Below, piece after piece: positions 1 through 51,076 of a DNA stretch of 51,076 nt. Numbering within the stretch: the stretch's first letter is position 1; each line of letters begins with the position of its first letter. The notes below the pieces were generated by a model. The model saw only the letters and a list, made by a program, of their open reading frames with translations. It was not told the DNA's origin and ran no database searches. A program made the position numbers and the translations under genes. This DNA comes from an uncultured Gammaproteobacteria bacterium (GTDB taxonomy: Bacteria; Pseudomonadota; Gammaproteobacteria; Steroidobacterales; Rariloculaceae). The DNA is taken from positions 1 to 51,076 of the forward strand of contig CAJWKT010000002.1 of assembly GCA_913041665.1 (NCBI GenBank), written 5' to 3'.

Positions 1-365
1 CCACCGCCATCCCCTTCCGGCACTGCCACAACCGGTCCGGATTCTATTTGTACAGGTATCTCGGGATCCGTTGAAATTAATATAAAGGCCAACACCGCAA
101 CGCCGGCTGCTATAGCTGAGCCGAGCGACCAATGCCGCAATAATTTGGATTCTATACGATCATCCCGCTGCACTTCAGTGAGAATTTTCGTCCACACTTC
201 CGGTGGCGGCTGCAACTCGGGCAACTCCTGTAGTGCCTTCCGAGCAGCCCTTAGCCGTTCAAGCTCTTCTAGGGACTCGGGATCAGCCAATACCTGTGAA
301 TGCATATCAGCATCTACGGGCTCACCATCGCGTATTGTTAAGAGGTCTTCAGTGCAGGTTCGCAT
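1..365 (-). CDS. Anti-sigma factor, N-terminal part only. The ORF runs off the window start and is not in the supplied ORF track.
   Basis: My own minus-strand translation from the ATG at 365-363 gives MRTCTEDLLTIRDGEPVDADMHSQVLADPESLEELERLRAARKALQELPELQPPPEVWTKILTEVQRDDRIESKLLRHWSLGSAIAAGVAVLAFILISTDPE... and stays open to position 1. It lies directly downstream of the ECF sigma gene and overlaps it by 28 nt. It has one hydrophobic TM segment (LGSAIAAGVAVLAFILI), as in single-pass anti-sigma factors. Confidence 0.55.
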   Translation of the reverse strand, partial: MRTCTEDLLTIRDGEPVDADMHSQVLADPESLEELERLRAARKALQELPELQPPPEVWTKILTEVQRDDRIESKLLRHWSLGSAIAAGVAVLAFILISTDPEIPVQIESGPVVAVPEGDGG

Positions 366-922
366 ACTATCTTTCCATTCTCAGTAAAATCATCTTCCAG
401 GAGTGCCCGCAAACGTTTATGGGCCCGGGCCAGCCGGGACTTTGAAAAACTGGGGGTATAACCCATCATTCGAGCAATCTCCTTGTGTGTGTAGCCCTCT
501 ACATCGTGTAACCAGACTACTGCCCTGGTCGTTTCAGAAAGTTCGGCGAGAGCGCCCTCCAAAACCATCTGTTGTTCAACTTGGTCCCCGCTGACACTGG
601 GGCACCTTTGTGCCGACAGATCGGCATCTACTCGCTTAGACGACCAACCTGAGCGTAGATGTTGCAGGCATTTGTTCACTGCAATCCGCCTGATCCAAAA
701 ACCAATCTCCGACTCACCCCGAAAACTCCCTGCCTTTTGAAGCACCTCAACGAAAGTCTCCTGGAGGACATCTTCTGCTGTAACCGCTGAGGCTAATATT
801 CTCCGGGCTACTGTGTACACCATAGGCGCGAATACCTCATAGAGACGCGCTTGAGCCTCGGCATCTCCCTGTTGGGCACCCGCTACGACTGCGGGATCCA
901 CTTGTGGCATCCAGTTTCCCAT
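338..922 (-). CDS. ECF-type RNA polymerase sigma-70 family factor
   Basis: 194 aa. Region 2 reads DVLQETFVEVLQKAGSFRGESEIGFWIRRIAVNKCLQHLR. Region 4 HTH reads AVVWLHDVEGYTHKEIARMMGYTPSFSKSRLARAHKRLRALL. Size and layout are typical of ECF sigma factors. Confidence 0.9.
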   Translation of the reverse strand: MGNWMPQVDPAVVAGAQQGDAEAQARLYEVFAPMVYTVARRILASAVTAEDVLQETFVEVLQKAGSFRGESEIGFWIRRIAVNKCLQHLRSGWSSKRVDADLSAQRCPSVSGDQVEQQMVLEGALAELSETTRAVVWLHDVEGYTHKEIARMMGYTPSFSKSRLARAHKRLRALLEDDFTENGKIVCEPALKTS

Positions 923-1019
923 GATCTATACCTTATATAGATACTCTCAAAATTAAAAAGGTTGCATACCTTTCAGATATGGAAACAATTTCTTGCCTTA
1001 TACTAGCGCATCCCTAACT

Positions 1020-1106
1020 GCCGGGATGGCGGAATTGGTAGACGCGCCGGACTCAAAATCCGGTTCTGGCAACAGAGTGAGAGTTCAAGTCTCTCTCCCG
1101 GCACCA
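1020..1106 (+). tRNA. tRNA-Leu (anticodon CAA), class II with a long variable arm and encoded CCA
   Basis: Sequence is GCCGGGATGGCGGAATTGGTAGACGCGCCGGACTCAAAATCCGGTTCTGGCAACAGAGTGAGAGTTCAAGTCTCTCTCCCGGCACCA. The acceptor stem GCCGGGA (1020-1026) pairs with TCCCGGC (1096-1102). The anticodon loop is CTCAAAA. The T-arm is GAGAGTTCAAGTCTCTC, followed by discriminator A and CCA. Confidence 0.9.
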
Positions 1107-1192
1107 CGGATCAACTGTAGCTCCCTGCCTCTCAATCAGCCATAGCACAGACTCCAAAGGCATCGAAAGGTCAATTAGGAGTTATTCCTTCG

Positions 1193-2797
1193 CTATCTGT
1201 TAACCAGCTCTAGAAAGACATCATGACTTTCAGTAGATCCGTGAATGGGTACGTGCATATCTACTTCTAGCCCCAACCGTTCAATGTTTTGGGCCAGCGT
1301 GATCATCCTTGGATCTGGATTACTCATGGCCGGTGCACCTGGTGGTGGTGGAGAGTAAAGATCTGCATTCACAAGAATTTTCTCTTTTGGGAGATAAGTA
1401 ATCACCATGTTCTGTGCGTGACTTAGGCCCTGAATCGGGTAAATTTCCATGACCCGTACACCGTCACTCACCACGTATTTCTGGTTGATGGTTTCAATTG
1501 GAGCTGGCCGCCGGCTTGTTGCAAACATTGGATAGAACATAGCCAGACGGTCCGGACTCAAGGAGCGCAGTCCCGGATGAAACACAACCTCTTGATAGAA
1601 ATCACGATTGCCCTGGTGGGTAACAATTGTGGCACCTTGGGATAGATATGTACGCAGTCCGCCCGAATGATCAAAGTGGTGATGTGTGTTAACAAGATAA
1701 CGAATAGGCTTACTGGGAAACAATCGGGTTACCTCCCCGATCACCGCCAAAGAACGATCTTCGTTGAGTGGAGCTTCAATCACGGTTACAAAGTCATTAA
1801 ACTCTACAACCACACTATGATGGGATCCACCAGTAACCCACCAAACGCCGTCTGAAAGTTCCCGGCTTTCTACGCGAACCATTGACGGCACCGCATTGCG
1901 AACCTCATCTGGTACTGTCATTGACGGGACAGTCAGGTTTACCTCAACGCCAGTTACCCTAATTTCCATTGAATTGTGGGCGGGGTTGAGTACCGGATCA
2001 CCCTGATGTTCGTGTACCACAGTAGGAAACATTACGCCCCCAAAATCCTTGTACTGGGTATAACGTTGCTCAAACAACATATCTCCGTACACGGGATTGG
2101 GAATCCAAGTACTCACAATTTCCACAAGATTTTGATCATTAATGGTTCCGTTAATTCTGTATTTTCCGAGAGCCATAAAAGAAACAATCGTCGCCTTTCT
2201 TCCTCCCTGTGTCAGGCCGCCGTTGGAGGAGCCAGCTATGGTAAACGTCGTCGCCACAGACTCACTTTTTAGAGCCGCCCCGAGAAATCCATGGGGCGTT
2301 AGAAGTATGTCAAGGTGACGAAAATCAGCAACGGAAACACCATCTAAATAAGGTCGCATTTGGGCGACTGGTGCGTCACCCTGCAAGTTCCATGCGTAAC
2401 CACCGCTGAGTAACTCCACAATCCTCTGTTCACCTTGAAACGGAAACCCGCCGCCACGCTCCGGATATCTACCACGCCTTCGTACCAGCTCCTCCCGAGA
2501 TGATCCAGAGCCATAGTCAATTGTTCTTGTGTAATTGGTGACCTCGAACCTTGGCCAATCATCGCTCAATCCGTAACTCTGCCCCACATTAGCAAACCAA
2601 CCGGCACCAGAAAACTGGATGGTTTTAAGATTGGTCGCGCCCATGGTTCTGGCGGCTGCCATCAGGACATTACGGGCATCCTGAGCAACCCCGTTTCCAG
2701 ACGTTAATACTAAAATTGCAATAATGGAGAAATATTTTGGTGTCATCGTCAATGTCCTCAAAATGATTGCCGTTGCAGTTCTACGCCTGCCTTCCAC
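1193..2797 (-). CDS. Secreted metallo-beta-lactamase-fold hydrolase with a large N-terminal extension
   Basis: The HxHxDH zinc motif is present in LVNTHHHFDHSGG. The likely true start is M17 (nt 2749), giving MTPKYFSIIAILVLTSGNGVAQ as a signal peptide. That start also removes the 40-nt overlap with the upstream gene. Confidence 0.8.
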   Translation of the reverse strand: MEGRRRTATAIILRTLTMTPKYFSIIAILVLTSGNGVAQDARNVLMAAARTMGATNLKTIQFSGAGWFANVGQSYGLSDDWPRFEVTNYTRTIDYGSGSSREELVRRRGRYPERGGGFPFQGEQRIVELLSGGYAWNLQGDAPVAQMRPYLDGVSVADFRHLDILLTPHGFLGAALKSESVATTFTIAGSSNGGLTQGGRKATIVSFMALGKYRINGTINDQNLVEIVSTWIPNPVYGDMLFEQRYTQYKDFGGVMFPTVVHEHQGDPVLNPAHNSMEIRVTGVEVNLTVPSMTVPDEVRNAVPSMVRVESRELSDGVWWVTGGSHHSVVVEFNDFVTVIEAPLNEDRSLAVIGEVTRLFPSKPIRYLVNTHHHFDHSGGLRTYLSQGATIVTHQGNRDFYQEVVFHPGLRSLSPDRLAMFYPMFATSRRPAPIETINQKYVVSDGVRVMEIYPIQGLSHAQNMVITYLPKEKILVNADLYSPPPPGAPAMSNPDPRMITLAQNIERLGLEVDMHVPIHGSTESHDVFLELVNR

Positions 2798-3996
2798 ACT
2801 CTCAAGATATCCCGCGTTACCGTAATATCCTCAGTGGGATCCCCCCGCACAAGAACAAGATCTGCACGAAAACCGGGTTGGATCCTACCTCTATCTGACA
2901 AACCGAAAGCCTCCGCAACATTGGAGGTGGCTGTACGCAGTGCCTCAGTGGGCGAGAGTCCTGCGTCTACAAACAGTTCCAGCAGGCGGTGCAGACTCGC
3001 GCCGTGAACGATGCGGGGATTCCCAGTGAACGCGTCCGAACCCGCAAGTAATTGAACGCCTGCTCTGATGAGGCTGGTCGTGGCCTGATTTGCAATTGTG
3101 ATGCTTATGCCTGGCGGGGGTGTCGGCAGCTCTTTAGTGAGTTCCCTGTAGGCCAAATCAGACAGATAAGGGACGACACGCTCGTCCTGAAGTAAAGCCT
3201 GTGGCCCTAAGCCCAGCAGGCCATCTATTGCGGTGAGTGTTGGCATAACGAACACGTTGTTTGCTGCCAGAAGCCCCGCTAGCTCGGGTTGGGCACCAGA
3301 ATCTCGCCAGTGATGAACTAACCCGTCTACACCAGCGGAAATAGCGAGGCGAACATCCCCTTGACTTTCAACGTGGGCCAAAACCATTAGGCCCGCTTCA
3401 TGCCCAGAATTCACCAAGGCGCGTACCGTATCCTCGCCCAATGTTGGCATCCCACTCCGCGCTGCCCTCACGCCATTCATTACAATCTTCAGATAATCAA
3501 CATTTTCCTGACTTCTTTTTCTTACAAAATCGACTGCCTCCTCTACCCCAGCCACTGTGGGAATCTCAATACCAAATTCCGTTCCATGCCCACCCGGCGC
3601 TGTCGCTAATATTCCGGCGGACCGGAAATCGGCAACGTCAGTCCGAGTTGCTGCAGCTTCTCGCAGGGGAATTTCATACGGGGGAAACGTCCCCATATCG
3701 AGCACAGTCGTGATTCCAAATCTTAGCGACTCTTCTAACTGACCAATTTCCTGCGTATGAGTATGGGCATCAATCAGGCCCGGAAGCAAGGTTTCGCCTA
3801 CCGCATTTATATGGGGTATATCCTCTGAGATCGAGGAGCTACCAAGGGAAGCAATACGGCCATCTCTTACGACCACATCCATATTGGTGTAAACCATTTT
3901 ACCATCGAATACACGCGCATTCGTCACAACAAAAGACTGTGGAAACGCATCCCAAGAAACAACCAATAGGGAAAAAAACGTAACAACAAGAACCAT
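2758..3996 (-). CDS. Secreted amidohydrolase family metallohydrolase (TIM-barrel, imidazolonepropionase/prolidase-like)
   Basis: The N-terminal signal-like segment is MVLVVTFFSLLVVSWDAFPQ. The metal-binding HxH motif sits in LPGLIDAHTHT. The C-terminal part reads GRIQPGFRADLVLVRGDP, typical of the amidohydrolase composite domain. Confidence 0.8.
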   Translation of the reverse strand: MVLVVTFFSLLVVSWDAFPQSFVVTNARVFDGKMVYTNMDVVVRDGRIASLGSSSISEDIPHINAVGETLLPGLIDAHTHTQEIGQLEESLRFGITTVLDMGTFPPYEIPLREAAATRTDVADFRSAGILATAPGGHGTEFGIEIPTVAGVEEAVDFVRKRSQENVDYLKIVMNGVRAARSGMPTLGEDTVRALVNSGHEAGLMVLAHVESQGDVRLAISAGVDGLVHHWRDSGAQPELAGLLAANNVFVMPTLTAIDGLLGLGPQALLQDERVVPYLSDLAYRELTKELPTPPPGISITIANQATTSLIRAGVQLLAGSDAFTGNPRIVHGASLHRLLELFVDAGLSPTEALRTATSNVAEAFGLSDRGRIQPGFRADLVLVRGDPTEDITVTRDILRVWKAGVELQRQSF

Positions 3997-4017
3997 GTTA
4001 TATCCTATATATATCCT

Positions 4018-4977
4018 CTAATGCGCTGCACGGCGTGCCTGTTCCACCCTCGTACATTCAGACATTACATCTAGAAAAGTTTGATAGGCTTCCTGCCCGA
4101 CTACAAACGGATGTCGGGCCCCTGTACCTCTGGTTTTGAGCAGGGATATCTTATTTTGCATTTCATCGTAGAGGGGATGGTTCTGTATTTCGACGTCTAC
4201 TTTCATGTCCCAGGCATACTGGGAAAAATTCTCGATTGAATCTCTGTACTGCTTCAAGCCTTCATTGGTGATCCGTGTCGGATTTAATATGGTGCCACCG
4301 AATAGCGCAGCCCTGTGAGTGATCTCTCCGTCTTTCACGGGAAAAATTAAACCTAATGAGCCTGGCGTGTGACCTGGTATAAAAATCGTCGTTACCTCCA
4401 CACCACCTAAGCTGATTGAGCCCCCGTCCATTGCTATCAGGTCACGGTCCGGGACCGGAACAGACAAAGACCCCTCGACAGATGCCCGCTCTAAAAGGTC
4501 CCAGTCCGATGCTCCCATAACGATTCGTGCTCCGTATTGTTCCTGAAGATAAGCCGCACCACCAAAATGATCAGCGTGACCGTGAGCAATAATCACGTAC
4601 TCAATACGAGCTGGATCCAAACCAAGGTGATCCATCCCTGGCATAAGTACCGTTTCGAGGTCATCAATATAGCCAGAATCAATGAGGATAATCCCGTTGG
4701 GTGTGGTAATTGCGTACACCACAGTTCCCGTTCGGCCGATGAAATAGAGGTTGTCAAAAATCTTCATTGGCTCAAGTACCGGGTCGGCGTTTTGATTCGG
4801 CGTCACTGCACCTTTTTTGCAGAAATAATCAGCAGCAACCGCCCATTGCGAGCCGGCTATTGTCCGTGCACTGCGAATACGCTCAAGAACCTCCTCCGAC
4901 TCCTGGGCGTGAGCTGAAATAAAAACCGCTGCGGTGAGCAAGCTGGTCACGAAACCTACTATTTTGTTTGTTTTCAT
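4018..4977 (-). CDS. Secreted metallo-beta-lactamase-fold hydrolase (subclass-B3-like size)
   Basis: The signal peptide is MKTNKIVGFVTSLLTAAVFISAHAQ. The HxHxDH motif is in IIAHGHADHFGG, and a later HTPGS motif is present. Confidence 0.8.
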   Translation of the reverse strand: MKTNKIVGFVTSLLTAAVFISAHAQESEEVLERIRSARTIAGSQWAVAADYFCKKGAVTPNQNADPVLEPMKIFDNLYFIGRTGTVVYAITTPNGIILIDSGYIDDLETVLMPGMDHLGLDPARIEYVIIAHGHADHFGGAAYLQEQYGARIVMGASDWDLLERASVEGSLSVPVPDRDLIAMDGGSISLGGVEVTTIFIPGHTPGSLGLIFPVKDGEITHRAALFGGTILNPTRITNEGLKQYRDSIENFSQYAWDMKVDVEIQNHPLYDEMQNKISLLKTRGTGARHPFVVGQEAYQTFLDVMSECTRVEQARRAAH

Positions 4978-4988
4978 ACTCAGCTATT

Positions 4989-6602
4989 TCAAAGTTCCCT
5001 GTACACTATCTTTCCACCGACAACGGTCAGTACAGAGGAGAGATTAAGAATCTGCTCTTCTGGCACAGCAAGATAATCATCACTTAAGACGACAAGATCG
5101 GCAAGCTTACCCACCTCGATGGAGCCGAGGACGTCTTCATCATGAGAAAACCAAGCGCTTCCACCCGTATAAAGTCTTAGGGCCTCAAGCCGAGTAATTT
5201 TTTGGTCAGCGTTGATTGATTGCCCCAAAACATTCTTGCCAGTAACCATATAGTAAAGAGAATACCAAGGATTCATAGGATGACCGACCGTGCTATCGGT
5301 GCCTGCACCCACTGGGATACCGCTGTCTATAATTAGCCGGAATGGCGGCCCGGCTCGGTTAGAATTGGTGCTATAAAAACGTTGATTTTGCACCGTAACA
5401 CCGGCACCCAGAGCTTTTAGCCGTTCAATGATCTCGGTGTTAATTTCGTGTACATGGGTTAGAGACCAGTGCAAACCGGAGATGGGCGCAATGTCGTTGG
5501 CAGCTTCAAATGCCAGGACATGTGCATCATTTTCTTCTGCAGTCCCCGAGTGCTCTTGCAGCAACCATCCTGTGCGCGCTGCCAAAGAGGTTGCAGCATA
5601 AAAAGACGAACTCATGGAATCATTCACCGTATGCTCTCCGAGCCCGGCTACCCTGAACATGTCATCTCCGAAGCCCATAAATGAATTCCTGACACGCTGC
5701 TCCACATCCGAGTCACCAGATCCATCTCCGACATTCAGATCCCAACTCATAAACATCAAGCGAACCCGGATAGTCATCTCTTGCCGCTTCCACAATGCAA
5801 GCACGGACTGATAGTCTCTCTCCGGAACCAAGAGCTGAGCCCCAGGACGATTGGTACCTGCAGCGTCGATGATCATGGTAAGACCGAGACTGTTCGCATA
5901 ACGCATCAGGTCGCGGGTGTTCCTCTGGCGATTCTGGTCTGTTTGATGACTCTTTAAGTAGTCGTAGGCGGCAATCGCATCATCGCGAGTATCAATCATG
6001 CCGTCCTCTCCCACGTTGATGCCCCCATCTTGCAATAAACGCCGCGCCAAAGTATTTGTCACCGCCGGTCCGTAGGCACGCAAATGAATATAGACAGGAT
6101 GATCAGGAGCTGCGGCGTCCAGCTCAGCAAGTGTTGGAAAACGATTTTCTGCAAATTGCACCGGACTCCAACCACCGATAGCAGTAATCAATTCTCCCTC
6201 GGGTAGATTAGTAGCTTTTTGCGTGAGTGCAGCCTGAAGTCCGGCTATGGAACGAGCCGCTTCGATGGATCGCATGTCGTGCCCGGGTCTGAGTCCTGCT
6301 CTTACAAAATGCACGTGCGAATCAATCAGTCCCGGAATGACCATCCGCCCATCTAAGTCAATAATCTCGGTACCAGGAGGGATCGCACCTACTTCATCGC
6401 CCACAACAGTAATGCGTCCACGATTCATCAACACATTACCCATGAGGACATCATCCCCAATCATGGTCAAAATCCTGCCATTAACCAGCAAAAGACTTCC
6501 TGCTGCCTCTTCCGAAGTTTGCGCAAAAGTCTGACAAACCGACCCAATCCAGAGGACAAAAAAGCAAACTAAACTAATTTGCCTCGACATAACCATTACC
6601 AT
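4989..6602 (-). CDS. Secreted amidohydrolase-3 family metallohydrolase
   Basis: There is a signal-like N-terminus (ISLVCFFVLWIGSVCQTFAQ). The motifs VIPGLIDSHVHF (HxH) and C-terminal GSIEVGKLADLVVLSDD are typical of the COG1574-type amidohydrolase family. Confidence 0.8.
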   Translation of the reverse strand: MVMVMSRQISLVCFFVLWIGSVCQTFAQTSEEAAGSLLLVNGRILTMIGDDVLMGNVLMNRGRITVVGDEVGAIPPGTEIIDLDGRMVIPGLIDSHVHFVRAGLRPGHDMRSIEAARSIAGLQAALTQKATNLPEGELITAIGGWSPVQFAENRFPTLAELDAAAPDHPVYIHLRAYGPAVTNTLARRLLQDGGINVGEDGMIDTRDDAIAAYDYLKSHQTDQNRQRNTRDLMRYANSLGLTMIIDAAGTNRPGAQLLVPERDYQSVLALWKRQEMTIRVRLMFMSWDLNVGDGSGDSDVEQRVRNSFMGFGDDMFRVAGLGEHTVNDSMSSSFYAATSLAARTGWLLQEHSGTAEENDAHVLAFEAANDIAPISGLHWSLTHVHEINTEIIERLKALGAGVTVQNQRFYSTNSNRAGPPFRLIIDSGIPVGAGTDSTVGHPMNPWYSLYYMVTGKNVLGQSINADQKITRLEALRLYTGGSAWFSHDEDVLGSIEVGKLADLVVLSDDYLAVPEEQILNLSSVLTVVGGKIVYREL

Positions 6603-6671
6603 CCGTTAACGACTGTTGGTGTCAATAGTATGCTGATTCTACGATGGCACGAATAGCGATACGAGCTTAAG

Positions 6672-7517
6672 ATGACACTTGGCATTTTTTCAGCGTCGGG
6701 GTACCGCGCCATGGCAATCTCAAAATCGACTGCAGGAAAAACATTATTGACCCGGGATACCTTTCAGGGTGTTGCTACCCTCACTCTAAACCAACCGGAA
6801 AAACGCAATGCTTTGTCGGGCCGCATGATCAGCTTGCTACAGGAAGCTCTCGATGAGCTTGACCAAGACAACACTGTTCGCGTCGTTGTGATTCAGGGAT
6901 CCGGTCCAGCCTTTTGTTCCGGACATGACTTGACAGAAATCCGATCGGCTACTACTGAATCCCGCAAGCAACTGTTTAGGGACTGTAGCCAAGTTATGGT
7001 ATCCCTTGTACGTCTTTCAAAGCCCGTAATCGCTAAAATCCATGGTCCAGCTACCGCGGCCGGCTGTCAGCTAGTCGCCTCCTGTGATCTTGCTGTTGCG
7101 TCATCTGAGGCATGCTTTGCAACCCCGGGGGTTAATATAGGTTTATGGTGTCATACACCGCAGGTTGCAGTTTCACGCAACGTTTCAGCTAAACACGCCA
7201 TGGAAATGCTTCTTACAGGTGAAATGATCGATGCCGAAATGGCACAACGCATTGGTCTTATCAACACGGTAGTCCTACTGGAGGAGCTTGACGAAGCCGT
7301 TCACAAGCTCGCAAAAAAAATTACTGCAAAGTCTATGAAGACCGTGCAAAGAGGTAAGAAAAGTTTTTATAGCCAGATTGATCTAACGCTGGAACAAGCG
7401 TATGAGCAGGCAACTGAAATCATGAGCAAAGGTGCAAGTACAGCCGAGTCTGCGGAAGGTATTTCTGCCTTTCTAGAAAAACGTGCACCTCATTGGAATG
7501 ACCCCCCGATCGGCTGA
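6672..7517 (+). CDS. Enoyl-CoA hydratase/isomerase (crotonase) family protein
   Basis: The sequence LTLNQPEKRNALS...VVVIQGSGPAFCSGHDLTE is crotonase-fold oxyanion-hole context. The start may be the internal M14 (nt 6711). Confidence 0.85.
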   Translation: MTLGIFSASGYRAMAISKSTAGKTLLTRDTFQGVATLTLNQPEKRNALSGRMISLLQEALDELDQDNTVRVVVIQGSGPAFCSGHDLTEIRSATTESRKQLFRDCSQVMVSLVRLSKPVIAKIHGPATAAGCQLVASCDLAVASSEACFATPGVNIGLWCHTPQVAVSRNVSAKHAMEMLLTGEMIDAEMAQRIGLINTVVLLEELDEAVHKLAKKITAKSMKTVQRGKKSFYSQIDLTLEQAYEQATEIMSKGASTAESAEGISAFLEKRAPHWNDPPIG

Positions 7518-7604
7518 AACAGAGTCCTCACTACTTTGTAATAATTATCTGTAACCTTCTTTTTGGAAATTAACAGACCATAGAAACCAGCCCTGAGAAT
7601 AGAA

Positions 7605-8021
7605 ATGGTTTTATCCAAACGAGAAATATGGCTTTTGATTGGAACCGAAACTATTTTTTTTGCCGCACTCGCCGCATGGGCCTTATGGTGGCTAGATCGC
7701 CTGCTGGAACCAACTGCAATCATAGGCGCTTTGTTGATAATAATTATAGGAGATATCGCCACAGTCCTCTTGATGCAACGGTTCGCACCAACCAAAATAA
7801 CGCTCTCGATCGGAGAAACATCTCATGTGCTTGGAAAAGTAACGGGGGGGTTCTGTGGAAGCGCAACGGGTACGGTGCTAGTGCGAGGTGAACAATGGAA
7901 GGCGTGTTACAAAGGTCCCGCGGAACTTGAGCCGGGGGACTCAGTCAGAATTTTATCGCGAACCGGACTGACTCTCCTGGTGGAAGTGGTAGAGCAGGAA
8001 AATCTCGCTTCCACTAGTTAG
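7605..8021 (+). CDS. NfeD-family membrane protein (short form)
   Basis: Hydrophobic helices at the N-terminus are followed by a C-terminal OB-like segment, GTVLVRGEQWKACYKGPAELEPGDSVRILSRTGLTLLVE. This matches NfeD C-termini. Confidence 0.7.
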   Translation: MVLSKREIWLLIGTETIFFAALAAWALWWLDRLLEPTAIIGALLIIIIGDIATVLLMQRFAPTKITLSIGETSHVLGKVTGGFCGSATGTVLVRGEQWKACYKGPAELEPGDSVRILSRTGLTLLVEVVEQENLASTS

Positions 8022-8782
8022 TGGGTCATTGCATAAATAATATAATTGATCCCAAATCTATAGGCCAGGGCGGTCATAGGCTCCGGATAACTAGGATCGT
8101 CGGCATGCTCCCATGCATCCCCCATGTCCATGTTGAAATTGATCGCGACTAGCAGCCGACCCTCGTCATCATAAACACCCTGCCATCTTGGCGGTCCTTC
8201 CATATACGCCGTGCCTTGCCATAAATGTCGGCGCCCGGGAATTTGTGTTCTCTGGTTTAAATCGTAAAGCACGTGCAGAAGCGCATCGCTTTCAGGGATA
8301 TCTATAACCGGACGGTCCGGAAAAACACGCCTAATAACATCCATAAAAACTGCGTACTCGTAGGTACCGTGAAAATCATCAGCTACCAGAAACCCACCCC
8401 GAAGAAGATATTCCCTGAGCCTCAAGGTTTCTAGATCTGAGAGGTACCAATGCCCAACCTGTTGGGCAAATAACCAAGGGTGATCAAAAATCCGATCATC
8501 CGTAATTTCTAGATGCCGGCTATCATCTGAAACATCTAGTAAAGTCAGGCGCTTCAATCCCTGTGTAATATGATATTCCGCCTCCGGGTAATCGATGGCC
8601 CACCATGGCCTCCACATCCTACCGTAGCCCCGGGTCGAGTAGATCAACCGACCCATGTGGAATTCAGCCTCTGGTATTGTGCCCTCATCCTGCTGCCATC
8701 GCTGACTCTCTGCCACGGGAACAACCGATAACAGCACCAGGAACATAAAACTCGTTTTAATCTCTCCTGGGAATATCTCCAT
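8018..8782 (-). CDS. DUF4159-like secreted protein
   Basis: A signal-like N-terminus is present. The sequence FHMGRLIYSTRGYG...IDYPEAEYHITQGLKRLT...IFDHPWLFAQQVGHWYLSDLETLRLREYLLRGGFLVADDFHG...VFPDRP matches my memory of the DUF4159 pattern. That pattern is RLxY, D-P-AE, F-PFLY, LS--E---LR-YL--GGFL--DD. Confidence 0.6.
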   Translation of the reverse strand: MEIFPGEIKTSFMFLVLLSVVPVAESQRWQQDEGTIPEAEFHMGRLIYSTRGYGRMWRPWWAIDYPEAEYHITQGLKRLTLLDVSDDSRHLEITDDRIFDHPWLFAQQVGHWYLSDLETLRLREYLLRGGFLVADDFHGTYEYAVFMDVIRRVFPDRPVIDIPESDALLHVLYDLNQRTQIPGRRHLWQGTAYMEGPPRWQGVYDDEGRLLVAINFNMDMGDAWEHADDPSYPEPMTALAYRFGINYIIYAMTH

Positions 8783-8785
8783 CTA

Positions 8786-9757
8786 TCAATCCAAGTAGGA
8801 CCTGGTAAGGTCTTCAGATACCTCCCACAATTGAGCAGCCATAACGGTATCTTCCATGTAACCACCGGGCTGCACTTCGTTACAATCTGCAAAATAAAGG
8901 CCGCTGACACCACTTAGGTCGGAACTAGCAGCTACATAGCAAGTTGTAGCTGCGCCTTGCTCGACTGTCTTCGGAAGCCGAAAGGTCCCCGTACCGCGCG
9001 CCAAATTGCGAGTTATATTGGTCTGGACACCACCAGGATGCAAAGAGTTAGAAGTAGCGTTTGTACCCTCTAATTTCCTTGCTAGCTCCAGTGAGAAGAG
9101 TCCATTCGCCAGTTTCGAGTGACCATAAGCACCTGCCGACCACCCTTCACCCGAAAGATTTTCAAATTGGATGCCCCCTTGGGGGGCACTTCGGTGAGCT
9201 GCGCTACCCACTACGACAATTCTTCCTTCGGCCGCAATGGTGGCCCGATCCAATAGTCGGTTCACCAGTATGAAATGGCCTAGGTGATTAACAACGAACT
9301 GCATCTCCAGCCCTCTAACCTGTCGCAGATCCCTGAACAACACGCCGGCATTGCAGATCAACATATCGAGAGGTACGTTCATGTTGCGAACTTGCTCTGC
9401 ACAAGCCACAACAGAATCGAAATCCGTAAGCTCCAGCAAAACCGGGGTCGCCTGACCTTTCACGCTCTCGCAGGCCATTTCCCCCTTCTCCAGAGTACGC
9501 GCTGTTCCAATAACGTGGGCACCCCTGAGTGCTAAAACTCGCATGGTCTCGTAACCGATCCCAGAGTTGCATCCCGTAACCAAGGCGGTCTTTCCCGTCA
9601 AATCAATATCTTCGGTTACATTTTCGGCTGTCGACATTGGCCCAAAACCACTTTTTGGAATCTGAGTCCCTTGAGAAAAAATTCTGGTGCAATAGGACCC
9701 TAACGCAATCAGTGCACTACCACTAAGAAACCGACGTCTATTTAGGGACTGGTCCAT
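8786..9757 (-). CDS. Short-chain dehydrogenase/reductase (SDR) with a twin-arginine signal peptide
   Basis: The Tat-like motif is in MDQSLNRRRFLSGSALIALG. The Rossmann motif is TALVTGCNSGIGYET (TGxxxGxG). The NAG motif is ICNAGV. The catalytic YxxxK is AYGHSKLAN. Confidence 0.85.
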   Translation of the reverse strand: MDQSLNRRRFLSGSALIALGSYCTRIFSQGTQIPKSGFGPMSTAENVTEDIDLTGKTALVTGCNSGIGYETMRVLALRGAHVIGTARTLEKGEMACESVKGQATPVLLELTDFDSVVACAEQVRNMNVPLDMLICNAGVLFRDLRQVRGLEMQFVVNHLGHFILVNRLLDRATIAAEGRIVVVGSAAHRSAPQGGIQFENLSGEGWSAGAYGHSKLANGLFSLELARKLEGTNATSNSLHPGGVQTNITRNLARGTGTFRLPKTVEQGAATTCYVAASSDLSGVSGLYFADCNEVQPGGYMEDTVMAAQLWEVSEDLTRSYLD

Positions 9758-9833
9758 ATTCGTTTTTTTCCGTAAATTTGATACTTCACGGGATCACTTC
9801 ATAGTCCAAAGGATAGGGCTGTTTTTCAATAGC

Positions 9834-10316
9834 CTACCGTTCTATTTTCGCGCTATCCCAATGTTCAGTGATCTTGCCATCCTCAAGCCGAAACATATCA
9901 AACCAGGTCGTCGTATACGTTTTGGTTTCATCATCTGGATGTGGATACTCCCTCACAAATGCCAACGTGACTAAGTCACCTTCAGCCGTAATCGAAACGA
10001 CCTGACCTTTTATCTCAGGTACTATCGGAAGAGGCTCTAATCTTCCGAAAAAACCTACAAAGGCCGCACGACCAGTGGGTACATTTGGATTGTGCTGAAT
10101 GTAACCCTCCGACATATATTTTTCCGCCAGTTCGACATGACGTCCTTCTAACACTTCACGCCAAAAATCGTAAACAAACCGCTTGTTGTGTGCCAGTTGA
10201 GGGTCGTCACTTTGTAAAAGCGCCTCCTGATCGGGCGCAGATGTGACCGGGAGTTGCGCCACTAGGGGCATTGCAGCAAATAGTAGTCCGAAAAAAATCA
10301 ATGTTCGCTTTGCCAT
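9834..10316 (-). CDS. Secreted NTF2/SnoaL-like fold protein
   Basis: The signal peptide is MAKRTLIFFGLLFAAMPLVAQ. The sequence NKRFVYDFWREVLEGRHVELAEKYMSEGYIQHNPNVPTGRAAF resembles SnoaL-like/NTF2 family proteins. Confidence 0.65.
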   Translation of the reverse strand: MAKRTLIFFGLLFAAMPLVAQLPVTSAPDQEALLQSDDPQLAHNKRFVYDFWREVLEGRHVELAEKYMSEGYIQHNPNVPTGRAAFVGFFGRLEPLPIVPEIKGQVVSITAEGDLVTLAFVREYPHPDDETKTYTTTWFDMFRLEDGKITEHWDSAKIER

Positions 10317-10408
10317 AATGCGATTCCTTTTTTTAATATTTTGGTCATACGAAAGCAGAGCACACTACCAGGCAGCGACGGTGAGCCCAGGAAAGAAAGT
10401 TTGTCCAC

Positions 10409-11212
10409 CTATTTTGACAAAGAGTCGAGTTTCGCCAACAGGGCATCTGGAGGCATATAACCACCTACTTGGATTCCTGTCTTAGTATAGATCGCAGGCG
10501 TTCCACGCACGCCTACTAGGTGACCAAGATCCCAATGCCTATTTACGGGAGTGGTCTCACACGATTGATTAGGTACCGAGCCACCGAGCTGTGCCACATT
10601 AAAAGCGTCAACCCGGTCTGCTGCACACCAAACTTTATCTGCTTTAGCCCAAGATTCAGTATCAGGTCCCGTTCTTGGATAGAACAAGTAGCGGACCTCT
10701 ATTCCGAGCGCATTGACTTTATCGATGTCACGGTGAAATTGACGGCAATAACCGCAATCGATATCTGTGAACATCGTTATAGTATGTTTTATATCACCCG
10801 AATCAGGGCTAAAAATTATCATGCTGTCGCTATCAACACCCTCCAGAACGGAAATACGGGCCTGAGCCCTCCGACCTTCGGTCAGGTTCACACTATTATT
10901 GAGATCAAAAAGATCACCCTGCAAAAGATAACGGCCATCGATGGTGACATATGCTACGCTGGAACCCACTGCAACTTCGTACATCCCCGGAACAACGGAA
11001 TCGTAGATGTCATTTGCTTCAACCCCTGAAAGTTTTGTTGCAAGTTCTTCTTTAGTGATCTGCGAACTTTCCTGCGCTATGCCAATCGCTGCCAGAAATA
11101 AAAAGACTCCAGAAAAAAAACTTGAAACCAAATAAACTGCTTTCACAGCACGCCCCCCTGCTTTACCGCTACCTACCGTTGAGGTAGACAGCTCGAAGTT
11201 CTTAGCTTGCAA
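10409..11212 (-). CDS. dsbC: Thiol:disulfide interchange protein DsbC (disulfide isomerase)
   Basis: An N-terminal dimerisation region is followed by a thioredoxin fold with the active site FTDIDCGYCRQFH (CGYC). It lies directly downstream of xerD, the classical xerD-dsbC arrangement. Confidence 0.85.
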   Translation of the reverse strand: MQAKNFELSTSTVGSGKAGGRAVKAVYLVSSFFSGVFLFLAAIGIAQESSQITKEELATKLSGVEANDIYDSVVPGMYEVAVGSSVAYVTIDGRYLLQGDLFDLNNSVNLTEGRRAQARISVLEGVDSDSMIIFSPDSGDIKHTITMFTDIDCGYCRQFHRDIDKVNALGIEVRYLFYPRTGPDTESWAKADKVWCAADRVDAFNVAQLGGSVPNQSCETTPVNRHWDLGHLVGVRGTPAIYTKTGIQVGGYMPPDALLAKLDSLSK

Positions 11213-11244
11213 GTCATTCTAACAGAAGAAATATCTAAGCGGGC

Positions 11245-12150
11245 CTAACCTCGGGGGTGATGTATGCTGTGCAGCTGTTTCATCCGCTCCTGAGCTATAT
11301 GCGTATAAATCTGCGTGGTCGATACATCGCTATGGCCAAGCAAAAGTTGTACTACTCTCAAGTCGGCCCCATTGTTTAAAAGGTGAGTGGCAAAAGCATG
11401 GCGAACCGTATGCGGAGAAAGCCTCTTAGTAATGCCTGCTTTAACAGAATAGCGCTTAATTAGTTGCCAGAACGCTTGACGGGTCATGTGAGCCCCTCTG
11501 CGGGTAGGAAAGAGGTAATCTGTCTGACGATGCAGAAGAATTTTCCCCCTGTACTCATAAAGATATCTTTTAAGCCAACTCTGTGCCTCCTCACCGAGCG
11601 GGACTAACCGTTCACGGTCTCCTTTACCGATGATCCTGATTACCCCTTGATTAAGGTTAATCTGGTTCATCTTTAGATTGATCAATTCTGACACGCGAAC
11701 GCCTGTTGCATAGAGCACTTCAAGCATCGTTCTATCACGGTACCCCAACGGTCGGGAAATATCGGGCGCTTTTGACAGCGCATCTATTTCTGCTTCAGTA
11801 AGGGACTGTGGCAATGACCGACCGATTTTTGGCATCACGACCTGACTGGTGGGATCCTCCTCAATCATGTCCTCACGGAGAAGATAACGATAGAACCTGC
11901 GAAAACTTGAGAGTTGGCGCGCAGCAGATCGGGGCTTTAATCCGCCCGCAGCTCTCCATGCCATATAGTCCATAATTTCGGCCTTTCCGGCGCGGACCAT
12001 AGTAACTCCTTGCTTAAGAAAAAATTTATTTAATGACAGTAGATCTGCGCGATATGCGTCAAGCGTGTTCTTCGATAGACCGCGCTCCATCCAAACTGTA
12101 TCTAAAAACCGGTCAATTAGGGTTTCCGAATTGTCCTGAAATCCTGACAC
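11245..12150 (-). CDS. xerD: Tyrosine site-specific recombinase XerD
   Basis: The N-terminus LIDRFLDTVWMERGLSKNTLDAYRADL is XerD-like. The catalytic region contains ATGVRVSEL, HTVRHAFATHLLNNGADLRVVQLLLGHSDVSTTQIYTH (R-H-R-Y tetrad context). Confidence 0.9.
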   Translation of the reverse strand: MSGFQDNSETLIDRFLDTVWMERGLSKNTLDAYRADLLSLNKFFLKQGVTMVRAGKAEIMDYMAWRAAGGLKPRSAARQLSSFRRFYRYLLREDMIEEDPTSQVVMPKIGRSLPQSLTEAEIDALSKAPDISRPLGYRDRTMLEVLYATGVRVSELINLKMNQINLNQGVIRIIGKGDRERLVPLGEEAQSWLKRYLYEYRGKILLHRQTDYLFPTRRGAHMTRQAFWQLIKRYSVKAGITKRLSPHTVRHAFATHLLNNGADLRVVQLLLGHSDVSTTQIYTHIAQERMKQLHSIHHPRG

Positions 12151-12355
12151 TTTCTTACTACGACAACCTGTACGCCGTTCAGCCTATGTTCAGAAAAATC
12201 TAAAGTCCATAAATGTCCGCAGAGCACCCCAAGTTGCATCAAACTACAGGTAAAATCTATATTCCCGAGCTTGGTAAATGCGCACACGAAACACAGATAA
12301 TTGCTGGTTTAACATGATAGCCCAATAACATGCATACTTTATCCGTAGAAAAACC

Positions 12356-13090
12356 GTGAGCATGACTGCCGCACTAAAGGCTTCGAAACATACCATATAT
12401 GGCTGCTATGCCTGGCTCATCCTCGGTACTATCATAGTAGCCTGCACGGTAGCACTTTTCGTCACCCCAGGGCTTGGCCGTCGGCGTCATTTAGCGCATT
12501 GGGCAGCAAGGTTGTTTTTCTTTTTAGTAGGCTCTCCTGTCAAAGTCGAAGGCACCACTATTCGAGAATCTTGCGTGGTCATAGCCAATCACTCAAGCTA
12601 TCTGGATGGCATCATTCTCACTGCAGCACTGCCCCCCAAGTTCACCTACATAATCAAACAAGAGATGACAAAAATCCCCGTAGCCGGCTTTGTACTGCAG
12701 CGCCTAGGCTCAGAGTTTGTCAACCGGGAAAACGAACAACATCGAAACCGAGTAGCTCGCCGACTACTCAATGCAGCCCAATCGGGTGAGGCTTTAGTAT
12801 TCTTCCCAGAGGGAACTTTTGACGAAATTCCAGGCCTAAAAAGATTCAGATTAGGCGCGTTTGGTGCTGCTTGTCGGAGTCATAGACCTCTTTTCCCTGT
12901 AGTCATTTTTGGTGCTCGACAAAAACTACCGGCAAACACTTTTCTGCCATCGCCTGGGTCACTATCGGTCAGAATCTGTGATCCTCTGCATCCAGATGAA
13001 ACAATTTCGGCTGAGGTACTAATGCATCGCTCTAGAAAAATCATATTACAACACTTAAATGAACCGGACAGAGACCAGTCCAAGAAATAA
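12356..13090 (+). CDS. 1-acyl-sn-glycerol-3-phosphate acyltransferase family (PlsC-like) membrane protein
   Basis: It has an N-terminal TM segment. The acyltransferase HX4D motif is NHSSYLDG and block III is FFPEGT. Confidence 0.8.
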   Translation: MSMTAALKASKHTIYGCYAWLILGTIIVACTVALFVTPGLGRRRHLAHWAARLFFFLVGSPVKVEGTTIRESCVVIANHSSYLDGIILTAALPPKFTYIIKQEMTKIPVAGFVLQRLGSEFVNRENEQHRNRVARRLLNAAQSGEALVFFPEGTFDEIPGLKRFRLGAFGAACRSHRPLFPVVIFGARQKLPANTFLPSPGSLSVRICDPLHPDETISAEVLMHRSRKIILQHLNEPDRDQSKK

Positions 13091-13170
13091 ACTTAGGGCG
13101 CTAACTGACACTGCAGCAACTAGTACACTCGTTGTAACATCAGGCCTAATTTTTTAGAGAACCAATAATC

Positions 13171-15102
13171 GTGGACCAGCCAATCTGGCACCCATCCAGT
13201 AAACGAATCGCTAATAGCAATATGCAGCGATTTTTACGCCGCAAAAACGTAAATGCTAATAACTATCATCAATTGTATGAATGGAGCATCGCAAGACCTG
13301 ATCAATTCTGGGGTGAATTCGCAGAATTCTCTGGAATTCTCTTCGGATCATTCTATGAGAAGGTAGTTGAAAACCTGGAGCAAATGCCCGGTGCTGAATG
13401 GTTTAAAGGTTGCAGTCTAAATTACACCGCTAATCTGCTTAAGTCTGAGCACACTGGAACTGCCATCATATTTTACGGAGAGCGCGGTGAGCGCATCGAG
13501 TTGACTTGGGACCAACTACGCGACCAAGTCGCCAGTATTAGCAAGAAACTTAGGGATCTGGGAGTAAAACCTGGCGACCGTGTTGCTGGTTACCTGCCCA
13601 ACCGACCGGAAACTGTAATTGCCATGCTTGCAACAACCAGTATAGGTGGTGTCTGGTCATCGTGTTCACCCGACTTGGGCATCAGTAGCACTGTTGACCG
13701 CTTCGGACAAATTAAGCCCAAAGTGCTTTTTGCCACCGACGGGTACTTCTATAACGGCAAAACCATCAACTCCCTGACATCTGTCACCGAAATTGCAAAA
13801 CGACTCCCGACACTTAAACATCTGGTGATCGTGCCGTATGTTAATGATATTCCAAATATCCACCTGCCACCCAGAGCAATTCTTTTTAGGGAATTACTAG
13901 AGGAAAAGGCAAGCCTTCAGTTCGAGCACCTGCCCTTTAATCATCCGCTCTGCATACTTTACTCGTCTGGCACTACATCAAGCCCAAAGTGCATCGTCCA
14001 CGGAGCTGGCGGAACACTGATTCAGCACCAGAAAGAACAAATGCTACACACGGACATAAAGCCTGGGGATAAGGTATTTTATTTCACCACTTGCGGCTGG
14101 ATGATGTGGAACTGGTTAATATCCACGCTAGCCAGTGGCGCTACTGTAATATTGTTCGACGGATCACCATTTCACCCAAATGCCGGGGTATTGTGGAAAA
14201 TCGCGGAACGAGAAAGGCTGACAGTCTTTGGAACAAGTGCCAAGTATCTCAGCGCGCTTGAGAAAACTCACTATAATCCTCGTCAGCACGTAGAACTGAG
14301 CTACCTTAAAAGTATTCTATCCACAGGTTCCCCCTTAGCTCCATCAAGCTTCGATTTTGTTTACAACCAAATCAAGGGCGATTTACAACTCTCGTCCATT
14401 TCTGGCGGGACCGATATTATCTCTTGTTTTGCCTTAGGAAACCCTGTTTTACCTGTGTACCGGGGTGAACTACAGTGCCGTGGACTAGGTATGAAAATGG
14501 AGATATTTGATAACCAAGGCCGATCAATAAAAGAAAAAAAGGGTGAGCTCGTATGTACTGCGGCTTTCCCTTCGATGCCGATCGGTTTTTGGAATGATCC
14601 AGATGGGGAAAAATATTTTTCTACCTATTTCAAACGGTTTCCCAATGTATGGTGCCATGGAGATTATGCAGAAATCACAGGCCGCAAAAGTGTCATCATC
14701 CATGGCCGGTCGGACACGGTGCTGAACCCTGGAGGTGTACGTATCGGTACGAGTGAAATTTACCGAGTTGTAGATCAGTTTAAAGAAATAGAAGAAAGCG
14801 TCGCTGTAGGTCAAGAGTGGGAGGGAGACGAAAGAATAGTTTTATTTGTTCAGCTGCAATCTAATTTCAGGCTAGACAAAAAACTTACCCAAGGAATACG
14901 CAAAGCCATTCGGGAAGCGGCAAGCCCTCGACACGTCCCCGCCAAAATCCTTGCAGTTCCCGATATTCCACGCACAATTAACGGAAAAATTGTAGAGGTA
15001 GCCGTGCGAGACACGGTTCACGGACGAAAAGCTGGAAACGCTGATACATTAGCGAACCCGGAAGCGTTAAAATATTTTTTGAATCGCAAGGAATTAAGCT
15101 GA
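13171..15102 (+). CDS. Acetoacetate-CoA ligase (acetoacetyl-CoA synthetase)
   Basis: 643 aa. The N-terminus YHQLYEWSIARPDQFWGEFAEFSG is characteristic of the family. The AMP-binding motif is YSSGTTSSPK and a later motif is HGRSDTVLNPGGVRIGTSEIY. Confidence 0.85.
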   Translation: MDQPIWHPSSKRIANSNMQRFLRRKNVNANNYHQLYEWSIARPDQFWGEFAEFSGILFGSFYEKVVENLEQMPGAEWFKGCSLNYTANLLKSEHTGTAIIFYGERGERIELTWDQLRDQVASISKKLRDLGVKPGDRVAGYLPNRPETVIAMLATTSIGGVWSSCSPDLGISSTVDRFGQIKPKVLFATDGYFYNGKTINSLTSVTEIAKRLPTLKHLVIVPYVNDIPNIHLPPRAILFRELLEEKASLQFEHLPFNHPLCILYSSGTTSSPKCIVHGAGGTLIQHQKEQMLHTDIKPGDKVFYFTTCGWMMWNWLISTLASGATVILFDGSPFHPNAGVLWKIAERERLTVFGTSAKYLSALEKTHYNPRQHVELSYLKSILSTGSPLAPSSFDFVYNQIKGDLQLSSISGGTDIISCFALGNPVLPVYRGELQCRGLGMKMEIFDNQGRSIKEKKGELVCTAAFPSMPIGFWNDPDGEKYFSTYFKRFPNVWCHGDYAEITGRKSVIIHGRSDTVLNPGGVRIGTSEIYRVVDQFKEIEESVAVGQEWEGDERIVLFVQLQSNFRLDKKLTQGIRKAIREAASPRHVPAKILAVPDIPRTINGKIVEVAVRDTVHGRKAGNADTLANPEALKYFLNRKELS

Positions 15103-16194
15103 ATGAGCACGCCTGCCGAACTATACAAACGATGTCTCAGAAAAGGAGACATTGCAAGAGATCTCGCGCAGGAGCATGCAATAGAAAGTCTACAACGCAT
15201 TTATCAGGATCTATCTATAAGTGCTACGAATGGCTGGCGCAAGTCATTTTTTCACCTACTTGGAAAACCTCTTACTCCACCGAGGGGCGCTTATCTGTGG
15301 GGGGACGTAGGGAGAGGTAAGACTTTTCTTATGGATCTTTTCTATGAAACATTGCCTTTTGAAGATAAGCTAAGAAAACATTTTCACCGCTTTATGGGCT
15401 ACGTCCATGAGAACTTAAAGGAAAGGAGCGATCAGCCTAATCCACTACAGCGTACGGCGAACAAACTAGCAAAACAGACACGAATAATTTGCCTAGACGA
15501 ACTCTTTATAACAGATATTGCGGACGCCATGATATTAGGCAATTTGTTTTCTGCGTTGTTTGATCGTGGCGTTGCATTAGTAGCAACCTCAAATGTAAAG
15601 CCCAACCATCTTTACCAAAATGGTCTTCAGAGACAACGGTTTCTGCCCGCAATTGAAATGATAATGAAACATATGCAGTTAGTACATGTCGATGGAAGCC
15701 TAGATTATCGACTTCAAATTTTAGAACGCGCTAATGTATACCAAAGTCATGCAGGCAAAGCTGCAGACCGCGAGCTAGCAAAATACTTCGAGGCAACTGC
15801 AACTAATGAAGAAAAGAAAATAGCCACTATTAACGTGCTTGGTCGCATTATCCCAGCTCGTCGAGTAGCTGATGGGGTAATTTGGTTTAATTTCTCGCAA
15901 ATCTGCGATGGACCAAGAAATTATTCTGATTACATAGAAATATCACGCTGCTACCAAACAGTGCTGGTCTCAAACGTTCCACAATTTAATTCAAAGCTTG
16001 AAAATCAAGCTCGCAGATTCGTCGCTTTAGTAGATGAATTTTACGACCGGAGAGTAAAACTTATGCTTTCCGCAAGTGCTCCGATAAGCGCACTTTATCA
16101 AGGCAACCGCCTGAAATTGGAGTTTAAACGCACAACAAGCCGTTTAGAAGAAATGCAAAGCCTAGACTATCTGTCAGCGGCTCATATTCCCTAG
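15103..16194 (+). CDS. zapE: Cell-division protein ZapE (AFG1-like ATPase)
   Basis: Walker A is GDVGRGKTFLMD and Walker B is ICLDELFITDI. Size and layout are AFG1/ZapE-like. The start codon abuts the stop of the upstream gene (TGAATG). Confidence 0.8.
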   Translation: MSTPAELYKRCLRKGDIARDLAQEHAIESLQRIYQDLSISATNGWRKSFFHLLGKPLTPPRGAYLWGDVGRGKTFLMDLFYETLPFEDKLRKHFHRFMGYVHENLKERSDQPNPLQRTANKLAKQTRIICLDELFITDIADAMILGNLFSALFDRGVALVATSNVKPNHLYQNGLQRQRFLPAIEMIMKHMQLVHVDGSLDYRLQILERANVYQSHAGKAADRELAKYFEATATNEEKKIATINVLGRIIPARRVADGVIWFNFSQICDGPRNYSDYIEISRCYQTVLVSNVPQFNSKLENQARRFVALVDEFYDRRVKLMLSASAPISALYQGNRLKLEFKRTTSRLEEMQSLDYLSAAHIP

Positions 16195-16244
16195 CAATAG
16201 AATTATGCCTGGGTTGATTCTCCAACAAACACATTGAATAATTC

Positions 16245-17021
16245 GTGTCTTGTATGACTAAGAATCCAAAAACAAAGCCAGGAAAGCTCGTACTTGTACG
16301 TCATGGGCAAAGTGAGTGGAACCTAAAAAACCTCTTCACGGGCTGGACCGATGTAGATCTCACCGAGAACGGGGTAGCTGAAGCAAAACTAGCAGGCCAA
16401 ACGTTGCTAGAAGCTGGACTAAGATTCGATATCGCATTTACTTCAGTGCTAGTCCGCGCAATACGAACAATGTGGCTGATTATGGAAGAGATGGACCTTA
16501 TGTGGATTCCTACAAAACGGGACTGGCGACTCAATGAACGCCACTATGGCGCGCTGCAAGGACTAAACAAAGCGCAAACCGCAGTTGAGCATGGCGCAGA
16601 CCAGGTTGAAATTTGGAGACGGAGCTACAACATAGCTCCCCCAGCGGTGGCGATCGACGATCAGCGTCACCCATCTTTTGATCCTCGCTACGGGCAACTC
16701 AAATCCTCGGAACTCCCTGCTACTGAATCTCTCGAGGATACCTTAGCCAGAGTGGAACCTTATTGGCGCGGACAAATCGTTCCCGAACTCCGCTCAGGCC
16801 GGCATGTTCTTGTAGCAGCTCATGGGAACAGCTTACGGGCACTGGTGAAGATTCTAGAAACAATATCTGATGTCCAAATCACAAAATTTAATATTCCAAC
16901 CGGGGTACCCCGGTTATATGAACTTGACCAAGATATCCATCCTATCCGTGCAGAATACCTAGGCGACAGTGACAGCGTCGCCAAAGCGACCCAGGATGTC
17001 GCCGATCAAGCGAAAATTTAA
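16245..17021 (+). CDS. gpmA: 2,3-bisphosphoglycerate-dependent phosphoglycerate mutase
   Basis: The catalytic motifs are LVRHGQSEWNLKNLFTGW (RHGxxxWN), ERHYG and AHGNSLRAL. Confidence 0.9.
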   Translation: MSCMTKNPKTKPGKLVLVRHGQSEWNLKNLFTGWTDVDLTENGVAEAKLAGQTLLEAGLRFDIAFTSVLVRAIRTMWLIMEEMDLMWIPTKRDWRLNERHYGALQGLNKAQTAVEHGADQVEIWRRSYNIAPPAVAIDDQRHPSFDPRYGQLKSSELPATESLEDTLARVEPYWRGQIVPELRSGRHVLVAAHGNSLRALVKILETISDVQITKFNIPTGVPRLYELDQDIHPIRAEYLGDSDSVAKATQDVADQAKI

Positions 17022-17134
17022 AGGCAATACTCTGACAGCATTATCTAATCTATTGTTTTATAGTCGTGTTCAATGCATATCAAGCGGACTGACGCATTAA
17101 ACTGGTTGCATCTCGACCTGAAGGTAAAAGAAAA

Positions 17135-17662
17135 ATGATCTATGACTTGGGAGACCGCCGCGTCAAAACGGTTGGGGACGCCTATTACATCGCTCCAAAT
17201 GCTGCAGTGGTTGGCCGGGTTACACTTGGCCAAGATGTCAGTATTTGGTTTAACGCGGTGCTAAGAGCAGATTCGGATACGATCACGATCGGAGATCGAT
17301 CTAATGTTCAAGATGGCGCCGTCTTGCATCTAGACGAAGGAGCGCCAGTAATCATCGGTGAAGGCGTGAGCATAGGTCATTCTGCAACAGTACACGGCTG
17401 TAGAGTAGGCTCAAATTCACTAATTGGTATAGGGGCCACAATACTAAGCCATGCAACGATTGGGGAGCAGTGCCTGGTGGGTGCCGGTGCGCTGATTACT
17501 GAAAAGAAAACATTTCCAGATCGGTCGCTAATCATAGGTGCGCCAGCTAGGCGGGTCCGTGAACTCACGGATGAGGAGCTTTCATATATTAGGTACGCAG
17601 CCGATCACTATGTAGAGCTGGGGAAAAAATATTGTAAAAAACTAAAGGTGCGCTCACCGTAG
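17135..17662 (+). CDS. Gamma-carbonic-anhydrase-like / hexapeptide-repeat (LbH) protein
   Basis: The sequence IAPNAAVVGRVTLGQDVSIWFNAVLRADSDTITIGDRSNVQDGAVLH plus repeated hexapeptide units is typical of the YrdA/PaaY family. Confidence 0.8.
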   Translation: MIYDLGDRRVKTVGDAYYIAPNAAVVGRVTLGQDVSIWFNAVLRADSDTITIGDRSNVQDGAVLHLDEGAPVIIGEGVSIGHSATVHGCRVGSNSLIGIGATILSHATIGEQCLVGAGALITEKKTFPDRSLIIGAPARRVRELTDEELSYIRYAADHYVELGKKYCKKLKVRSP

Positions 17663-17806
17663 AATTCCCATTCCACGCCATTTTATTCTCTATTCATGAA
17701 GCAGTAGCCACGATAAAATTTGTTTCGCATTAGATCAAGTAAAAGCCGAAACGAGCGACAATACACCCGATGTGCTGTTATCTCCTGAATCCTAAGGAAC
17801 TGATAA

Positions 17807-19429
17807 ATGAGCCAATTAACCTATATTTATAAATCAATTTTGACAGCTTTTTTTTTGAGTACTGCATTAGCTTGCTCTCTGTCTGAAACGGCCGTTCATG
17901 AAGCCGCCTTTGACGGCAATATTTTAGTTGGCCGACCGACAGATACCAGCGTAGCCATTAGCCTATTGGTTTTTTCCGATAATGAAGTTTATCTGGAATA
18001 TGGTAGTTCGGCTGATCAATACACACATTCCACCGATGCTCAACTTATTCAAGAAGATGACACCTATGTTTTTGACGTCAATAACTTAGAGGCAAATACC
18101 GAATATTTTTATCGAATTCGATTTAGAGCTGATTCCTCACAAAGCTTTGCAGCGAGTTCCGAATATGGCTTTGATACTCAAAAAAATGAAGGGTCAACGT
18201 TCAACTTTGCTGTTCAAGCAGATCCTCATTTAGGGGCTCGCACACGATTCCAGAAATGGTGCGGTGACAGATGTCTTCGCGAAAAATCTGACGATAGAGT
18301 TTTCGCTCAAACCATGGAGAGCCTACTCCGCTACGAACCGGATTTTTTGGTTGATCTTGGCGACACCTTTATGACTGCCCAGAATCATTCCAATGGAATG
18401 TTTGCGATACAAGAGCGTGTCGAGGCTGCGCTAATAACTGAAGCTGAAGTCCTTGATGACGTACTATATCTGCGCTCGTTAATGAGCCAGGCTGGGTCTT
18501 CCGTACCCATAATGCTAGTGCAGGGAAATCACGAGGCTGAAGATAGTTTTCGACTGGATGGTACTCCAGATAACCTAGCCGTTTGGGCGGTGAATGCCCG
18601 CAAGAAATATTTTCCATCGCCTACTGATAATGGGTTCTACTCTGGCAACATTACTGAATATGATTTTATCGGACGTAAGGATGGATACTATTCTTGGGAA
18701 TGGGGCGACGCACTCTTTGTAGCCCTAGATCCGTTTTGGGAAAAAAATTCAGGTACCCCTTGGGCCAAATCTTTGGGGCGTGAACAATACGATTGGCTAA
18801 AAGAAACTTTAGCGGACAGTGATGCGACATTTAAGTTTGTCTTTATTCACCATTTGGTAGGGGGTTTAAGTAATCCCTATGGCGGCTCTCGGGGCGGAGC
18901 TCTGTATTCAGATTATTTCGAATGGGGAGGGCGCACCCCTGAAGATTTTGAAAAATGGAATCCAAGTAATTTTGAACGATTTGACGCCATGGTTGGAACA
19001 GATAGTAGTAACCTTGACAAATATCCTATCCGGCGTGTTGATTCATCTTTAGAAGCCTATGAATTTGATACGTACCGACCTGGCTGGGGAGTTCCTATCC
19101 AGCAATTACTGATCGAGAACAATGTGCAAATTGTTTTCCACGGGCATGACCATCTTTATGTAAAAGAAGAGCACCCAAGCGGAATAATCTACCAGCTAGT
19201 TCCTACTCCAGCACGCCCCGGCGGCGAGTATAACCAAGATCAACTGACTTTCGCAGCTGCAGCCCAAGGCTACGACACAGAAAATGGAGTTGTGTTTCAA
19301 AACGCAGGTTTTCTAAATGTCACAGTGTCAACAGATCGGGTGATAGTGGATTATGTGAAAAATATTGAAGGCTGCACCGAAGAACCCTGCAGCGAAATTG
19401 TTACCAGTTACAGTGTTGAAGCAAATTAA
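17807..19429 (+). CDS. Secreted/lipoprotein metallophosphoesterase (purple-acid-phosphatase-like)
   Basis: A possible lipobox is STALAC. An N-terminal FN3-like region contains EYFYRIRF. The metallophosphatase motifs are QADPH, GDTF, GNHE and HGHDH. Confidence 0.75.
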   Translation: MSQLTYIYKSILTAFFLSTALACSLSETAVHEAAFDGNILVGRPTDTSVAISLLVFSDNEVYLEYGSSADQYTHSTDAQLIQEDDTYVFDVNNLEANTEYFYRIRFRADSSQSFAASSEYGFDTQKNEGSTFNFAVQADPHLGARTRFQKWCGDRCLREKSDDRVFAQTMESLLRYEPDFLVDLGDTFMTAQNHSNGMFAIQERVEAALITEAEVLDDVLYLRSLMSQAGSSVPIMLVQGNHEAEDSFRLDGTPDNLAVWAVNARKKYFPSPTDNGFYSGNITEYDFIGRKDGYYSWEWGDALFVALDPFWEKNSGTPWAKSLGREQYDWLKETLADSDATFKFVFIHHLVGGLSNPYGGSRGGALYSDYFEWGGRTPEDFEKWNPSNFERFDAMVGTDSSNLDKYPIRRVDSSLEAYEFDTYRPGWGVPIQQLLIENNVQIVFHGHDHLYVKEEHPSGIIYQLVPTPARPGGEYNQDQLTFAAAAQGYDTENGVVFQNAGFLNVTVSTDRVIVDYVKNIEGCTEEPCSEIVTSYSVEAN

Positions 19430-19530
19430 TGTTCTGAAATATAGAAATTAGGGAATGTATTTGATGGCCCCATGGGCGATCACACAGGTCTACCCCTCTA
19501 TACAGAAGCTCGTCAGTAGAGAACCCTCCC

Positions 19531-20397
19531 TCACCAAATTCTGACTAGCCCTTCTTGGGCAGCAGATGCAACTAGCACACCTTCGGTGGTAAAAAACCTA
19601 CCAAGTGCCAACCCACGAGCACCAGACGCGTTGGGACTCTCCATCGTGTAGAGCAACCACTGGTCCACCCTAAATGGTCTATGGAACCACATGGCATGGT
19701 CCAGGCTAGCTATCTGCACATTGCTATCAGCAAATCCAACAGCATGAGGAAGCGTAGCCGTACCTACCAGTTGGTAATCTGAAATATAGGCTAATAGGTT
19801 GCGATGTAGGTCTGGGTCCTCTGGAAGTTGGCTCAAGGAGCGAATCCAGACGTGGCGTTGTGCTTTCCTCGGTTTCATTGAAATTAAATCGACGGGGTCC
19901 ACGGGACGAATTTCAAACGGACGTTGCTGAGTGAGAAAGCGACGCATTTCATCAGGCAAGCGTTCAAGTACATTTTTCTCAATCTCGGCTATGCTCTCCA
20001 ATGTATCCGGTGCAGGCACATCCGGCATATTAACTTGGTGCTCAAGGCCTTCTTCCCACTTCTGGAAAGAGGCTGTCAGACTAAAGATAGGTCGGCCGTG
20101 CTGAATAGCAACCACTCTACGGTTCGAGAAACTCTTGCCATCCCTTGCCCGATCCACCTCATAAATAATGGGTGCCTTTACGTCCCCAGCCCTGAGAAAG
20201 TACGCGTGGAGGGAATGTACATCTCGGCCGTCAACTGTGTACGTGGCAGCAGTAAGCGCTTGCCCGAGCACCTGCCCACCGAATACACGCGGCCCACCAA
20301 TATCGCGACTTTCTCCGCGAAAAATATTTTCTTCGAGGCGCTCTAGCCGCAACAGTCGCAACAGGTCAGCAAGCAATGGATTCATCTCAGTGGTCAT
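19531..20397 (-). CDS. tesB: Acyl-CoA thioesterase II
   Basis: The sequence LLRLLRLERLEENIFRGESRDIGGPRVFGGQVLGQAL and a double hot-dog length of 288 aa match TesB. Confidence 0.85.
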   Translation of the reverse strand: MTTEMNPLLADLLRLLRLERLEENIFRGESRDIGGPRVFGGQVLGQALTAATYTVDGRDVHSLHAYFLRAGDVKAPIIYEVDRARDGKSFSNRRVVAIQHGRPIFSLTASFQKWEEGLEHQVNMPDVPAPDTLESIAEIEKNVLERLPDEMRRFLTQQRPFEIRPVDPVDLISMKPRKAQRHVWIRSLSQLPEDPDLHRNLLAYISDYQLVGTATLPHAVGFADSNVQIASLDHAMWFHRPFRVDQWLLYTMESPNASGARGLALGRFFTTEGVLVASAAQEGLVRIW

Positions 20398-21265
20398 TGG
20401 GGCGGTTCAATCTCGCTATTAAGCTTGACGTATCCCAGCGACGTCCACCAAGAGCAATTACATCTGCATAAAATTGATCTACCAGTGCTGCTACCGGAAG
20501 CTCTGCCCCATTCCCTCTCGCTTCCTGGAGGCAGATTCGGAGATCCTTGCGCATCCACTCCACAGAAAAACCGAACTCAAACTCCTTATCAACCATTGTT
20601 TTCCAGCGGTTTTCCATCTGCCAAGACTGTGCGGCGCCCTTGGAAATCACCTCGACAACTAACTCCGGATCCAGACCTGCGCGCTGTGCAAAATTAAGTG
20701 CCTCTGCTAAGCCTTGGACCAATCCAGCGATCGCAATTTGATTGACCATTTTGGCTAGCTGCCCGCACCCGGATGGGCCCAATAGACGCACTCTTTGCGC
20801 ATAACAATCAATTAGTGATACCACGCGCTCAAAGGCCTGAATTTCACCTCCCACCATAACTGTCAGACAACCTTCCTTAGCCCCAGACTGACCACCTGAA
20901 ACAGGTGCATCTAGACAACTAATACCCCTGGTACCCCCTACTTCAGCAACTTCTCTAGCGATTTCGGCAGAAGCCGTAGTATGGTCGACGAGTACCGAAC
21001 CAGAATTCATCGCTGACAACACACCTCTAGGGCTCAAAAGTACTTCCCTGACATCTGGATCATCACCCACGCACACAAAAACCACTTCTGCATCAGTGGC
21101 TAGTTCTTTCAGGCTAGACACTGTCTGTCCCTGGAATTCCTTGCACCACCTTTTCGTCTTTTCAGTTGAGCGATTAAAAACAGTAACGTTGTGGCCTGCC
21201 TTGCTCAGCCAACCAGCCATGGGAAAACCCATGACCCCTAACCCTATGAAACCAACTTTAGACAT
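20387..21265 (-). CDS. NAD(P)-dependent oxidoreductase, 3-hydroxyisobutyrate/6-phosphogluconate dehydrogenase-like
   Basis: The N-terminal dinucleotide motif is VGFIGLGVMGFPMAGWL. Later motifs are DAPVSGG and GCGQLAKMVNQ. Confidence 0.8.
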   Translation of the reverse strand: MSKVGFIGLGVMGFPMAGWLSKAGHNVTVFNRSTEKTKRWCKEFQGQTVSSLKELATDAEVVFVCVGDDPDVREVLLSPRGVLSAMNSGSVLVDHTTASAEIAREVAEVGGTRGISCLDAPVSGGQSGAKEGCLTVMVGGEIQAFERVVSLIDCYAQRVRLLGPSGCGQLAKMVNQIAIAGLVQGLAEALNFAQRAGLDPELVVEVISKGAAQSWQMENRWKTMVDKEFEFGFSVEWMRKDLRICLQEARGNGAELPVAALVDQFYADVIALGGRRWDTSSLIARLNRPNDH

Positions 21266-21271
21266 GACGTG

Positions 21272-22138
21272 TTACCTTAGCATTGCCGCTATCTCCGCAG
21301 CAAAAAGCTTAAACGGGGATGAATCTTCAGCTTCCTGCATACGTGATAAACACCAGAAATAACTTAGCAGGTGCGTCATCCGAACGACGTTAAAAAAACT
21401 CTGAGTACTGCAGGGTGGTTCCCCTCCATAGTAGTTGTATAACAAGTAACTTGCCTGATCTCTATCAAAATTATTCATAGCGACCAAGCTGGCTAGATCT
21501 AAAATCGGGTCAGCAGCTACCGCATACTCGAGATCAATAAACCTAAGCGTACCATCGTCGAGAATGTTTTCCGCAACAAGATCATTATGACAGACCACTT
21601 TGGGACGGTAGCATCGTTCGTAGTTCGTCGCATACGTGATTAGCTCCTTGCCCCAAGCTCTATCACGTTCACACAAACTTCCCGCTTCATCAATATAACT
21701 TTGGCTGACACCCAGAGGACGGTATGTTTCCAGATTCATGTCAATTTGATGGAACTCCCGCAGCCTATTAGCTATCCGTGTGATGTTTCGATGCTGCCGA
21801 GCCAAATTCTGAGTCCAAGGCTTGGACCCTTTTAAGTATTGGGTAACAAGAATTCCAGCCACCGAATCACCCTTGACTACCACAGGAACAAGATCAGCTT
21901 CTGCGGCACTTTTAAGCAACTTTATCTCAATTTTGATATCAAGCAGATAGCTAACCTTATTACATTTTCGCAACCTAACTACCCAGTCATAATCTCCTGT
22001 TACTACTCGGTAACTCTCATTGCTTATACCTCCACTTATTTTTTTGATATAGCTGTCTGAAAAAACTGCTTTTCCCGCTTCTGGAAAAGATGTTGCCAAC
22101 CATTGGAGTACGTAAGTTAACCCTGCTTCCTTCCTCAA
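21272..22138 (-). CDS. APH/choline-kinase-fold phosphotransferase, candidate thiamine (or vitamin-precursor) kinase
   Basis: The Brenner-type catalytic motif is VCHNDLVAENIL and the metal site is FIDLEYA. It starts 4 nt after the PnuC-like gene and sits in a TPP-riboswitch-led unit. Confidence 0.65.
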   Translation of the reverse strand: MRKEAGLTYVLQWLATSFPEAGKAVFSDSYIKKISGGISNESYRVVTGDYDWVVRLRKCNKVSYLLDIKIEIKLLKSAAEADLVPVVVKGDSVAGILVTQYLKGSKPWTQNLARQHRNITRIANRLREFHQIDMNLETYRPLGVSQSYIDEAGSLCERDRAWGKELITYATNYERCYRPKVVCHNDLVAENILDDGTLRFIDLEYAVAADPILDLASLVAMNNFDRDQASYLLYNYYGGEPPCSTQSFFNVVRMTHLLSYFWCLSRMQEAEDSSPFKLFAAEIAAMLR

Positions 22139-22142
22139 AACA

Positions 22143-22748
22143 CTATCTCCCTATTGGGGCATCTTGGCCGCGCCAGTCAAACCACCAGCGACGGAAACCA
22201 ATGAAAATTAACACCAGATAGAGAACAAAAAGCAAAGAAGTGACATGAAGTTCGCGTGCTTGGTAAAGATATACAGAAATGCTATCGATCACGAACCAGT
22301 ACACCCAGTTCTCCAAGATTTTGTTCGCGACCATATAGGTAGCAACAACCGCTGCAATAGTAGTGAATGAATCAAGAAACGGAAAAACAGCATCTGTCCG
22401 CCTTAAAATCATTCCAAACAGAACAGTGAAAACCAGTATTAAAGTCAAAACTATGCCATGCCGAGTTGGTGTCCAAATCGAAATTTGTAGGCGTTCCCGA
22501 TGCGGACCACCAGAAGTCCATTGAAACCAACCATAAACAGCTATGGCAGCGTAAAAAAAATATAGGGCCGACTCCATATACAGGCGAGCTTGAAAAAAAA
22601 TCACAATGTATAAAAAAGAACTGATTAACTGGACTAACCAGCACAAAATATTCTGTCGGATCGCGAGAATTAAATACCCAATAGCTAGTATCGCTGCCGT
22701 TGTTTCGAGTAACGAAAAAGTCCCTAAAATAGATGTCAAGTTATCCAC
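22143..22748 (-). CDS. pnuC: PnuC-family vitamin transporter (PnuT-like by context)
   Basis: 201 aa with about 7 TM segments. The sequence AILAIGYLILAIRQNILCW...AVYGWFQW is typical of the nicotinamide-riboside/thiamine PnuC family. Confidence 0.8.
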   Translation of the reverse strand: MDNLTSILGTFSLLETTAAILAIGYLILAIRQNILCWLVQLISSFLYIVIFFQARLYMESALYFFYAAIAVYGWFQWTSGGPHRERLQISIWTPTRHGIVLTLILVFTVLFGMILRRTDAVFPFLDSFTTIAAVVATYMVANKILENWVYWFVIDSISVYLYQARELHVTSLLFVLYLVLIFIGFRRWWFDWRGQDAPIGR

Positions 22749-22804
22749 AATTTGTTAGGTACATCTTAAATATAGAAAAATTCTTTTGTATTACAGTACC
22801 TTAG

Positions 22805-24970
22805 TCAAAATAAATATTTAACCCCAATTCCAAATACGCGGGGCTCTCCATATTGATAATAGGATTCGTTAGTCCAGCCCTTTCGGGGGTCGTTGCCAAA
22901 ATAAAGGCCATGAATAGCATAATCCTTATTGGTTAGATTGCGGCCCCATATCTGTAATTCAGCTGCTCCCAGCCGATAGCGGAGACTTGCATTCATCAAT
23001 ACATAGCTATCGAGACCCGCCGTGTGATAATACCCAAAACGACTATTATCTTGTCCTTCAAGTTCTACCCTAAAATCAAGCTTTTCATTAAACGATATTT
23101 TCGTACCCAAATTAAATTGCCATGCGGGAGATTTAGCCTGATCGATGTTATTTCGGACAACAAAATCCCCTCTATCTAGATCAAATATGGTTATCTCTTT
23201 TATTTTTGTCTTGAGCCATCCAAGTGAACCAAATAACTCCGCTTGTGCTGAAAATTGATAACTTAGCTCTATCTCTACACCCGAAGTGTATCCATCAACG
23301 TTATCCAAAAAGCCTATCCATAAAAAATTTTTCCCATCCCACATCCATGATTCCAGCTGTGCATTATTCCGATCCATATGGAATAGAGCAGCACGAAAAA
23401 TGATTTGATCGTCAAAATAGATGCCCTTTATCCCAAGCTCTCTGTTGAGTAACGTCTCCGTAGCCACCTGGAGTCTAGGCCGCATGAATGCTTGAAACTC
23501 CGATCGCATCAGCGGTATGCTTGAGCTTGCAACCGTATTAACGCCCCCAGGCTTACTTCCGCGAGAAATTGTTGCGTAAAAAAATGAACTACCTATGGTT
23601 TGATAGGTCAGTGTCAACTCACCATTCCGAAGGGTATCGTCACTGACAGATTCAAAACTGTAGGTATCTCGATAGTTATCACCAAATTTTTCATAACGAA
23701 TCCCCGCAGCAAACTCGAGTCCCCGATTAATAGGAATCATTAGGTGGCTATAAATAGCACGCCTTTTGACTTCATAAAAACTGAAAAAATCTCCGTAGTA
23801 CTTGCGGTGCAGTTTTTCCTTTTTGCGTTCCGCGTACAAACCAATGACGTATTGCGCATCGGAAATAGGAAAATTTCCCGATAGACGCACGTCTAAAGAG
23901 AGGTCATTCCTCTTTCTCAGATAACTATCAGTATGGGAGAAAAAATCTGAAACTGGATCACAAAGCGTCCCGTCGCAGATACCGACAAACGTCCAGTCCT
24001 CGTCAAATCCATAATCAAGGTCGCTTTCCAACCAAGTTGCATTTGCTTGCAGGGTTGAGAATTCCCCAAGTTGCCACTCTGCCTCCCCTGCGAGCGCTAA
24101 ACTAGCCTGGCTGTCCCGTCCTGGTTGATCCGATAGTGTCTCTCGAGTGTTATCTAGCGAGAAGGCGTCGTAACCGTTTTTCCCATCGAAATAAAGTGCC
24201 GTTATATTGTACCGAGACCTTTCGCCGGGATTGATATGAAAAGTTCCGCGAACAGAGTTTTCATTGTGACCATCTGTGTCATCTCGATTAAGAAACGTGT
24301 TACTGATGTATCCCTGACTTTCATTGTGCTGAGCTGCTAAACGCGCGGTAACGATGTCACTCAGTGCTCCACTAATAACGCCATCTACATTCCAACTCCC
24401 ATAGTTTCCCGCACCGACCTCAATGTAACCTTCCAGTATTTCTGTAGGTCTCTTGCCGAGGATATTGACCATTCCACCTAATGCGCTGCCTCCGAAACGT
24501 GTTCCCTGAGGGCCACGGAGAATTTCTATCTGCTCTACATCGAATAGCATAGCTGAGTTAGCCGCGCCCCCTAGATTGATTCCATTCATGGTAATGCCAA
24601 TCGAGGGAAAATGTTTTGGGTCAACGAATTGCTCTAAATCACCAATCCCACGTACTTGCAGGAAGCGAGCTCGGGATGCGCCGCCAGAATAATTTATATT
24701 GGCCGAAGTATTTAGTACTGATTCAAGGTGTTGGGCTCCTCGACTCTCTATGCTCGCATCATCAATAACCGAAACGCTGGCCGAGGTACTCATCAAAGAA
24801 TTTTGATAAAACCCAGCTGTCACTATGATTTCTTCCAGGGGGGTCCGGTGCTCCAGCTCCTGAGCATTCAAAAGAACCGGGCTTAGCAACATTACAATCG
24901 CCACTAGCCTCATAAAGACAATGCCCATCCAACAGAATCTGGAATGACTTTTATGTCGAATCTCCTCCAT
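22805..24970 (-). CDS. TonB-dependent outer-membrane receptor
   Basis: The TonB-box/plug reads LEEIIVTAGF...IEILRGPQGTRFG. The long beta-barrel ends in the aromatic terminus GVKYLF. The true start is probably an internal Met (nt 24928 or 24913), giving signal peptide MRLVAIVMLLSPVLLNAQE. Confidence 0.9.
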   Translation of the reverse strand: MEEIRHKSHSRFCWMGIVFMRLVAIVMLLSPVLLNAQELEHRTPLEEIIVTAGFYQNSLMSTSASVSVIDDASIESRGAQHLESVLNTSANINYSGGASRARFLQVRGIGDLEQFVDPKHFPSIGITMNGINLGGAANSAMLFDVEQIEILRGPQGTRFGGSALGGMVNILGKRPTEILEGYIEVGAGNYGSWNVDGVISGALSDIVTARLAAQHNESQGYISNTFLNRDDTDGHNENSVRGTFHINPGERSRYNITALYFDGKNGYDAFSLDNTRETLSDQPGRDSQASLALAGEAEWQLGEFSTLQANATWLESDLDYGFDEDWTFVGICDGTLCDPVSDFFSHTDSYLRKRNDLSLDVRLSGNFPISDAQYVIGLYAERKKEKLHRKYYGDFFSFYEVKRRAIYSHLMIPINRGLEFAAGIRYEKFGDNYRDTYSFESVSDDTLRNGELTLTYQTIGSSFFYATISRGSKPGGVNTVASSSIPLMRSEFQAFMRPRLQVATETLLNRELGIKGIYFDDQIIFRAALFHMDRNNAQLESWMWDGKNFLWIGFLDNVDGYTSGVEIELSYQFSAQAELFGSLGWLKTKIKEITIFDLDRGDFVVRNNIDQAKSPAWQFNLGTKISFNEKLDFRVELEGQDNSRFGYYHTAGLDSYVLMNASLRYRLGAAELQIWGRNLTNKDYAIHGLYFGNDPRKGWTNESYYQYGEPRVFGIGVKYLF

Positions 24971-25011
24971 GGAAGGTCCGGCCTGTACTGCGAATGGGAA
25001 TTACTTGGAAA

Positions 25012-25110
25012 ATTCCAGTCCCTTCGCCGGTACTAACCGGATCAGGTTCAAAGGGTTGACTGACATCCAGGCCAGCCTCTCAGACCGTTTCCGACCACCC
25101 CTCGGTAACA
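25012..25110 (-). promoter_or_regulatory. TPP (THI-box) riboswitch in the 5' leader of the TonB-dependent receptor gene
   Basis: The minus-strand RNA reads CCGAGGGGUGGUCGGAAACGGUCUGAGAGGCUGGCCUGGAUGUCAGUCAACCCUUUGAACCUGAUCCGGUUAGUACCGGCGAAGGGACUGG. It contains the conserved GGGGUG, CUGAGA and ACCCUUUGAACCUGAUCCGGUUAGUACCGGCGAAGGGA elements of the thiamine pyrophosphate aptamer. Confidence 0.85.
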
Positions 25111-25111
25111 A

Positions 25112-25126
25112 GCCCGCTACGCGGGC
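25112..25126 (-). terminator. Short GC hairpin between moaB and the riboswitch (possible weak terminator)
   Basis: The minus strand reads GCCCGC-GUA-GCGGGC followed by UUGUUA. The stem is 6 bp and perfect but the U-tract is poor. Confidence 0.25.
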
Positions 25127-25168
25127 AATATAGGCCAATGATAGGGGAAGAATGACGCGCTGGAAAGA

Positions 25169-25693
25169 CTACTCTTTCAGGCGTGGCATAAGCTCCACTA
25201 GATTGCATGGCAGCGTTCGATAGTCTAGCTGCTTGGCAATAAGCTTATCCCAGCCGGTAGCGCATGCGTCGGTTGAACCTGGTAGACAAAAAATATAAGT
25301 CCCGTTGGCTACTCCAGCCAGACAGCGTGACTGTAGGCTAGAGGCCCCGATCTCCTCGAAAGAAATCACCCTAAATAACTCTCCAAAACCTGTTATCTCT
25401 TTTTCCAGCAATGGAGAAATTGCCTCAGGGGTTCCATCACGGCCCGTCACACCGGTCCCGCCCGTTGATAAAACTGCATTGACCTTTGGGTCCGCAATCC
25501 ACTGAGACACAGCAACACGAACCTTATAGATATCATCGCCAACAATCTTTTCGCCTGCAATATTGTGGCCGGCCTGTGTCACGCGCTCTGCGAGTAGACG
25601 GCCAGACCTATCCGTTGCTTTTGTTCTTGTATCAGAAACCGTCAAGACAGCGATGTTAAGGGAAATGAATTCTCTATTGTCAGTTTTCGGCAT
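25169..25693 (-). CDS. moaB: Molybdenum cofactor biosynthesis protein B
   Basis: The MoaB/MogA fold motifs are IAVLTVSDTRT, TGGTGVTGRDGTPEA and FCLPGS. Confidence 0.85.
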   Translation of the reverse strand: MPKTDNREFISLNIAVLTVSDTRTKATDRSGRLLAERVTQAGHNIAGEKIVGDDIYKVRVAVSQWIADPKVNAVLSTGGTGVTGRDGTPEAISPLLEKEITGFGELFRVISFEEIGASSLQSRCLAGVANGTYIFCLPGSTDACATGWDKLIAKQLDYRTLPCNLVELMPRLKE

Positions 25694-25759
25694 AACAGGT
25701 ACCTTCGCAGGATTCTAACTAGGTGGCAAGCTCAGGGCTGATCTCTTTCTTGCCATACT

Positions 25760-27430
25760 ATGATTCAGACTTTGACAGGCTTTAGACGCGTGACGAATTC
25801 CACTACATCCTCTACGGAAAAAAATACGCAAATCACTGCGTTCACCCCCCTAAAAAGAGGTGTATTCCGAAAACTATGGATTGCAAATCTCGTCTCTAAC
25901 ACTGGAACTTGGATGCACGATGTTGGTGCCGGCTGGCTCATGACTAGCCTGGCACCCGATCCCTTTATGGTCTCCCTTGTCCAAGTTTCTGTCGTGCTGC
26001 CTGGCTTTCTACTAACGCTTCCTGCTGGAGCTTTGGCAGATATTGTAGACCGGCGCTTTTATCTGCTAACGGCGATCCTATGGATGGCCTTAATGGCCGG
26101 TGGGCTTGGGTTGATTACCATCTCAGGAGCTGTGACTCCCTGGTCACTGGTAGCCCTTACTTTCGGCCTCGGCATAGGCACTGCAATGATGATGCCTACT
26201 TTCAGTGCATTGATACCTGATTTAGTCCCAAGGAAAGAACTCACGGCGGCCGTAACCCTCAGTAGTATCTCTCAAAATATTACTCGTGCGGTTGGCCCAG
26301 CCATCGCTGGTGGAGTAATTGCTCTAGCTGGGCCAGGACCGGTTTTTCTCCTCAATGCCATAAGTTTTACGGCTATTTTCATCGTGATTTATCGATATCG
26401 AAGCAAACAGCCCAGAAGCACGTTACCTTCGGAACGATTTATTGGTGCCTTACAAACAGGCTTTCGTTTTTTTCGTCAGTCTCCGGCACTACAGACTATA
26501 ATGATTCGTTCTGTAGCCTTCTTCATTATGATGAGTGGGTTGTTTGCCTTTCTGCCCCTCATTGTTCGGCAAGAAGTAGGCGCTGGCCCTCAAATCTACG
26601 GGCTGCTGCTTGCAAGTCTAGGACTCGGCGCTGTGACTCTGGGATTAGCTCTACCCCGATTCCGGACCCAATTCTCTAGTGATACCATTCTGATGGCCGG
26701 AACCATCATCGGTGCACTAGCGCTCCTTGGACTTGCCTACATTCGCTCAACTATCCTTCTTGTGCCAGTCATGTTCGTCGCTGGAGGCTCTTGGATCAGT
26801 GGAGTTTCAACCCTCCAAGTCTCCACTCAGCTCTCGCTGCCCGCCTGGATTAGAGCGAGAGGTATATCCACTTTCATGTTCTCTTTTTTAGGGAGCATGG
26901 CGTTGGGTGCCGCATCCTGGGGCCGTCTTGCATCAGCCACCAGCACAACCATAGCCCTGTCCGTTGCCGTAGTATTTGGGCTCTTATTCGGGCTGGCCGC
27001 CTCTCGCTGGAAACTCTCTGATTATGCCGAGATAGATTATTCTGCAGCCCAGCCGCCGGGTGAGCCCACCTCGTCTTTCCCACTGACACCCCATGATGGC
27101 CCGGTCATGTTAAATGTAGAGTACCTAATCGATCCAACTGACAGGACAGCTTTCGAAGAGGCAATGCGAGATGTGCGACGGATGCGACTTAGGAATGGTG
27201 CCGTAGCATGGGGCCTCTTTCAGGACGCTGATAATGAACACCGCTTCATCGAGACTTTTATCGACCCTACCTGGCTCACACATCTCAGGCAGCAAGAAAG
27301 AGTCACTGTGGAAGACATGGAGTTCAAACAAGTTGCCGAGGCATTCCATCGCAGCACAAACCCGCCGAAAACCAGTCACTTTATAGCAAGGGGTGCACCT
27401 AAAAGGCGCCATTATCGATTCAGAATGTGA
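25760..27430 (+). CDS. MFS transporter with an extra soluble C-terminal domain of about 110 aa
   Basis: About 12 hydrophobic helices resemble the enterobactin-exporter-type MFS_3 family (LADIVDRR motif). The C-terminal tail MLNVEYLIDPTDRTAFEEAMRDVRRMRLRNGAVAWGLFQDADNEHRFIETFIDPTWLTHLRQQER looks like an ABM/ferredoxin-like domain. Confidence 0.8.
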   Translation: MIQTLTGFRRVTNSTTSSTEKNTQITAFTPLKRGVFRKLWIANLVSNTGTWMHDVGAGWLMTSLAPDPFMVSLVQVSVVLPGFLLTLPAGALADIVDRRFYLLTAILWMALMAGGLGLITISGAVTPWSLVALTFGLGIGTAMMMPTFSALIPDLVPRKELTAAVTLSSISQNITRAVGPAIAGGVIALAGPGPVFLLNAISFTAIFIVIYRYRSKQPRSTLPSERFIGALQTGFRFFRQSPALQTIMIRSVAFFIMMSGLFAFLPLIVRQEVGAGPQIYGLLLASLGLGAVTLGLALPRFRTQFSSDTILMAGTIIGALALLGLAYIRSTILLVPVMFVAGGSWISGVSTLQVSTQLSLPAWIRARGISTFMFSFLGSMALGAASWGRLASATSTTIALSVAVVFGLLFGLAASRWKLSDYAEIDYSAAQPPGEPTSSFPLTPHDGPVMLNVEYLIDPTDRTAFEEAMRDVRRMRLRNGAVAWGLFQDADNEHRFIETFIDPTWLTHLRQQERVTVEDMEFKQVAEAFHRSTNPPKTSHFIARGAPKRRHYRFRM

Positions 27431-27458
27431 AGTGAAAAAACGCCCCTTAAAGCCGAGA

Positions 27459-27836
27459 TTAAGGCGGGAGAAATTCTGACATTTTACCGCTAAGAAAAAT
27501 ACAATACAGTAAGACATTCCATGCGAGTACCGACAGACCGAAGCCAACCTCCATTGAGCGAGTTGATCCTGTCAAACCGATGGGTCGAAGAATGTAGTGT
27601 TCAATAAAACCACCATCAAAAACCGGTTGACCAGCTAGCTGCCTAAAATATTTCTCCAACGGCGTCAGGGGGCAGGTCCAACCAAACACAAACACCGCAG
27701 AAGACCAAGCAACTGCCAGCAGGTGGGCCCAAATGACCCAGGACCACACGAGTACCACCAACCCTCCCAATAAAGCAAACACTACCCACAGAAAATGTAG
27801 CCAAAAAATTGCAGTTGCCAATAAGCCCACTAACAT
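27459..27836 (-). CDS. DUF2784-like small membrane protein
   Basis: 125 aa with 3-4 TM segments. FLWVVFALLGGLVVLVW...GWTCPLTPLEKYFR matches my memory of DUF2784. Confidence 0.6.
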   Translation of the reverse strand: MLVGLLATAIFWLHFLWVVFALLGGLVVLVWSWVIWAHLLAVAWSSAVFVFGWTCPLTPLEKYFRQLAGQPVFDGGFIEHYILRPIGLTGSTRSMEVGFGLSVLAWNVLLYCIFLSGKMSEFLPP

Positions 27837-27860
27837 AACACTGTCTAGTATAGTGCGATT

Positions 27861-28472
27861 ATGACTATGTTAAACGACTGCAGTGGGCTATGGTGCATAA
27901 TTCTTGCTGCAGGTGCGTCCAGTCGCCTAGGAAAACCTAAACAATTAATCCAATATCGCGGCAGACCGTTGCTACTGCATGCAGCAAGCGCTGCAACATC
28001 AATTTCGCCAACACGAACCATCGTCGTATTAGGCGCACACTCACTTAGATTGAGGGCGCTGCTTGCAAGACACCTACAAAACGTCTCCGTCATTGTGAAT
28101 CACCAATGGGGGTCAGGAATGATGAGTTCTCTGATCGTTGGGCTCAGGGCCCTCCCTTCGAATGCATGTGCCGCACTGTTAATGCTTAGTGACCAACCTC
28201 GAATAGATGCCCGTTCTCTAAATCGCTTAGTAAAAGCTTGGCGCGCCAAACCAAATGTGCCAGCCGCGGCCTATTTCTCTGAGACCATTGGCGCACCAGC
28301 CATACTGCCTAAACACTACTGGGCTGATATCAAACTATTATCTGGCGATACTGGAGCCCGGTCTTTGCTGCAACAATCTGGCATAAACACTACGGCCGTG
28401 GCAATGCCAGAGGCAGCGCTCGATATCGACACTAACGAGGACTTAAAACGACTAAAAAATACTGTTAATTAA
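27861..28472 (+). CDS. MobA/MocA-like nucleotidyltransferase (molybdenum cofactor cytidylyl/guanylyl-transferase family)
   Basis: The N-terminal NTP-transferase motif is IILAAGASSRLGKPKQL and a later motif is MLSDQP. Confidence 0.75.
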   Translation: MTMLNDCSGLWCIILAAGASSRLGKPKQLIQYRGRPLLLHAASAATSISPTRTIVVLGAHSLRLRALLARHLQNVSVIVNHQWGSGMMSSLIVGLRALPSNACAALLMLSDQPRIDARSLNRLVKAWRAKPNVPAAAYFSETIGAPAILPKHYWADIKLLSGDTGARSLLQQSGINTTAVAMPEAALDIDTNEDLKRLKNTVN

Positions 28473-28496
28473 GGAAAAATCGCCTTAGCGGCTCTC

Positions 28497-28922
28497 TCAT
28501 TTTCTCGTTCCATCCCAATTGATCCAACCTGAGTGCCCATCACTATAGTGTTCTTTTTTCCAGATGGGTAAGCGATGCTTCAGCTCGTCAATAATGTAGC
28601 GACAAGCATCCAAAGCGGGGCCCCGATGACCCGCACTAACGCCTACCCACACGGCACAATCTCCAATTTCTAAAACCCCTATTCGATGAGTACAGCTGGC
28701 GCCAAGCAAATCAAAACGCGTACAGGCTTCGTCAACAATCTTCTGTCCTTCCTTAATAGCTATACCATCATGTGCCTCATACTCAAGACGGATCACAGAC
28801 TCACCATCGTTGTGATCTCGCACCCAACCTTCGAAACTGACACAAGCGCCAGCGCTATCGTTGCGAAGCTCATCGCTAAGTTCATAGGGATCAATGGTGT
28901 TGGGACTAATATTAAAACTCAT
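28497..28922 (-). CDS. moaE: Molybdopterin synthase catalytic subunit
   Basis: The motifs GACVSFEGWVRDHN...LEYEAH...THRIGVLEIGDCAVWVGVSAGHR...ELKHRLPIWKKE are conserved in MoaE. Confidence 0.85.
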   Translation of the reverse strand: MSFNISPNTIDPYELSDELRNDSAGACVSFEGWVRDHNDGESVIRLEYEAHDGIAIKEGQKIVDEACTRFDLLGASCTHRIGVLEIGDCAVWVGVSAGHRGPALDACRYIIDELKHRLPIWKKEHYSDGHSGWINWDGTRK

Positions 28923-28975
28923 GCCCTATTTGTTCCTCCCCAACCCCCGTTCCTATATCAAATTTAATGCTGATG

Positions 28976-28992
28976 ATGTGAAATATTCACAT
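28976..28992. promoter_or_regulatory. 17-bp palindrome (candidate operator) in the proA-moaE intergenic region
   Basis: The sequence is ATGTGAA-ATA-TTCACAT, with perfect 7-bp inverted arms. It lies 54-70 nt upstream of the moaE start codon. Confidence 0.25.
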
Positions 28993-29017
28993 AACGTAGA
29001 TTTTCCAATCGCTATCT

Positions 29018-30307
29018 TTAGGGTCGAATTTGACCACTACCCCTGACCACATATTTATAACTAGTAAGCTGCTCGGCGCCAACCGGCCCACGAGCATGAA
29101 CCCGTCCGGTGGCTATACCGAGCTCTGCACCCATACCAAACTCACCACCATCCGCAAACTGCGTGGATGTATTGTGCATAAGAATGGCACTATCAAGCGC
29201 TTTGAAAAACTGCTCTGCCGCATTCGCATCTTCACTGACGATCGACTCGGTATGCCCTGACCCAAACCTTTCGATGTGATGAATCGCCTGATCGAGCCCC
29301 TCAACAATCTTGACTGCAACCACAGCATCCAAATACTCTGTACCCCAGTCAGAGTCTGATGCCGCCACTACACGCTCATCGCAAGCTTGAGTTGTTGGGT
29401 CTCCCCGAACCTCGCAACCGGCGTCAATTAAATCCAACACCAATGGCTTAAGATGAGTATCTACGCAAGACTTATCAACTAAAATAGTTTCAGTGGCACC
29501 ACAAATGCCGGTCCGACGCATCTTGGCGTTGACTACAATGTTGCGTGCCATCTGTAAGTCTGCCGCCCCGTGAACGTAGGTGTGGCAGATTCCCTCTAAG
29601 TGTCCCATCACCGGGATGCGAGCATCTTGTTGCACTCTCGCTATCAGTCCCTTACCACCCCGAGGCACCACGACGTCCAAGAAATCCGCCATGTCCCTGA
29701 GTAATATTCCAACCGCCTCGCGGTCCTGGGTTGGAACCATCTGAACTGCTGCCTCCGGCAATCCAACCTTCTGAAGCCCCTTAACAATACAAGCATGAAT
29801 AGCAGCGCTAGAACGTATGCTCTCCGACCCTCCTCTCAAGATGACCGCGTTGCCGCTCTTGAGACAGAGAGCCCCCGCATCGGCGGTAACATTAGGTCGA
29901 CTCTCATAAATGATGCCGATTACTCCCAGCGGGACCCGCACTCGCTGTATCTGGAGCCCATTTGGTCGTTGCCACTCATCAATGACCTTCCCCACTGGAT
30001 CAGGCAGTCTAGCAATATCCTTAATACTGGAGGCCATCGCATTGATACGTGCTTCATCCAGAGCTAGGCGGTCTAATAGGGCACCTGATAGGTTATTGCC
30101 ACGAGCACTCTCCATATCGGCTGAATTAGCTTTTAAAATATCTAATGTGGATCGGCTCACCCCCGCTGCTGCTGCCTCAAGGGCTGCATTTCTTTCATCC
30201 TCTTCGGCTTTTTTGAGCACACGGGCCGCCTGTCGAGCCATTTTTCCCAACAGAAGCATCTGCTGATATAGGCTCTCATTCCTGCTCTCTGTATTTATCG
30301 ATGTCAT
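29018..30307 (-). CDS. proA: Gamma-glutamyl phosphate reductase
   Basis: 429 aa. The motifs [22 protein letters not shown] and the catalytic Cys context [11 protein letters not shown] are typical of ProA. It overlaps proB by 4 nt. Confidence 0.9.
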
Positions 30308-31461
30308 AAGCCTATCTTGTTCTGGGTTAACACCAAGTCGTTTCTATGAATTATCTCGTCCCGCCTGCAATAACCTAAAATACCGTTGATTGCGCCTGAT
30401 TGGTAGCCTGCTATAGAACGAGTTTCACTAGAAGTATAAGTAGTTAGTCCGCGCCCCAACTCTGTACCATCATGTCCCAAAATCTGCACAACCTCGCCCC
30501 GACCAAAGTCACCCTCCACTGCCAATACACCTGCTGGCAAAAGACTTTTACCCGAAAGAAGCGCACGCTGTGCACCATCATCCACCGTCAAAGCACCTTT
30601 GGGCTTAAGAGTGCCAGCAATCCATTGCTTACGTGCCGCTTTAGGAGTCGAGGTTGGCATAAACCAAGTAGCTCGGCCGCCGTCAAGAAGTTCTCGAATA
30701 GGTTTCTTAACACGCCCGCTCGTTATCACTACTCGACAACCAGCTCCAAGTGCGATGCGCGCTGCATCAAGTTTCGTGCGCATTCCGCCGGTACCCTGAG
30801 CCGAACCAGGACCTCCAGCCATATCCCAGTAGTCATGCTTAAGATCGGTAATTTCGGGAATATGCCGCGCTTGTTGATCGGCCTTTGGGTCAGAAGTGTA
30901 CAGTCCGTCCACGTCAGAGAGAATAATTAAGCAGTCAGCACTGAGCATTTGCGCTACATGTGCTGCCAAGCGATCATTATCACCGTAGCGTATTTCTTCT
31001 GTGGCAACCGTGTCATTTTCATTAACTACAGGTATTGCACCACGGCTGAGCAAAGTGAGGAGCGTACCTTCAGCGTTTAGATAGCGCCGTCGACTCTCGC
31101 TGTCATCCAAAGTCAATAAAACCTGAGCTGCTGTAAGATCCTTAAGACCGAGTTCTTCTTGATAGGCGTGGGCAAGCTGAATCTGACCCACCGCTGCCGA
31201 TGCCTGGCTTTCTTCCAAGCGCATGCGATCGGATGCCAAGCCTAATTGACCAGTTCCCAAAGCAATAGAGCCAGATGACACTATCACCACCTCTTGACCT
31301 GCCTTGCGCATGGCTGAAACGTCACTACATAGAGCCGCTAACCAAGCTCGATCAAGGGTGCCACTCGACTGATCCACAAACAGCGAAGAACCAATCTTAA
31401 TTACAACTCGCCGCGCATCAAGCAGATGCTTCGCACCGCCTACTTGTGATTTAGGAGCCAC
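30304..31461 (-). CDS. proB: Glutamate 5-kinase (with PUA domain)
   Basis: The motifs [15 protein letters not shown] and NENDTVA are present, plus a C-terminal PUA-like region. It uses a GTG start and begins 8 nt after the ilvH stop. Confidence 0.9.
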
Positions 31462-31469
31462 AAGCTACC

Positions 31470-31976
31470 TCAAAGTGATGAAGTGGGATTAAGAACAGGC
31501 GCACCTCTAGCCACGGCCATGGCCCCACTGCGAACCACAGTTAGAATCTCGGCCTTCGCGCCAATGTTATTCATGAACCGATCAATGTCCGCACTTCCAC
31601 CGATCAACTCTACGGTGTAATGACCCTCATAGGTATCCAATATTTTAGCTCCAAAGTCCCGGACAAGTGCCTCCAAATTTTCCAACCCACTCTCTTCAAT
31701 CTGAAGCTTAAATAAGGCTATCTCCCTCTCGATATGATCACCACTAGTCATGTCGATTATATTGATGACATCCACCAGTTTAGCTAGCTGCTTAGAGATC
31801 TGATCTATAACGTCATCAGACCCGTGAGTTACCAAAGTAAGACGAGATACCATCTCGTCGCTGGTCGGCGCTACATTAAGGCTCTCAATATTGTAAGCGC
31901 GAGAGGAGAACAAATCGGCTACCCGAGCTAAGGCGCCGGCCTCATTCTGGAGCAGTATCGAGATAACGTGTCGCAT
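31470..31976 (-). CDS. ilvH: Acetolactate synthase small (regulatory, ACT-domain) subunit
   Basis: From the internal Met (nt 31976) the sequence is MRHVISILLQNEAGALARVADLFSSRAYNIESLNVAPTSDEMVSRLTLVT...KQLAKLVDVI...HIEREIALFKLQ. It is collinear with E. coli IlvH. The ORF-track start at 32018 adds 14 unlikely residues. Confidence 0.88.
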   Translation of the reverse strand: MRHVISILLQNEAGALARVADLFSSRAYNIESLNVAPTSDEMVSRLTLVTHGSDDVIDQISKQLAKLVDVINIIDMTSGDHIEREIALFKLQIEESGLENLEALVRDFGAKILDTYEGHYTVELIGGSADIDRFMNNIGAKAEILTVVRSGAMAVARGAPVLNPTSSL

Positions 31977-32070
31977 ACCAAGATGTTGGCTGAGAACAAA
32001 GGGTATTGCAATGCGCAAGCTTTATCGGCAACACTGAGCGTGTCAGTACAAACTGAGGCAGTATCCGCCT

Positions 32071-33927
32071 TTGTCGAAAAAAATGGGCACTAAAATCAAA
32101 CCAAACTCGGGTGAAGTGATACAACACTCACAGACCACCATGAATGGAGCAGACATAATCGTTCGGGTGTTAGTCGATGAGGGTGTTAGCACGCTTTTTG
32201 GGTATAGCGGAGGAGCTATCCTGCCCACTTTTGATGCGTTGTTCCGGTACAACAAGGCAAACGGCGACAGGGATCCAATGCCAATAATTGTTCCAGCCAA
32301 CGAACAGGGTGCCACGTTTATGGCGGCTGGCTATGCGCGAGCCAGTGGAAAAGTCGGAGTAGCCGTGGTTACCTCTGGCCCAGGCGCTACTAATTGTGTC
32401 ACCCCTGTACGAGACTGCATGGCAGATTCAGTTCCTATTGTCGTTATATGTGGGCAAGTTGGAACTACAGCTATTGGCACAGATGCATTTCAAGAGGCTC
32501 CTGTGAGAGGAATCATGAGTTCAGTGGCCAAACACGTATATTTAGTTACGGACCCAAAAAAACTCGAATCGACTATGCGGACCGCTTTCGAGTTAGCGAG
32601 AACAGGCCGCCCAGGACCTGTCGTTGTGGATGTACCAAAGGACGTTCAAAACTGGGAAGGGGCCTATCAGGGCAAGGGCCGCCTTCCCATCCTCGGGTAC
32701 CGATACCGACTAGAAGCAGTTAACAACAACACCCTAAGTAAACAAAAATGCAAAGAATTCTTCTCCATGCTAGCTGAAGCAAAGCGTCCACTGATTTATG
32801 CCGGTGGCGGCGTAATCAATGGTAATGCTAGTGATGCATTAAGAAAGTTAGCGCTCACCTTCAAGATACCTGTAACAACTACGTTGATGGGTCTCGGGGG
32901 CTTTGACACCAAGCACCCGCTGTCGCTGCACATGCTTGGCATGCACGGCACTGCATATGCCAATTACGCAGTGGATGATTGTGATCTACTAATAAATGTA
33001 GGTGCCCGATTCGATGATCGTGTAGCCGGAGACCCAAAGCGTTTTGCAGCAAATGCGCAGCATATCCTGCACTTCGACTTGGACCCATCAGAAATCAATA
33101 AAGTGAAGTCAACCGATTGGTACCACCTAGGCATACTGAGGGAAGCGCTGAAAACGCTCGTCAATTACGGGCAAAAAATACATTTCAATCCCGACTATTC
33201 TCCCTGGCACGAAGAAATTGGAAAATTAAAATCCACTTACGCACTCAACTATGATCGTGAAAGTAAGCTAATTCAGCCAAATTACGTAATTGAAACTATA
33301 AATAAAATTACAAAAGGCAAGGCCATTATCACAACTGGTGTGGGGCAGCACCAGATGTGGGCGGCACAATACTGCGACTTCCGTGACCCTCGTTTGTGGC
33401 TGACCTCTGGAAGTATGGGAACTATGGGATTTGGGCTACCCGCTGCTATCGGAGCTCAGTTGGCTCAGCCTGACAAACAGGTCATCGACATCGATGGGGA
33501 TGCGAGCATTCGCATGAATTTGGGTGAGCTTGAGACCGTCACAACCTATGACCTTCCCATTAAGATTGTGGTTCTTAACAACTACGGAGATGGCATGGTA
33601 ATGCAGTGGCAGCGCCTCTTTTTCAAGGGAAGAATAGCCGCTAGCGATAAATCACTTCGAAAAAAAAACTTTATAAAAACGGCCCAAGCAGACGGCTTCC
33701 GCTATGCCAAACGATTGGAACAGAAAAAGGATGTGCCTACGGTACTAAAAGAGTTCCTTGCATTCGATGGCCCCGCTTTTCTAGAAGTTGTTATCGATCA
33801 GGAAGCCGGAGTTTATCCTATGGTGCCGCCAGGCTTATCCTACAAAGAAATGGTAACCGGAGACTACATCCCTAATCGCTATGACAGTAAAAAAACTGTG
33901 GATCCAGATGCCTCGGAGATGTTTTAG
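32071..33927 (+). CDS. ilvI: Acetolactate synthase large (catalytic, ThDP/FAD) subunit
   Basis: The sequence is MNGADIIVRVLVDEGVSTLFGYSGGAILP...TSGPGATN...GTDAFQE...GSMGTMGFGLPAAIGAQ...IDGDASIRMN. The likely true start is the Met at nt 32140. Confidence 0.9.
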   Translation: MSKKMGTKIKPNSGEVIQHSQTTMNGADIIVRVLVDEGVSTLFGYSGGAILPTFDALFRYNKANGDRDPMPIIVPANEQGATFMAAGYARASGKVGVAVVTSGPGATNCVTPVRDCMADSVPIVVICGQVGTTAIGTDAFQEAPVRGIMSSVAKHVYLVTDPKKLESTMRTAFELARTGRPGPVVVDVPKDVQNWEGAYQGKGRLPILGYRYRLEAVNNNTLSKQKCKEFFSMLAEAKRPLIYAGGGVINGNASDALRKLALTFKIPVTTTLMGLGGFDTKHPLSLHMLGMHGTAYANYAVDDCDLLINVGARFDDRVAGDPKRFAANAQHILHFDLDPSEINKVKSTDWYHLGILREALKTLVNYGQKIHFNPDYSPWHEEIGKLKSTYALNYDRESKLIQPNYVIETINKITKGKAIITTGVGQHQMWAAQYCDFRDPRLWLTSGSMGTMGFGLPAAIGAQLAQPDKQVIDIDGDASIRMNLGELETVTTYDLPIKIVVLNNYGDGMVMQWQRLFFKGRIAASDKSLRKKNFIKTAQADGFRYAKRLEQKKDVPTVLKEFLAFDGPAFLEVVIDQEAGVYPMVPPGLSYKEMVTGDYIPNRYDSKKTVDPDASEMF

Positions 33928-33997
33928 GGAAATTACCCAGCCTAGCCACGGAATTTTATTAGCTATCCGAGCGCGAGATACTAAAGTCGATATTAGA

Positions 33998-35248
33998 CTA
34001 CAAAAGATCGGAGCTGCGGGACAAAACCCGATGTATGGCACTGATCAGAATCCCGAGATCAATTTCACTTATTATCAGTGGCGGCATAAGGTACACAACA
34101 TCACCAAATGGGCGTACCCACACACCCTCCTGTATAAAGCGGTGTCTGAGGCCAGCTAAGTCCGGCATTCGATCCAGTTGAACTACACCGATTGCGCCCT
34201 TACAGCGAACATCATGCACCCCCTTAATTGAACGACAGAGCTCCAATCCATCAGAAAGTTGAGCTTCAATTCGCAAAACCTGCTCCAGACGTGGCTCCAT
34301 TTCAAAGAGCGACAAAGATGCAATCGCAGCCACGCATCCCAAGGGATGTCCTGAAAAGGTTGGTCCGTGCATTAGAGCATCACCCTCCGATTCTGAAAGG
34401 AAGGCCTCATATACACGGTCTGTGGCTACTGTAGCGGCCAGAGGCGAAGTTCCACCCGTAAGCGCTTTTGAGAGCGTGATTATGTCGGGTACTACACCTG
34501 CTTGTTCGCAGGCGAATAGCGTACCAGTCCGCCCAAAGCCTGTAGCAATCTCATCCAAAATTAGCAAGACTCCGTGCCGACTAGCAATTTCAGCAATTCC
34601 AGCGAGGATCATCGGGCTATGAAATTTCATACCGCCCGCCGCCTGCACCAGCGGCTCCAAAATCACGGCTGCCAACTGAGTTGAGTTTTTTGCCACAAAT
34701 GCCTCAAGGTCTGCTAATTCACTCCTATTCCTAGGCAAGTCGACGATCATTTGCGCTGGAACAATGCCAGCAAAAGACCGGCTGTTCCCATCCCCGGGGT
34801 CACCAACAGACATAGCCGCAAAAGTATCGCCATGGTAGCCGCAACGAAAGCTTAAAAAGAGGAATTTATCCCTATCACCCTGATTGGTGAAAAATTGCGT
34901 CGCCATTTTCATGGCGATTTCCACCGAAACCGAACCTGATTCAGAAAGAAACACATGATTCAGATCTCCTGGCAAGATCTTGCAAAGCTGCTCAGTCAAC
35001 TCGAGTATAGGAGCATGAACGATGCCCCCCAGCATGATGTGCGGCATGCGCTCCAACTGATCTTTTACAGCGGCTTTTATGTAAGGGTGGTTATAGCCAT
35101 GACAGGCTGCCCACCATGATGACGTTCCATCGACAAGCGTCCTTCCGTCCTTAAGCGCAATGCGCACACCTTCTGCTCCCACAACCTCAATAGGCTTGGG
35201 CAATGTCTGCATCTGACTATAAGGTAACCAAACATGAGTTAGGTCCAT
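33998..35248 (-). CDS. bioA: Adenosylmethionine-8-amino-7-oxononanoate aminotransferase
   Basis: The motifs VWLPYSQMQ..., SSWWAACHGYNHP, LDEIATGFGRTG and LSKALTGG (PLP lysine) are characteristic of BioA. Confidence 0.9.
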   Translation of the reverse strand: MDLTHVWLPYSQMQTLPKPIEVVGAEGVRIALKDGRTLVDGTSSWWAACHGYNHPYIKAAVKDQLERMPHIMLGGIVHAPILELTEQLCKILPGDLNHVFLSESGSVSVEIAMKMATQFFTNQGDRDKFLFLSFRCGYHGDTFAAMSVGDPGDGNSRSFAGIVPAQMIVDLPRNRSELADLEAFVAKNSTQLAAVILEPLVQAAGGMKFHSPMILAGIAEIASRHGVLLILDEIATGFGRTGTLFACEQAGVVPDIITLSKALTGGTSPLAATVATDRVYEAFLSESEGDALMHGPTFSGHPLGCVAAIASLSLFEMEPRLEQVLRIEAQLSDGLELCRSIKGVHDVRCKGAIGVVQLDRMPDLAGLRHRFIQEGVWVRPFGDVVYLMPPLIISEIDLGILISAIHRVLSRSSDLL

Positions 35249-35345
35249 TGGCGTTCCTCGATAAAATAGGCCAGAAATAAAGAAGTGCGGTCGATCCTGT
35301 GTAGTTCGCCCTACCCATTCTCCTGCGACTGCCCCATCCGGGCGC

Positions 35346-36746
35346 GTGTCGCTATACTACAATGGTACTCGGTCAATGCTCTTTAATATGAAAAGTTTAA
35401 GTTGTTTCAAAGCTTACGATGTTCGCGGACTTGTTCCAGAAGAACTCAATGAAGATGTCGTTTATCGCATAGGGCGTGCCTATGCAGCATTCGTAGAACC
35501 CCAGAAGGTAGCCGTCGGATATGACATCCGTCTATCCAGCCGCCGTCTTTCCAAAGCACTCATTGCAGGCCTAACCGATTCTGGAGTCGACGTAATAGAC
35601 ATCGGAATAGGCGGATCGGAATTAAGTTACTTTGCCACATTTCACGAAAATATCGATGGCGGGATCATGGTCACTGCCAGTCATAACCCGCCAGATTACA
35701 ATGGTCTAAAATTTGTACGCGAGGAATCAAAACCTATTAGCGCAGACACGGGACTAGAGGAAATCCGGATTCTGGCAGAAAAAAATCAATTCCCCACCAC
35801 AGACAGAAAGGGTCTCGTTACTAAAAAAGATGTCAAACCTGACTATATACAGCACCTTCTGTCCTATGTAAGTACACCTGATCTCTCACCCTTGAAAATT
35901 GTGGTCAATGCAGGCAACGGTGGTGCTGGGCCAATCTTAGACCTACTGGAACCCCATCTGCCCTTTGAATTTTTTAGAATGCACCATGAGCCCGATGGTA
36001 CTTTTCCGAACGGTGTACCAAACCCGCTGCTAGAAACAAATCGCAGCGAAACAATAATGCACGTCCAGAAAACTGGTGCAGACTTGGGCTTAGCGTGGGA
36101 CGGAGACTATGACCGTTGTTTCTTCTTCGACGAGGACGGCAGATTTATTGATGGTTACTATATCGTGGGCCTTCTAGCACAAGCTTTCCTAAAAAAATCT
36201 CCTGGAGAAAGAATTGTCCATGACCCACGTCTGACGTGGAATATTTTAGACATAGTAAAAAAAGGAGGCGGGCAAGCATTGCAAAGCAAATCTGGGCACG
36301 CATTCATAAAACAAACGATGCGAGAAAAAGATGCCATCTATGGCGGGGAAATGAGTGCACATCATTACTTCCGTGACTTCTCCTATGCAGACAGCGGCAT
36401 GATTCCGTGGCTGCTAGTAACAGAAATTATGAGCCAAAAAAATGATCCGCTCTCTGCATTAGTAGGCAAAAGAATGGAGCTTTTCCCTGCTAGTGGGGAA
36501 ATTAACCGCAAGGTGGAAGATGTCGAGACTACAATTAATAGAATTAAATCACTTTATGCCGAAAACGCACTCAGTATCGATCACACAGATGGAGTCAGTA
36601 TAGAGTTTGCAGACTGGAGGTTTAACCTGAGAGCATCTAATACTGAACCTGTTGTTCGCTTAAATGTGGAAAGTAATGGCAACATGAAATTGATGCAGCA
36701 ACGAACTGATGAGTTACTGCGTGTATTAGGTGGGAAGGCGGCTTAA
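35346..36746 (+). CDS. Phosphomannomutase/phosphoglucomutase
   Basis: The motifs FKAYDVRG, the active-site serine loop TASHNPPDYNGLKF, metal loop DGDYDR and GGEMSAHH are present. The start is probably an internal Met (nt 35376 or 35388). Confidence 0.9.
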   Translation: MSLYYNGTRSMLFNMKSLSCFKAYDVRGLVPEELNEDVVYRIGRAYAAFVEPQKVAVGYDIRLSSRRLSKALIAGLTDSGVDVIDIGIGGSELSYFATFHENIDGGIMVTASHNPPDYNGLKFVREESKPISADTGLEEIRILAEKNQFPTTDRKGLVTKKDVKPDYIQHLLSYVSTPDLSPLKIVVNAGNGGAGPILDLLEPHLPFEFFRMHHEPDGTFPNGVPNPLLETNRSETIMHVQKTGADLGLAWDGDYDRCFFFDEDGRFIDGYYIVGLLAQAFLKKSPGERIVHDPRLTWNILDIVKKGGGQALQSKSGHAFIKQTMREKDAIYGGEMSAHHYFRDFSYADSGMIPWLLVTEIMSQKNDPLSALVGKRMELFPASGEINRKVEDVETTINRIKSLYAENALSIDHTDGVSIEFADWRFNLRASNTEPVVRLNVESNGNMKLMQQRTDELLRVLGGKAA

Positions 36747-36776
36747 GTCAGCCAAACTCTTAAATGAATAAACCCA

Positions 36777-37937
36777 TTGAGTCTTAAAACTTTAGAGCAA
36801 TTGGCCGATAATAAACTCAGGGAGCTGGGAGCCCTTGAGCTTAAGCGCAAACTCAGAATCACTGAGCGTAAGGCATTTGCCCGCACGTTACAGGAAGAAA
36901 AAAGGTTAGTAAGTTTCTCCTGCAATGATTACCTAGGTTTGTCTACCCATAAAGAAGTCATAGAAGCCAGCGTTAAAGCCACACGCCAGCATGGCACCGG
37001 GGCAGGTGCATCCCGCTTGATTACGGGCAATCACCCTTTATTTCAGACATTAGAGAAACGGCTGGCCCGCCTTAAAAACACTGACGATTCAGTGGTCTTC
37101 GGAAGTGGGTATTTAGCGGGTATAGGGGTCATTCCAACCTTAATTGGGCCTGACGACTTGATCCTCATAGATGAATTGAGTCACTCCTGCTTGAAAACAG
37201 GCGCTAAACTGACCGGCGGCCGGATATTAAATTTTAAGCATAATAATGTTCTGCATACGGAAGAGCTTTTGCGAAATTATCGTAGAAAACACCGGTACTG
37301 TTTATTAATTACAGAAAGCGTATTCAGCATGGAAGGTGATCTAGCGCCGCTGTCAGAGCTTTCCAAGCTCGCCATTCAGTTTGACGGTTGGTTGATGAGC
37401 GATGATGCTCATGGCCTAGGCGTGCTTGGGCACGGACGAGGTTCTGGTTTCACCCAAAAAGACCCAATAACGATTCCACTTCAGATGGGAACATTGTCGA
37501 AAGCCGCAGGTGCATATGGCGGATTCATTTGTGCGAGCCACCAAGTAACTAACCTAATTCGCAATAGAGCTCGCACTTTTGTTTACACGACTGGGCTACC
37601 TGCTGGCACTGTCGCTGCTGCTATTAAAGCCCTTGAAATCATTGAGAGAAATCCGATCCTCACAACCCTTCCTGTTAAGCGAGCGCAACTTTTCACTGAT
37701 GAACTCGGGCTACCACAGGCTAAGAGCGCTATCGTCCCGATTATTTTACACACTCCCGAGAGAGCGTTAATGGCTAGCCAATCACTGGAAAAAAAAGGAT
37801 TTCTCGTTACCGCCATTCGCCCACCGTCGGTTCCTCGAGGCACAGCAAGGTTAAGGTGCGCGTTCTCCGCAGCTCACTCGGAGAAAGATGTGCTTGAGTT
37901 CGCTTCAGCTATGCGGCCCTTACTAAAACCGCTATGA
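36777..37937 (+). CDS. bioF: 8-amino-7-oxononanoate synthase
   Basis: It uses a TTG start. The motifs FSCNDYLGL, GASRLITGN, DDAHG and PLP-lysine GTLSKAAG are present. Confidence 0.88.
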   Translation: MSLKTLEQLADNKLRELGALELKRKLRITERKAFARTLQEEKRLVSFSCNDYLGLSTHKEVIEASVKATRQHGTGAGASRLITGNHPLFQTLEKRLARLKNTDDSVVFGSGYLAGIGVIPTLIGPDDLILIDELSHSCLKTGAKLTGGRILNFKHNNVLHTEELLRNYRRKHRYCLLITESVFSMEGDLAPLSELSKLAIQFDGWLMSDDAHGLGVLGHGRGSGFTQKDPITIPLQMGTLSKAAGAYGGFICASHQVTNLIRNRARTFVYTTGLPAGTVAAAIKALEIIERNPILTTLPVKRAQLFTDELGLPQAKSAIVPIILHTPERALMASQSLEKKGFLVTAIRPPSVPRGTARLRCAFSAAHSEKDVLEFASAMRPLLKPL

Positions 37938-38605
37938 AGACATTTTTCATAACGTCCTCGGGCACAGAGATTGGAAAAACATTTGTGACGACCCTCCTTG
38001 CAACTCAGCTAACTCATTCGGGTTATCGCGTTCGTGCCCTGAAGCCCTTGGCAACAGGGTTTGATCCGGCACGCCCCGAAAATAGTGACAGCGATCTGTT
38101 GCTGAGGGCTGTTGACCTTCGGCTTGATGAAAAAAACCTAGCTAGAGTATCACCGTGGAGGTTCAGTGCAGCCTTGTCACCCGATGTGGCTGCAGAACTG
38201 GAAGGTCGCAACATCGACCTCCATGAACTCACCGACTTTTGCTTAAAGCAAGAGAACGCAGATGTTACTCTAATAGAAGGTATTGGTGGCGTTATGGTGC
38301 CACTGAATCAGGAACATACGGTACTGGATTGGATTCAGGCGCTAGGGGTACCGGTAGTCTTAGTTGTGGGTAGCTACTTAGGGACGTTAAGTCATGCACT
38401 GTCTGCAGCAGGCATGCTCCAGGCACGCGGTCAAACGATAGCCGGGGTTATTATTAGCGAATCCACCAACCAGCCAATGAAGGTCGAAAAAACCGCGTGG
38501 ACACTTGAGCGATTCCTTCACCCTATACCAATACAGATTTTACCTAGACTAGAAAGCCAAGAAGCCGCCCCAAACTTGCTAACGTTGCTAGATCTGCATC
38601 TCTAG
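37934..38605 (+). CDS. bioD: Dethiobiotin synthetase
   Basis: The P-loop is FFITSSGTEIGKTFVT and a later motif is IEGIGGVMVPL. It overlaps bioF by 4 nt. Confidence 0.88.
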   Translation: MKTFFITSSGTEIGKTFVTTLLATQLTHSGYRVRALKPLATGFDPARPENSDSDLLLRAVDLRLDEKNLARVSPWRFSAALSPDVAAELEGRNIDLHELTDFCLKQENADVTLIEGIGGVMVPLNQEHTVLDWIQALGVPVVLVVGSYLGTLSHALSAAGMLQARGQTIAGVIISESTNQPMKVEKTAWTLERFLHPIPIQILPRLESQEAAPNLLTLLDLHL

Positions 38606-38839
38606 TCAATAGCAAAAAGAACGAATTTTCTTTTCGTTAAAAACTTCCCTCGTTTAGTCAAAAAGAGCCACTTTTAAGAGCGCACTAAAGCCTCAAGTCT
38701 TTTATTAACCTCCACAGGTCTTTTGGGGATCCTGTTTTAAAAAATATTTCTCTGGATCTTGAAGCAGTTTTAGGACGTGCTTAGGTCTTTGGGAGCTACA
38801 TCACGCGCGCCGCGTATTGTAGGGCTTTCGGTAACGTAC

Positions 38840-39562
38840 TTACTTCTGAGCAATCCGTTGACGCGCACTGCTATTTACCAGACTAAGTTCCGCCCGGCGC
38901 TCCATAGCTAAACCATCTAAATCGCTTTCGTCTGAGCGGGAAAATTGCTCGCCATAAGAATCCAGGACAATACGACCCGAAGGTACACCAGCACGAATTA
39001 AAGCATCTTGAACCGCTAATGCACGATCAGCGGAAAGTTGTGCGTTGTACTCTACATTTCCCCGAGCGTCGGCAAATCCCTCTACACGAATCAACATCCC
39101 ATCCATATTAGCCAGCAATTTAGCCAGCTGCTCAAACCAATCCTGATTGATTTTGTCGAGATCGCTTTCTCCTGTTCTAAACAGTACTTGAACGCTCAAC
39201 ATTTGCTGCAGCGTATTCTGCATTTCTGCTGTGCCTTTTAGTAGTTCTGACTCAAGCCTAATCATTTCTTGTTCGCGCGTTTTAATACCGGCGTTTAAAA
39301 TTTCAGCCTCGTCCTTGAGCGCTTCCCAACGCTGCTCGAATTCCAACTTAGCTGTTTGCTCTTTATAGAACCTGTCTCCCAGCCAACTACCGAGGGCTGC
39401 GCCTAAAATAGACCCAACCGGACCACCAACGGAACCACCAAGAACTGCCCCGGTGCCAACCCCTATGCTTTCTTGTCTAGAAGGCGATCCTATTTCGTCT
39501 GCTAAACCCAAATCACTGATAGCAATCGTGCAAATCACAGTTAACAAAATGTATTTCATCAT
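38840..39562 (-). CDS. OmpA-like peptidoglycan-binding protein with signal peptide, glycine-zipper segment and coiled coil
   Basis: The signal peptide is MMKYILLTVICTIAISDLGLA. The glycine zipper is GVGTGAVLGGSVGGPVGSILGAALGSWLG. A heptad-rich region is KLEFEQRWEALKDEAEILNAGIKTREQEMIRLESELLK. The OmpA_C motif is RVEGFADARGNVEYNAQLSADRALAVQDALIRAGV. A strong SD (GGAGGAG) precedes the ATG. Confidence 0.8.
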   Translation of the reverse strand: MMKYILLTVICTIAISDLGLADEIGSPSRQESIGVGTGAVLGGSVGGPVGSILGAALGSWLGDRFYKEQTAKLEFEQRWEALKDEAEILNAGIKTREQEMIRLESELLKGTAEMQNTLQQMLSVQVLFRTGESDLDKINQDWFEQLAKLLANMDGMLIRVEGFADARGNVEYNAQLSADRALAVQDALIRAGVPSGRIVLDSYGEQFSRSDESDLDGLAMERRAELSLVNSSARQRIAQK

Positions 39563-39683
39563 TGCTGTCTCCTCCCGCTTTTAAAGATCTCTATGCATTG
39601 CCTCTCCATTAAAACGATCGACAACGACAGAGCAGCGATGAAATGAGACGACTAGAAAAAGGAACCTGACAAAATCTGACAGC

Positions 39684-40688
39684 TCAACGGGCCCGGCGAT
39701 GAGGAAGCGCAACAAAGGTGCCTCCATTTCTTTGGCAAAGCGCCCGCATAAGAATGGCGAATCGAGCAGCGGTTAACATGTCACCAGTGACCTCGAAAAG
39801 CACCGGAAAAGCTACGGCATGGATCCGTACCCGGCGCTCACCCCTCTCATCAGCGCGATTGCGGCGATCCACCTCCCTTACTACCCCATTGATCGACCCG
39901 GATGAAAAATCATCACTGTAAACATACAAGCTCACTCTTTTTTCAGGATCGTAGAAGCTCTCTATAGCGGTCAAGATGCCTTCTCTGGGGCTGGAGTTGG
40001 AGAATGCGTTCCAATTTCTCAAGGCATCCATGATCGCTTCCCGCCTAGCAGGCGTATCCGGAATCCACTCATTGCGGTAACTTTTAAACATATATTCGCC
40101 CATATCATTCAAAACCTGTATTCCTTTCACCTCAGGATAAACCTCGAGTGTTTCTTGCATCTGTTTCTGGACTCTATCCCAAGCGTACTGACGCATACTC
40201 CCCGAAGTATCAATGATAAAAACGATGTATTCGCTATCCACAGGTATACCGCCTATGTTGTAATCATCTGGATCCGGGCGGTAATCAGCTAACAGTCGCT
40301 GCATCTCCTCAGTCAGCCGTTGCTTAGCTAGCGCAAGCTGGCCTTGCAGTTCCGTATTGATGTCAGCGTTATCTCCAGTAGCCAAAAACTCGGAACGAAT
40401 TCTTGAGAGTTGTTCCTGTAAACGGGAGAGCTGTAAATTTTCTGAATCTAATTGCGTCACAGTAGAAATCTGCTCGCGCTCAACGATCTCGGTTTCTCCA
40501 CGGAGATCATTCAGTTCCTCCTGATAACGCGTAATCAATTCTTCAAGCTCTACATGACTCTCCTCAAGACGGATAGGCTCAAAAATCTTTGTTAAGACAA
40601 GCAAGAGAATGATAGCCCCAAAGCCACAGCATATTACGTCTAAAAAAGAAAGATTAAGTGTCTCCGTGTCGCGATCTTTTTTCCTCAT
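39684..40688 (-). CDS. ExbD/TolR-like TM anchor + coiled coil + vWA (MIDAS) domain protein, paralogue 2
   Basis: I prefer the start at nt 40688 (MRKKDRDTETLNLSFLDVICCGFGAIILLLVL). It has a GAGGA SD and forms an ATGA overlap with the upstream stop. The TM helix carries Asp17, as in ExbD/TolR/MotB. A coiled coil spans about aa 40-135. The vWA MIDAS motif is YIVFIIDTSGSM. Confidence 0.75.
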   Translation of the reverse strand: MRKKDRDTETLNLSFLDVICCGFGAIILLLVLTKIFEPIRLEESHVELEELITRYQEELNDLRGETEIVEREQISTVTQLDSENLQLSRLQEQLSRIRSEFLATGDNADINTELQGQLALAKQRLTEEMQRLLADYRPDPDDYNIGGIPVDSEYIVFIIDTSGSMRQYAWDRVQKQMQETLEVYPEVKGIQVLNDMGEYMFKSYRNEWIPDTPARREAIMDALRNWNAFSNSSPREGILTAIESFYDPEKRVSLYVYSDDFSSGSINGVVREVDRRNRADERGERRVRIHAVAFPVLFEVTGDMLTAARFAILMRALCQRNGGTFVALPHRRAR

Positions 40689-41782
40689 GGCCAATCCTCT
40701 GAAGGTGCCATCATGGATCCACCAGTAGTTAGCGAGAGCTGCCAATAAGCCGGCGCGGCCAAAGGATCCCCCTCCATCGCATAGAGAATCACATTCACCG
40801 GAATATTCAGGGGCAGCCGGCGAACAGCTCGTTCAAAATGATTAACTCGCTCCCTACTAGTTACGCCTGCCTGCGCCGGTACAACCTCACCCATAGTTGG
40901 TAGGCCATCTACAAGCAGATACAAATTATCGGGCTTTGGGTCTAAGGTTCTAGCAACGTCCATTGCCGCATGCAGGCTAGTCGGGCCTTCTGGTGATGTA
41001 TCTTTAAGTACCTGAACCGCCGCATCTAATTGGGCGCCATTCTCAACGGTAAGCCAGCGCCCGCCGGTACCATCCAACAACGGCCAAGCTTCTTTGTTAA
41101 AAGCATAAATCTGAAATTGGATACCGGGCGGAATCTGGGTAGTAAGCCAGTCCACCGTATTGACTACTTGTTGCCATTTGGGTGCCTGCAGTCTTTGCTC
41201 CACTGGCATATTGCGCCGCCGAATAATATTTACGATGGTACGATCCAGCATGCTTGTAGAAGCGTCTACTAAAATCAGTACGCGCTGCCCGCCCATTCGC
41301 AAGCCTGTTAAATACTGTCTATTCCCGTCACCCGTGAAACTACGAATACGGTTCCCCGCATCTTCCGGCGTAACGCTAGCCGCCGACAGCCTTTCATTTT
41401 CTTCTCTTAGATCATCAAGCTCTGACCTTAGTCGCTCGATAGCTTCTTTGCGAGTGCTTGTCTCTTCAGTTACAGAATTTAGCTCATTTTCTGTACTAAG
41501 AATTTCTTTCATAACCTCATCTCGCATTCCGGCCAGCACAGCCATATCTTTGATAAGCTTGGCTAGCTCATCCTTAAGTTGAACTAGATTTTTCTTTCCT
41601 GAAAGTACTCTTAACTCCATGCGGTCTACTTCACTACCAAGATCATCGAGCTCAAGCTTACTGCGCTCAGAGACATTGGCGTTAATCACCATGAAGAATA
41701 AAATGACTGCACCGAATCCACAGGTCATGGCGTCCAGAAAAGATAAGGAAAATACGTTTATCTTTTTACGAGCCACAATCAT
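40685..41782 (-). CDS. ExbD/TolR-like TM anchor + coiled coil + vWA (MIDAS) domain protein, paralogue 1
   Basis: The N-terminus is MIVARKKINVFSLSFLDAMTCGFGAVILFFMV. Compare ExbD INVTPFIDVMLVLLIIFMV. Asp17 lies in the TM helix. A coiled coil spans about aa 45-135. The vWA MIDAS motif is RVLILVDASTSM. Confidence 0.75.
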   Translation of the reverse strand: MIVARKKINVFSLSFLDAMTCGFGAVILFFMVINANVSERSKLELDDLGSEVDRMELRVLSGKKNLVQLKDELAKLIKDMAVLAGMRDEVMKEILSTENELNSVTEETSTRKEAIERLRSELDDLREENERLSAASVTPEDAGNRIRSFTGDGNRQYLTGLRMGGQRVLILVDASTSMLDRTIVNIIRRRNMPVEQRLQAPKWQQVVNTVDWLTTQIPPGIQFQIYAFNKEAWPLLDGTGGRWLTVENGAQLDAAVQVLKDTSPEGPTSLHAAMDVARTLDPKPDNLYLLVDGLPTMGEVVPAQAGVTSRERVNHFERAVRRLPLNIPVNVILYAMEGDPLAAPAYWQLSLTTGGSMMAPSEDWP

Positions 41783-43148
41783 TTCCTACGCTTATTACCC
41801 ACAACTCCTCACCAGGTGAACCGATACGAATGACATCTGCGGGACGCAGTGTGGTTTCAGCCGAAGCTCTCTTTTCGTTTACAAATGTCCCGTGACGACT
41901 GTGATCAATAAGCTTGACCTCACCATCACGCAAGACCAATTCACAATGTGAGCCAGAAACACCACTATGGTCTCCCTCAAGCACGATAGAGCGACGCTCT
42001 TTATCTTTAGTACGGCCAATTGATAGCCCCTCAGCATCCACGGGATATGCAATTCCCTTATAAACCACATGACTCGAACTGGCGTCTGGAGTTTTCTCTG
42101 AATCCTGAAAAACGTTTTTATCAACTGCAACCTGAGCCTGTTCACGCCATGGCACCCGCTTTAGCAGTTTGACCTGACCGCTTTTAGACTCAGCGGCTGG
42201 CATAGCTAACGCACCCATCACGGGTGCATCGGGTCCTAAACTCAACACAAGCGCATCATCTAAACGTTGTAATTCAGTCATTAGCCCAGGTAGTAAACCA
42301 AGATGGTGGGAAACCTGTACAACGAGACCAGCCCCACCTTGCCTAACCTGAGCTACTAGTTGCACCAGTGCACGATAAAAACCTGATGCGGCTGCCAACA
42401 GCTGCTCCCGCCGAACTTCAATCCGATGAATATCTTGGTAATGCTCCAGTTCGAATTCACATACATCTTTCTCTTGTATCGACTGTAGCCAACCCGGTAG
42501 GTAATCATATATAAGCTGCTCAGTATCAGCTCGATGAAGAGGGTCAAAGCGTGTTGCAAGAACGAAAAGCTCTGAAAACCGCTGGGCCCAAAGATCCATA
42601 ACACTTATCAGGCCAGTATTTTCCAGACCAATTTCTTGTAACGCCATTACGCTATCGCTCTGCTCTAATGGCGTCACAGAGACTCGGTGTAAGCCAACAT
42701 CTAGGTGAACAAGCTGCCGGCCCGGGTACGGTCGTGCGCTGACAGCAGCGGCTGAGCTTAACATCCCACTCACCCGAATTCCGATCTCTTGAGTTAACCC
42801 AAGTAATACACCCAATTGCTCGCGCGTGTAGTGATTCGGCACTATCAGAACAACATCGTCTGATTTATCCGCAATTTGGGTCCACAACGTTTTGAGCTGA
42901 GCATGAGCAAGTTCCGAGGCACTATCAATCCCTTCTACGCCCGCGGTATTACTGCCTACGCTCAAATTAGTCCAATAACGGCTACTCACCTGACTAGGCT
43001 TAACACGTGCTTGTCGAAGCGCCTCAGTGCCAGTGATAATGCGCCCATCCTCTACTAGCGCATAACCAGGCTCTCTAGCCAATACTTCCCCTTCGTGGGC
43101 AACCACCAGGCTTGCGTCATTGATGTCGATTGCGAGCGTGGCCATCAA
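41766..43148 (-). CDS. Degenerate Hsp70/actin-fold domain fused to a C-terminal FHA domain
   Basis: The N-terminal 350 aa follow the Hsp70 nucleotide-binding-domain motif order with degraded loops. These are LAIDINDASLVVAH, VVLIVPNHYTREQLGVLLGLTQEIGIRVSGMLSSAAAVS, LVHLDVGLHRVSV and VVQVSHHLGLLPGL. The C-terminal FHA is canonical: SIGRT...VSGSHCEL...LIDHSRHGTFVN...LRPADVIRIG. Confidence 0.7.
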   Translation of the reverse strand: MMATLAIDINDASLVVAHEGEVLAREPGYALVEDGRIITGTEALRQARVKPSQVSSRYWTNLSVGSNTAGVEGIDSASELAHAQLKTLWTQIADKSDDVVLIVPNHYTREQLGVLLGLTQEIGIRVSGMLSSAAAVSARPYPGRQLVHLDVGLHRVSVTPLEQSDSVMALQEIGLENTGLISVMDLWAQRFSELFVLATRFDPLHRADTEQLIYDYLPGWLQSIQEKDVCEFELEHYQDIHRIEVRREQLLAAASGFYRALVQLVAQVRQGGAGLVVQVSHHLGLLPGLMTELQRLDDALVLSLGPDAPVMGALAMPAAESKSGQVKLLKRVPWREQAQVAVDKNVFQDSEKTPDASSSHVVYKGIAYPVDAEGLSIGRTKDKERRSIVLEGDHSGVSGSHCELVLRDGEVKLIDHSRHGTFVNEKRASAETTLRPADVIRIGSPGEELWVISVGNDCGS

Positions 43149-43164
43149 TCAACTCTTGGAAATT

Positions 43165-43968
43165 TCAAGCTCCCCTAGTCTGCATGTGGCGAATTAAATT
43201 GTGGTCGACGTGAGTTTGAGCATCAAAAATGAAACGTTCCTGTAAAAGCTGTAGCTGATGGACAAGAAACATCACAACAATAGAAATCAAAAGCGCAATA
43301 AAAGTGGAGTTAAATGCGGTACCCAAGCTCTGGGTTACCCCCGCGATATCTCCATCTACAGCGCGGTGTGCCTGACCCAAAGCCTCACCGATTCCGCGCA
43401 CTGTTCCAATAAACCCCACAGAAGGTATAGCCCAAGCGATATAACGAATCATGGAAAGCTCGGACTCCAATCGTTCACCTTCCGACTCACACAAATTAGT
43501 TGCCACCGAGGATACATCTTGCACGTTACGTGTGGACCCAAACCGTTCAAGCGAAGAAAGCATGACCCTAGGAAGCAACATCTCTCTCAAACGCTCAGGA
43601 AGAGATTGAATGTTGCGAGCATACTCCCTTGTATCCTCCGGAAGAATGCGCACGCCCTCTTGAACTCGGACAAATTCTTGCTGCAAAAGAGCTCGTTCCT
43701 TAAGCGCCCGAAACGCTTTATAGCCCATAATGCAGAACGCCCAAATCATCAAAATAAAACAAGATTCCTGCTCGAAGTCCCGAATAATCACCCACACAGA
43801 GCGCTCTGGCGTGTAGTTTTCTTCTTGCTCAATACGTAGTATCTGCTCGGCCGCCACAGCAGCCGCTTTAGGCCTGACCACCGTAACGTAGACCGCATGC
43901 ACCACGATGATTGCGATAATTAGCGCAAACACTTGATAAACAAACTCAGCTGGAAAACGACGTTTCAT
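43165..43968 (-). CDS. MotA/TolQ/ExbB-family proton-channel protein
   Basis: 267 aa. Two N-terminal TM segments and a cytoplasmic loop are followed by the family signature IPSVGFIGTVRGIGEALG. Compare ExbB/TolQ P-lGL-GTV-GI. A final helix pair is AFNSTFIALLISIVVMFLV. A GGAGG SD is present. Confidence 0.8.
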   Translation of the reverse strand: MKRRFPAEFVYQVFALIIAIIVVHAVYVTVVRPKAAAVAAEQILRIEQEENYTPERSVWVIIRDFEQESCFILMIWAFCIMGYKAFRALKERALLQQEFVRVQEGVRILPEDTREYARNIQSLPERLREMLLPRVMLSSLERFGSTRNVQDVSSVATNLCESEGERLESELSMIRYIAWAIPSVGFIGTVRGIGEALGQAHRAVDGDIAGVTQSLGTAFNSTFIALLISIVVMFLVHQLQLLQERFIFDAQTHVDHNLIRHMQTRGA

Positions 43969-43992
43969 CAGATAATGCCTCCGGCTAAAAAC

Positions 43993-44208
43993 CTAAATAT
44001 CTATAGGAAAAATAACTTCTTCATCAGCTGCAATCTCTTCCGAGGGAATAAAGACATCAGTGTTTGGCGGGGTCCTTTCTGACTCAGGCTCCACCCTCGG
44101 GGGAGGTATCGCCTCCTCCACTTCTTGCTCATCTTCCTGGCCTAGCCCCAATGACAATAGACTCAGCAAGCTCCCCAGCACAAACACCCTAATCTTAAAA
44201 TTGATCAT
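43993..44208 (-). CDS. Small secreted acidic, proline-containing protein (71 aa)
   Basis: The signal-like N-terminus is MINFKIRVFVLGSLLSLLSLGLG. It is followed by an acidic/Pro-rich tail, QEDEQEVEEAIPPPRVEPESERTPPNTDVFIPSEE. It sits in a 290-nt slot between two operon genes. I see no obvious SD, so coding status is uncertain. Confidence 0.4.
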   Translation of the reverse strand: MINFKIRVFVLGSLLSLLSLGLGQEDEQEVEEAIPPPRVEPESERTPPNTDVFIPSEEIAADEEVIFPIDI

Positions 44209-44252
44209 TTTTTTTCATACCAGTTTGAAAGTTTAAGCAAAGTCTGATCCCA

Positions 44253-46718
44253 TCATTCCAGATTACGCGCAATACGAAAACCGAGGTCCTCTCGGGCACT
44301 ACCATTGTAGTCTCGGTAGGCAAGCCGAAGATTCGTCAGGGTAGCGCTAGTCCAGCTAGAACCTCGAACCACATGTAAACTACCAATTTCAGGGCCCAGA
44401 GGATCCTTGACGACTCCCTCTACGCCGATAGTCGCAATTTCATAGTAATCCTGCATCCATTCTGAAACATTGCCACCGAGATCAAAAAAACCAAGGAGAC
44501 TGGGCCCGAAACTCCCTACTGGCGCTGCTACCTGAAAGCTATCGTTATAAGTGATTAGTGTCGTTCTTAACAACTGAGAGGCACTAACATCAGCATAATT
44601 GCCGGTGCGATCCGGGGGAGGGAGCTCAGCTCCCCAAGGATAGATTAGAGCTTCCTCCCTTTCTGCAAATCGCGAAGCCCAGGCCCATTCAGCCTCTGTG
44701 GGCAAACGATAACCGTTGCGCACTGGACGTACCAATACCCGAGTTCCCTGCCGCTCCTCATATGCAGGCTGAAATCCGTCAGTAATGCTGAGCCAGTTAA
44801 GAAATTGCGCAACTTCTCCCCAAGTCACCCTCACCACAGGCTGATCATCTTCATCTAAAGAAACACCCGAAAAAGATCCCGAATTGTGTTCAGGTTTGAA
44901 CTTCCTGAATTCCGCGTTACTGACTTCCCGAGCACCTAGATAGAAAGCTGTACTTAACCTAACTGTGCGCATTGACTCATTTGAGCGGCGCCCTTGTTCG
45001 CGCCGCGATGAACCCATAATGAATTCACCTGGCAAAACAAGCAATAAATCCTGGCCTAAACTGGTCTCAACAACCTTTGGGTAACCGCTGCCAGTCGTGA
45101 CATCCAATTCCTCCAACTTAAACTCTAAGATTTGAGGAAAACCAGGACGAGGCGTTATCTCCACAGACTGGCTCGCAAAACCAGGATAACCAATTTCCAG
45201 CTGATGACTTATTGCCATAAGCATTAAACGAGTAGGTGTATTACCTTGGCGCTCACCATCAACCCAAATAGCTGCACCAGTTGGTTCGCTATTGATGCCT
45301 ACCTCACCCAATTGTGCAACTAGGTTGATATCCAGCTCCTGTTGACTATCAGCTGCAACGGACAATACCTGCATGACGGGATCGTAGCCTGGCTTAGTGA
45401 GTCCAATCTGATGATCTCGATCCGGAAGCAAGCCTAAAGTGAGGGGGGTTCGACCGCGATACTTTCCATCAACACTCACGACCGCATCAGCTGGATTGCT
45501 TGTAAGCTCCAATTGACCATCAGCCGGAGAAAGCATCACTAGCGGTAGCTCTAGAGGTTGGTCTGCATTCACTAAAATTGTGCTTTTCCAAATATTGAAC
45601 CCCTCGAGTCTTGCCTCAATTCGTCGTTCTCCAGCTGCTAGCTCCATGACTAAAGGCGTCCCTCCAAGGGACACGTCGTCTACAAAAACCCGTGCACTAA
45701 CCGGTTCAGTGATCAAAGTCACTGGTGACCAATTCGGCGTGAGCACGGCAGACATATTTTGTCTTTCACCTCCCCCAATGACCTCAAATTCTCTGATTTC
45801 TGATAAATATCGATCAGCCATAAACTCAAATCGGCGCAATCCAGTAGAAACCTCTGCATCCACTAGCGGCGCACTACCGAGCAGCTGGCCATCCACGTAG
45901 ACATCTGTATCTAAATTTGAATCAACCGAAACACTAATTAGCCCTGGTAGTCTCTTTAAAGAAAGTTCAAACGATTGATCCGGAGACAGTCCGACGTCGA
46001 TTTCAGTCTCCAAAGTGTGATATCCCAAAAGTGTAGCACTAATGCGATGCGTGCCGAAGCGAAGCAAATAGCGATCTGCAAGCTGGAGTTTGAAAAATGT
46101 ACCGGGAAGACTAACGGCTTCAGGTTGGGGCGTAAACACGAGCTGAACAGACTTAGCTGTAAATGCAAACCATCCGACAACAGCTAGCGTAACTAATCCA
46201 CTCCCCACTCCTAAAAACCTCTTGCTAGGTCTAAAAAAATGACTATCAGTTTGCTCTTTTAGCCTAGGACGAAACGCAACTGGTGCAATCTCAATATCAC
46301 CAAGGTCATCCGATTCCCTTGCTAGTTCCTCTAGGTCCGGCGGCACCGTATCACTACCCGTAACCTGAACATCAATCATAAGGCTCAAACGATTGCTCGA
46401 AAGCGTGCAGCTTAATCGAGCTGTGTCCAGAGCAATAATATCTCCATCCCGTAGCCAACGTGACCCAGATAATAGCTCTCCATTTATGCGAAGCCCGTTA
46501 GTATCTCGAGCTGGCAAAACGAAAAAAGCTTCATCTAACATGTCTATTTGTAAGGAACCGGAAACGTTGTTTAATCTCACATCGTCGGAAGGATTACCCC
46601 CTAACGAAACCGGAAGATGGTTAGCAGAAAAATATTTTTCTTGTCCACCTTCGGCCAAACACAACACCCATTTTTTACCATTACCGATCATTACGACTAA
46701 TTGATCCGTTCCACACAA
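44253..46718 (-). CDS. FHA - TM - PEGA repeats - FGE-sulfatase(SUMF1)-like domain protein
   Basis: A divergent N-terminal FHA spans aa 10-105 (LPVSLGG...TNGLRINGELL...LRDGDIIAL). One TM segment spans aa 168-187. There are four clear PEGA-like repeats plus one degenerate (VYVDGQLLGSAPL, VFVDDVSLGGTPL, VSVDGKYRGRTPL, IWVDGERQGNTPT). The C-terminal FGE-sulfatase motifs are VRVTWGEVAQFLNWLS, GYRLPTEAEWAWAS, GNVSEWMQD and VVRGSSW. The start may instead be M10 (nt 46691), 5 nt after the upstream stop. Confidence 0.8.
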   Translation of the reverse strand: MCGTDQLVVMIGNGKKWVLCLAEGGQEKYFSANHLPVSLGGNPSDDVRLNNVSGSLQIDMLDEAFFVLPARDTNGLRINGELLSGSRWLRDGDIIALDTARLSCTLSSNRLSLMIDVQVTGSDTVPPDLEELARESDDLGDIEIAPVAFRPRLKEQTDSHFFRPSKRFLGVGSGLVTLAVVGWFAFTAKSVQLVFTPQPEAVSLPGTFFKLQLADRYLLRFGTHRISATLLGYHTLETEIDVGLSPDQSFELSLKRLPGLISVSVDSNLDTDVYVDGQLLGSAPLVDAEVSTGLRRFEFMADRYLSEIREFEVIGGGERQNMSAVLTPNWSPVTLITEPVSARVFVDDVSLGGTPLVMELAAGERRIEARLEGFNIWKSTILVNADQPLELPLVMLSPADGQLELTSNPADAVVSVDGKYRGRTPLTLGLLPDRDHQIGLTKPGYDPVMQVLSVAADSQQELDINLVAQLGEVGINSEPTGAAIWVDGERQGNTPTRLMLMAISHQLEIGYPGFASQSVEITPRPGFPQILEFKLEELDVTTGSGYPKVVETSLGQDLLLVLPGEFIMGSSRREQGRRSNESMRTVRLSTAFYLGAREVSNAEFRKFKPEHNSGSFSGVSLDEDDQPVVRVTWGEVAQFLNWLSITDGFQPAYEERQGTRVLVRPVRNGYRLPTEAEWAWASRFAEREEALIYPWGAELPPPDRTGNYADVSASQLLRTTLITYNDSFQVAAPVGSFGPSLLGFFDLGGNVSEWMQDYYEIATIGVEGVVKDPLGPEIGSLHVVRGSSWTSATLTNLRLAYRDYNGSAREDLGFRIARNLE

Positions 46719-48217
46719 AAAATTTCAATCGGGCTTAGCGTACTCCCCGGCAATACTTCAAAAACGACACGCACATCTCGGTACCCAGCCCGGCTTCCCA
46801 GGGCTGTATATGGTCCAGGACGAATCTGCACGTGGTGGGTAATGAAGCTGCCTAGAGAGCCTACACGGTACAAAGTTACATTGGTGAGCTCATCAGAACG
46901 CAGTTCCACATCGATTGGCGTGGAGGCTAAACGGACCAGCCTGCCAAGCTCAGCAATCTGTCCGTTCAATCGTGGCCCCCTTCCATCTATTCCACGCGCA
47001 TCCTCCAAAAGAATGCCTGCATCTTTCAAAATTTGGTCGGCAAAAAGAACATCTGGGTTTCGGAAAAGACCTTCAAATTTGGCATCCAAGTCAGTCCTGG
47101 CCCGGGCGCGAGAAAGTCCTATCTTGGCAAATTCAAGGGAATCATCAGAATTTAATGCGAGAAGATATTGCTGAATAGCACGGTCCCATAACTCTCTTTT
47201 CTCAAAGGCAGTGGCCCGGACCTGCGCAAGAGCAATCTGCTCCAACCTTATACCCTGGTCTGCCTGAATCAATCCATCTAAAGCTTCCAAAGAATCAGGG
47301 CGCATCTTCAGTGCATCAGTAAAAAATTGATGGGCCTCTTCAAATTCCTCTTCGGCCAAAGCATTCAGTGCCACAGAAACCAGTGAGTCAAATCTAGCAT
47401 CGGCGATGCGACGAGTCGCGTTGGCTACAGCCAATCTGGCAGGGATCCAAAGCGAGTCAAGAATCGCCGCATTACGGTAAAGCTCTAGGGCACTAACGAG
47501 GTCACCGTTCTGGTCTCGCTCTGCACCCTGCTCCATATGAGCCAACACGTTGGGTAATATTTGTGCTCTTTCTAATCCACTCTGACTATCAACATGGTCC
47601 GCTTCTATACGTAAAACTAACTGAAACTGCTCCGCCGCTAGAGATGGATTGCCGGCAGCAAGGGCCTCATTACCTGCTTCTAAAGCTCGGTCAATAATGT
47701 TTTTAGACCTAGCAAGCAAAGAAATTCCTAAATCGAGCGCTGCTTGGTAGCTAGGCACAGCATCATAAAAGGCATCTGCTAAAAAAGCGTCATCGCCATC
47801 CCGAAACAATGTCTGATAAAGATCCCAATCCTCACCAGCCCAATTTGCTGCACCCTGCGCCTCTAATAGGCCCTGCTGTTGCAATAGTTCAGCTAGCAGC
47901 GCCTCGGCCTTATCGCGCAAAATGTCCAGTTCTTCGGGTGACATTACCAAAACCCCTGAATTTGACTCAGAAGGAGGTGCAGATTGCTCTACCATTTCGG
48001 TAGTGGGTACCTGCTCTGCTACCCAACTAGGCAGCAAAAAGATCACTCCCAATGCCAAGGACGCCAAAACGATTAATGCTGAAACAACTAATTTAAAGCT
48101 ATAGTTCCGATCCTTGCTATCCAACGACGTGGACGCAACAAAATTTTCCTTTATACCGGACCTGACCGGAACAATGGTTTCATCATGTTCTGGTTGGTTA
48201 GAATTCTGTTTTTTCAC
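46697..48217 (-). CDS. Single-pass membrane protein with TPR-like helical repeats and a C-terminal beta (PEGA-like) domain
   Basis: It has a GTG start with a GGAG SD. A cytoplasmic tail of about 40 aa precedes the TM segment FKLVVSALIVLASLALGVIFLL. The long Ala/Leu-rich helical repeat region contains AGNEALAAGNPSLAAEQFQLVLRIEADH and EEAHQFFTDALKMRPDSLEAL. The C-terminus reads IRPGPYTALGSRAGYRDVRVVFEV. Confidence 0.7.
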   Translation of the reverse strand: MKKQNSNQPEHDETIVPVRSGIKENFVASTSLDSKDRNYSFKLVVSALIVLASLALGVIFLLPSWVAEQVPTTEMVEQSAPPSESNSGVLVMSPEELDILRDKAEALLAELLQQQGLLEAQGAANWAGEDWDLYQTLFRDGDDAFLADAFYDAVPSYQAALDLGISLLARSKNIIDRALEAGNEALAAGNPSLAAEQFQLVLRIEADHVDSQSGLERAQILPNVLAHMEQGAERDQNGDLVSALELYRNAAILDSLWIPARLAVANATRRIADARFDSLVSVALNALAEEEFEEAHQFFTDALKMRPDSLEALDGLIQADQGIRLEQIALAQVRATAFEKRELWDRAIQQYLLALNSDDSLEFAKIGLSRARARTDLDAKFEGLFRNPDVLFADQILKDAGILLEDARGIDGRGPRLNGQIAELGRLVRLASTPIDVELRSDELTNVTLYRVGSLGSFITHHVQIRPGPYTALGSRAGYRDVRVVFEVLPGSTLSPIEIFCVERIN

Positions 48218-48230
48218 AACTCCGCCGATG

Positions 48231-49121
48231 CTATCGCCAAAATGCTATAACTGATTCTAAGACATCTAAAAAAACATGCATGCTCTTTGGGCGGCGACTT
48301 GGGTCTGGTCCCAGCGTTGCGTGAACCAATTCAGCCAGCTCAGAAAATGCCGAACTACTGTCCGATGGGCCTAAGGGGAGTGCTGGGGGCCCTGGACACA
48401 CCAACGAGGGACTAACACCGAATGGTAAACAGCCTGTAATGAGTTCATAGAGCAACGCCGCAAACGCATACATATCATCAGCCACTGCTGGCACCTCACC
48501 CCGGCGGTGACCCGGGCTCTGATAAGCCGGTGTCCCTCCACCTTTTAAAGTTCGGCAATTTAGAGGCTCCGCCAAGGCAAAATCTACTAGGTACGCTCCC
48601 TGGTTACTATCAAAGAGAACATTGCGTGGCTTAACGTCAAGATGGACCATGCCTTGATTGTGAATATATTCCAATGCACTAGCCAAATCTCTAGCCGCAC
48701 CCGCCCAACAACGAGGATGGGCTCCGCATAGAGATACCAAATCCCCTTCACCTAAATATTCCGTTATTAATGCTGGGCTCCCGCCCAGAGTAATCAAGTC
48801 AATCACTACTGATACGCAAGGATGATTCAGAGAATTGAGAATTTCGAACTCACGACGAATCAATTCTTGGGCACCAAAGTCTCGGATCACATCCGATCTT
48901 GGTAGTTTGATAGCCACGACACCCCCATCCGGAGCTTCTGCCCTCCATACTTGTGACATACCACCAGCCCCGAGAAATGCAATGAGACGAAACCCTCCTG
49001 ATAAAATACTACCTGGTAGAAGGACCTCCTGATGATGGGTGTTTCTCAGAATATCGGCCGAAACTACATTAGCAAAGCCTAGTTCATTCTGGTTAATAGT
49101 ACGCTTATAAATAGTACCCAT
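48231..49121 (-). CDS. Soluble Hanks-type Ser/Thr protein kinase (non-RD, DFA variant)
   Basis: The Gly loop is LGAGGMSQVW and the catalytic Lys is in VVAIKLPR. The catalytic loop is HLDVKPRNVLF (HRD changed to HLD). The metal loop is DFA instead of DFG. The P+1 region is GTPAYQSPG. There is no TM segment. Confidence 0.85.
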   Translation of the reverse strand: MGTIYKRTINQNELGFANVVSADILRNTHHQEVLLPGSILSGGFRLIAFLGAGGMSQVWRAEAPDGGVVAIKLPRSDVIRDFGAQELIRREFEILNSLNHPCVSVVIDLITLGGSPALITEYLGEGDLVSLCGAHPRCWAGAARDLASALEYIHNQGMVHLDVKPRNVLFDSNQGAYLVDFALAEPLNCRTLKGGGTPAYQSPGHRRGEVPAVADDMYAFAALLYELITGCLPFGVSPSLVCPGPPALPLGPSDSSSAFSELAELVHATLGPDPSRRPKSMHVFLDVLESVIAFWR

Positions 49122-49159
49122 GGGGATGTCTTTGGTACAGTGAGCCCCGGATTTTGAAC

Positions 49160-50503
49160 TCAGGTGTCAGTCGCTACACCTGTATCGACCGCCTCCAAAT
49201 TCATGTCCTCGTTTTGGCCCACTGATTCGCTACCTGACGTAGTCTCGGGAACTGCGATAAGTTCCAATTCACTTGGTGGGGGTTCCGTATATATCGACAT
49301 ATCTGCAGGCAGAAGCCCAGTCTCTGAGACAAATAGATCTTTTAATAATTGACGCCATTCCTGATATTGCACATCTGCCGTTCCCGTCAGACGATGTTGT
49401 GTACCCTCAATCTCTACCACCATCGGCCTGACTTCATCATCGAAGCTGCTAGAAAGCTCTTCGAGGGTTTCTTCGTGTAAACGCTTCTCCTGCTTTCGGA
49501 TAGCACCAGTCTTAATCATATCCATCCCCATGTACATCAAGGCATCCCGCACCATACGATCTGAGAAACCATCACCATCACTTTGGCTGCCATAGACTAC
49601 GGAAGCCACCACTGTTGCTATACCAAGACCGGTCCGCCACCGAGTGGATCGGTGCAATTCCTTTATGGCAATTGCCTCTTCACGTGAAAATTGGCGCCAT
49701 CCATCATAAGACTCAATGGAATCTTGATAGAACTGATCGTAATGCTGGTTCAAGGTTTCCACAAACAAATGTTCTCGCTCTCGAATCCGCTGGGTCCGAC
49801 CAAACATTGGATCTCCTTCAGCAGGTAAGCGCCTAAGCTCATATTCCCCCCGATTGCTCTGAACAACGTGCTCTCCAAAAACCTCCGGACTTAGCTCTCC
49901 CGCAAAACGCAGCTGGGCTATAGACCTGATTTTCTCGGCCTCGTTGACAGCCAACTTCCCCTGTACCGTTGCCAAGTCGTTTGCGATAGAGCTAAAAACA
50001 TCCTGATAAGGATCCAAACCCCCAAATCTTTGCCGGTTGTAGGCCCCGGCTGCAGTACCCATACCATATTCACCATCCAACCAAACGCGACCGGAAGCAT
50101 CAACGGCTTTCACATACAGCAAAAACTCATCCCCATCGGATCTCAGAATCTCAGCCATAACATTGACATCTGCCGCAGTGGAGGCTGAGGGCGTAACCCA
50201 TACCGCACCCCAATGACCACTCTTCTGCAGCGTGTCTCTCAGGGTCACTGCCATATAACGAGCCTCGGTTCGGCGAATGTAAATGAAAGTGCCATCTCTA
50301 ATAAGCTCCTCCAAAATCTCTTTATCCACCTCACCTTCGGGAACCCCCGAACCAAAAACAGCTATACCAACGTCGAGCAGCTGCTCTTCCGGAATAGACC
50401 GGGTGGCAGGTACCAAATCGACCGAGTGAGCTAAGCGAACCTCATTACTTGTGCATCCCGAAATAAGTCCCGCTACCACAAAAAGAAAATAAATCACCCG
50501 CAT
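49160..50503 (-). CDS. Lipoprotein of unknown function (447 aa)
   Basis: The lipobox is in MRVIYFLFVVAGLISGC. I recognise no domain. There is an internal hydrophobic stretch (GLGIATVVASVVYG) and an acidic Ser/Thr-rich C-terminal tail. Confidence 0.7.
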   Translation of the reverse strand: MRVIYFLFVVAGLISGCTSNEVRLAHSVDLVPATRSIPEEQLLDVGIAVFGSGVPEGEVDKEILEELIRDGTFIYIRRTEARYMAVTLRDTLQKSGHWGAVWVTPSASTAADVNVMAEILRSDGDEFLLYVKAVDASGRVWLDGEYGMGTAAGAYNRQRFGGLDPYQDVFSSIANDLATVQGKLAVNEAEKIRSIAQLRFAGELSPEVFGEHVVQSNRGEYELRRLPAEGDPMFGRTQRIREREHLFVETLNQHYDQFYQDSIESYDGWRQFSREEAIAIKELHRSTRWRTGLGIATVVASVVYGSQSDGDGFSDRMVRDALMYMGMDMIKTGAIRKQEKRLHEETLEELSSSFDDEVRPMVVEIEGTQHRLTGTADVQYQEWRQLLKDLFVSETGLLPADMSIYTEPPPSELELIAVPETTSGSESVGQNEDMNLEAVDTGVATDT

Positions 50504-50519
50504 AGAAAGCTACCTCACT

Positions 50520-51076
50520 TCACTGGCGAGCCAGAATTTTATTGTATTCGTTATATTCTTCCCACAGAGCTGCACGAAGAAATGGATCCTCTTCCTCGGT
50601 TGCCGCCTCACACAATTGGCGCGCAACTGTATCGTCGTCCTCACAACCTTCCACTAATGGCGTTGTTTCTTCATTCGTGGTTTCGTCAGCGCGAAAAGAT
50701 TGATTTTCCCTGCTATTACTGGAATCTCCGCCGCCGCTTTGGCCTACGGGGACATCAGGAGAACCTCCAACCTCTGCTGTTTGGCCCAAAATCTCATCTG
50801 CAGCCGTACCTATGCCAGCACGTGCCATAGATGCCCGCTCTGCACCCATAATCCGATCAAAATCCTCAAGGGAACGATCAAATTCGTCGTCGCCACCTCG
50901 ACCTTGCTGGCCTGCACCTGCCTGAGTTCCCTCAGGCCAGCTGCCGGTCTGACTACCCGCTGTTTGCTCTTCGCCCTGCTGACCAGACTGGCTACCCGGT
51001 GGCATCTGAGGGCCACCCGCTGTTTGCTCTTCGCCCTGCTGACCAGACTGGCTACCCGGTGGCATCTGAGGGCCAC
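50520..51076 (-). CDS. Gly/Gln/Ser/Glu-rich tandem-repeat protein with an acidic C-terminal domain; the 5' end probably lies outside the window
   Basis: The reading frame is open through the window edge. The codons upstream of the first listed Met read GPQ and continue the repeat. A 20-aa unit, MPPGSQSGQQGEEQTAGGPQ, occurs twice exactly. The C-terminus is DDTVARQLCEAATEEEDPFLRAALWEEYNEYNKILARQ. Confidence 0.6.
   Translation of the reverse strand, partial: GPQMPPGSQSGQQGEEQTAGGPQMPPGSQSGQQGEEQTAGSQTGSWPEGTQAGAGQQGRGGDDEFDRSLEDFDRIMGAERASMARAGIGTAADEILGQTAEVGGSPDVPVGQSGGGDSSNSRENQSFRADETTNEETTPLVEGCEDDDTVARQLCEAATEEEDPFLRAALWEEYNEYNKILARQ
50955..51076. repeat. Perfect 60-bp tandem direct repeat (at least 2 copies, truncated by the window end), in frame within the CDS
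   Basis: Positions 50955-51016 are identical to 51015-51076, which is 62 nt at a 60-nt period. The unit is ccgctgtttgctcttcgccctgctgaccagactggctacccggtggcatctgagggccac. Confidence 0.95.

Follow-up and report, generated by a model that had tools for sequence, protein, structure and literature searches.

An eleven-gene cluster most likely encodes a proton-driven machine that acts across the cell envelope. It occupies positions 38840–51076 of the window, which is the whole 51,076-nt stretch of DNA analyzed. The cluster can be placed, with fair but far from complete confidence, in the TolQ-like/"TPH-vWA" family of putative 5:2 ion-driven motors, with whose Idiomarina exemplars it is matched by described architecture, and here the motor is accompanied by envelope partners. 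The motor core is not new. A TolQ/ExbB-like channel and a TolR/ExbD-like Asp helix that continues into a coiled-coil stalk with a vWA head were predicted in 2025 (PMC12204202, Fig. 4c-d), with a tolQ-like gene, a heterologous "TPH-vWA" gene pair, a conserved Asp, a Thr ring, and a 5:2 AlphaFold 3 model (PMC12204202). The original prediction of an undescribed system therefore fails for the core and stands for the partner genes, which the text of PMC12204202 does not mention. These partner genes, a phosphorylation control, and the function that we infer for the cluster are newly reported or proposed here. No phenotype has been reported in the literature for this family.

Organization of the gene cluster

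The cluster comprises eleven close-packed open reading frames, all on the minus strand and all where the original prediction had placed them. Its gene inventory, coordinates, and domain calls were all confirmed or refined by profile HMM and structure-model searches. Among the profiles it proposed, MotA_ExbB, OmpA, Pkinase, PEGA, FGE-sulfatase, the FHA of g08, and the VWA of g10 were recovered, but HSP70 and ExbD were not; in the window copies, the vWA of g09 and the FHA of g05 fell below threshold and the TPR of g04 was weak.

In transcription order, the genes from g01 to g04 are separated by gaps of 16, 38, and 13 nt. The g04/g05 junction is a 22-nt overlap if g05 begins at the TTG at 46718, or a 5-nt gap if it begins at the ATG at 46691. 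Gaps of 44, 24, and 16 nt follow at g05/g06, g06/g07, and g07/g08, then a 17-nt overlap of g08 and g09, an ATGA overlap of g09 and g10 (ATG 40688–40686, TGA 40687–40685; g10 starts at ATG 40688), and a 121-nt gap before g11. From this packing, we infer that the eleven genes form one operon. A simple scan of 38500–39800, which includes the 121-nt gap, found no promoter-like site, and terminator-like sites occurred at chance level, every one within g11.

The channel and the TPH-vWA pair

The channel subunit g07 (43165–43968, 267 aa) is TolQ/ExbB-like and is presumed to form a pentameric stator. It matches MotA_ExbB in Pfam (2e-13), and its top NCBIfam match is TolQ. The pore threonines of E. coli TolQ, T145 and T178, align with T189 and T222 of g07, and 81 of 81 sequences have both. 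A homology search yielded more than 8000 sequences, and the best 120 show at least 78% identity. As originally proposed, the channel lacks a separate ExbD/TolR/MotB partner: these families gave no match on the ten complete genes g02–g11 in Pfam and NCBIfam, and none on g01 in Pfam.

The partner helix is found instead in the two vWA proteins, g09 (40685–41782) and g10 (39684–40688), which are full-length paralogues (hhalign 99.6%, E 1.9e-23, 315 columns) and occur as a pair wherever the block is found. Both have the predicted architecture, in which an N-terminal TolR-like transpore helix bearing an almost invariant Asp in an L-D-V context leads into a coiled coil of ~100 residues, capped by a vWA head whose MIDAS is complete. 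In g09, Asp17 is conserved in 72/74 orthologues, as is MIDAS residue D173, while S175, S177, and D292 are present in all 74. In g10, D17 and D259 are each conserved in 71/72 sequences, and D160, S162, S164, and S232 in 72/72.

Domain searches agree with these residues to different degrees. The g09 vWA is detected as VWA_2 in 24/24 orthologues (best 4e-9), and a g09 profile gave only coiled-coil matches in the PDB. The g10 VWA match passes narrowly (4.2e-5, 24.1–24.3 bits against a cut-off of 23.8), and its family contains 1232 clusters at 50% identity. The AlphaFold2 model of g10 has helices at residues 15–134 and a vWA fold at 150–330 (pLDDT ~85–94); the coiled-coil part, modelled as a monomer, is of low confidence (pLDDT 31–65). 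Foldseek matches this model to the vWA domains of ITIH1, Rpn10, alpha2-delta, VWF-A3, and CMG2 (E 3e-8 to 1e-4).

Envelope partners of the motor

The g05 protein (44253–46718) contains a degenerate FHA-like domain, a TM helix (residues 168–186), three stretches of PEGA repeats (3.2e-38), and an FGE-sulfatase-like head (2.2e-38, Pfam). The N-terminal FHA match is below threshold (E 0.0047, 17.8 bits against a cut-off of 20.7). Its canonical phosphothreonine-binding Arg is absent family-wide, with G, T, or A in its place, and the orthologue in locus L078 matches Yop-YscD_cpl (1.2e-4), of the YscD type, which is non-phospho-binding. The last 120 residues of g05 contain no Cys, so that the FGE catalytic Cys pair is absent and the head is non-catalytic. 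In NCBIfam, this part resembles GldK/PorK (8.6e-26), with 91 bits against a family cut-off of 350.

Two lipoproteins are encoded at the start of the cluster. The g01 frame (50520–51076) is open to the window edge, where a 60-nt unit occurs twice in perfect tandem (50955–51076). The encoded protein has tandem repeats rich in P/Q/G and an acidic C-terminal region with two Cys. The complete gene is available from a 96%-identical relative, locus L001, where MSKFFKVFPIVTGLALGLVAC provides the signal peptide and lipobox. Upstream of g01 in this relative are divergent genes, one cysK-like and one for a 148-aa protein, and therefore the cluster begins at g01. The PP2C phosphatase suggested to lie beyond 51076 is, judged from this relative, not found before g01, and the cluster itself has no phosphatase gene.

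The second lipoprotein, g02 (49160–50503), is an acidic protein of 447 aa with no Pfam, NCBIfam, or PADLOC match, and a 25-sequence profile gave no meaningful sequence match in the PDB. Its co-linear homologues are 32–93% identical. In E. coli, lipoproteins are sorted to the outer membrane by a +2 rule; the g02 lipobox, LISGC, is followed by Thr at +2, and by this rule g02 is probably anchored in the outer membrane.

The small secreted peptide g06 (43993–44208, 71 aa) had been treated as incidental. However, a small ORF with a signal peptide lies between g05 and the channel gene in 72/74 loci, and Methylophaga, Kineobactrum, and two distant clusters encode the peptide as well. It belongs to the conserved core. 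It has no Pfam match, and its variable middle is followed by the C-terminal motif F-x-P-[ST]-E-x-[IVL]-x-A-D-x-x-[VIL]-x-F-P-[VI]-D-I-COOH, of which the end, F-P-[VI]-D-I, is near-invariant (P at -4 in 31/31 representatives, D at -2 in 28/31, and I at -1 in 29/31).

The last gene, g11 (38840–39562), encodes a secreted protein with Gly-zipper and OmpA (3e-16) matches in Pfam, a coiled coil, and an OmpA-like peptidoglycan-binding domain. Its top NCBIfam match, PdsO, reaches 124 bits against a cut-off of 152, and Pal reaches 57 against 125. It has no Asp-bearing TM helix of the MotB type.

Kinase, sensor, and FHA reader

The soluble Hanks-type Ser/Thr kinase g03 (48231–49121; Pkinase 9.7e-28, Pfam) has invariant catalytic residues K72, D162, N167, and D180, with K164 in 30/31 orthologues. 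The window copy is of the non-RD type (HLD), with DFA where DFG is expected; g03 is predicted to be active. Its neighbour g04 (46697–48217) is a single-pass membrane protein with one strong TM segment (residues 43–61), a TPR-like region in the periplasm, and a beta-rich C-terminal region. The TPR assignment is above the cut-off in the L078 orthologue (TPR_2, 29.3 bits), and g04 homologues also occur in Methylophaga and other distant clusters. One ORF encodes both kinase and TM-TPR protein in ~25 loci that are more distant, and g03 and g04 can therefore be read as the cytoplasmic and sensor halves of a split receptor kinase.

The g08 protein (41766–43148) is cytoplasmic, with no TM segment predicted. 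Its N-terminal 330 residues adopt an Hsp70 nucleotide-binding-domain-like fold in the AlphaFold2 model (pLDDT 88), and Foldseek ranks Hsp70 NBDs highest against this model (E 3e-18 to 1e-15; TM-score ~0.7 on target); the protein has no match to the HSP70 HMM. The position of the Hsp70 phosphate-2 motif GGGT reads G-L-H-R, which makes it doubtful that g08 is an ATPase. Its C-terminal FHA domain (6.9e-13, Pfam) keeps canonical residues R379, S398, H401, and N424 in the window copy. Of the two FHA proteins originally thought to read phosphothreonine, g08 thus remains a candidate, but g05 does not.

Distribution and inheritance

The block is syntenic in 80 uncultured Gammaproteobacteria genomes and co-linear in essentially every one of these 80 loci wherever the flank is sufficient, which is far beyond chance and disposes of a fortuitous juxtaposition. 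Cultured Halieaceae and Methylophaga carry it too, and co-linearity extends to Methylophaga, Kineobactrum, and two clusters in which the identity of the vWA proteins falls to 33–36%. Across the 80 loci, a g01 homologue upstream of g02 is present in 53, g02 in 61, g04 in 70, g05 in 78, g08 in 69, and g11 in 35. The universal core of the block consists of the channel, the vWA pair, the TM-TPR protein, the TM-PEGA-FGE-like protein, the small secreted peptide, and usually two lipoproteins. Three further components, namely the kinase, the Hsp70-NBD-like-FHA protein g08, and the OmpA-like g11, have been added in particular lineages. The kinase and g08 genes are absent from many family members, with Methylophaga among them, and g08 is missing from other distant clusters as well. 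Therefore, phosphorylation is not central to the motor mechanism, and control by threonine phosphorylation is not the defining trait that it was thought to be.

No copy was found in 72,556 plasmids or 50,697 phages, and housekeeping flanks are kept in the close clade L001–L028, in agreement with the expected lack of mobile association. The block is chromosomal, and its inheritance within this clade appears vertical, since the flanks are conserved, plasmid and phage copies are absent, and the channel is ~80% identical across many species.

Proposed mechanism and alternatives

By analogy with Myxococcus AglR5-AglQ-AglS, five g07 subunits would surround a g09/g10 heterodimer. Proton flow through the Asp/Thr site would rotate or pull the coiled-coil stalk, so that a single polypeptide would serve as both motor partner and force transducer, the roles of TolR plus TolA. 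The vWA heads would extend to the peptidoglycan or outer-membrane zone, where their metal site may bind a cis-encoded acidic ligand, for which the candidates are the ...FP[VI]DI-COOH terminus of g06, the acidic lipoproteins g01 and g02, and the FGE-like head of g05. The g05 protein may be a GltG-like partner, with its degenerate FHA beneath the channel and a PEGA stalk placing the non-catalytic head in the periplasm. In this lineage, the split receptor kinase (periplasmic TPR of g04 plus g03) would phosphorylate a threonine that the canonical FHA of g08 reads, which would gate or localize the motor. The machine probably serves to maintain or tether the envelope and not for defence, and this is the weakest step of the model.

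It is also conceivable, though unlikely, that the cluster is mainly an envelope-state sensor like P. aeruginosa TagQRST-PpkA-Fha1, in which the channel with its vWA stalk would serve as mechanosensor or tether and signal its engagement to the cytoplasm; the true output would be threonine phosphorylation, which g08 would read before acting on an unlinked target. The vocabulary of that pathway is indeed shared (Hanks kinase, FHA, periplasmic vWA, FGE-like periplasmic domain, outer-membrane lipoproteins), many genomes fuse the kinase to the periplasmic TPR sensor, and the g08 FHA is canonical. However, many members keep the full periplasmic and channel core without the kinase and g08, the cluster has neither phosphatase nor obvious output gene, and the near-invariant proton-pathway residues Asp17, Thr189, and Thr222 favour an energized machine over a passive sensor.

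An energized machine could also drive surface motility, adhesion, or secretion by the logic of Agl-Glt gliding or type IX GldLM-GldK, with a surface component moved or exported through a g01/g02 outer-membrane complex. Agl-Glt unites a TolQR-like motor, an FHA-TMH partner, TPR proteins, lipoproteins, and a vWA adhesin; GldLM drives the ring lipoprotein GldK/PorK, to which the g05 head is similar; and the cluster has PEGA and OmpA-like cell-envelope domains. This is nevertheless quite improbable, as the GldK match is far under its cut-off, the ten complete genes include no outer-membrane beta-barrel, translocon, or secretin family (Pfam, NCBIfam), and the vWA domains here are inner-membrane anchored rather than surface-exposed. 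In addition, some hosts are planktonic marine lineages for which gliding is not known. Very little probability is given to anti-phage defence of the Zorya kind, in which envelope damage at infection would be detected by a stator-like complex anchored to peptidoglycan, which would then trigger a response. ZorAB is likewise a 5:2 MotAB-like unit, and PADLOC gives weak matches to ZorA (E 0.008) and ZorB (1.4e-12; g11 residues 95–235, mostly the OmpA-like domain) and matches g03 to many defence-associated kinase models. Yet these kinase matches are generic Pkinase, no nuclease or effector accompanies the short channel, and the housekeeping flanks shared within the close clade, the channel identity among species, and the plasmid and phage searches form a pattern unlike patchy, mobile defence islands. 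A TolQ-like/TPH-vWA motor with envelope partners remains the preferred reading.

Comparison with known systems

TagR is an FGE-like periplasmic protein. In P. aeruginosa, PpkA has a periplasmic vWA domain, and TagR acts on the PpkA C-terminal domain (PMC3224232). A Zorya, Tol-Pal, or T6SS locus was rejected, as the original prediction had done; for Zorya, the excluding features are the ZorA tail and a ZorC/ZorD-like gene, both absent here. In Tol, Ton, and Mot, the TolR/ExbD/MotB partner is separate, whereas here the Asp helix is carried on the vWA proteins. The view that systems of this type never have FHA or vWA proteins does not survive comparison with Myxococcus Agl-Glt, in which GltG is an FHA-TMH protein docked on the TolQ-like AglR pentamer and CglB is a vWA adhesin (PMC11761067). 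Agl-Glt also provides a precedent for a heterodimeric TolR-like pair and an FHA-TMH partner on a TolQ-like pentamer (PMC11761067).

Organization of the Cluster

Eleven open reading frames, termed g01 to g11 in transcription order, occupy the minus strand at 38840–51076. They encode two lipoproteins (g01 and g02), a Hanks kinase (g03), a membrane-anchored TPR protein (g04), a protein combining an FHA-like domain, a TM helix, PEGA stretches and an FGE-like domain (g05), a 71-residue secreted peptide (g06), a TolQ/ExbB-like channel (g07), a protein joining an Hsp70-type nucleotide-binding domain (NBD) to an FHA domain (g08), two vWA subunits with a transpore helix (g09 and g10), and an OmpA-like protein (g11). 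The original prediction described this anatomy largely correctly, and the finding is real. Its list of junctions also holds: gaps of 16, 38 and 13 nt come first, followed, beyond the g04/g05 junction, by gaps of 44, 24 and 16 nt, a 17-nt overlap, an ATGA overlap (g10 starts with the ATG at 40688) and a 121-nt gap. The g04/g05 junction is a 22-nt overlap if the TTG start at 46718 is used and a 5-nt gap if the ATG at 46691 is used. From this close packing, we infer that the eleven genes form an operon. A scan of 38500–39800, around the 121-nt gap, found no promoter or terminator above chance, and Rfam found no RNA element within the cluster.

The g01 gene is open at the window edge, where a perfect 60-nt × 2 tandem repeat (50955–51076) encodes the PQMPPGSQSGQQGEEQTAGG repeat of the lipoprotein. 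The middle part of g01 varies between relatives. Its missing end is supplied by L001, a 96%-identical uncultured gammaproteobacterial MAG, in which g01 encodes a lipoprotein (…LALGLVAC…). In L001, divergent housekeeping genes lie upstream of g01, so the cluster starts with g01. The original prediction suggested looking beyond 51076 for the operon start and a PP2C phosphatase gene; in L001, no such phosphatase gene precedes g01.

On the 3′ side, the cluster is followed by bioD, a bioF-like gene, a phosphomannomutase gene and other housekeeping genes. Elsewhere in the window, a TPP riboswitch at 25001–25112 (−), scoring 67.8 bits against a gathering score of 54.3, lies immediately 5′ of a TonB-dependent receptor gene (Plug domain) at 22805–24970 (−), which suggests thiamine-regulated outer-membrane uptake by the putative receptor. 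The window also contains one tRNA-Leu (CAA) gene at 1020–1106 (+), and its G+C content, about 0.48–0.50 over most of its length, dips to 0.41 at 22001–24000 and 0.44 at 14001–16000.

The Channel and the vWA Pair

The g07 protein matches the Pfam family MotA_ExbB (2e-13), and its nearest NCBIfam model is TolQ, although its 28.6 bits against the TolQ equivalog fall far below the cut-off of 221. By alignment, residues T189 and T222 are the counterparts of T145 and T178 of E. coli TolQ, and they are kept in 81 of 81 sequences. The channel gene is followed by g08 and then by g09 and g10; in loci that lack g08, the vWA pair comes immediately after the channel gene. None of the ten complete proteins g02 to g11 matches an ExbD, TolR or MotB profile in Pfam or NCBIfam, and g01, compared with Pfam only, likewise has no match to these three. 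For g09 and g10, no match to ExbD/TolR (PF02472) was found at E < 0.01, and the likeness is confined to the TM helix motif. Both proteins begin with S-F-L-D17-x-x-x-C-G-F-G-A, in which the context of D17 corresponds to the L-L-D23-V context of E. coli TolR. This aspartate is kept in 72 of 74 g09 and 71 of 72 g10 orthologues. The transpore helices contain neither His nor an SHLS motif.

The window copy of g10 lies barely above the Pfam VWA cut-off and that of g09 below it, and PDB sequence profiles returned only coiled-coil matches. The vWA identity, which the PDB profiles left unsettled, is settled by Pfam on orthologues (24 of 24 g09 orthologues match VWA_2) and by Foldseek. In the AlphaFold2 model of g10, three long helices (15–134) precede a confident alpha/beta domain (150–330), which resembles solved vWA domains at E values of 3e-8 to 1e-4. 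The MIDAS residues (D-x-S-x-S...S/T...D) are at least 97% conserved in g09 and g10, except for S269 of g09 (61 of 74), and D160, S162, S164, S232 and D259 do not vary at all among 79 diverse members of the family. The two proteins are full-length paralogues (hhalign 99.6%, E 2e-23) with about 20% identity between their family profiles, and both are found wherever the contig is long enough. Five family representatives of 700–760 residues (P0300, P0316, P0325, P0356 and P0371) carry a g10-like vWA domain at the C-terminus; these may be fusions of both paralogues or gene-calling read-throughs. The g11 protein is OmpA-like (3e-16) and has a Gly-zipper, and it contains no Asp-bearing TM helix.

The PEGA-FGE-like Protein, the Small Peptide and Lipoprotein g02

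The g05 protein contains three PEGA stretches and an FGE-sulfatase-like domain, each at about 1e-38 in Pfam. Formylglycine-generating enzymes carry their catalytic Cys pair near the C-terminus. The g05 protein fits the fold profile of these enzymes (2e-38), but it cannot be one of them, because its last 120 residues contain no Cys.

Two phosphothreonine-binding FHA domains had been proposed for the cluster, and this stands for g08, in which the canonical residues are present (R379, S398, H401 and N424 in the C-terminal FHA domain of the window copy; 7e-13), but not for g05. The N-terminal domain of g05 scores 17.8 bits, below the FHA cut-off of 20.7; in 72 orthologues G, T or A stands in place of the canonical Arg, and neither the Ser nor the His is conserved. 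A g05 orthologue matches a YscD-type cytoplasmic domain. The g05 FHA domain is treated here as degenerate and probably structural. In some lineages the FHA-like domain is kept on g05 with no kinase or g08 in cis, and in others it is lost and g08 lies ahead of the channel gene. Among individual loci, the PEGA-FGE protein of L036, L051, L054, L056 and L059 has about 692 residues and a TM helix near residue 35, with no FHA-like domain. The Hsp70-like-FHA gene is upstream of the channel gene in the first four of these and keeps its downstream position in L059. In the cultured Kineobactrum salinum (CP048711.1; locus L084, 4483–6556), the PEGA-FGE gene is called as fragments of 249 and 229 residues separated by an opposite-strand ORF. 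A frameshift, pseudogene formation or faulty assembly may lie behind this, and the point bears on the choice of a genetic host.

Between g05 and the channel gene, 72 of 74 loci have a small ORF with a signal peptide. In the window this is g06 (43993–44208, minus strand), and its counterparts in other loci include L081:7996–8136, L084:6569–6793, L086:7628–7921 and L087:7888–8049. Its last 19 residues follow the pattern F-x-P-[ST]-E-x-[IVL]-x-A-D-x-x-[VIL]-x-F-P-[VI]-D-I-COOH, of which the terminal [FL]-P-x-D-I is retained even in the most distant clusters. The middle is hypervariable, being acidic in the window and basic in some relatives. The predicted peptide is a core part of the cluster. 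Lipoprotein g02 has a lipobox and belongs to no family in Pfam or NCBIfam; its sole PDB match is one short, unconvincing stretch.

The Kinase, the TPR Protein and the Hsp70-fold FHA Protein

The g03 protein is a Pkinase match (1e-27). Four of its residues (K72, D162, N167 and D180) never vary and a fifth, K164, is kept in 30 of 31 sequences, which accounts for the catalytic Lys, the HxD...K..N loop and the Asp of DF[GAS]. The genes g03 and g04 are separate in the clade of the window. In about 25 more distant loci they form a single ORF, for example L031:2101–4431; these fused loci are L030–L035, L040–L041, L044–L053, L060, L064–L065, L068, L071 and L074. Because of this single ORF, g03 and g04 are predicted to make up one split receptor kinase, with the TPR part as its periplasmic sensor.

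The g08 protein had been called Hsp70-like, and in this case structure prediction rather than sequence searches settled the matter. None of 24 orthologues matches HSP70 (PF00012) in Pfam, and a PDB profile search returned just matches to Ssz1 at E values of 0.2–0.4. Foldseek nevertheless aligns the g08 model (pLDDT 88) to Hsp70 NBDs at E values of 3e-18 to 1e-15, with a TM-score of about 0.7 on the target. The Hsp70 phosphate-2 motif is D-L-G-G-G-T. In g08 it reads D-x-G-L-H-R, and the phosphate-binding motifs are divergent. Moreover, there is no substrate-binding domain, and the C-terminus is the FHA domain. What survives of the earlier name is thus the fold; the HSP70 profile match, the substrate-binding domain and the intact phosphate motifs do not.

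Conservation and Distribution

More than 8000 homologues of the channel are detectable, and the identity of the best 120 is 78% or higher. Across 80 genome loci, all eleven genes are co-linear wherever the contig is long enough, and synteny on this scale rules out a chance juxtaposition. All 80 loci are MAGs, mostly of Gammaproteobacteria, including Ca. Rariloculaceae. As raw detection counts over the 80 loci, matches were found for g05 in 78, g09 in 75, g10 in 73, g04 in 70, g08 in 69, g02 in 61, g01 in 53, g03 in 44 and g11 in 35. In the closer clade, the neighbouring cysK-like and bio genes are conserved as well.

The wider family is large. At 50% identity, the g10 family falls into 1232 clusters with E ≤ 1e-3, of which 293 reach E ≤ 1e-30. 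In a genome collection with one genome per species, at least 470 confirmed stretches encode a relative of the channel. Cultured carriers are found in Methylophaga, Haliea, Kineobactrum and Seongchinamella, and further carriers are MAGs assigned to Halioglobus and Parahaliea.

Methylophaga and two distant clusters, the latter with vWA proteins just 33–36% identical, keep the channel, the vWA pair and the small peptide, together with a PEGA-FGE-like protein that has no FHA domain. At the g04 position they encode proteins of 478, 390 and 536 residues, assigned by position alone and with no recorded Pfam match. No kinase, g08 or OmpA-like gene is present in these three. The predicted universal core is therefore made up of the g04-position protein, the PEGA-FGE-like protein, the small peptide, the channel and the vWA pair. 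The putative phosphothreonine module is a lineage-specific addition.

A Published Putative Motor Family and the Extended Gene Set

The cluster had been presented as an undescribed system built on a proton-driven stator with vWA-tipped subunits. The one relevant description is found in Origin and Evolution of Bacterial Periplasmic Force Transducers (Mol Biol Evol 2025, Fig. 4c–d; PMC12204202), which predicted the same motor core, so that this part of the claim to novelty falls. That work describes a TolQ-like/TPH-vWA family (a transpore helix, a coiled coil and a vWA head) in Proteobacteria and Verrucomicrobia, with function unknown and no phenotypes, and its AlphaFold 3 models place the Asp of the transpore helix within the threonine ring. 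There are several likenesses: a tolQ-like gene adjoins a pair of heterologous membrane-tethered vWA genes, no tolR, exbD or motB gene is present, an Asp is conserved in the transpore helix and a Thr ring in the channel, and both occur in Proteobacteria. Of the seven defining features, which also include homology to the Idiomarina loihiensis exemplars and a predicted 5:2 complex with the helices inside the pentamer, five are found here. The central model of the original prediction amounts to this published one and agrees with it to that extent.

The text of PMC12204202 covers the motor and the vWA pair only. It does not include the TM-PEGA-FGE-like protein, the TM-TPR protein and kinase, the lipoproteins, the peptide with its C-terminal motif, the Hsp70-like-FHA protein or the OmpA-like protein. 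A full-text literature search found no paper on the extended cluster, and an eLife 2020 vWA-MoxR paper, a Ferrigenium preprint and an mBio 2025 MotAB survey proved unrelated to it. Neither the conserved gene set beyond the motor nor the peptide motif appears to have been reported before, and the same goes for the split kinase and the variable phosphothreonine module; to this degree the claim of an undescribed system stands.

Proposed Mechanism and Significance

We propose that the gene products form an inner-membrane 5:1:1 motor in which two coiled-coil stalks would pair as a heterodimer to make the axle, each ending in a metal-dependent adhesion (vWA) head. The stalk of about 100 residues, which we estimate at roughly 15 nm if fully helical, would be long enough for the peptidoglycan or the outer-membrane zone. 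Partners of the motor would be the GltG-like PEGA/FGE-like protein, the TPR protein, the dedicated secreted peptide and the outer-membrane lipoproteins. In this lineage, the split receptor kinase and the Hsp70-fold FHA reader would tune it.

A tentative reading of the function is that a further proton-driven machine spanning the envelope, similar to Tol but with a mechanism of its own, is widespread in marine and sediment Gammaproteobacteria, with an adhesion-headed axle, its own peptide or lipoprotein ligand and a kinase switch. In such a machine the rotating axle itself would bear the adhesion heads, which would capture the secreted peptide (or the lipoproteins) via the ...FP[VI]DI-COOH end, and in some lineages it would be switched by the receptor Ser/Thr kinase and the Hsp70-fold FHA reader. 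If true, this would be an unrecognised envelope function with its own ligand and eukaryote-like control.

To our knowledge, ion-driven 5:2 motors (MotAB, ExbBD, TolQR, GldLM, ZorAB and AglRQS) are the only known means of delivering energy to the Gram-negative outer envelope, and each one that we know of opened a field when it was discovered. The present putative motor family is large and housekeeping-like in its conservation, and it has never been studied by experiment. With this analysis, a prediction that took up one paragraph in print becomes a list of parts that can be tested. It comprises six to eight core genes, a putative partner resembling GltG, the two-part receptor kinase and, as candidate ligand, a peptide whose C-terminal motif is sharply defined; cultured hosts for genetics are available in Kineobactrum, Haliea, Seongchinamella and Methylophaga. 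If the vWA heads are the force-delivering end of the axle, they would represent a new solution to periplasmic force transduction.

Comparison with Known Envelope Systems

With Tol-Pal (TolQ-TolR-TolA-TolB-Pal-CpoB), the cluster shares a TolQ-type channel (with counterparts of T145 and T178 kept), a partner helix that bears an Asp, and a long, helical stalk in the periplasm that ends in a globular head. Both also have a TPR protein and an OmpA-like peptidoglycan binder, and both are conserved in the manner of housekeeping genes. In contrast to Tol-Pal, the roles of TolR and TolA would be combined in one polypeptide, and the head is a vWA domain rather than TolA domain III. Among the NCBIfam equivalogs, no match to TolA or TolB was found, and g11 scores 57.5 bits against Pal_lipo, for which the cut-off is 125. 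In addition, g04, g05, g09 and g10 differ from TolA and TonB in having no SHLS-type helix, because their TM helices contain no His.

Defence of the Zorya type is a very improbable alternative. Zorya (ZorABCD/E) also has a non-flagellar 5:2 stator-like unit with peptidoglycan binding, and PADLOC reports ZorA at E 0.008 on the 267-residue protein as well as ZorB on residues 95–235 of g11, mostly the OmpA-like domain. However, the cluster has no long ZorA tail, PADLOC finds no ZorC, ZorD or ZorE in it, and it is chromosomal and housekeeping-like rather than on a mobile island. A defence system is rejected on two grounds: the PADLOC matches are only of generic kinase and OmpA/ZorB type, and no copy of the cluster exists among 72,556 plasmids or 50,697 phage genomes. 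The housekeeping-like conservation favours a role in envelope maintenance over defence. A pure sensor is less improbable than defence, though still unlikely. The threonine-phosphorylation pathway of the P. aeruginosa H1-T6SS (TagQRST, PpkA, PppA and Fha1) reports envelope state with parts that the cluster also has: a Hanks kinase and an FHA reader, a vWA domain and an FGE-like domain that both lie in the periplasm, and lipoproteins of the outer membrane. In the cluster, these domains are spread over different polypeptides, a proton channel is present, and there is neither a PP2C phosphatase nor an ABC transporter (TagST). No T6SS core genes or PppA-type PP2C were found in the cluster genes, upstream in L001 or in ten flanking window genes, a scan that lies outside the ORFs of 1–17800 and 19500–22750. 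TagR has an FGE-like fold. In P. aeruginosa, the periplasmic vWA sensor domain of PpkA is acted on by TagR (PMC3224232), which suggests that FGE-like and vWA domains may recur as interaction partners.

A motility or secretion engine is, in our estimate, a little less probable than a pure sensor, and it has counterparts in two further systems. Like the proposed motor, GldLM (PorLM) of the type IX secretion and gliding system is driven by ions, has 5:2 stoichiometry and extends a long shaft into the periplasm, where it acts on a non-catalytic FGE-like protein, GldK (PorK) of the ring; an OmpA-like anchor (PorE) is also part of the system. However, the sequences of GldL and GldM show no relationship to TolQ or the vWA proteins, and the type IX system is one of the Bacteroidota. 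Moreover, GldK is a lipoprotein of the outer membrane, while the anchor of g05 lies in the inner membrane. In the Agl-Glt focal-adhesion gliding machinery of Myxococcus, the vWA domain belongs to CglB, a lipoprotein on the outer-membrane surface, instead of the motor axle; AglQ and AglS lack any coiled-coil-vWA extension, and no homologues of the Glt outer-membrane barrels were seen in the cluster. The likenesses to Agl-Glt include TPR proteins, lipoproteins and the presence of a vWA domain in the system. Moreover, its motor (AglR5-AglQ-AglS) offers a precedent for the one proposed here, since a TolQ-like pentamer holds two different TolR-like subunits, and its GltG protein has an FHA domain immediately ahead of a TM helix and docks under the pentamer (PMC11761067). 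GltG parallels g05 in architecture, each having a cytoplasmic FHA or FHA-like domain straight before the TM helix and a long periplasmic extension.

Follow-up and report, generated by a model that had tools for sequence, protein, structure and literature searches.

Tandem vWA-domain proteins with a transmembrane Asp as probable axle subunits of an ion-driven motor in an uncultured gammaproteobacterium

The window analysed here is the whole stretch of 51,076 nucleotides (positions 1 to 51,076) of contig CAJWKT010000002.1 in assembly GCA_913041665.1, which comes from an uncultured Gammaproteobacteria bacterium. Two adjoining genes on its minus strand, termed vWA-A and vWA-B, encode proteins in which a basic N-terminal tail is followed by a single transmembrane (TM) helix with an Asp, a long helical stalk and a vWA domain with a MIDAS site. 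Both open reading frames are present where an earlier, sequence-only reading had described them. The features of the pair are as follows:

40685-41782, minus strand: vWA-A gene, open reading frame of 365 aa counted from the ATG at 41782
41684-41752, minus strand: single TM helix of A, residues ~11-33, with Asp17 (GAC, 41732-41734) in the motif SFLDxxxCGFG
41384-41683, minus strand: helical stalk of A, about 100 residues (34-133), a probable coiled coil, from AlphaFold2
40688-41284, minus strand: vWA domain of A, residues 167-365, with MIDAS residues D173-x-S175-x-S177 (41252-41266), T268 and D292
40685-40688, minus strand: ATGA stop/start overlap of A and B, read in the sequence, with GAGGA 6 nt upstream of the ATG of B
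39684-40688, minus strand: vWA-B gene, open reading frame of 334 aa counted from the ATG at 40688, paralogue of A
40584-40655, minus strand: single TM helix of B, residues ~12-35, with Asp17 (GAC, 40638-40640)
40284-40583, minus strand: helical stalk of B, residues 36-135, from AlphaFold2 (helices 12-104 and 108-135)
39708-40229, minus strand: vWA domain of B, residues 154-327, with MIDAS residues D160-x-S162-x-S164 (40197-40211), S232 and D259

The N-terminus of A is MIVARKKINVFSLSFLDAMTCGFGAVILFFMVI and that of B is MRKKDRDTETLNLSFLDVICCGFGAIILLLVL, and the two proteins are paralogous over their full length (BLASTP, E 3e-9, 21% identity). In the mechanical list of open reading frames B is longer, reaching a TTG at 40745. 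An AGGA lies 1 nt ahead of the ATG of A at 41782 and 7 nt ahead of a GTG at 41776, and close homologues of A have 363 aa, beginning MARK... Because both the Shine-Dalgarno spacing and the homologue length favour it, the GTG at 41776 is probably the true start of A (363 aa), which would place its Asp at residue 15. The earlier claim that each protein carries the Asp at residue 17 is therefore right for both when counted from the ATG starts, as is done here, and probably two residues off for A. The ATGA overlap and its GAGGA, also described earlier, are in the sequence. A-type and B-type genes stand side by side in all 84 loci compared; they overlap by 4 nt in 37 of 82 genomes and by 1 nt in 12, and in most of the remaining genomes no more than 25 nt separate them. 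The two genes are mostly translationally coupled. More than 6400 homologues of A, named merely 'VWA domain-containing protein', and at least 8000 of B were found. Clustering at 50% identity divides the family into about 3000 clusters, found in Gammaproteobacteria from the sea and from soil, in Desulfobacterales and in Acidobacteriota. The cultured carriers include Pseudoalteromonas, with P. denitrificans DSM 6059, Microbulbifer, with M. echini, and Thalassomonas.

The TM helices, FSLSFLDAMTCGFGAVILFFMVI in A and LNLSFLDVICCGFGAIILLLVL in B, contain no His, and the 19-mers of peak hydrophobicity are residues 15-33 and 18-36, respectively. That the Asp is conserved in orthologues was a point on which the initial proposal depended, and Asp17 is kept in 84 of 84 A sequences and in all 82 scorable B sequences from species-level genomes. 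In an alignment of 82 diverse relatives F15, D17 and G24 of A are invariant, and D17, C21 and G24 of B are each found in 78/78 sequences; one B-type representative (P0353) carries Ser at the Asp position. Relatives as distant as about 32% identity keep the motif [S/A]F[L/I]D...CGFG nearly unchanged, while conservation of the helix beyond it is poor, which argues that the TM motif is more than a chance resemblance. When the sequences are anchored on the Asp, the layout, a basic tail and then a hydrophobic stretch with the Asp about 6 residues from its start, matches TolR D23, ExbD D25 and MotB D32.

Beyond the membrane, the AlphaFold2 model of A (whole-model pLDDT 89) has an unbroken helix from residue 10 to 133 with pLDDT above 90, and the model of B has a pLDDT of 80. 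About 100 helical residues lie past the TM segment, close to the figure of about 90 given before, and this stretch of A is matched by coiled-coil families alone. Searches of A and B against Pfam, NCBIfam and PADLOC gave weak vWA matches and coiled-coil noise but neither an ExbD/TolR/MotB nor a defence-system match, with B slightly over the cut-off of Pfam VWA (24.3 bits). PDB profile searches with the alignments A2 and A3 returned coiled-coil noise and marginal vWA matches, so that a comparison of folds was needed. In Foldseek, the models of A and B matched many vWA structures, among them CLCA1, BatB, ITIH1 and 4fx5, at a probability of 1.00; the BatB vWA structures 3ibs and 4jdu were among the best matches of A, and ITIH1, alpha2delta and 4fx5 were matched by B at 1.00. 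The vWA fold proposed from the sequence, with an intact DxSxS motif in both proteins (DASTS at residues 173-177 of A, DTSGS at 160-164 of B), is thereby borne out. Among the aligned A sequences D173, S175, S177 and D292 are present in 83/83, and position 268 is Thr or Ser in 82/83; all five MIDAS positions of B (D160, S162, S164, S232 and D259) are kept in 78/78. Both MIDAS sites are complete as read from sequence, with DxSxS, the distal Thr/Ser and the Asp, and metal binding is predicted. The A protein ends in DWP in 84 of 84 sequences (in the alignment D 82/83, W 83/83, P 83/83).

The orientation in the membrane can be read from charges and from fused relatives. The flank before the TM helix carries 3.4-3.9 Lys and Arg per about 10 residues and the 15-residue segment that follows is acidic; the positive-inside rule is satisfied over 84 genomes for A and 82 for B. 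In some relatives the two heads are joined in one chain, either as signal peptide-B-A or as BlaR1/M56 domain-A-B, and homologous vWA pairs behind cleavable signal peptides occur in P0242, P0280, P0319, P0340 and P0388. Charge distribution and these fusions together place the vWA heads outside the cytoplasm, in agreement with the N-in, C-out topology that had been expected, and the single-chain fusions show A-type and B-type heads as units that would act together there.

The pair is part of a conserved operon, described here for the first time, of 8 to 11 genes, whose products include a lipoprotein, a Ser/Thr kinase, proteins with FHA domains and a PEGA protein with a non-catalytic FGE domain. 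Also new here are the A+B fusion proteins and the small acidic protein, which is secreted and has a conserved motif at its C-terminus. Around A and B the window contains the following genes:

38840-39562, minus strand: exported protein of 240 aa with a Gly-zipper, a coiled coil and an OmpA-like peptidoglycan-binding domain
41766-43148, minus strand: cytoplasmic protein of 460 aa with a C-terminal FHA domain (Pfam FHA 6.9e-13), its stop overlapping the start of A
43165-43968, minus strand: MotA/TolQ/ExbB-family channel protein of 267 aa, proposed to form a pentamer (Pfam MotA_ExbB)
43993-44208, minus strand: small secreted acidic protein of 71 aa with the conserved C-terminal motif PSEEIAADEEVIFPIDI
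44253-46718, minus strand: membrane protein of 821 aa with a weak N-terminal FHA match, a TM segment, PEGA repeats and an FGE-sulfatase-like domain
46697-48217, minus strand: TM protein of 506 aa with a weak TPR match, syntenic in most loci
48231-49121, minus strand: Ser/Thr protein kinase of 296 aa (Pfam Pkinase 9.7e-28), in part of the loci only
49160-50503, minus strand: predicted lipoprotein of 447 aa with an LISGC lipobox, syntenic in most loci with enough flank

The channel gene ends 1383 nt upstream of the start of A, in keeping with the distance of about 1.4 kb given in the sequence-only reading, and the gene of the FHA-domain protein lies between them. The protein matches PF01618 (MotA_ExbB) at 2e-13 with 50.6 bits (cut-off 22.9). 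It falls under the NCBIfam equivalog cut-offs for TolQ, ExbB and MotA and is for this reason regarded as a separate subfamily. T189, T222, P182 and G185 are present in 75/75 homologues, and the pore-lining Thr and Pro residues among them align with T145/T178 of TolQ, T148/T181 of ExbB and T209/P173 of MotA. A gene of this family is found in 79/84 loci; in three loci (L007, L008 and L082) it has been relocated behind B, still within the operon, and in two with ample flank (L006 and L074) the A/B pair has no MotA-family gene nearby. Family-model scans found no TM subunit of the ExbD/TolR/MotB type among the operon proteins or elsewhere in the window. A tblastn search of all loci with Escherichia coli TolR, ExbD, MotB, TolQ, ExbB and MotA missed the MotA-like genes too and is uninformative on the absence of ExbD.

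The 460-aa FHA protein is syntenic in most loci, and in a PDB profile search it matched FHA domains, with only marginal matches of its N-terminal ~340 aa to Hsp70 nucleotide-binding domains. The motif of the 71-aa protein was found in 64 of 84 loci on the operon strand and in none on the opposite strand, always after the PEGA/FGE gene, and its C-terminal peptide follows the conserved pattern ...PSEEIxxDxxVxFPVDI. The 821-aa protein is syntenic and matches Pfam PEGA (3.2e-38) and FGE-sulfatase (2.2e-38); it has RGSSWTSATLTNLRLAYR at what we take to be the site of the FGE catalytic Cys pair, so that the pair is presumably missing. The kinase gene is absent from most of the distant loci, where MotA, A and B remain. 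The 447-aa lipoprotein matched no known family, and a PDB search gave no relative. The 240-aa protein matches Pfam OmpA at 3e-16 and, both under the cut-off, NCBIfam PdsO (6.8e-36) and Pal (1.2e-15), and its gene follows B solely in closer relatives.

Comparison with the known inner subunits of ion-driven motors gives a likeness of layout. The Pfam models of ExbD, TolR and MotB did not match A or B of the window at E<=0.1, and these families were absent among the 25 most-matched families when 82 A-type members were scanned at E<=10. The ExbD/TolR-like N-terminus claimed at the outset accordingly holds as a pattern, in the depth of the Asp and the basic tail, and not as a family match, so that the link of A and B to ExbD, TolR and MotB comes from a short pattern and from context. 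A and B would work like these proteins while standing outside their families by sequence. They share with TolR and ExbD an N-in single TM segment after a basic tail, an Asp at equal depth near its cytoplasmic end, and a partner of the MotA_ExbB family with matching Thr residues; unlike TolR and ExbD, they have the ~100-residue helix and the vWA domain in place of the periplasmic domain, a heterodimer of paralogues is expected and not a homodimer, and no transducer of the TolA/TonB type is evident. With MotB, PomB and ZorB they have in common the TM Asp (MotB D32) and a partner with four TM segments like MotA. The periplasmic part of MotB and ZorB is a wall anchor, whereas A and B have no OmpA match and thus no OmpA-like peptidoglycan-binding domain, the head is a MIDAS vWA domain, and the OmpA-like protein is a separate one encoded next to B in close relatives only.

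In GldLM/PorLM, the 5:2 motor of type IX secretion and gliding, the inner dimer extends a long way across the periplasm and is partnered with GldK/PorK, which has a non-catalytic FGE-sulfatase fold. The top NCBIfam match of the 821-aa protein, through its FGE domain, is this GldK/PorK family (8.6e-26), far under the family's cut-off; GldM, however, has neither a TM Asp nor a vWA domain, and no other type IX secretion genes were found here. In Myxococcus xanthus, AglRQS combines the TolQ-like AglR with two distinct TolR-like subunits, AglQ and AglS, and is a precedent for two non-identical inner subunits encoded with their motor; AglQ and AglS differ from A and B in being ordinary TolR-like proteins with neither stalk nor vWA head.

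Three further systems were considered and set aside. Zorya was rejected since ZorA gave matches only at E~0.01 and the sole basis of the ZorB matches was the OmpA domain of the protein encoded downstream. The Bat aerotolerance operon, in which TM-anchored vWA proteins stand with a MoxR AAA+ ATPase and a DUF58 protein, was discarded because no MoxR or DUF58 protein is encoded in the present operon or in the loci L001-L003. The vWA-MoxR ternary conflict systems (eLife 2020, PMC7159879) were likewise rejected, since no MotA/TolQ context appears in that paper and MoxR is absent here.

The closest description is that of the TPH-vWA proteins (Mol Biol Evol, June 2025, PMC12204202), vWA proteins with a TM Asp that occur as heterologous pairs beside tolQ-like genes and were proposed to make up the core dimer of a 5:2 motor; the AlphaFold3 models reported there, which are in silico, place the paired Asp within the Thr ring of a TolQ-like pentamer. 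A and B correspond to this class in the N-terminal Asp helix, the C-terminal vWA fold and the heterologous gene pair, and likewise in the linked tolQ-like gene, the absence of tolR/exbD and of an SHLS motif, and the occurrence mostly in Proteobacteria, as far as the accessible text of PMC12204202 describes them. The assignment of A and B to the class is one by description, not by seed sequence. The seed organism is given as Idiomarina loihiensis (PMC12204202), and no Idiomarina protein was among the best 120 matches of the Pseudoalteromonas denitrificans homologue. The FHA, kinase, PEGA/FGE, lipoprotein and small acidic neighbours, the A+B fusions and the DWP C-terminus go beyond the published account in its accessible part. 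The sequence-only reading had known of no characterised stator subunit with a vWA head; this stands for experimental characterisation, and the class itself had already been predicted (PMC12204202).

On this evidence A and B probably form, as one subunit each, the central axle of a proton-driven motor of the 5:2 type (here 5:1:1), with the 43165-43968 protein as the pentamer, and we regard the axle, or stator, reading as well supported by inference. One N-in TM helix each from A and B would enter the pore of the MotA-like pentamer, where D17 of both would face the conserved Thr ring of T189 and T222, and through its protonation cycle D17 may link the flow of protons to relative rotation in the manner of MotAB, ExbBD and TolQR. 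The chains would run on into the periplasm as a two-stranded helical stalk of ~100 residues (~15 nm), with the paired A/B vWA head at its tip. Because both MIDAS sites are complete, the heads should grip a partner through a metal-bridged acidic residue, and because FHA proteins and a Ser/Thr kinase share the operon, phosphorylation of threonines at the cytoplasmic face may control the motor. In this model the entry of the pair into the pentamer and its coupling to ions are inferred, as are the stoichiometry, the ligand and the use to which force would be put.

A different account makes A and B plain membrane-anchored periplasmic vWA adaptors like BatA/BatB, whose TM helix anchors and dimerises them outside the channel with no ion coupling, the MotA-like protein having another partner or none. 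It fits the BatB structures among the top Foldseek matches of A, the TM region that ExbD/TolR/MotB models do not match, and the two loci with A/B and no MotA-family gene nearby. We consider it unlikely, since a passive single-pass anchor is not expected to keep an invariant Asp and CGFG, and since A and B are the sole candidates for an inner dimer in the operon; to our knowledge, every characterised pentamer of the MotA/ExbB/TolQ type requires such a dimer. The linkage of MotA, A and B also outlasts the rearrangement of gene order, and the MoxR ATPase and DUF58 partners of the Bat operon are missing.

Slightly less probable still is that the pair is mainly a periplasmic ligand sensor, in which binding at the MIDAS would be relayed through the TM helices to the FHA proteins and the kinase, possibly with the MotA-like protein as a signalling partner, for phospho-signalling and not for force. 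The fusion of the A+B vWA pair to BlaR1/Peptidase_M56, a signal-transducer scaffold, points this way, as do the two FHA-domain proteins and the Ser/Thr kinase of the operon and the NIF-type phosphatase gene that adjoins the stand-alone A/B pair in L074. The strict conservation of the ion-path residues in the MotA-like protein would nevertheless be needless in a mere scaffold, and most of the distant loci have no kinase but keep MotA, A and B; sensing and force transduction can, moreover, coexist. That the stalk and vWA domain are cytoplasmic (N-out), working there with the FHA proteins and having nothing to do with an ExbD-type function, is very improbable, for although vWA domains are found with FHA domains and kinases in other cytoplasmic systems, the positive-inside rule holds throughout the 84 and 82 genomes, homologous pairs lie behind cleavable signal peptides in five relatives and several exported partners are encoded in the operon.

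Retaining the axle reading for A and B, we advance only tentatively, as a possibility that we ourselves rate below even chances by some way, that the whole cluster encodes one unrecognised trans-envelope machine under phospho-control, a 5:2 motor with a heterodimeric axle whose paired MIDAS heads would hold a dedicated ligand while the motor performs mechanical work on the wall or the outer membrane. Its parts would be the lipoprotein, the TPR protein, the FHA-PEGA-FGE protein, the small acidic protein, the MotA-like channel, the Hsp70-like/FHA protein, vWA-A and vWA-B, with the kinase and the OmpA-like protein as extras in some lineages. The C-terminal peptide of the small secreted protein is a candidate ligand of the MIDAS heads. 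Such a trans-envelope function is not anticipated in the accessible text of the TPH-vWA account (PMC12204202).

The basic idea of a vWA-headed motor core is already in print, and the worth of the present analysis lies in its extension and testability, not in discovery. In all characterised 5:2 ion-driven motors that we know of (MotAB, ExbBD, TolQR, GldLM and ZorAB) the inner dimer has its own periplasmic domain. If the present reading is true, the axle of a motor would be a heterodimer ending in integrin-like, metal-dependent binding heads. The two Asp residues of such an axle would be separately mutable, which would bear directly on how alternating protonation drives rotation. The operon context supplies candidate regulators and ligands in its FHA domains and kinase, in the non-catalytic FGE/PEGA protein and in the acidic peptide that is secreted, and with them a prediction that had stood as an orphan becomes testable.

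A and B, the two vWA proteins, occupy positions 9 and 10 of an operon composed as follows.

Genes of the operon, in order
Position 1: window edge, minus strand, partial ORF
Position 2: 49160-50503, minus strand, lipoprotein
Position 3: 48231-49121, minus strand, Ser/Thr kinase (Pfam 9.7e-28)
Position 4: 46697-48217, minus strand, TM protein with a weak TPR match
Position 5: 44253-46718, minus strand, 821-aa protein with a TM segment, PEGA repeats and an FGE-sulfatase-like domain, plus a weak FHA match at its N-terminus
Position 6: 43993-44208, minus strand, 71-aa secreted acidic protein
Position 7: 43165-43968, minus strand, MotA-like channel protein
Position 8: 41766-43148, minus strand, 460-aa protein with a C-terminal FHA domain, its stop overlapping the start of A
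Position 9: 40685-41782, minus strand, A, 365 aa
Position 10: 39684-40688, minus strand, B, 334 aa counted from ATG 40688
Position 11: 38840-39562, minus strand, OmpA-like peptidoglycan-binding protein

A and B are paralogous over their full length (BLASTP E 3e-9, 21% identity), and the stop of A and the start of B share the ATGA at 40685-40688, with GAGGA 6 nt upstream of the embedded start. In each protein a basic N-terminal tail leads into SFLD(A/V)xxCGFGA(V/I)IL, which places an Asp at residue 17 of A (codon 41732-41734) and of B (codon 40638-40640). Tandem paralogy, this Asp and the coupled overlap had been proposed in the sequence-only reading, and sequence inspection and BLASTP bear them out, although residue 17 of A is numbered from ATG 41782. 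AGGA lies 1 nt before this ATG and 7 nt before GTG 41776, and close homologues of A are 363 aa long and begin with MARK. Given this spacing and homologue length, the true start of A is probably GTG 41776 (363 aa), and the Asp would then be residue 15. Among the loci, the overlap of A stop and B start is 4 nt in 37/82 and 1 nt in 12/82, and most others lie within 25 nt.

Searches of A and B against Pfam, NCBIfam and PADLOC returned weak vWA matches and coiled-coil noise, with no match to ExbD, TolR or MotB. In AlphaFold2 models built from family alignments, A (mean pLDDT 89) has an unbroken helix at residues 10-133 and, after a low-confidence linker, an α/β domain at 167-365; B (mean pLDDT 80) has helices at 12-104 and 108-135 and an α/β domain at 154-327. 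Foldseek against the PDB assigned both C-terminal domains to the vWA fold (probability 1.00), the matches including CLCA1 (6pyo), BatB (3ibs), ITIH1 (6fpy), 4fx5, anthrax-toxin receptors and integrin I domains. The MIDAS is intact in both, as had been claimed: among species-level genomes D173, S175, S177 and D292 of A are kept in 83/83 and T268 is T or S in 82/83, and D160, S162, S164, S232 and D259 of B are kept in 78/78. The extreme C-terminus of A is DWP (40688-40696, minus strand) in 84/84 A-type proteins (D 82/83, W 83/83 and P 83/83 in the 83-sequence alignment), unlike the variable B-type C-termini, and it may be a docking motif.

Both proteins have thousands of relatives, and those that are named bear no label beyond 'hypothetical' or 'VWA domain-containing protein'. 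When 1.84 billion cluster representatives were searched with a profile, 2979 clusters matched at E<=1e-3, and 491 did so at E<=1e-30. In 150 representatives, the Asp is found in all full-length A-type proteins with a recognisable N-terminus (100/101 pattern matches) and in 13 B-type proteins, and Ser replaces it in one (P0353, B-type). A one-genome-per-species scan yielded 80 loci, and adding three from metagenomes plus the window brings the total to 84; here the Asp is kept in A in 84/84 and in B in all 82 scorable loci, so its conservation in orthologues is confirmed. F15, D17 and G24 are invariant in 82 A-type proteins down to 32% identity, and the stalk is barely conserved.

Each protein has a single strongly hydrophobic segment. 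Lys plus Arg amount to 3.4 (A) and 3.9 (B) within the ~10 residues preceding the TM helix, and the 15 residues past it are acidic. Nine relatives fuse both heads in one chain, lacking the Asp helix and the stalk: five (P0242, P0280, P0319, P0340, P0388) join a signal peptide to a B-type and then an A-type vWA, and four (P0257, P0268, P0274, P0286) join a BlaR1/Peptidase_M56 membrane domain to an A-type and then a B-type vWA. These fusions place the heads outside the cytoplasm, and with the flanking charges they uphold the N-in, C-out topology assumed earlier. They also count as 'Rosetta-stone' evidence for the two head types working as a pair.

The proposed partner belongs to the MotA_ExbB family (Pfam 2e-13) and scores under the cut-offs of the NCBIfam models for TolQ, ExbB and MotA. 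In alignment with the E. coli proteins, P182 corresponds to MotA P173, G185 is kept, T189 corresponds to TolQ T145 and ExbB T148, and T222 to TolQ T178, ExbB T181 and MotA T209; each of the four is present in 75/75 homologues from the loci. The loop of ~38 residues separating its first two hydrophobic segments bears an acidic patch (residues 64-68; D64, E66, Q67 and E68 in 72-75/75 homologues), a feature that E. coli TolQ and ExbB lack. A family HMM found the gene in 79/84 loci, and in L007, L008, L050 and L082 it is relocated directly after B, still within the operon. Of the five loci without it, three are short contigs, and L006 and L074 are genuine exceptions. In these two the A/B pair has ample flank with no MotA-family gene found nearby; L074 (Peristeroidobacter soli, 6377-10120) has a NIF-type phosphatase gene upstream of A. 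No ExbD/TolR/MotB-type TM subunit was found in the operon, in three other loci (L001-L003) or in the whole window.

The order lipoprotein, TPR protein, PEGA/FGE protein, small protein, MotA-like protein, FHA protein, A and B forms a syntenic core found in Gammaproteobacteria, Desulfobacterales, Acidobacteriota and one MAG labelled Phenylobacterium; the kinase and the OmpA-like protein occur in only part of the loci. The FGE-like domain of the 821-aa protein has RGSSWTSATLTNLRLAYR at what we take to be the site of the two catalytic Cys of formylglycine-generating enzymes. Lacking this pair, it is probably non-catalytic, like GldK/PorK, its best NCBIfam match (8.6e-26, well below the model cut-off). 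In the 460-aa protein, the ~340 residues preceding the FHA domain match Hsp70/DnaK nucleotide-binding domains marginally in profile searches (E 0.05-0.4) and may be a divergent actin/Hsp70-like domain; all of 40 homologues keep R200, D202, P203, E210 and Q211.

The 71-aa protein, encoded between the PEGA/FGE and MotA-like genes, consists of a signal peptide, a variable acidic/Pro-rich linker and, at the C-terminus, the conserved motif P[ST]E.[IV]..D..[VI].[FY]P.DI-COOH (PSEEIAADEEVIFPIDI in the window). The strict pattern occurs in 64/84 loci on the operon strand and in none on the opposite strand, at an equivalent position across L001-L083, and the gene keeps adjoining the PEGA/FGE gene even where MotA is relocated. 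This protein could be an acidic ligand of the MIDAS heads.

Outside the operon, window positions 1-38600 look like ordinary chromosome, with an ECF-type sigma factor, amidohydrolases, a DsbC-like protein, an acetyl-CoA synthetase-like enzyme, an NMN transporter, a XerC/D-type recombinase (11245-12150), a TonB-dependent receptor (22805-24970) and genes for the biosynthesis of proline and branched-chain amino acids; none of the genes there is a tol, exb or mot gene. Biotin-synthesis-type genes adjoin the operon.

The likeness of A and B to ExbD/TolR and MotB is limited to the design of the TM helix, and by sequence they fall outside these families, since they lack the defining periplasmic domains. 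Taken together, the data are most simply read as a 5:2-type motor in which the MotA-like protein would form the outer ring and an A/B heterodimer the inner axle, extended as a stalk of ~15 nm with paired MIDAS heads at its tip in the periplasm. The conserved Asp, the vWA fold, the topology and the MotA-like partner argue for the stator/axle role first suggested; from them we infer insertion into the pore, ion coupling and stoichiometry. In MotB a peptidoglycan-binding domain anchors the unit, and TolA and TonB pull on a target. By analogy, the heads may anchor the unit or may pull on a target; a third possibility, hinted at by the M56 fusions, is that they sense a ligand.

The vWA-headed axle had been thought new, and here an in-silico report came first (PMC12204202, 2025). 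As described there, the 'TPH-vWA' proteins are mostly heterologous pairs that have a TolR/ExbD-like trans-pore helix with a conserved Asp, lack the SHLS motif and co-occur tightly with tolQ homologues without tolR/exbD, and AlphaFold3 models place the Asp pair inside a Thr ring. A and B show every feature stated there, the match being to the description rather than to the Idiomarina loihiensis seed sequences. A wider literature search found no further description of, or experiments on, such proteins. The core idea is already published; new here are the extended conserved operon, which includes phospho-signalling parts, the A+B head fusions and the small secreted protein whose C-terminal motif is conserved. 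This motor class is widespread, uncharacterised and open to clear experiments.

Follow-up and report, generated by a model that had tools for sequence, protein, structure and literature searches.

The gene at 44253..46691 (minus strand) of the window, by which we mean the whole 51,076-nucleotide stretch of DNA that was analysed, encodes a genuine non-enzymatic membrane protein with a degenerate cytoplasmic FHA fold, one transmembrane (TM) helix, five beta-sandwiches and an FGE-like head without the Cys pair. As the protein is always encoded beside a TolQ-like/vWA motor, we consider it part of a machine rather than a free-standing sensor, namely a subunit without catalytic function that is bitopic in the inner membrane and belongs to a conserved envelope machine built around a TolQ/ExbB-like channel and a vWA pair. 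We give this reading a probability of about one half.

Architecture of the FHA-PEGA-FGE-like protein

An intact ORF occupies 44253..46718 on the minus strand, and the sequence-only reading was based on this form, which starts with TTG at 46718 and has 821 aa. Since the orthologs in the database have lengths of 808-812 aa (812 aa for the database copy P0001) and the TTG form overlaps the upstream gene by 22 nt, the ATG at 46691 is the likely start. Residues are numbered according to the 812-aa form, which corresponds to the 821-aa numbering minus 9.

44253..46691, minus strand: target gene, 812 aa from the ATG at 46691 (ORF and translation, ortholog lengths)
46368..46664, minus strand: FHA-fold domain, predicted to be cytoplasmic, aa 10-108, residues for phosphothreonine binding absent (AF2, Foldseek, residue census)
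46218..46367, minus strand: disordered linker, predicted to be cytoplasmic, aa 109-158, with the motifs TGGDTAPPDLEEL and IxPxxF (pLDDT <50, invariant residues in close orthologs)
46158..46217, minus strand: single TM helix, aa 159-178, ending in WFAFTAKSV (hydropathy 1.91, AF2 helix 166-178)
45951..46154, minus strand: degenerate PEGA-like beta-sandwich R1 next to the membrane, aa 180-247 (strands in the AF2 model, with a block pLDDT of about 73-85)
45111..45947, minus strand: four PEGA repeats R2-R5, aa 249-527 (PF08308, repeat HMM, pLDDT mostly 85-93)
44265..45053, minus strand: FGE-sulfatase/SUMF1-type domain, aa 547-809, probably non-catalytic (PF03781)
44313..44366, minus strand: RGSSWTSATLTNLRLAYR, at the place where FGE has its Cys-bearing catalytic loop (alignment with human FGE by HMMER)

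The domain order FHA, TM helix, PEGA repeats and FGE-like domain had been proposed from the sequence and was confirmed by Pfam, a repeat HMM, AF2 and Foldseek. The Pfam models for FGE-sulfatase and PEGA were both well matched, while the FHA domain stayed under its Pfam cut-off and was assigned by its fold. An AF2 model of the FHA region with 24 orthologs reached a pLDDT of 91.6. In a Foldseek search of this model against the PDB, all 50 matches listed were FHA domains or FHA-containing proteins with TM-scores of 0.5-0.66; the best among those listed was the FHA domain of EssC (5fwh, E 1.9e-4), and GarA/OdhI gave values of 0.6-0.66. On the sequence level, the Pfam model PF00498 yielded a partial, sub-threshold match (17.8 bits vs. 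a cut-off of 20.7), a precomputed FHA match was present in none of the 120 orthologs listed, and the best match of the 24-sequence FHA profile in the PDB was the KIF13B FHA domain with an E-value of only 1.8. An hhalign comparison with the canonical FHA domain of a neighbouring protein returned a probability of 3.6%. As all sequence-level tests failed, the FHA assignment is convincing by predicted fold only.

The positions that contact phosphothreonine (pThr) read GG for GR, SGSL for SxxH and TNG for NG. That the domain is divergent, with SGSL and without an Arg after the conserved Gly, had been recognised before and extends to 81 FHA-bearing representatives. Among these, Arg ranks outside the six most frequent residues of the GR position, the Ser of SxxH is variable and its His position is occupied by Ala in 57, and the Asn of NG is not conserved. 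Judged from these residues, the domain most likely lacks pThr contacts throughout the family and functions as a pThr-independent adaptor. In the linker, TGGDTAPPDLEEL was considered as a phosphosite (pTxxD or TxPP), but it is a weak lead only: among 81 wider relatives the PP is kept in 64-69, whereas T115 is present in only 35. The IxPxxF motif is retained in forms of the protein that lack the FHA domain.

The TM helix is the one hydrophobic segment of the whole protein. Neither an N-terminal signal peptide nor a lipobox was detected, and the N-terminus belongs to the FHA fold. With three Lys/Arg residues flanking the helix on its N-side and one on its C-side, we infer an N-in/C-out topology, as had been suggested previously. 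A highly conserved TM helix as in TonB/TolA was expected, but its conservation frequency is 0.37 compared to 0.44-0.46 for the PEGA repeats. The TM helix of TonB/TolA contains an SHLS motif with an essential His (PMC12204202); an SHLS-type His does not occur in the helix FLGVGSGLVTLAVVGWFAFTA of the target. The lack of special conservation and of this His are observations that count against a role as machine subunit. TonB/TolA further possess a Pro-rich or helical domain II and a C-terminal domain of their own; in the target, a Pfam match to TonB_C was not obtained, and the periplasmic part consists of the PEGA and FGE-like domains.

Pfam PEGA (PF08308) matched the protein in four stretches (E 1.4e-40), and the repeat HMM placed R2-R5 at aa 249-318, 320-387, 390-458 and 459-527. 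The same HMM indicated a degenerate fifth sandwich, R1, at aa 180-246 with E-values of 0.013 to 7e-5 across orthologs, and R1 also gave a weak CarboxypepD_reg-like match. Five beta-sandwiches are present in the full-length AF2 model (block pLDDT mostly 80-93). The four or five PEGA repeats that had been counted from the sequence are thus four clear repeats and one degenerate repeat.

Pfam FGE-sulfatase (PF03781) matched residues 556-818 of the 821-aa form with an E-value of 2.2e-38 and 132.8 bits, compared to a cut-off of 23.3. Sequence matches of the head in the PDB were human FGE (1e-19), PorK (7e-14) and TvpA (5e-13). The FGE domain has a C-type-lectin fold, and C336 and C341 of human FGE are the catalytic copper-binding cysteines. 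In the HMMER alignment to human FGE, the target carries Ser at the position of C336 and Leu at that of C341, and a Cys was found at these columns in none of 139 relatives. The loss of the catalytic pair, as claimed in the sequence-only reading, was therefore corroborated. Its description of the region as free of cysteine holds for the window protein and for 29 close orthologs, none of which has a Cys C-terminal of the TM helix, but it is a detail of this clade, as most wider relatives retain one non-catalytic Cys in the helix W..A..yCNWLS. The FGE motifs RLPTEAEW, GNVxEW, RGxSW and GFR are retained, and the head is the most conserved region of the protein (top-residue frequency 0.60 vs. 0.44-0.46 in the PEGA repeats). 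The domain was modelled poorly in the full-length AF2 run (pLDDT <50), so that this part of the model is of no use for defining a pocket or an interface. Given the absence of the catalytic Cys pair, a non-catalytic binding role of the head appears reasonable.

Gene cluster, family spread and the FHA/kinase association

The target gene is located in one conserved cluster in all 19 loci with enough flank, loci that were all picked via the target protein, since a search for vWA homologs gave close orthologs only. The order is an OM-type lipoprotein, a Hanks kinase in part of the loci, a TM-TPR protein, the target, a small secreted peptide, a TolQ/ExbB-like channel, in most loci an FHA protein, and two vWA proteins. 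The sequence-only reading had missed this constant place in a TolQ/ExbB-like and paired-vWA motor cluster. The neighbours in the window are:

49160..50503, minus strand: predicted lipoprotein, lipobox LISGC, Thr at +2 (signal-like hydrophobic start; 18/19 long loci)
48231..49121, minus strand: Hanks-type Ser/Thr kinase domain protein (Pfam Pkinase E 9.7e-28; 12/19 long loci)
46697..48217, minus strand: TM protein containing TPR-like repeats of helices (a single TM at aa 43-61, weak TPR matches; 19/19 loci)
43993..44208, minus strand: small acidic protein, predicted to be secreted, 71 aa, with the conserved C-terminus ...FIPSEEIAADEEVIFPIDI (ORF, L081 ortholog)
43165..43968, minus strand: TolQ/ExbB/MotA-family proton channel (Pfam MotA_ExbB E 2e-13; 19/19 long loci)
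41766..43148, minus strand: cytoplasmic protein with an N-domain of ~350 aa and a canonical C-terminal FHA domain with IGR and SGSH (Pfam FHA E 6.9e-13; 18/19)
40685..41782, minus strand: vWA protein 1 with a TolR/ExbD-like Asp TM helix, a coiled coil and vWA (LSFLDAMTCGFGA motif, weak VWA matches)
39684..40745, minus strand: vWA protein 2, a paralog (LSFLDVICCGFGA motif, Pfam VWA E 4.8e-5)

Both vWA genes, the MotA gene and the TM-TPR gene occur in 19 of the 19 long-flank loci; the lipoprotein, the first cluster gene and the FHA protein in 18, the kinase in 12 and an OmpA gene in seven. The kinase, two genes upstream of the target and co-distributed with its FHA domain, is fused to the TM-TPR protein in eight loci. 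In most related loci inspected, a comparable small ORF with the C-terminal motif lies between target and MotA gene. The TolQ and ExbB matches of the channel protein in NCBIfam remained under their cut-offs. No family match was found for the ~350-aa N-domain of the neighbouring FHA protein, nor a Pfam or NCBIfam match for the lipoprotein. The likely start of vWA protein 2 is the ATG at 40688, which results in 334 aa, the length of its L081 ortholog. The motif [SA]F[LI]D..GFG including its Asp is present in both vWA paralogs of every locus inspected (LSFLD...GFGA in the window pair), and Pfam and NCBIfam revealed no ExbD/TolR match in the cluster.

The family comprises 1554 proteins at E<=1e-30, and the best 150 clusters at 50% identity all scored >420 bits. 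Metagenomic relatives were scanned for with a 5-sequence alignment. The TM-PEGA-FGE architecture is common to >130 clusters at 50% identity. A combination of FHA, PEGA and FGE-sulfatase, as had been read from this single gene, was found in about 70 of them, and the FHA domain is absent in 50-66, so that about half of the family is FHA-less. By locus, FHA and kinase were jointly present in 27 and jointly absent in 16 cases, with four discordant loci. The corresponding Fisher test gave a p-value of about 1e-8, a significance that is exaggerated by common descent. On a neighbour-joining (NJ) tree, Fitch counting yielded two changes for FHA and five for the kinase, and three lineages retain FHA after loss of the kinase; on this tree the association shrinks to about one gain and one loss of both together. 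The kinase/FHA layer belongs to one widespread clade of marine Gammaproteobacteria, which includes the window. FHA-less loci, of which 16 of 17 have no kinase, keep the TM-PEGA-FGE protein and the motor cluster. As these loci show, phospho-signalling cannot be the primary role of the PEGA-FGE part. The previously proposed link to Thr phosphorylation is plausible, given the kinase two genes upstream and the co-occurrence of FHA and kinase.

Proposed role and alternative explanations

As a subunit of the machine, the target would be anchored by its TM helix in the inner membrane beside the motor, and the five PEGA-type sandwiches would form a stalk spanning the periplasm. The FGE-like head may bind a fixed partner near the outer membrane (OM), for which the cluster lipoprotein, the small secreted peptide, a vWA head and an envelope glycan are candidates. 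In one large clade, to which the window belongs, the degenerate FHA fold would have been gained on the cytoplasmic side together with the Hanks kinase. There it would most likely serve as a pThr-independent adaptor that places the machine under the control of Thr phosphorylation, while pThr itself would be read by the canonical FHA protein encoded nearby. What the data show are the identities of the domains, the loss of catalytic and pThr-binding residues, the size of the family, the strict synteny and the co-distribution of FHA and kinase; like the topology, the docking to the motor, what the head binds and which way regulation runs are inferences. It may further be speculated, as a tentative extension that we would not presently bet on, that this is a Thr-phosphorylation-gated 5:2 proton-driven machine, in which a TolQ-like/vWA motor rotates against a fixed PEGA-FGE pillar, the lectin-like head grips the OM lipoprotein or the secreted peptide, and in one clade a receptor-type Hanks kinase acts as a switch via the degenerate FHA domain and its canonical FHA partner.

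The protein could instead be a TM receptor, whose FGE-like head senses a periplasmic ligand, comparable to TagR upstream of PpkA, and whose FHA domain relays to or from the operon Ser/Thr kinase. We consider this unlikely, even though it has the most in its favour among the alternatives. The kinase and a canonical FHA protein are encoded at a distance of two genes, on the upstream and the downstream side, respectively, FHA and kinase are co-distributed (27 and 16 concordant loci vs. four), and binding is likely for a head that has lost its catalytic residues. The parts list of lipoprotein, COG1262 protein, kinase, FHA and vWA also resembles TagQ/TagR/PpkA/Fha1 (PMC13584744). However, a receptor of this kind is difficult to reconcile with the half of the family that has no FHA domain and whose loci keep the motor cluster without a kinase (16/17), with an FHA domain devoid of any pThr-contact residue, and with an FHA/kinase association that is essentially one evolutionary event; in addition, the window ORFs scanned contain no T6SS domain. 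Furthermore, the fusion in eight loci provides the kinase with its own TM-TPR periplasmic protein, and since it has this membrane/periplasmic partner, sensing does not have to be the task of the FGE head.

Activity of the head as an enzyme of the FGE/EgtB/PvdO superfamily, modifying a periplasmic substrate such as the adjacent small secreted peptide, is very improbable in our view. This superfamily includes enzymes that are independent of the FGE Cys pair, conservation within the target is highest in the head, and weak NCBIfam matches to PvdO, SenA and EgtB exist. Yet the scores lie far under the cut-offs of these enzyme families (PvdO 50 bits vs. 500, EgtB 22 vs. 360), the catalytic Cys pair is absent, and neither a DinB-type nor another catalytic partner domain was detected. 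The secreted peptide is encoded directly downstream and has an invariant C-terminal motif, but this differs from CxPxR, the sulfatase motif of FGE substrates, and no sulfatase gene is present in the window ORFs scanned. Lowest of all we rank a Zorya-like, motor-based anti-phage defence system with the target as envelope sensor. The MotA-family protein has a weak ZorA match (E 0.008) and the adjacent OmpA protein matches ZorB models, but the OmpA gene occurs in only 7 of 19 loci. Likewise, the kinase matches the defence-kinase models PD-T4-6 (2.8e-38) and Mad6, but these are generic Hanks-domain matches. PADLOC returned no match for target, lipoprotein, FHA protein or small peptide and no defence assignment, the cluster lacks a nuclease or other effector gene, and the domains in the remaining window ORFs that were scanned are of metabolic, transport, regulatory or recombinase type.

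Comparison with known systems

A precedent for a machine subunit with such a head is PorK/GldK of the T9SS, which has an FGE-sulfatase fold without FGE activity and is a structural part of an envelope machine driven by a proton-motive-force (PMF) motor. GldK is the best NCBIfam match of the target (TIGR03525, E 8.6e-26), at 91 bits compared to a cut-off of 350 and hence below equivalog level, and the PDB matches to PorK reach 7e-14. Unlike PorK, an outer-membrane lipoprotein that assembles into rings together with PorN, the target is anchored in the inner membrane and carries a PEGA stalk and an FHA domain; T9SS genes do not accompany it. The second precedent, GltG of the Myxococcus Agl-Glt gliding machinery, likewise combines an FHA domain at its cytoplasmic N-terminus with one TM helix and a long stretch in the periplasm, and it is encoded with the TolQ-like AglR pentamer, to which it is predicted to bind (PMC11761067). 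In GltG, disordered linkers and then a TonB-C-like domain follow, in contrast to the PEGA array and FGE-like head of the target, and the likeness observed is one of architecture.

TagR (COG1262) is a periplasmic FGE-family protein encoded in the Pseudomonas H1-T6SS locus along with tagQ/S/T, ppkA, pppA and fha1. It belongs to the TagQRST-PpkA-Fha1 threonine phosphorylation pathway, where it and an OM lipoprotein act ahead of a Hanks kinase and an FHA protein (PMC13584744). The analogy to TagR drawn in the sequence-only reading extends only as far as the domain family, which the target carries as the head of a multidomain protein that is anchored in the membrane and encoded in a motor cluster. 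T6SS, PP2C or TagS/T-type domains were not found in the window ORFs scanned. Human SUMF1 and bacterial FGEs share the Pfam domain and are the closest solved structures by sequence (1e-19), but the target lacks their catalytic Cys pair, and within this window alone the ORFs scanned contain no sulfatase domain. The N-terminal FHA domains of EssC (T7SS) are pThr-independent FHA folds. As in the target, this fold lies in the cytoplasm and makes up the N-terminus of a subunit of a membrane machine, whereas kinship on the sequence level is lacking and the rest of the two proteins is unrelated.

The cluster itself corresponds to the TolQ-like/TPH-vWA motor that was predicted in 2025, is functionally uncharacterised and was reported from Proteobacteria (PMC12204202). 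That motor is likewise defined by a tolQ-like gene, the absence of tolR/exbD and two heterologous vWA proteins, each tethered by a TM helix with a conserved Asp; here we found MotA_ExbB (E 2e-13), two Asp-helix vWA paralogs and no ExbD/TolR. In the accessible part of that report, a PEGA protein, an FGE protein, a kinase or FHA are not mentioned in the context of the motor, and our literature search found no paper that ties a PEGA/FGE protein to a TolQ/vWA motor. The target is thus an additional constant neighbour, located in one cluster with the TolQ-like gene in 19 of 19 loci. Along with the PEGA-stalk/FGE-head protein, the OM-type lipoprotein, the TM-TPR protein and the small secreted peptide with its invariant C-terminus join the motor as constant partners, and in one clade a kinase/FHA control layer is added. 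This would turn a motor of unknown function into a concrete parts list with testable contacts. If the gated arrangement speculated on above is true, the cluster would encode a previously undescribed 5:2 motor that differs from the Ton, Tol, Mot, Agl-Glt, T9SS and Zorya systems. The target is also a further case in which the FGE and FHA folds are reused as non-catalytic and non-pThr interaction modules.

The conserved gene cluster and its predicted motor

The gene of the FHA–TM–PEGA–FGE-like membrane protein lies on the minus strand, where the window translation gives an uninterrupted open reading frame from 44253 to 46718. The sequence-only reading had taken this entire frame as the gene; the frame is indeed open, and only its start had to be revised. 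A TTG at 46718 opens the first nine codons and creates a 22-nt overlap with the upstream gene, the next start is an ATG at 46691, five bases beyond that gene's stop, and the database copy (P0001) is 812 aa long, with nearly all of the 120 orthologs listed at 808-812 aa. Therefore, the gene was taken as 44253..46691, with 812-aa numbering. Its cluster neighbours all share its strand.

Features of the window. Cluster genes are numbered 1-10 in transcription order.
50520-51076, minus: gene 1, protein truncated by the window end (369 aa in the ortholog of the close relative L081)
minus: gene 2, lipoprotein, lipobox LISGC
48231-49121, minus: gene 3, Hanks-type Ser/Thr kinase
minus: gene 4, TM protein with TPR-like repeats (TM-TPR), spanning 46697-49121 together with the kinase
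44253..46691, minus: gene 5, the protein under study
43993-44208, minus: gene 6, 71-aa secreted acidic peptide
minus: gene 7, MotA/TolQ/ExbB-family channel
41766-43148, minus: gene 8, protein with a canonical C-terminal FHA domain
39684-41782, minus: gene 9, two paralogs with TM helix, coiled coil and vWA domain
38840-39562, minus: gene 10, OmpA-like protein
37934-38605: BioD-like gene (by eye)
22805-24970: TonB-dependent receptor
11245-12150: XerC/D-type recombinase
1020-1106: tRNA-Leu(CAA)
within 1-38605: ECF-type sigma factor
within 1-38605: amidohydrolases and metallo-beta-lactamase-fold proteins
within 1-38605: DsbC
within 1-38605: AFG1-like ATPase
within 1-38605: proB-like and aminotransferase genes
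1-38605, scanned ORFs as a whole, those above included: metabolic, transport, regulatory or recombinase domains

The cluster order is repeated in distant genomes (35-41% identity), in 80 metagenome loci and in one close relative whose genes had been called. Among the 19 loci with long flanks, all contain the TM-TPR gene, the TolQ-like gene and both vWA genes, 18 the lipoprotein, the first cluster gene and the FHA protein, 12 the kinase and seven the OmpA gene. Both vWA proteins start with ...[SA]F[LI]D..CGFGA... and carry an invariant Asp in this TM helix (LSFLDAMTCGFGA and LSFLDVICCGFGA in the window); the probable start of the second is the ATG at 40688, which gives an ATGA overlap and 334 aa, and not the listed TTG at 40745. 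No tolR, exbD or MotB gene is present in the cluster. PMC12204202 describes a tolQ homologue in tight association with a heterologous pair of TM-tethered vWA proteins. The TolR-like transpore helix of these vWA proteins bears the proton-binding Asp, and a 5:2 motor of unknown function is predicted there. Judged by sequence, the window cluster is this arrangement, and its vWA paralogs match the TPH-vWA partners.

The motor is thus far predicted and uncharacterised. In its text and the supplements searched, PMC12204202 does not mention a PEGA protein, an FGE protein, a kinase or an FHA domain in the motor context, and the literature search turned up no other paper linking these with the motor. 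Three features are apparently undescribed in that literature: the constant association of the PEGA/FGE-like protein with the motor, the additional motor partners and the kinase/FHA layer of the cluster.

Several cluster proteins show further peculiarities. The visible N-terminal part of the gene 1 product contains two copies of the low-complexity repeat PPGSQSGQQGEEQTAG, and its conservation is limited to the C-terminus (...EEDPFLRAALWEEYNEYNKIL). A small ORF of ~55-145 aa recurs between the PEGA/FGE-like gene and MotA in most related loci (12484-12693 in L081); in the window it is gene 6. It has a signal-peptide-like start, an acidic low-complexity middle and, at its very C-terminus, strong conservation (F.P[ST]E.[IV]..D..[VI].FP.DI-COOH), and matched no entry in any family library. 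Either the FGE-like head or the vWA MIDAS sites might take this peptide as ligand or cargo. The OmpA-like gene follows the cluster in the window's clade only (the seven loci counted above); its product has a glycine zipper, and its nearest matches are PdsO, which is sortase-associated (124 bits, below the cut-off of 152), and ZorB models. The N-terminal ~350 aa of the FHA protein gave no sequence match in Pfam, NCBIfam or PDB.

Domain architecture and distribution of the family

The protein combines known domains in an abundant yet unstudied family. Pfam supported the FGE-sulfatase (E 2.2e-38, residues 556-818 of the 821-aa form) and PEGA (E 1.4e-40, four stretches) assignments made from sequence alone. 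An HMM of the repeat, derived from the protein itself, located PEGA repeats at 249-318, 320-387, 390-458 and 459-527 and a degenerate fifth unit at ~180-246, detected in every ortholog tested; the full-length AlphaFold model likewise has five beta-sandwiches in a row between 180 and 528 (block pLDDT mostly 80-93), in line with the four or five repeats counted earlier. In this model, residues 110-165 form a disordered linker and 166-178 a helix. Since hydropathy indicates exactly one TM segment (159-178) with three K/R before and one after it, and the protein has no N-terminal signal peptide, we infer an N-in/C-out topology as the natural reading.

By sequence, the N-terminal FHA domain stays below threshold (17.8 bits versus the Pfam cut-off of 20.7, half of the model covered), and a 24-ortholog profile matched the KIF13B FHA with an E of just 1.8. 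Yet the domain modelled from the 24-ortholog alignment (pLDDT 91.6) agrees with the assignment: all 50 Foldseek matches listed against the PDB were FHA domains or FHA-containing proteins, among them EssC (E 1.9e-4), KIF13A/B, Ki67 and GarA/OdhI (TM 0.6-0.66). As a fold, the FHA assignment is sound. The pThr-contact sites of the domain are divergent, as had been noticed before: GG replaces the usual GR and SGSL the usual SxxH. In 81 FHA-bearing representatives, Arg does not feature among the residues common at the GR site, the Ser varies and Ala takes the place of the His in 57; the TNG of the window protein is not conserved across the family.

HMMER was run exhaustively against 1.84 billion representatives and returned 1554 proteins at E<=1e-30. 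The 150 top-scoring clusters at 50% identity are all above 420 bits; of these, ~70 contain the FHA-bearing form (~800 aa) and ~50-66 an FHA-less form (~690 aa) with a short cytoplasmic tail ahead of the helix. The FHA–PEGA–FGE architecture, for which a census had been proposed, is common. Named sources are Gammaproteobacteria (Candidatus Rariloculaceae, Porticoccaceae, SAR92, OM182, Pseudomonadales, Lysobacterales), and the window sequence occurs in many seawater and marine metagenomes as well as in short contigs from two RNA-type runs. Existing annotation reads solely 'PEGA domain-containing protein' or, wrongly, FGE.

Conservation within the family is highest in the FGE-like head, which AF2 modelled poorly. 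In the HMMER alignment, C336 and C341 of human FGE correspond to Ser and Leu, which bears out the reported loss of the catalytic pair, and Cys is absent from these columns in all of the 139 wider relatives. The region had also been described as cysteine-free. This holds for the window protein and 29 orthologs close to it, none of which has a Cys after the TM helix, but not for most wider relatives: 116 of the 139 carry a Cys in a conserved helix, W..A..yCNWLS. At this site (residue 631, window ~44797-44799) the clade of the window has Leu, so that its periplasmic part is fully Cys-free; on this alignment, the complete lack of Cys is a detail of the clade.

Co-occurrence of kinase and FHA domain

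In loci reaching far enough upstream, the kinase is present in 27 and absent in three with the FHA domain, and present in one and absent in 16 without it. A naive Fisher test (p 1e-8) exaggerates this association. When the PEGA regions are placed in a neighbour-joining tree, FHA-bearing forms are nearly a single clade, and the tree requires two changes for the FHA and five for the kinase. It shows one joint loss (locus L130), three kinase losses with the FHA kept and one kinase without FHA. Kinase and TM-TPR are separate genes in 25 loci, including the window, and fused into a receptor-type kinase in eight distant loci (L001, 7734-9995; L003, 7641-9980; L005, L127-L129, L133, L136), which argues that they act together. 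The kinase has HLD for HRD and DFA for DFG. With its Gly-rich loop, VAIK Lys and catalytic Asp/Asn retained, it appears to be active and of the non-RD type. The cluster is without a PP2C phosphatase gene. The neighbouring FHA protein retains GR and SxxH. In five of 12 kinase-less loci its tblastn match is confined to the N-terminal part, where the C-terminal FHA may have been lost or strongly diverged.

A proposed structural role and its alternatives

As the TM-PEGA-FGE part stays with the motor regardless of kinase and FHA, its primary role must lie in the machine and not in phospho-signalling. The best explanation, to which we assign a probability of roughly one half, is a pillar subunit of the motor machine with an adaptor-type FHA. 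The protein would be an inner-membrane-anchored periplasmic pillar, whose five sandwiches would hold up a conserved, non-catalytic lectin-fold head gripping a fixed partner close to the outer membrane; the cluster's lipoprotein and small peptide, a vWA head and a glycan are candidates. Its cytoplasmic FHA fold, devoid of pThr contacts, may be an adaptor gained together with the kinase, and the reading of pThr would fall to the canonical FHA protein next door. Motor docking, partner identity and direction of control are inferred throughout.

The sequence-only reading had proposed a TagR-like receptor linking periplasmic recognition to Thr-phosphate signalling. The cluster does hold a parts list resembling TagQ/TagR/PpkA/Fha1 (PMC13584744), and such a function keeps a minor share of the probability and is compatible with a pillar. 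As the main role it is doubtful, since about half of the family lacks FHA and kinase, the FHA is degenerate and the kinase has a periplasmic partner of its own. The solved sequences closest to the head are true FGEs (1e-19), PorK (7e-14), the DGR variable protein TvpA (5e-13) and PvdO. An active enzyme is unlikely: the catalytic residues are missing and enzyme-family scores are well under cut-offs. The top NCBIfam match is GldK/PorK (91 bits, cut-off 350), and we consider that the head is not an FGE. A defence system is unsupported. The remaining scanned ORFs have metabolic, transport, regulatory or recombinase domains; no T6SS, sulfatase or DGR reverse-transcriptase domain was found among those at window positions 1-38605.

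For the proposed pillar, two known systems offer precedents. GltG shares the FHA-TM-periplasmic layout and is predicted to sit on a TolQ-like pentamer (PMC11761067), and PorK, a protein with the FGE fold, serves as a structural component in a machine driven by a motor.
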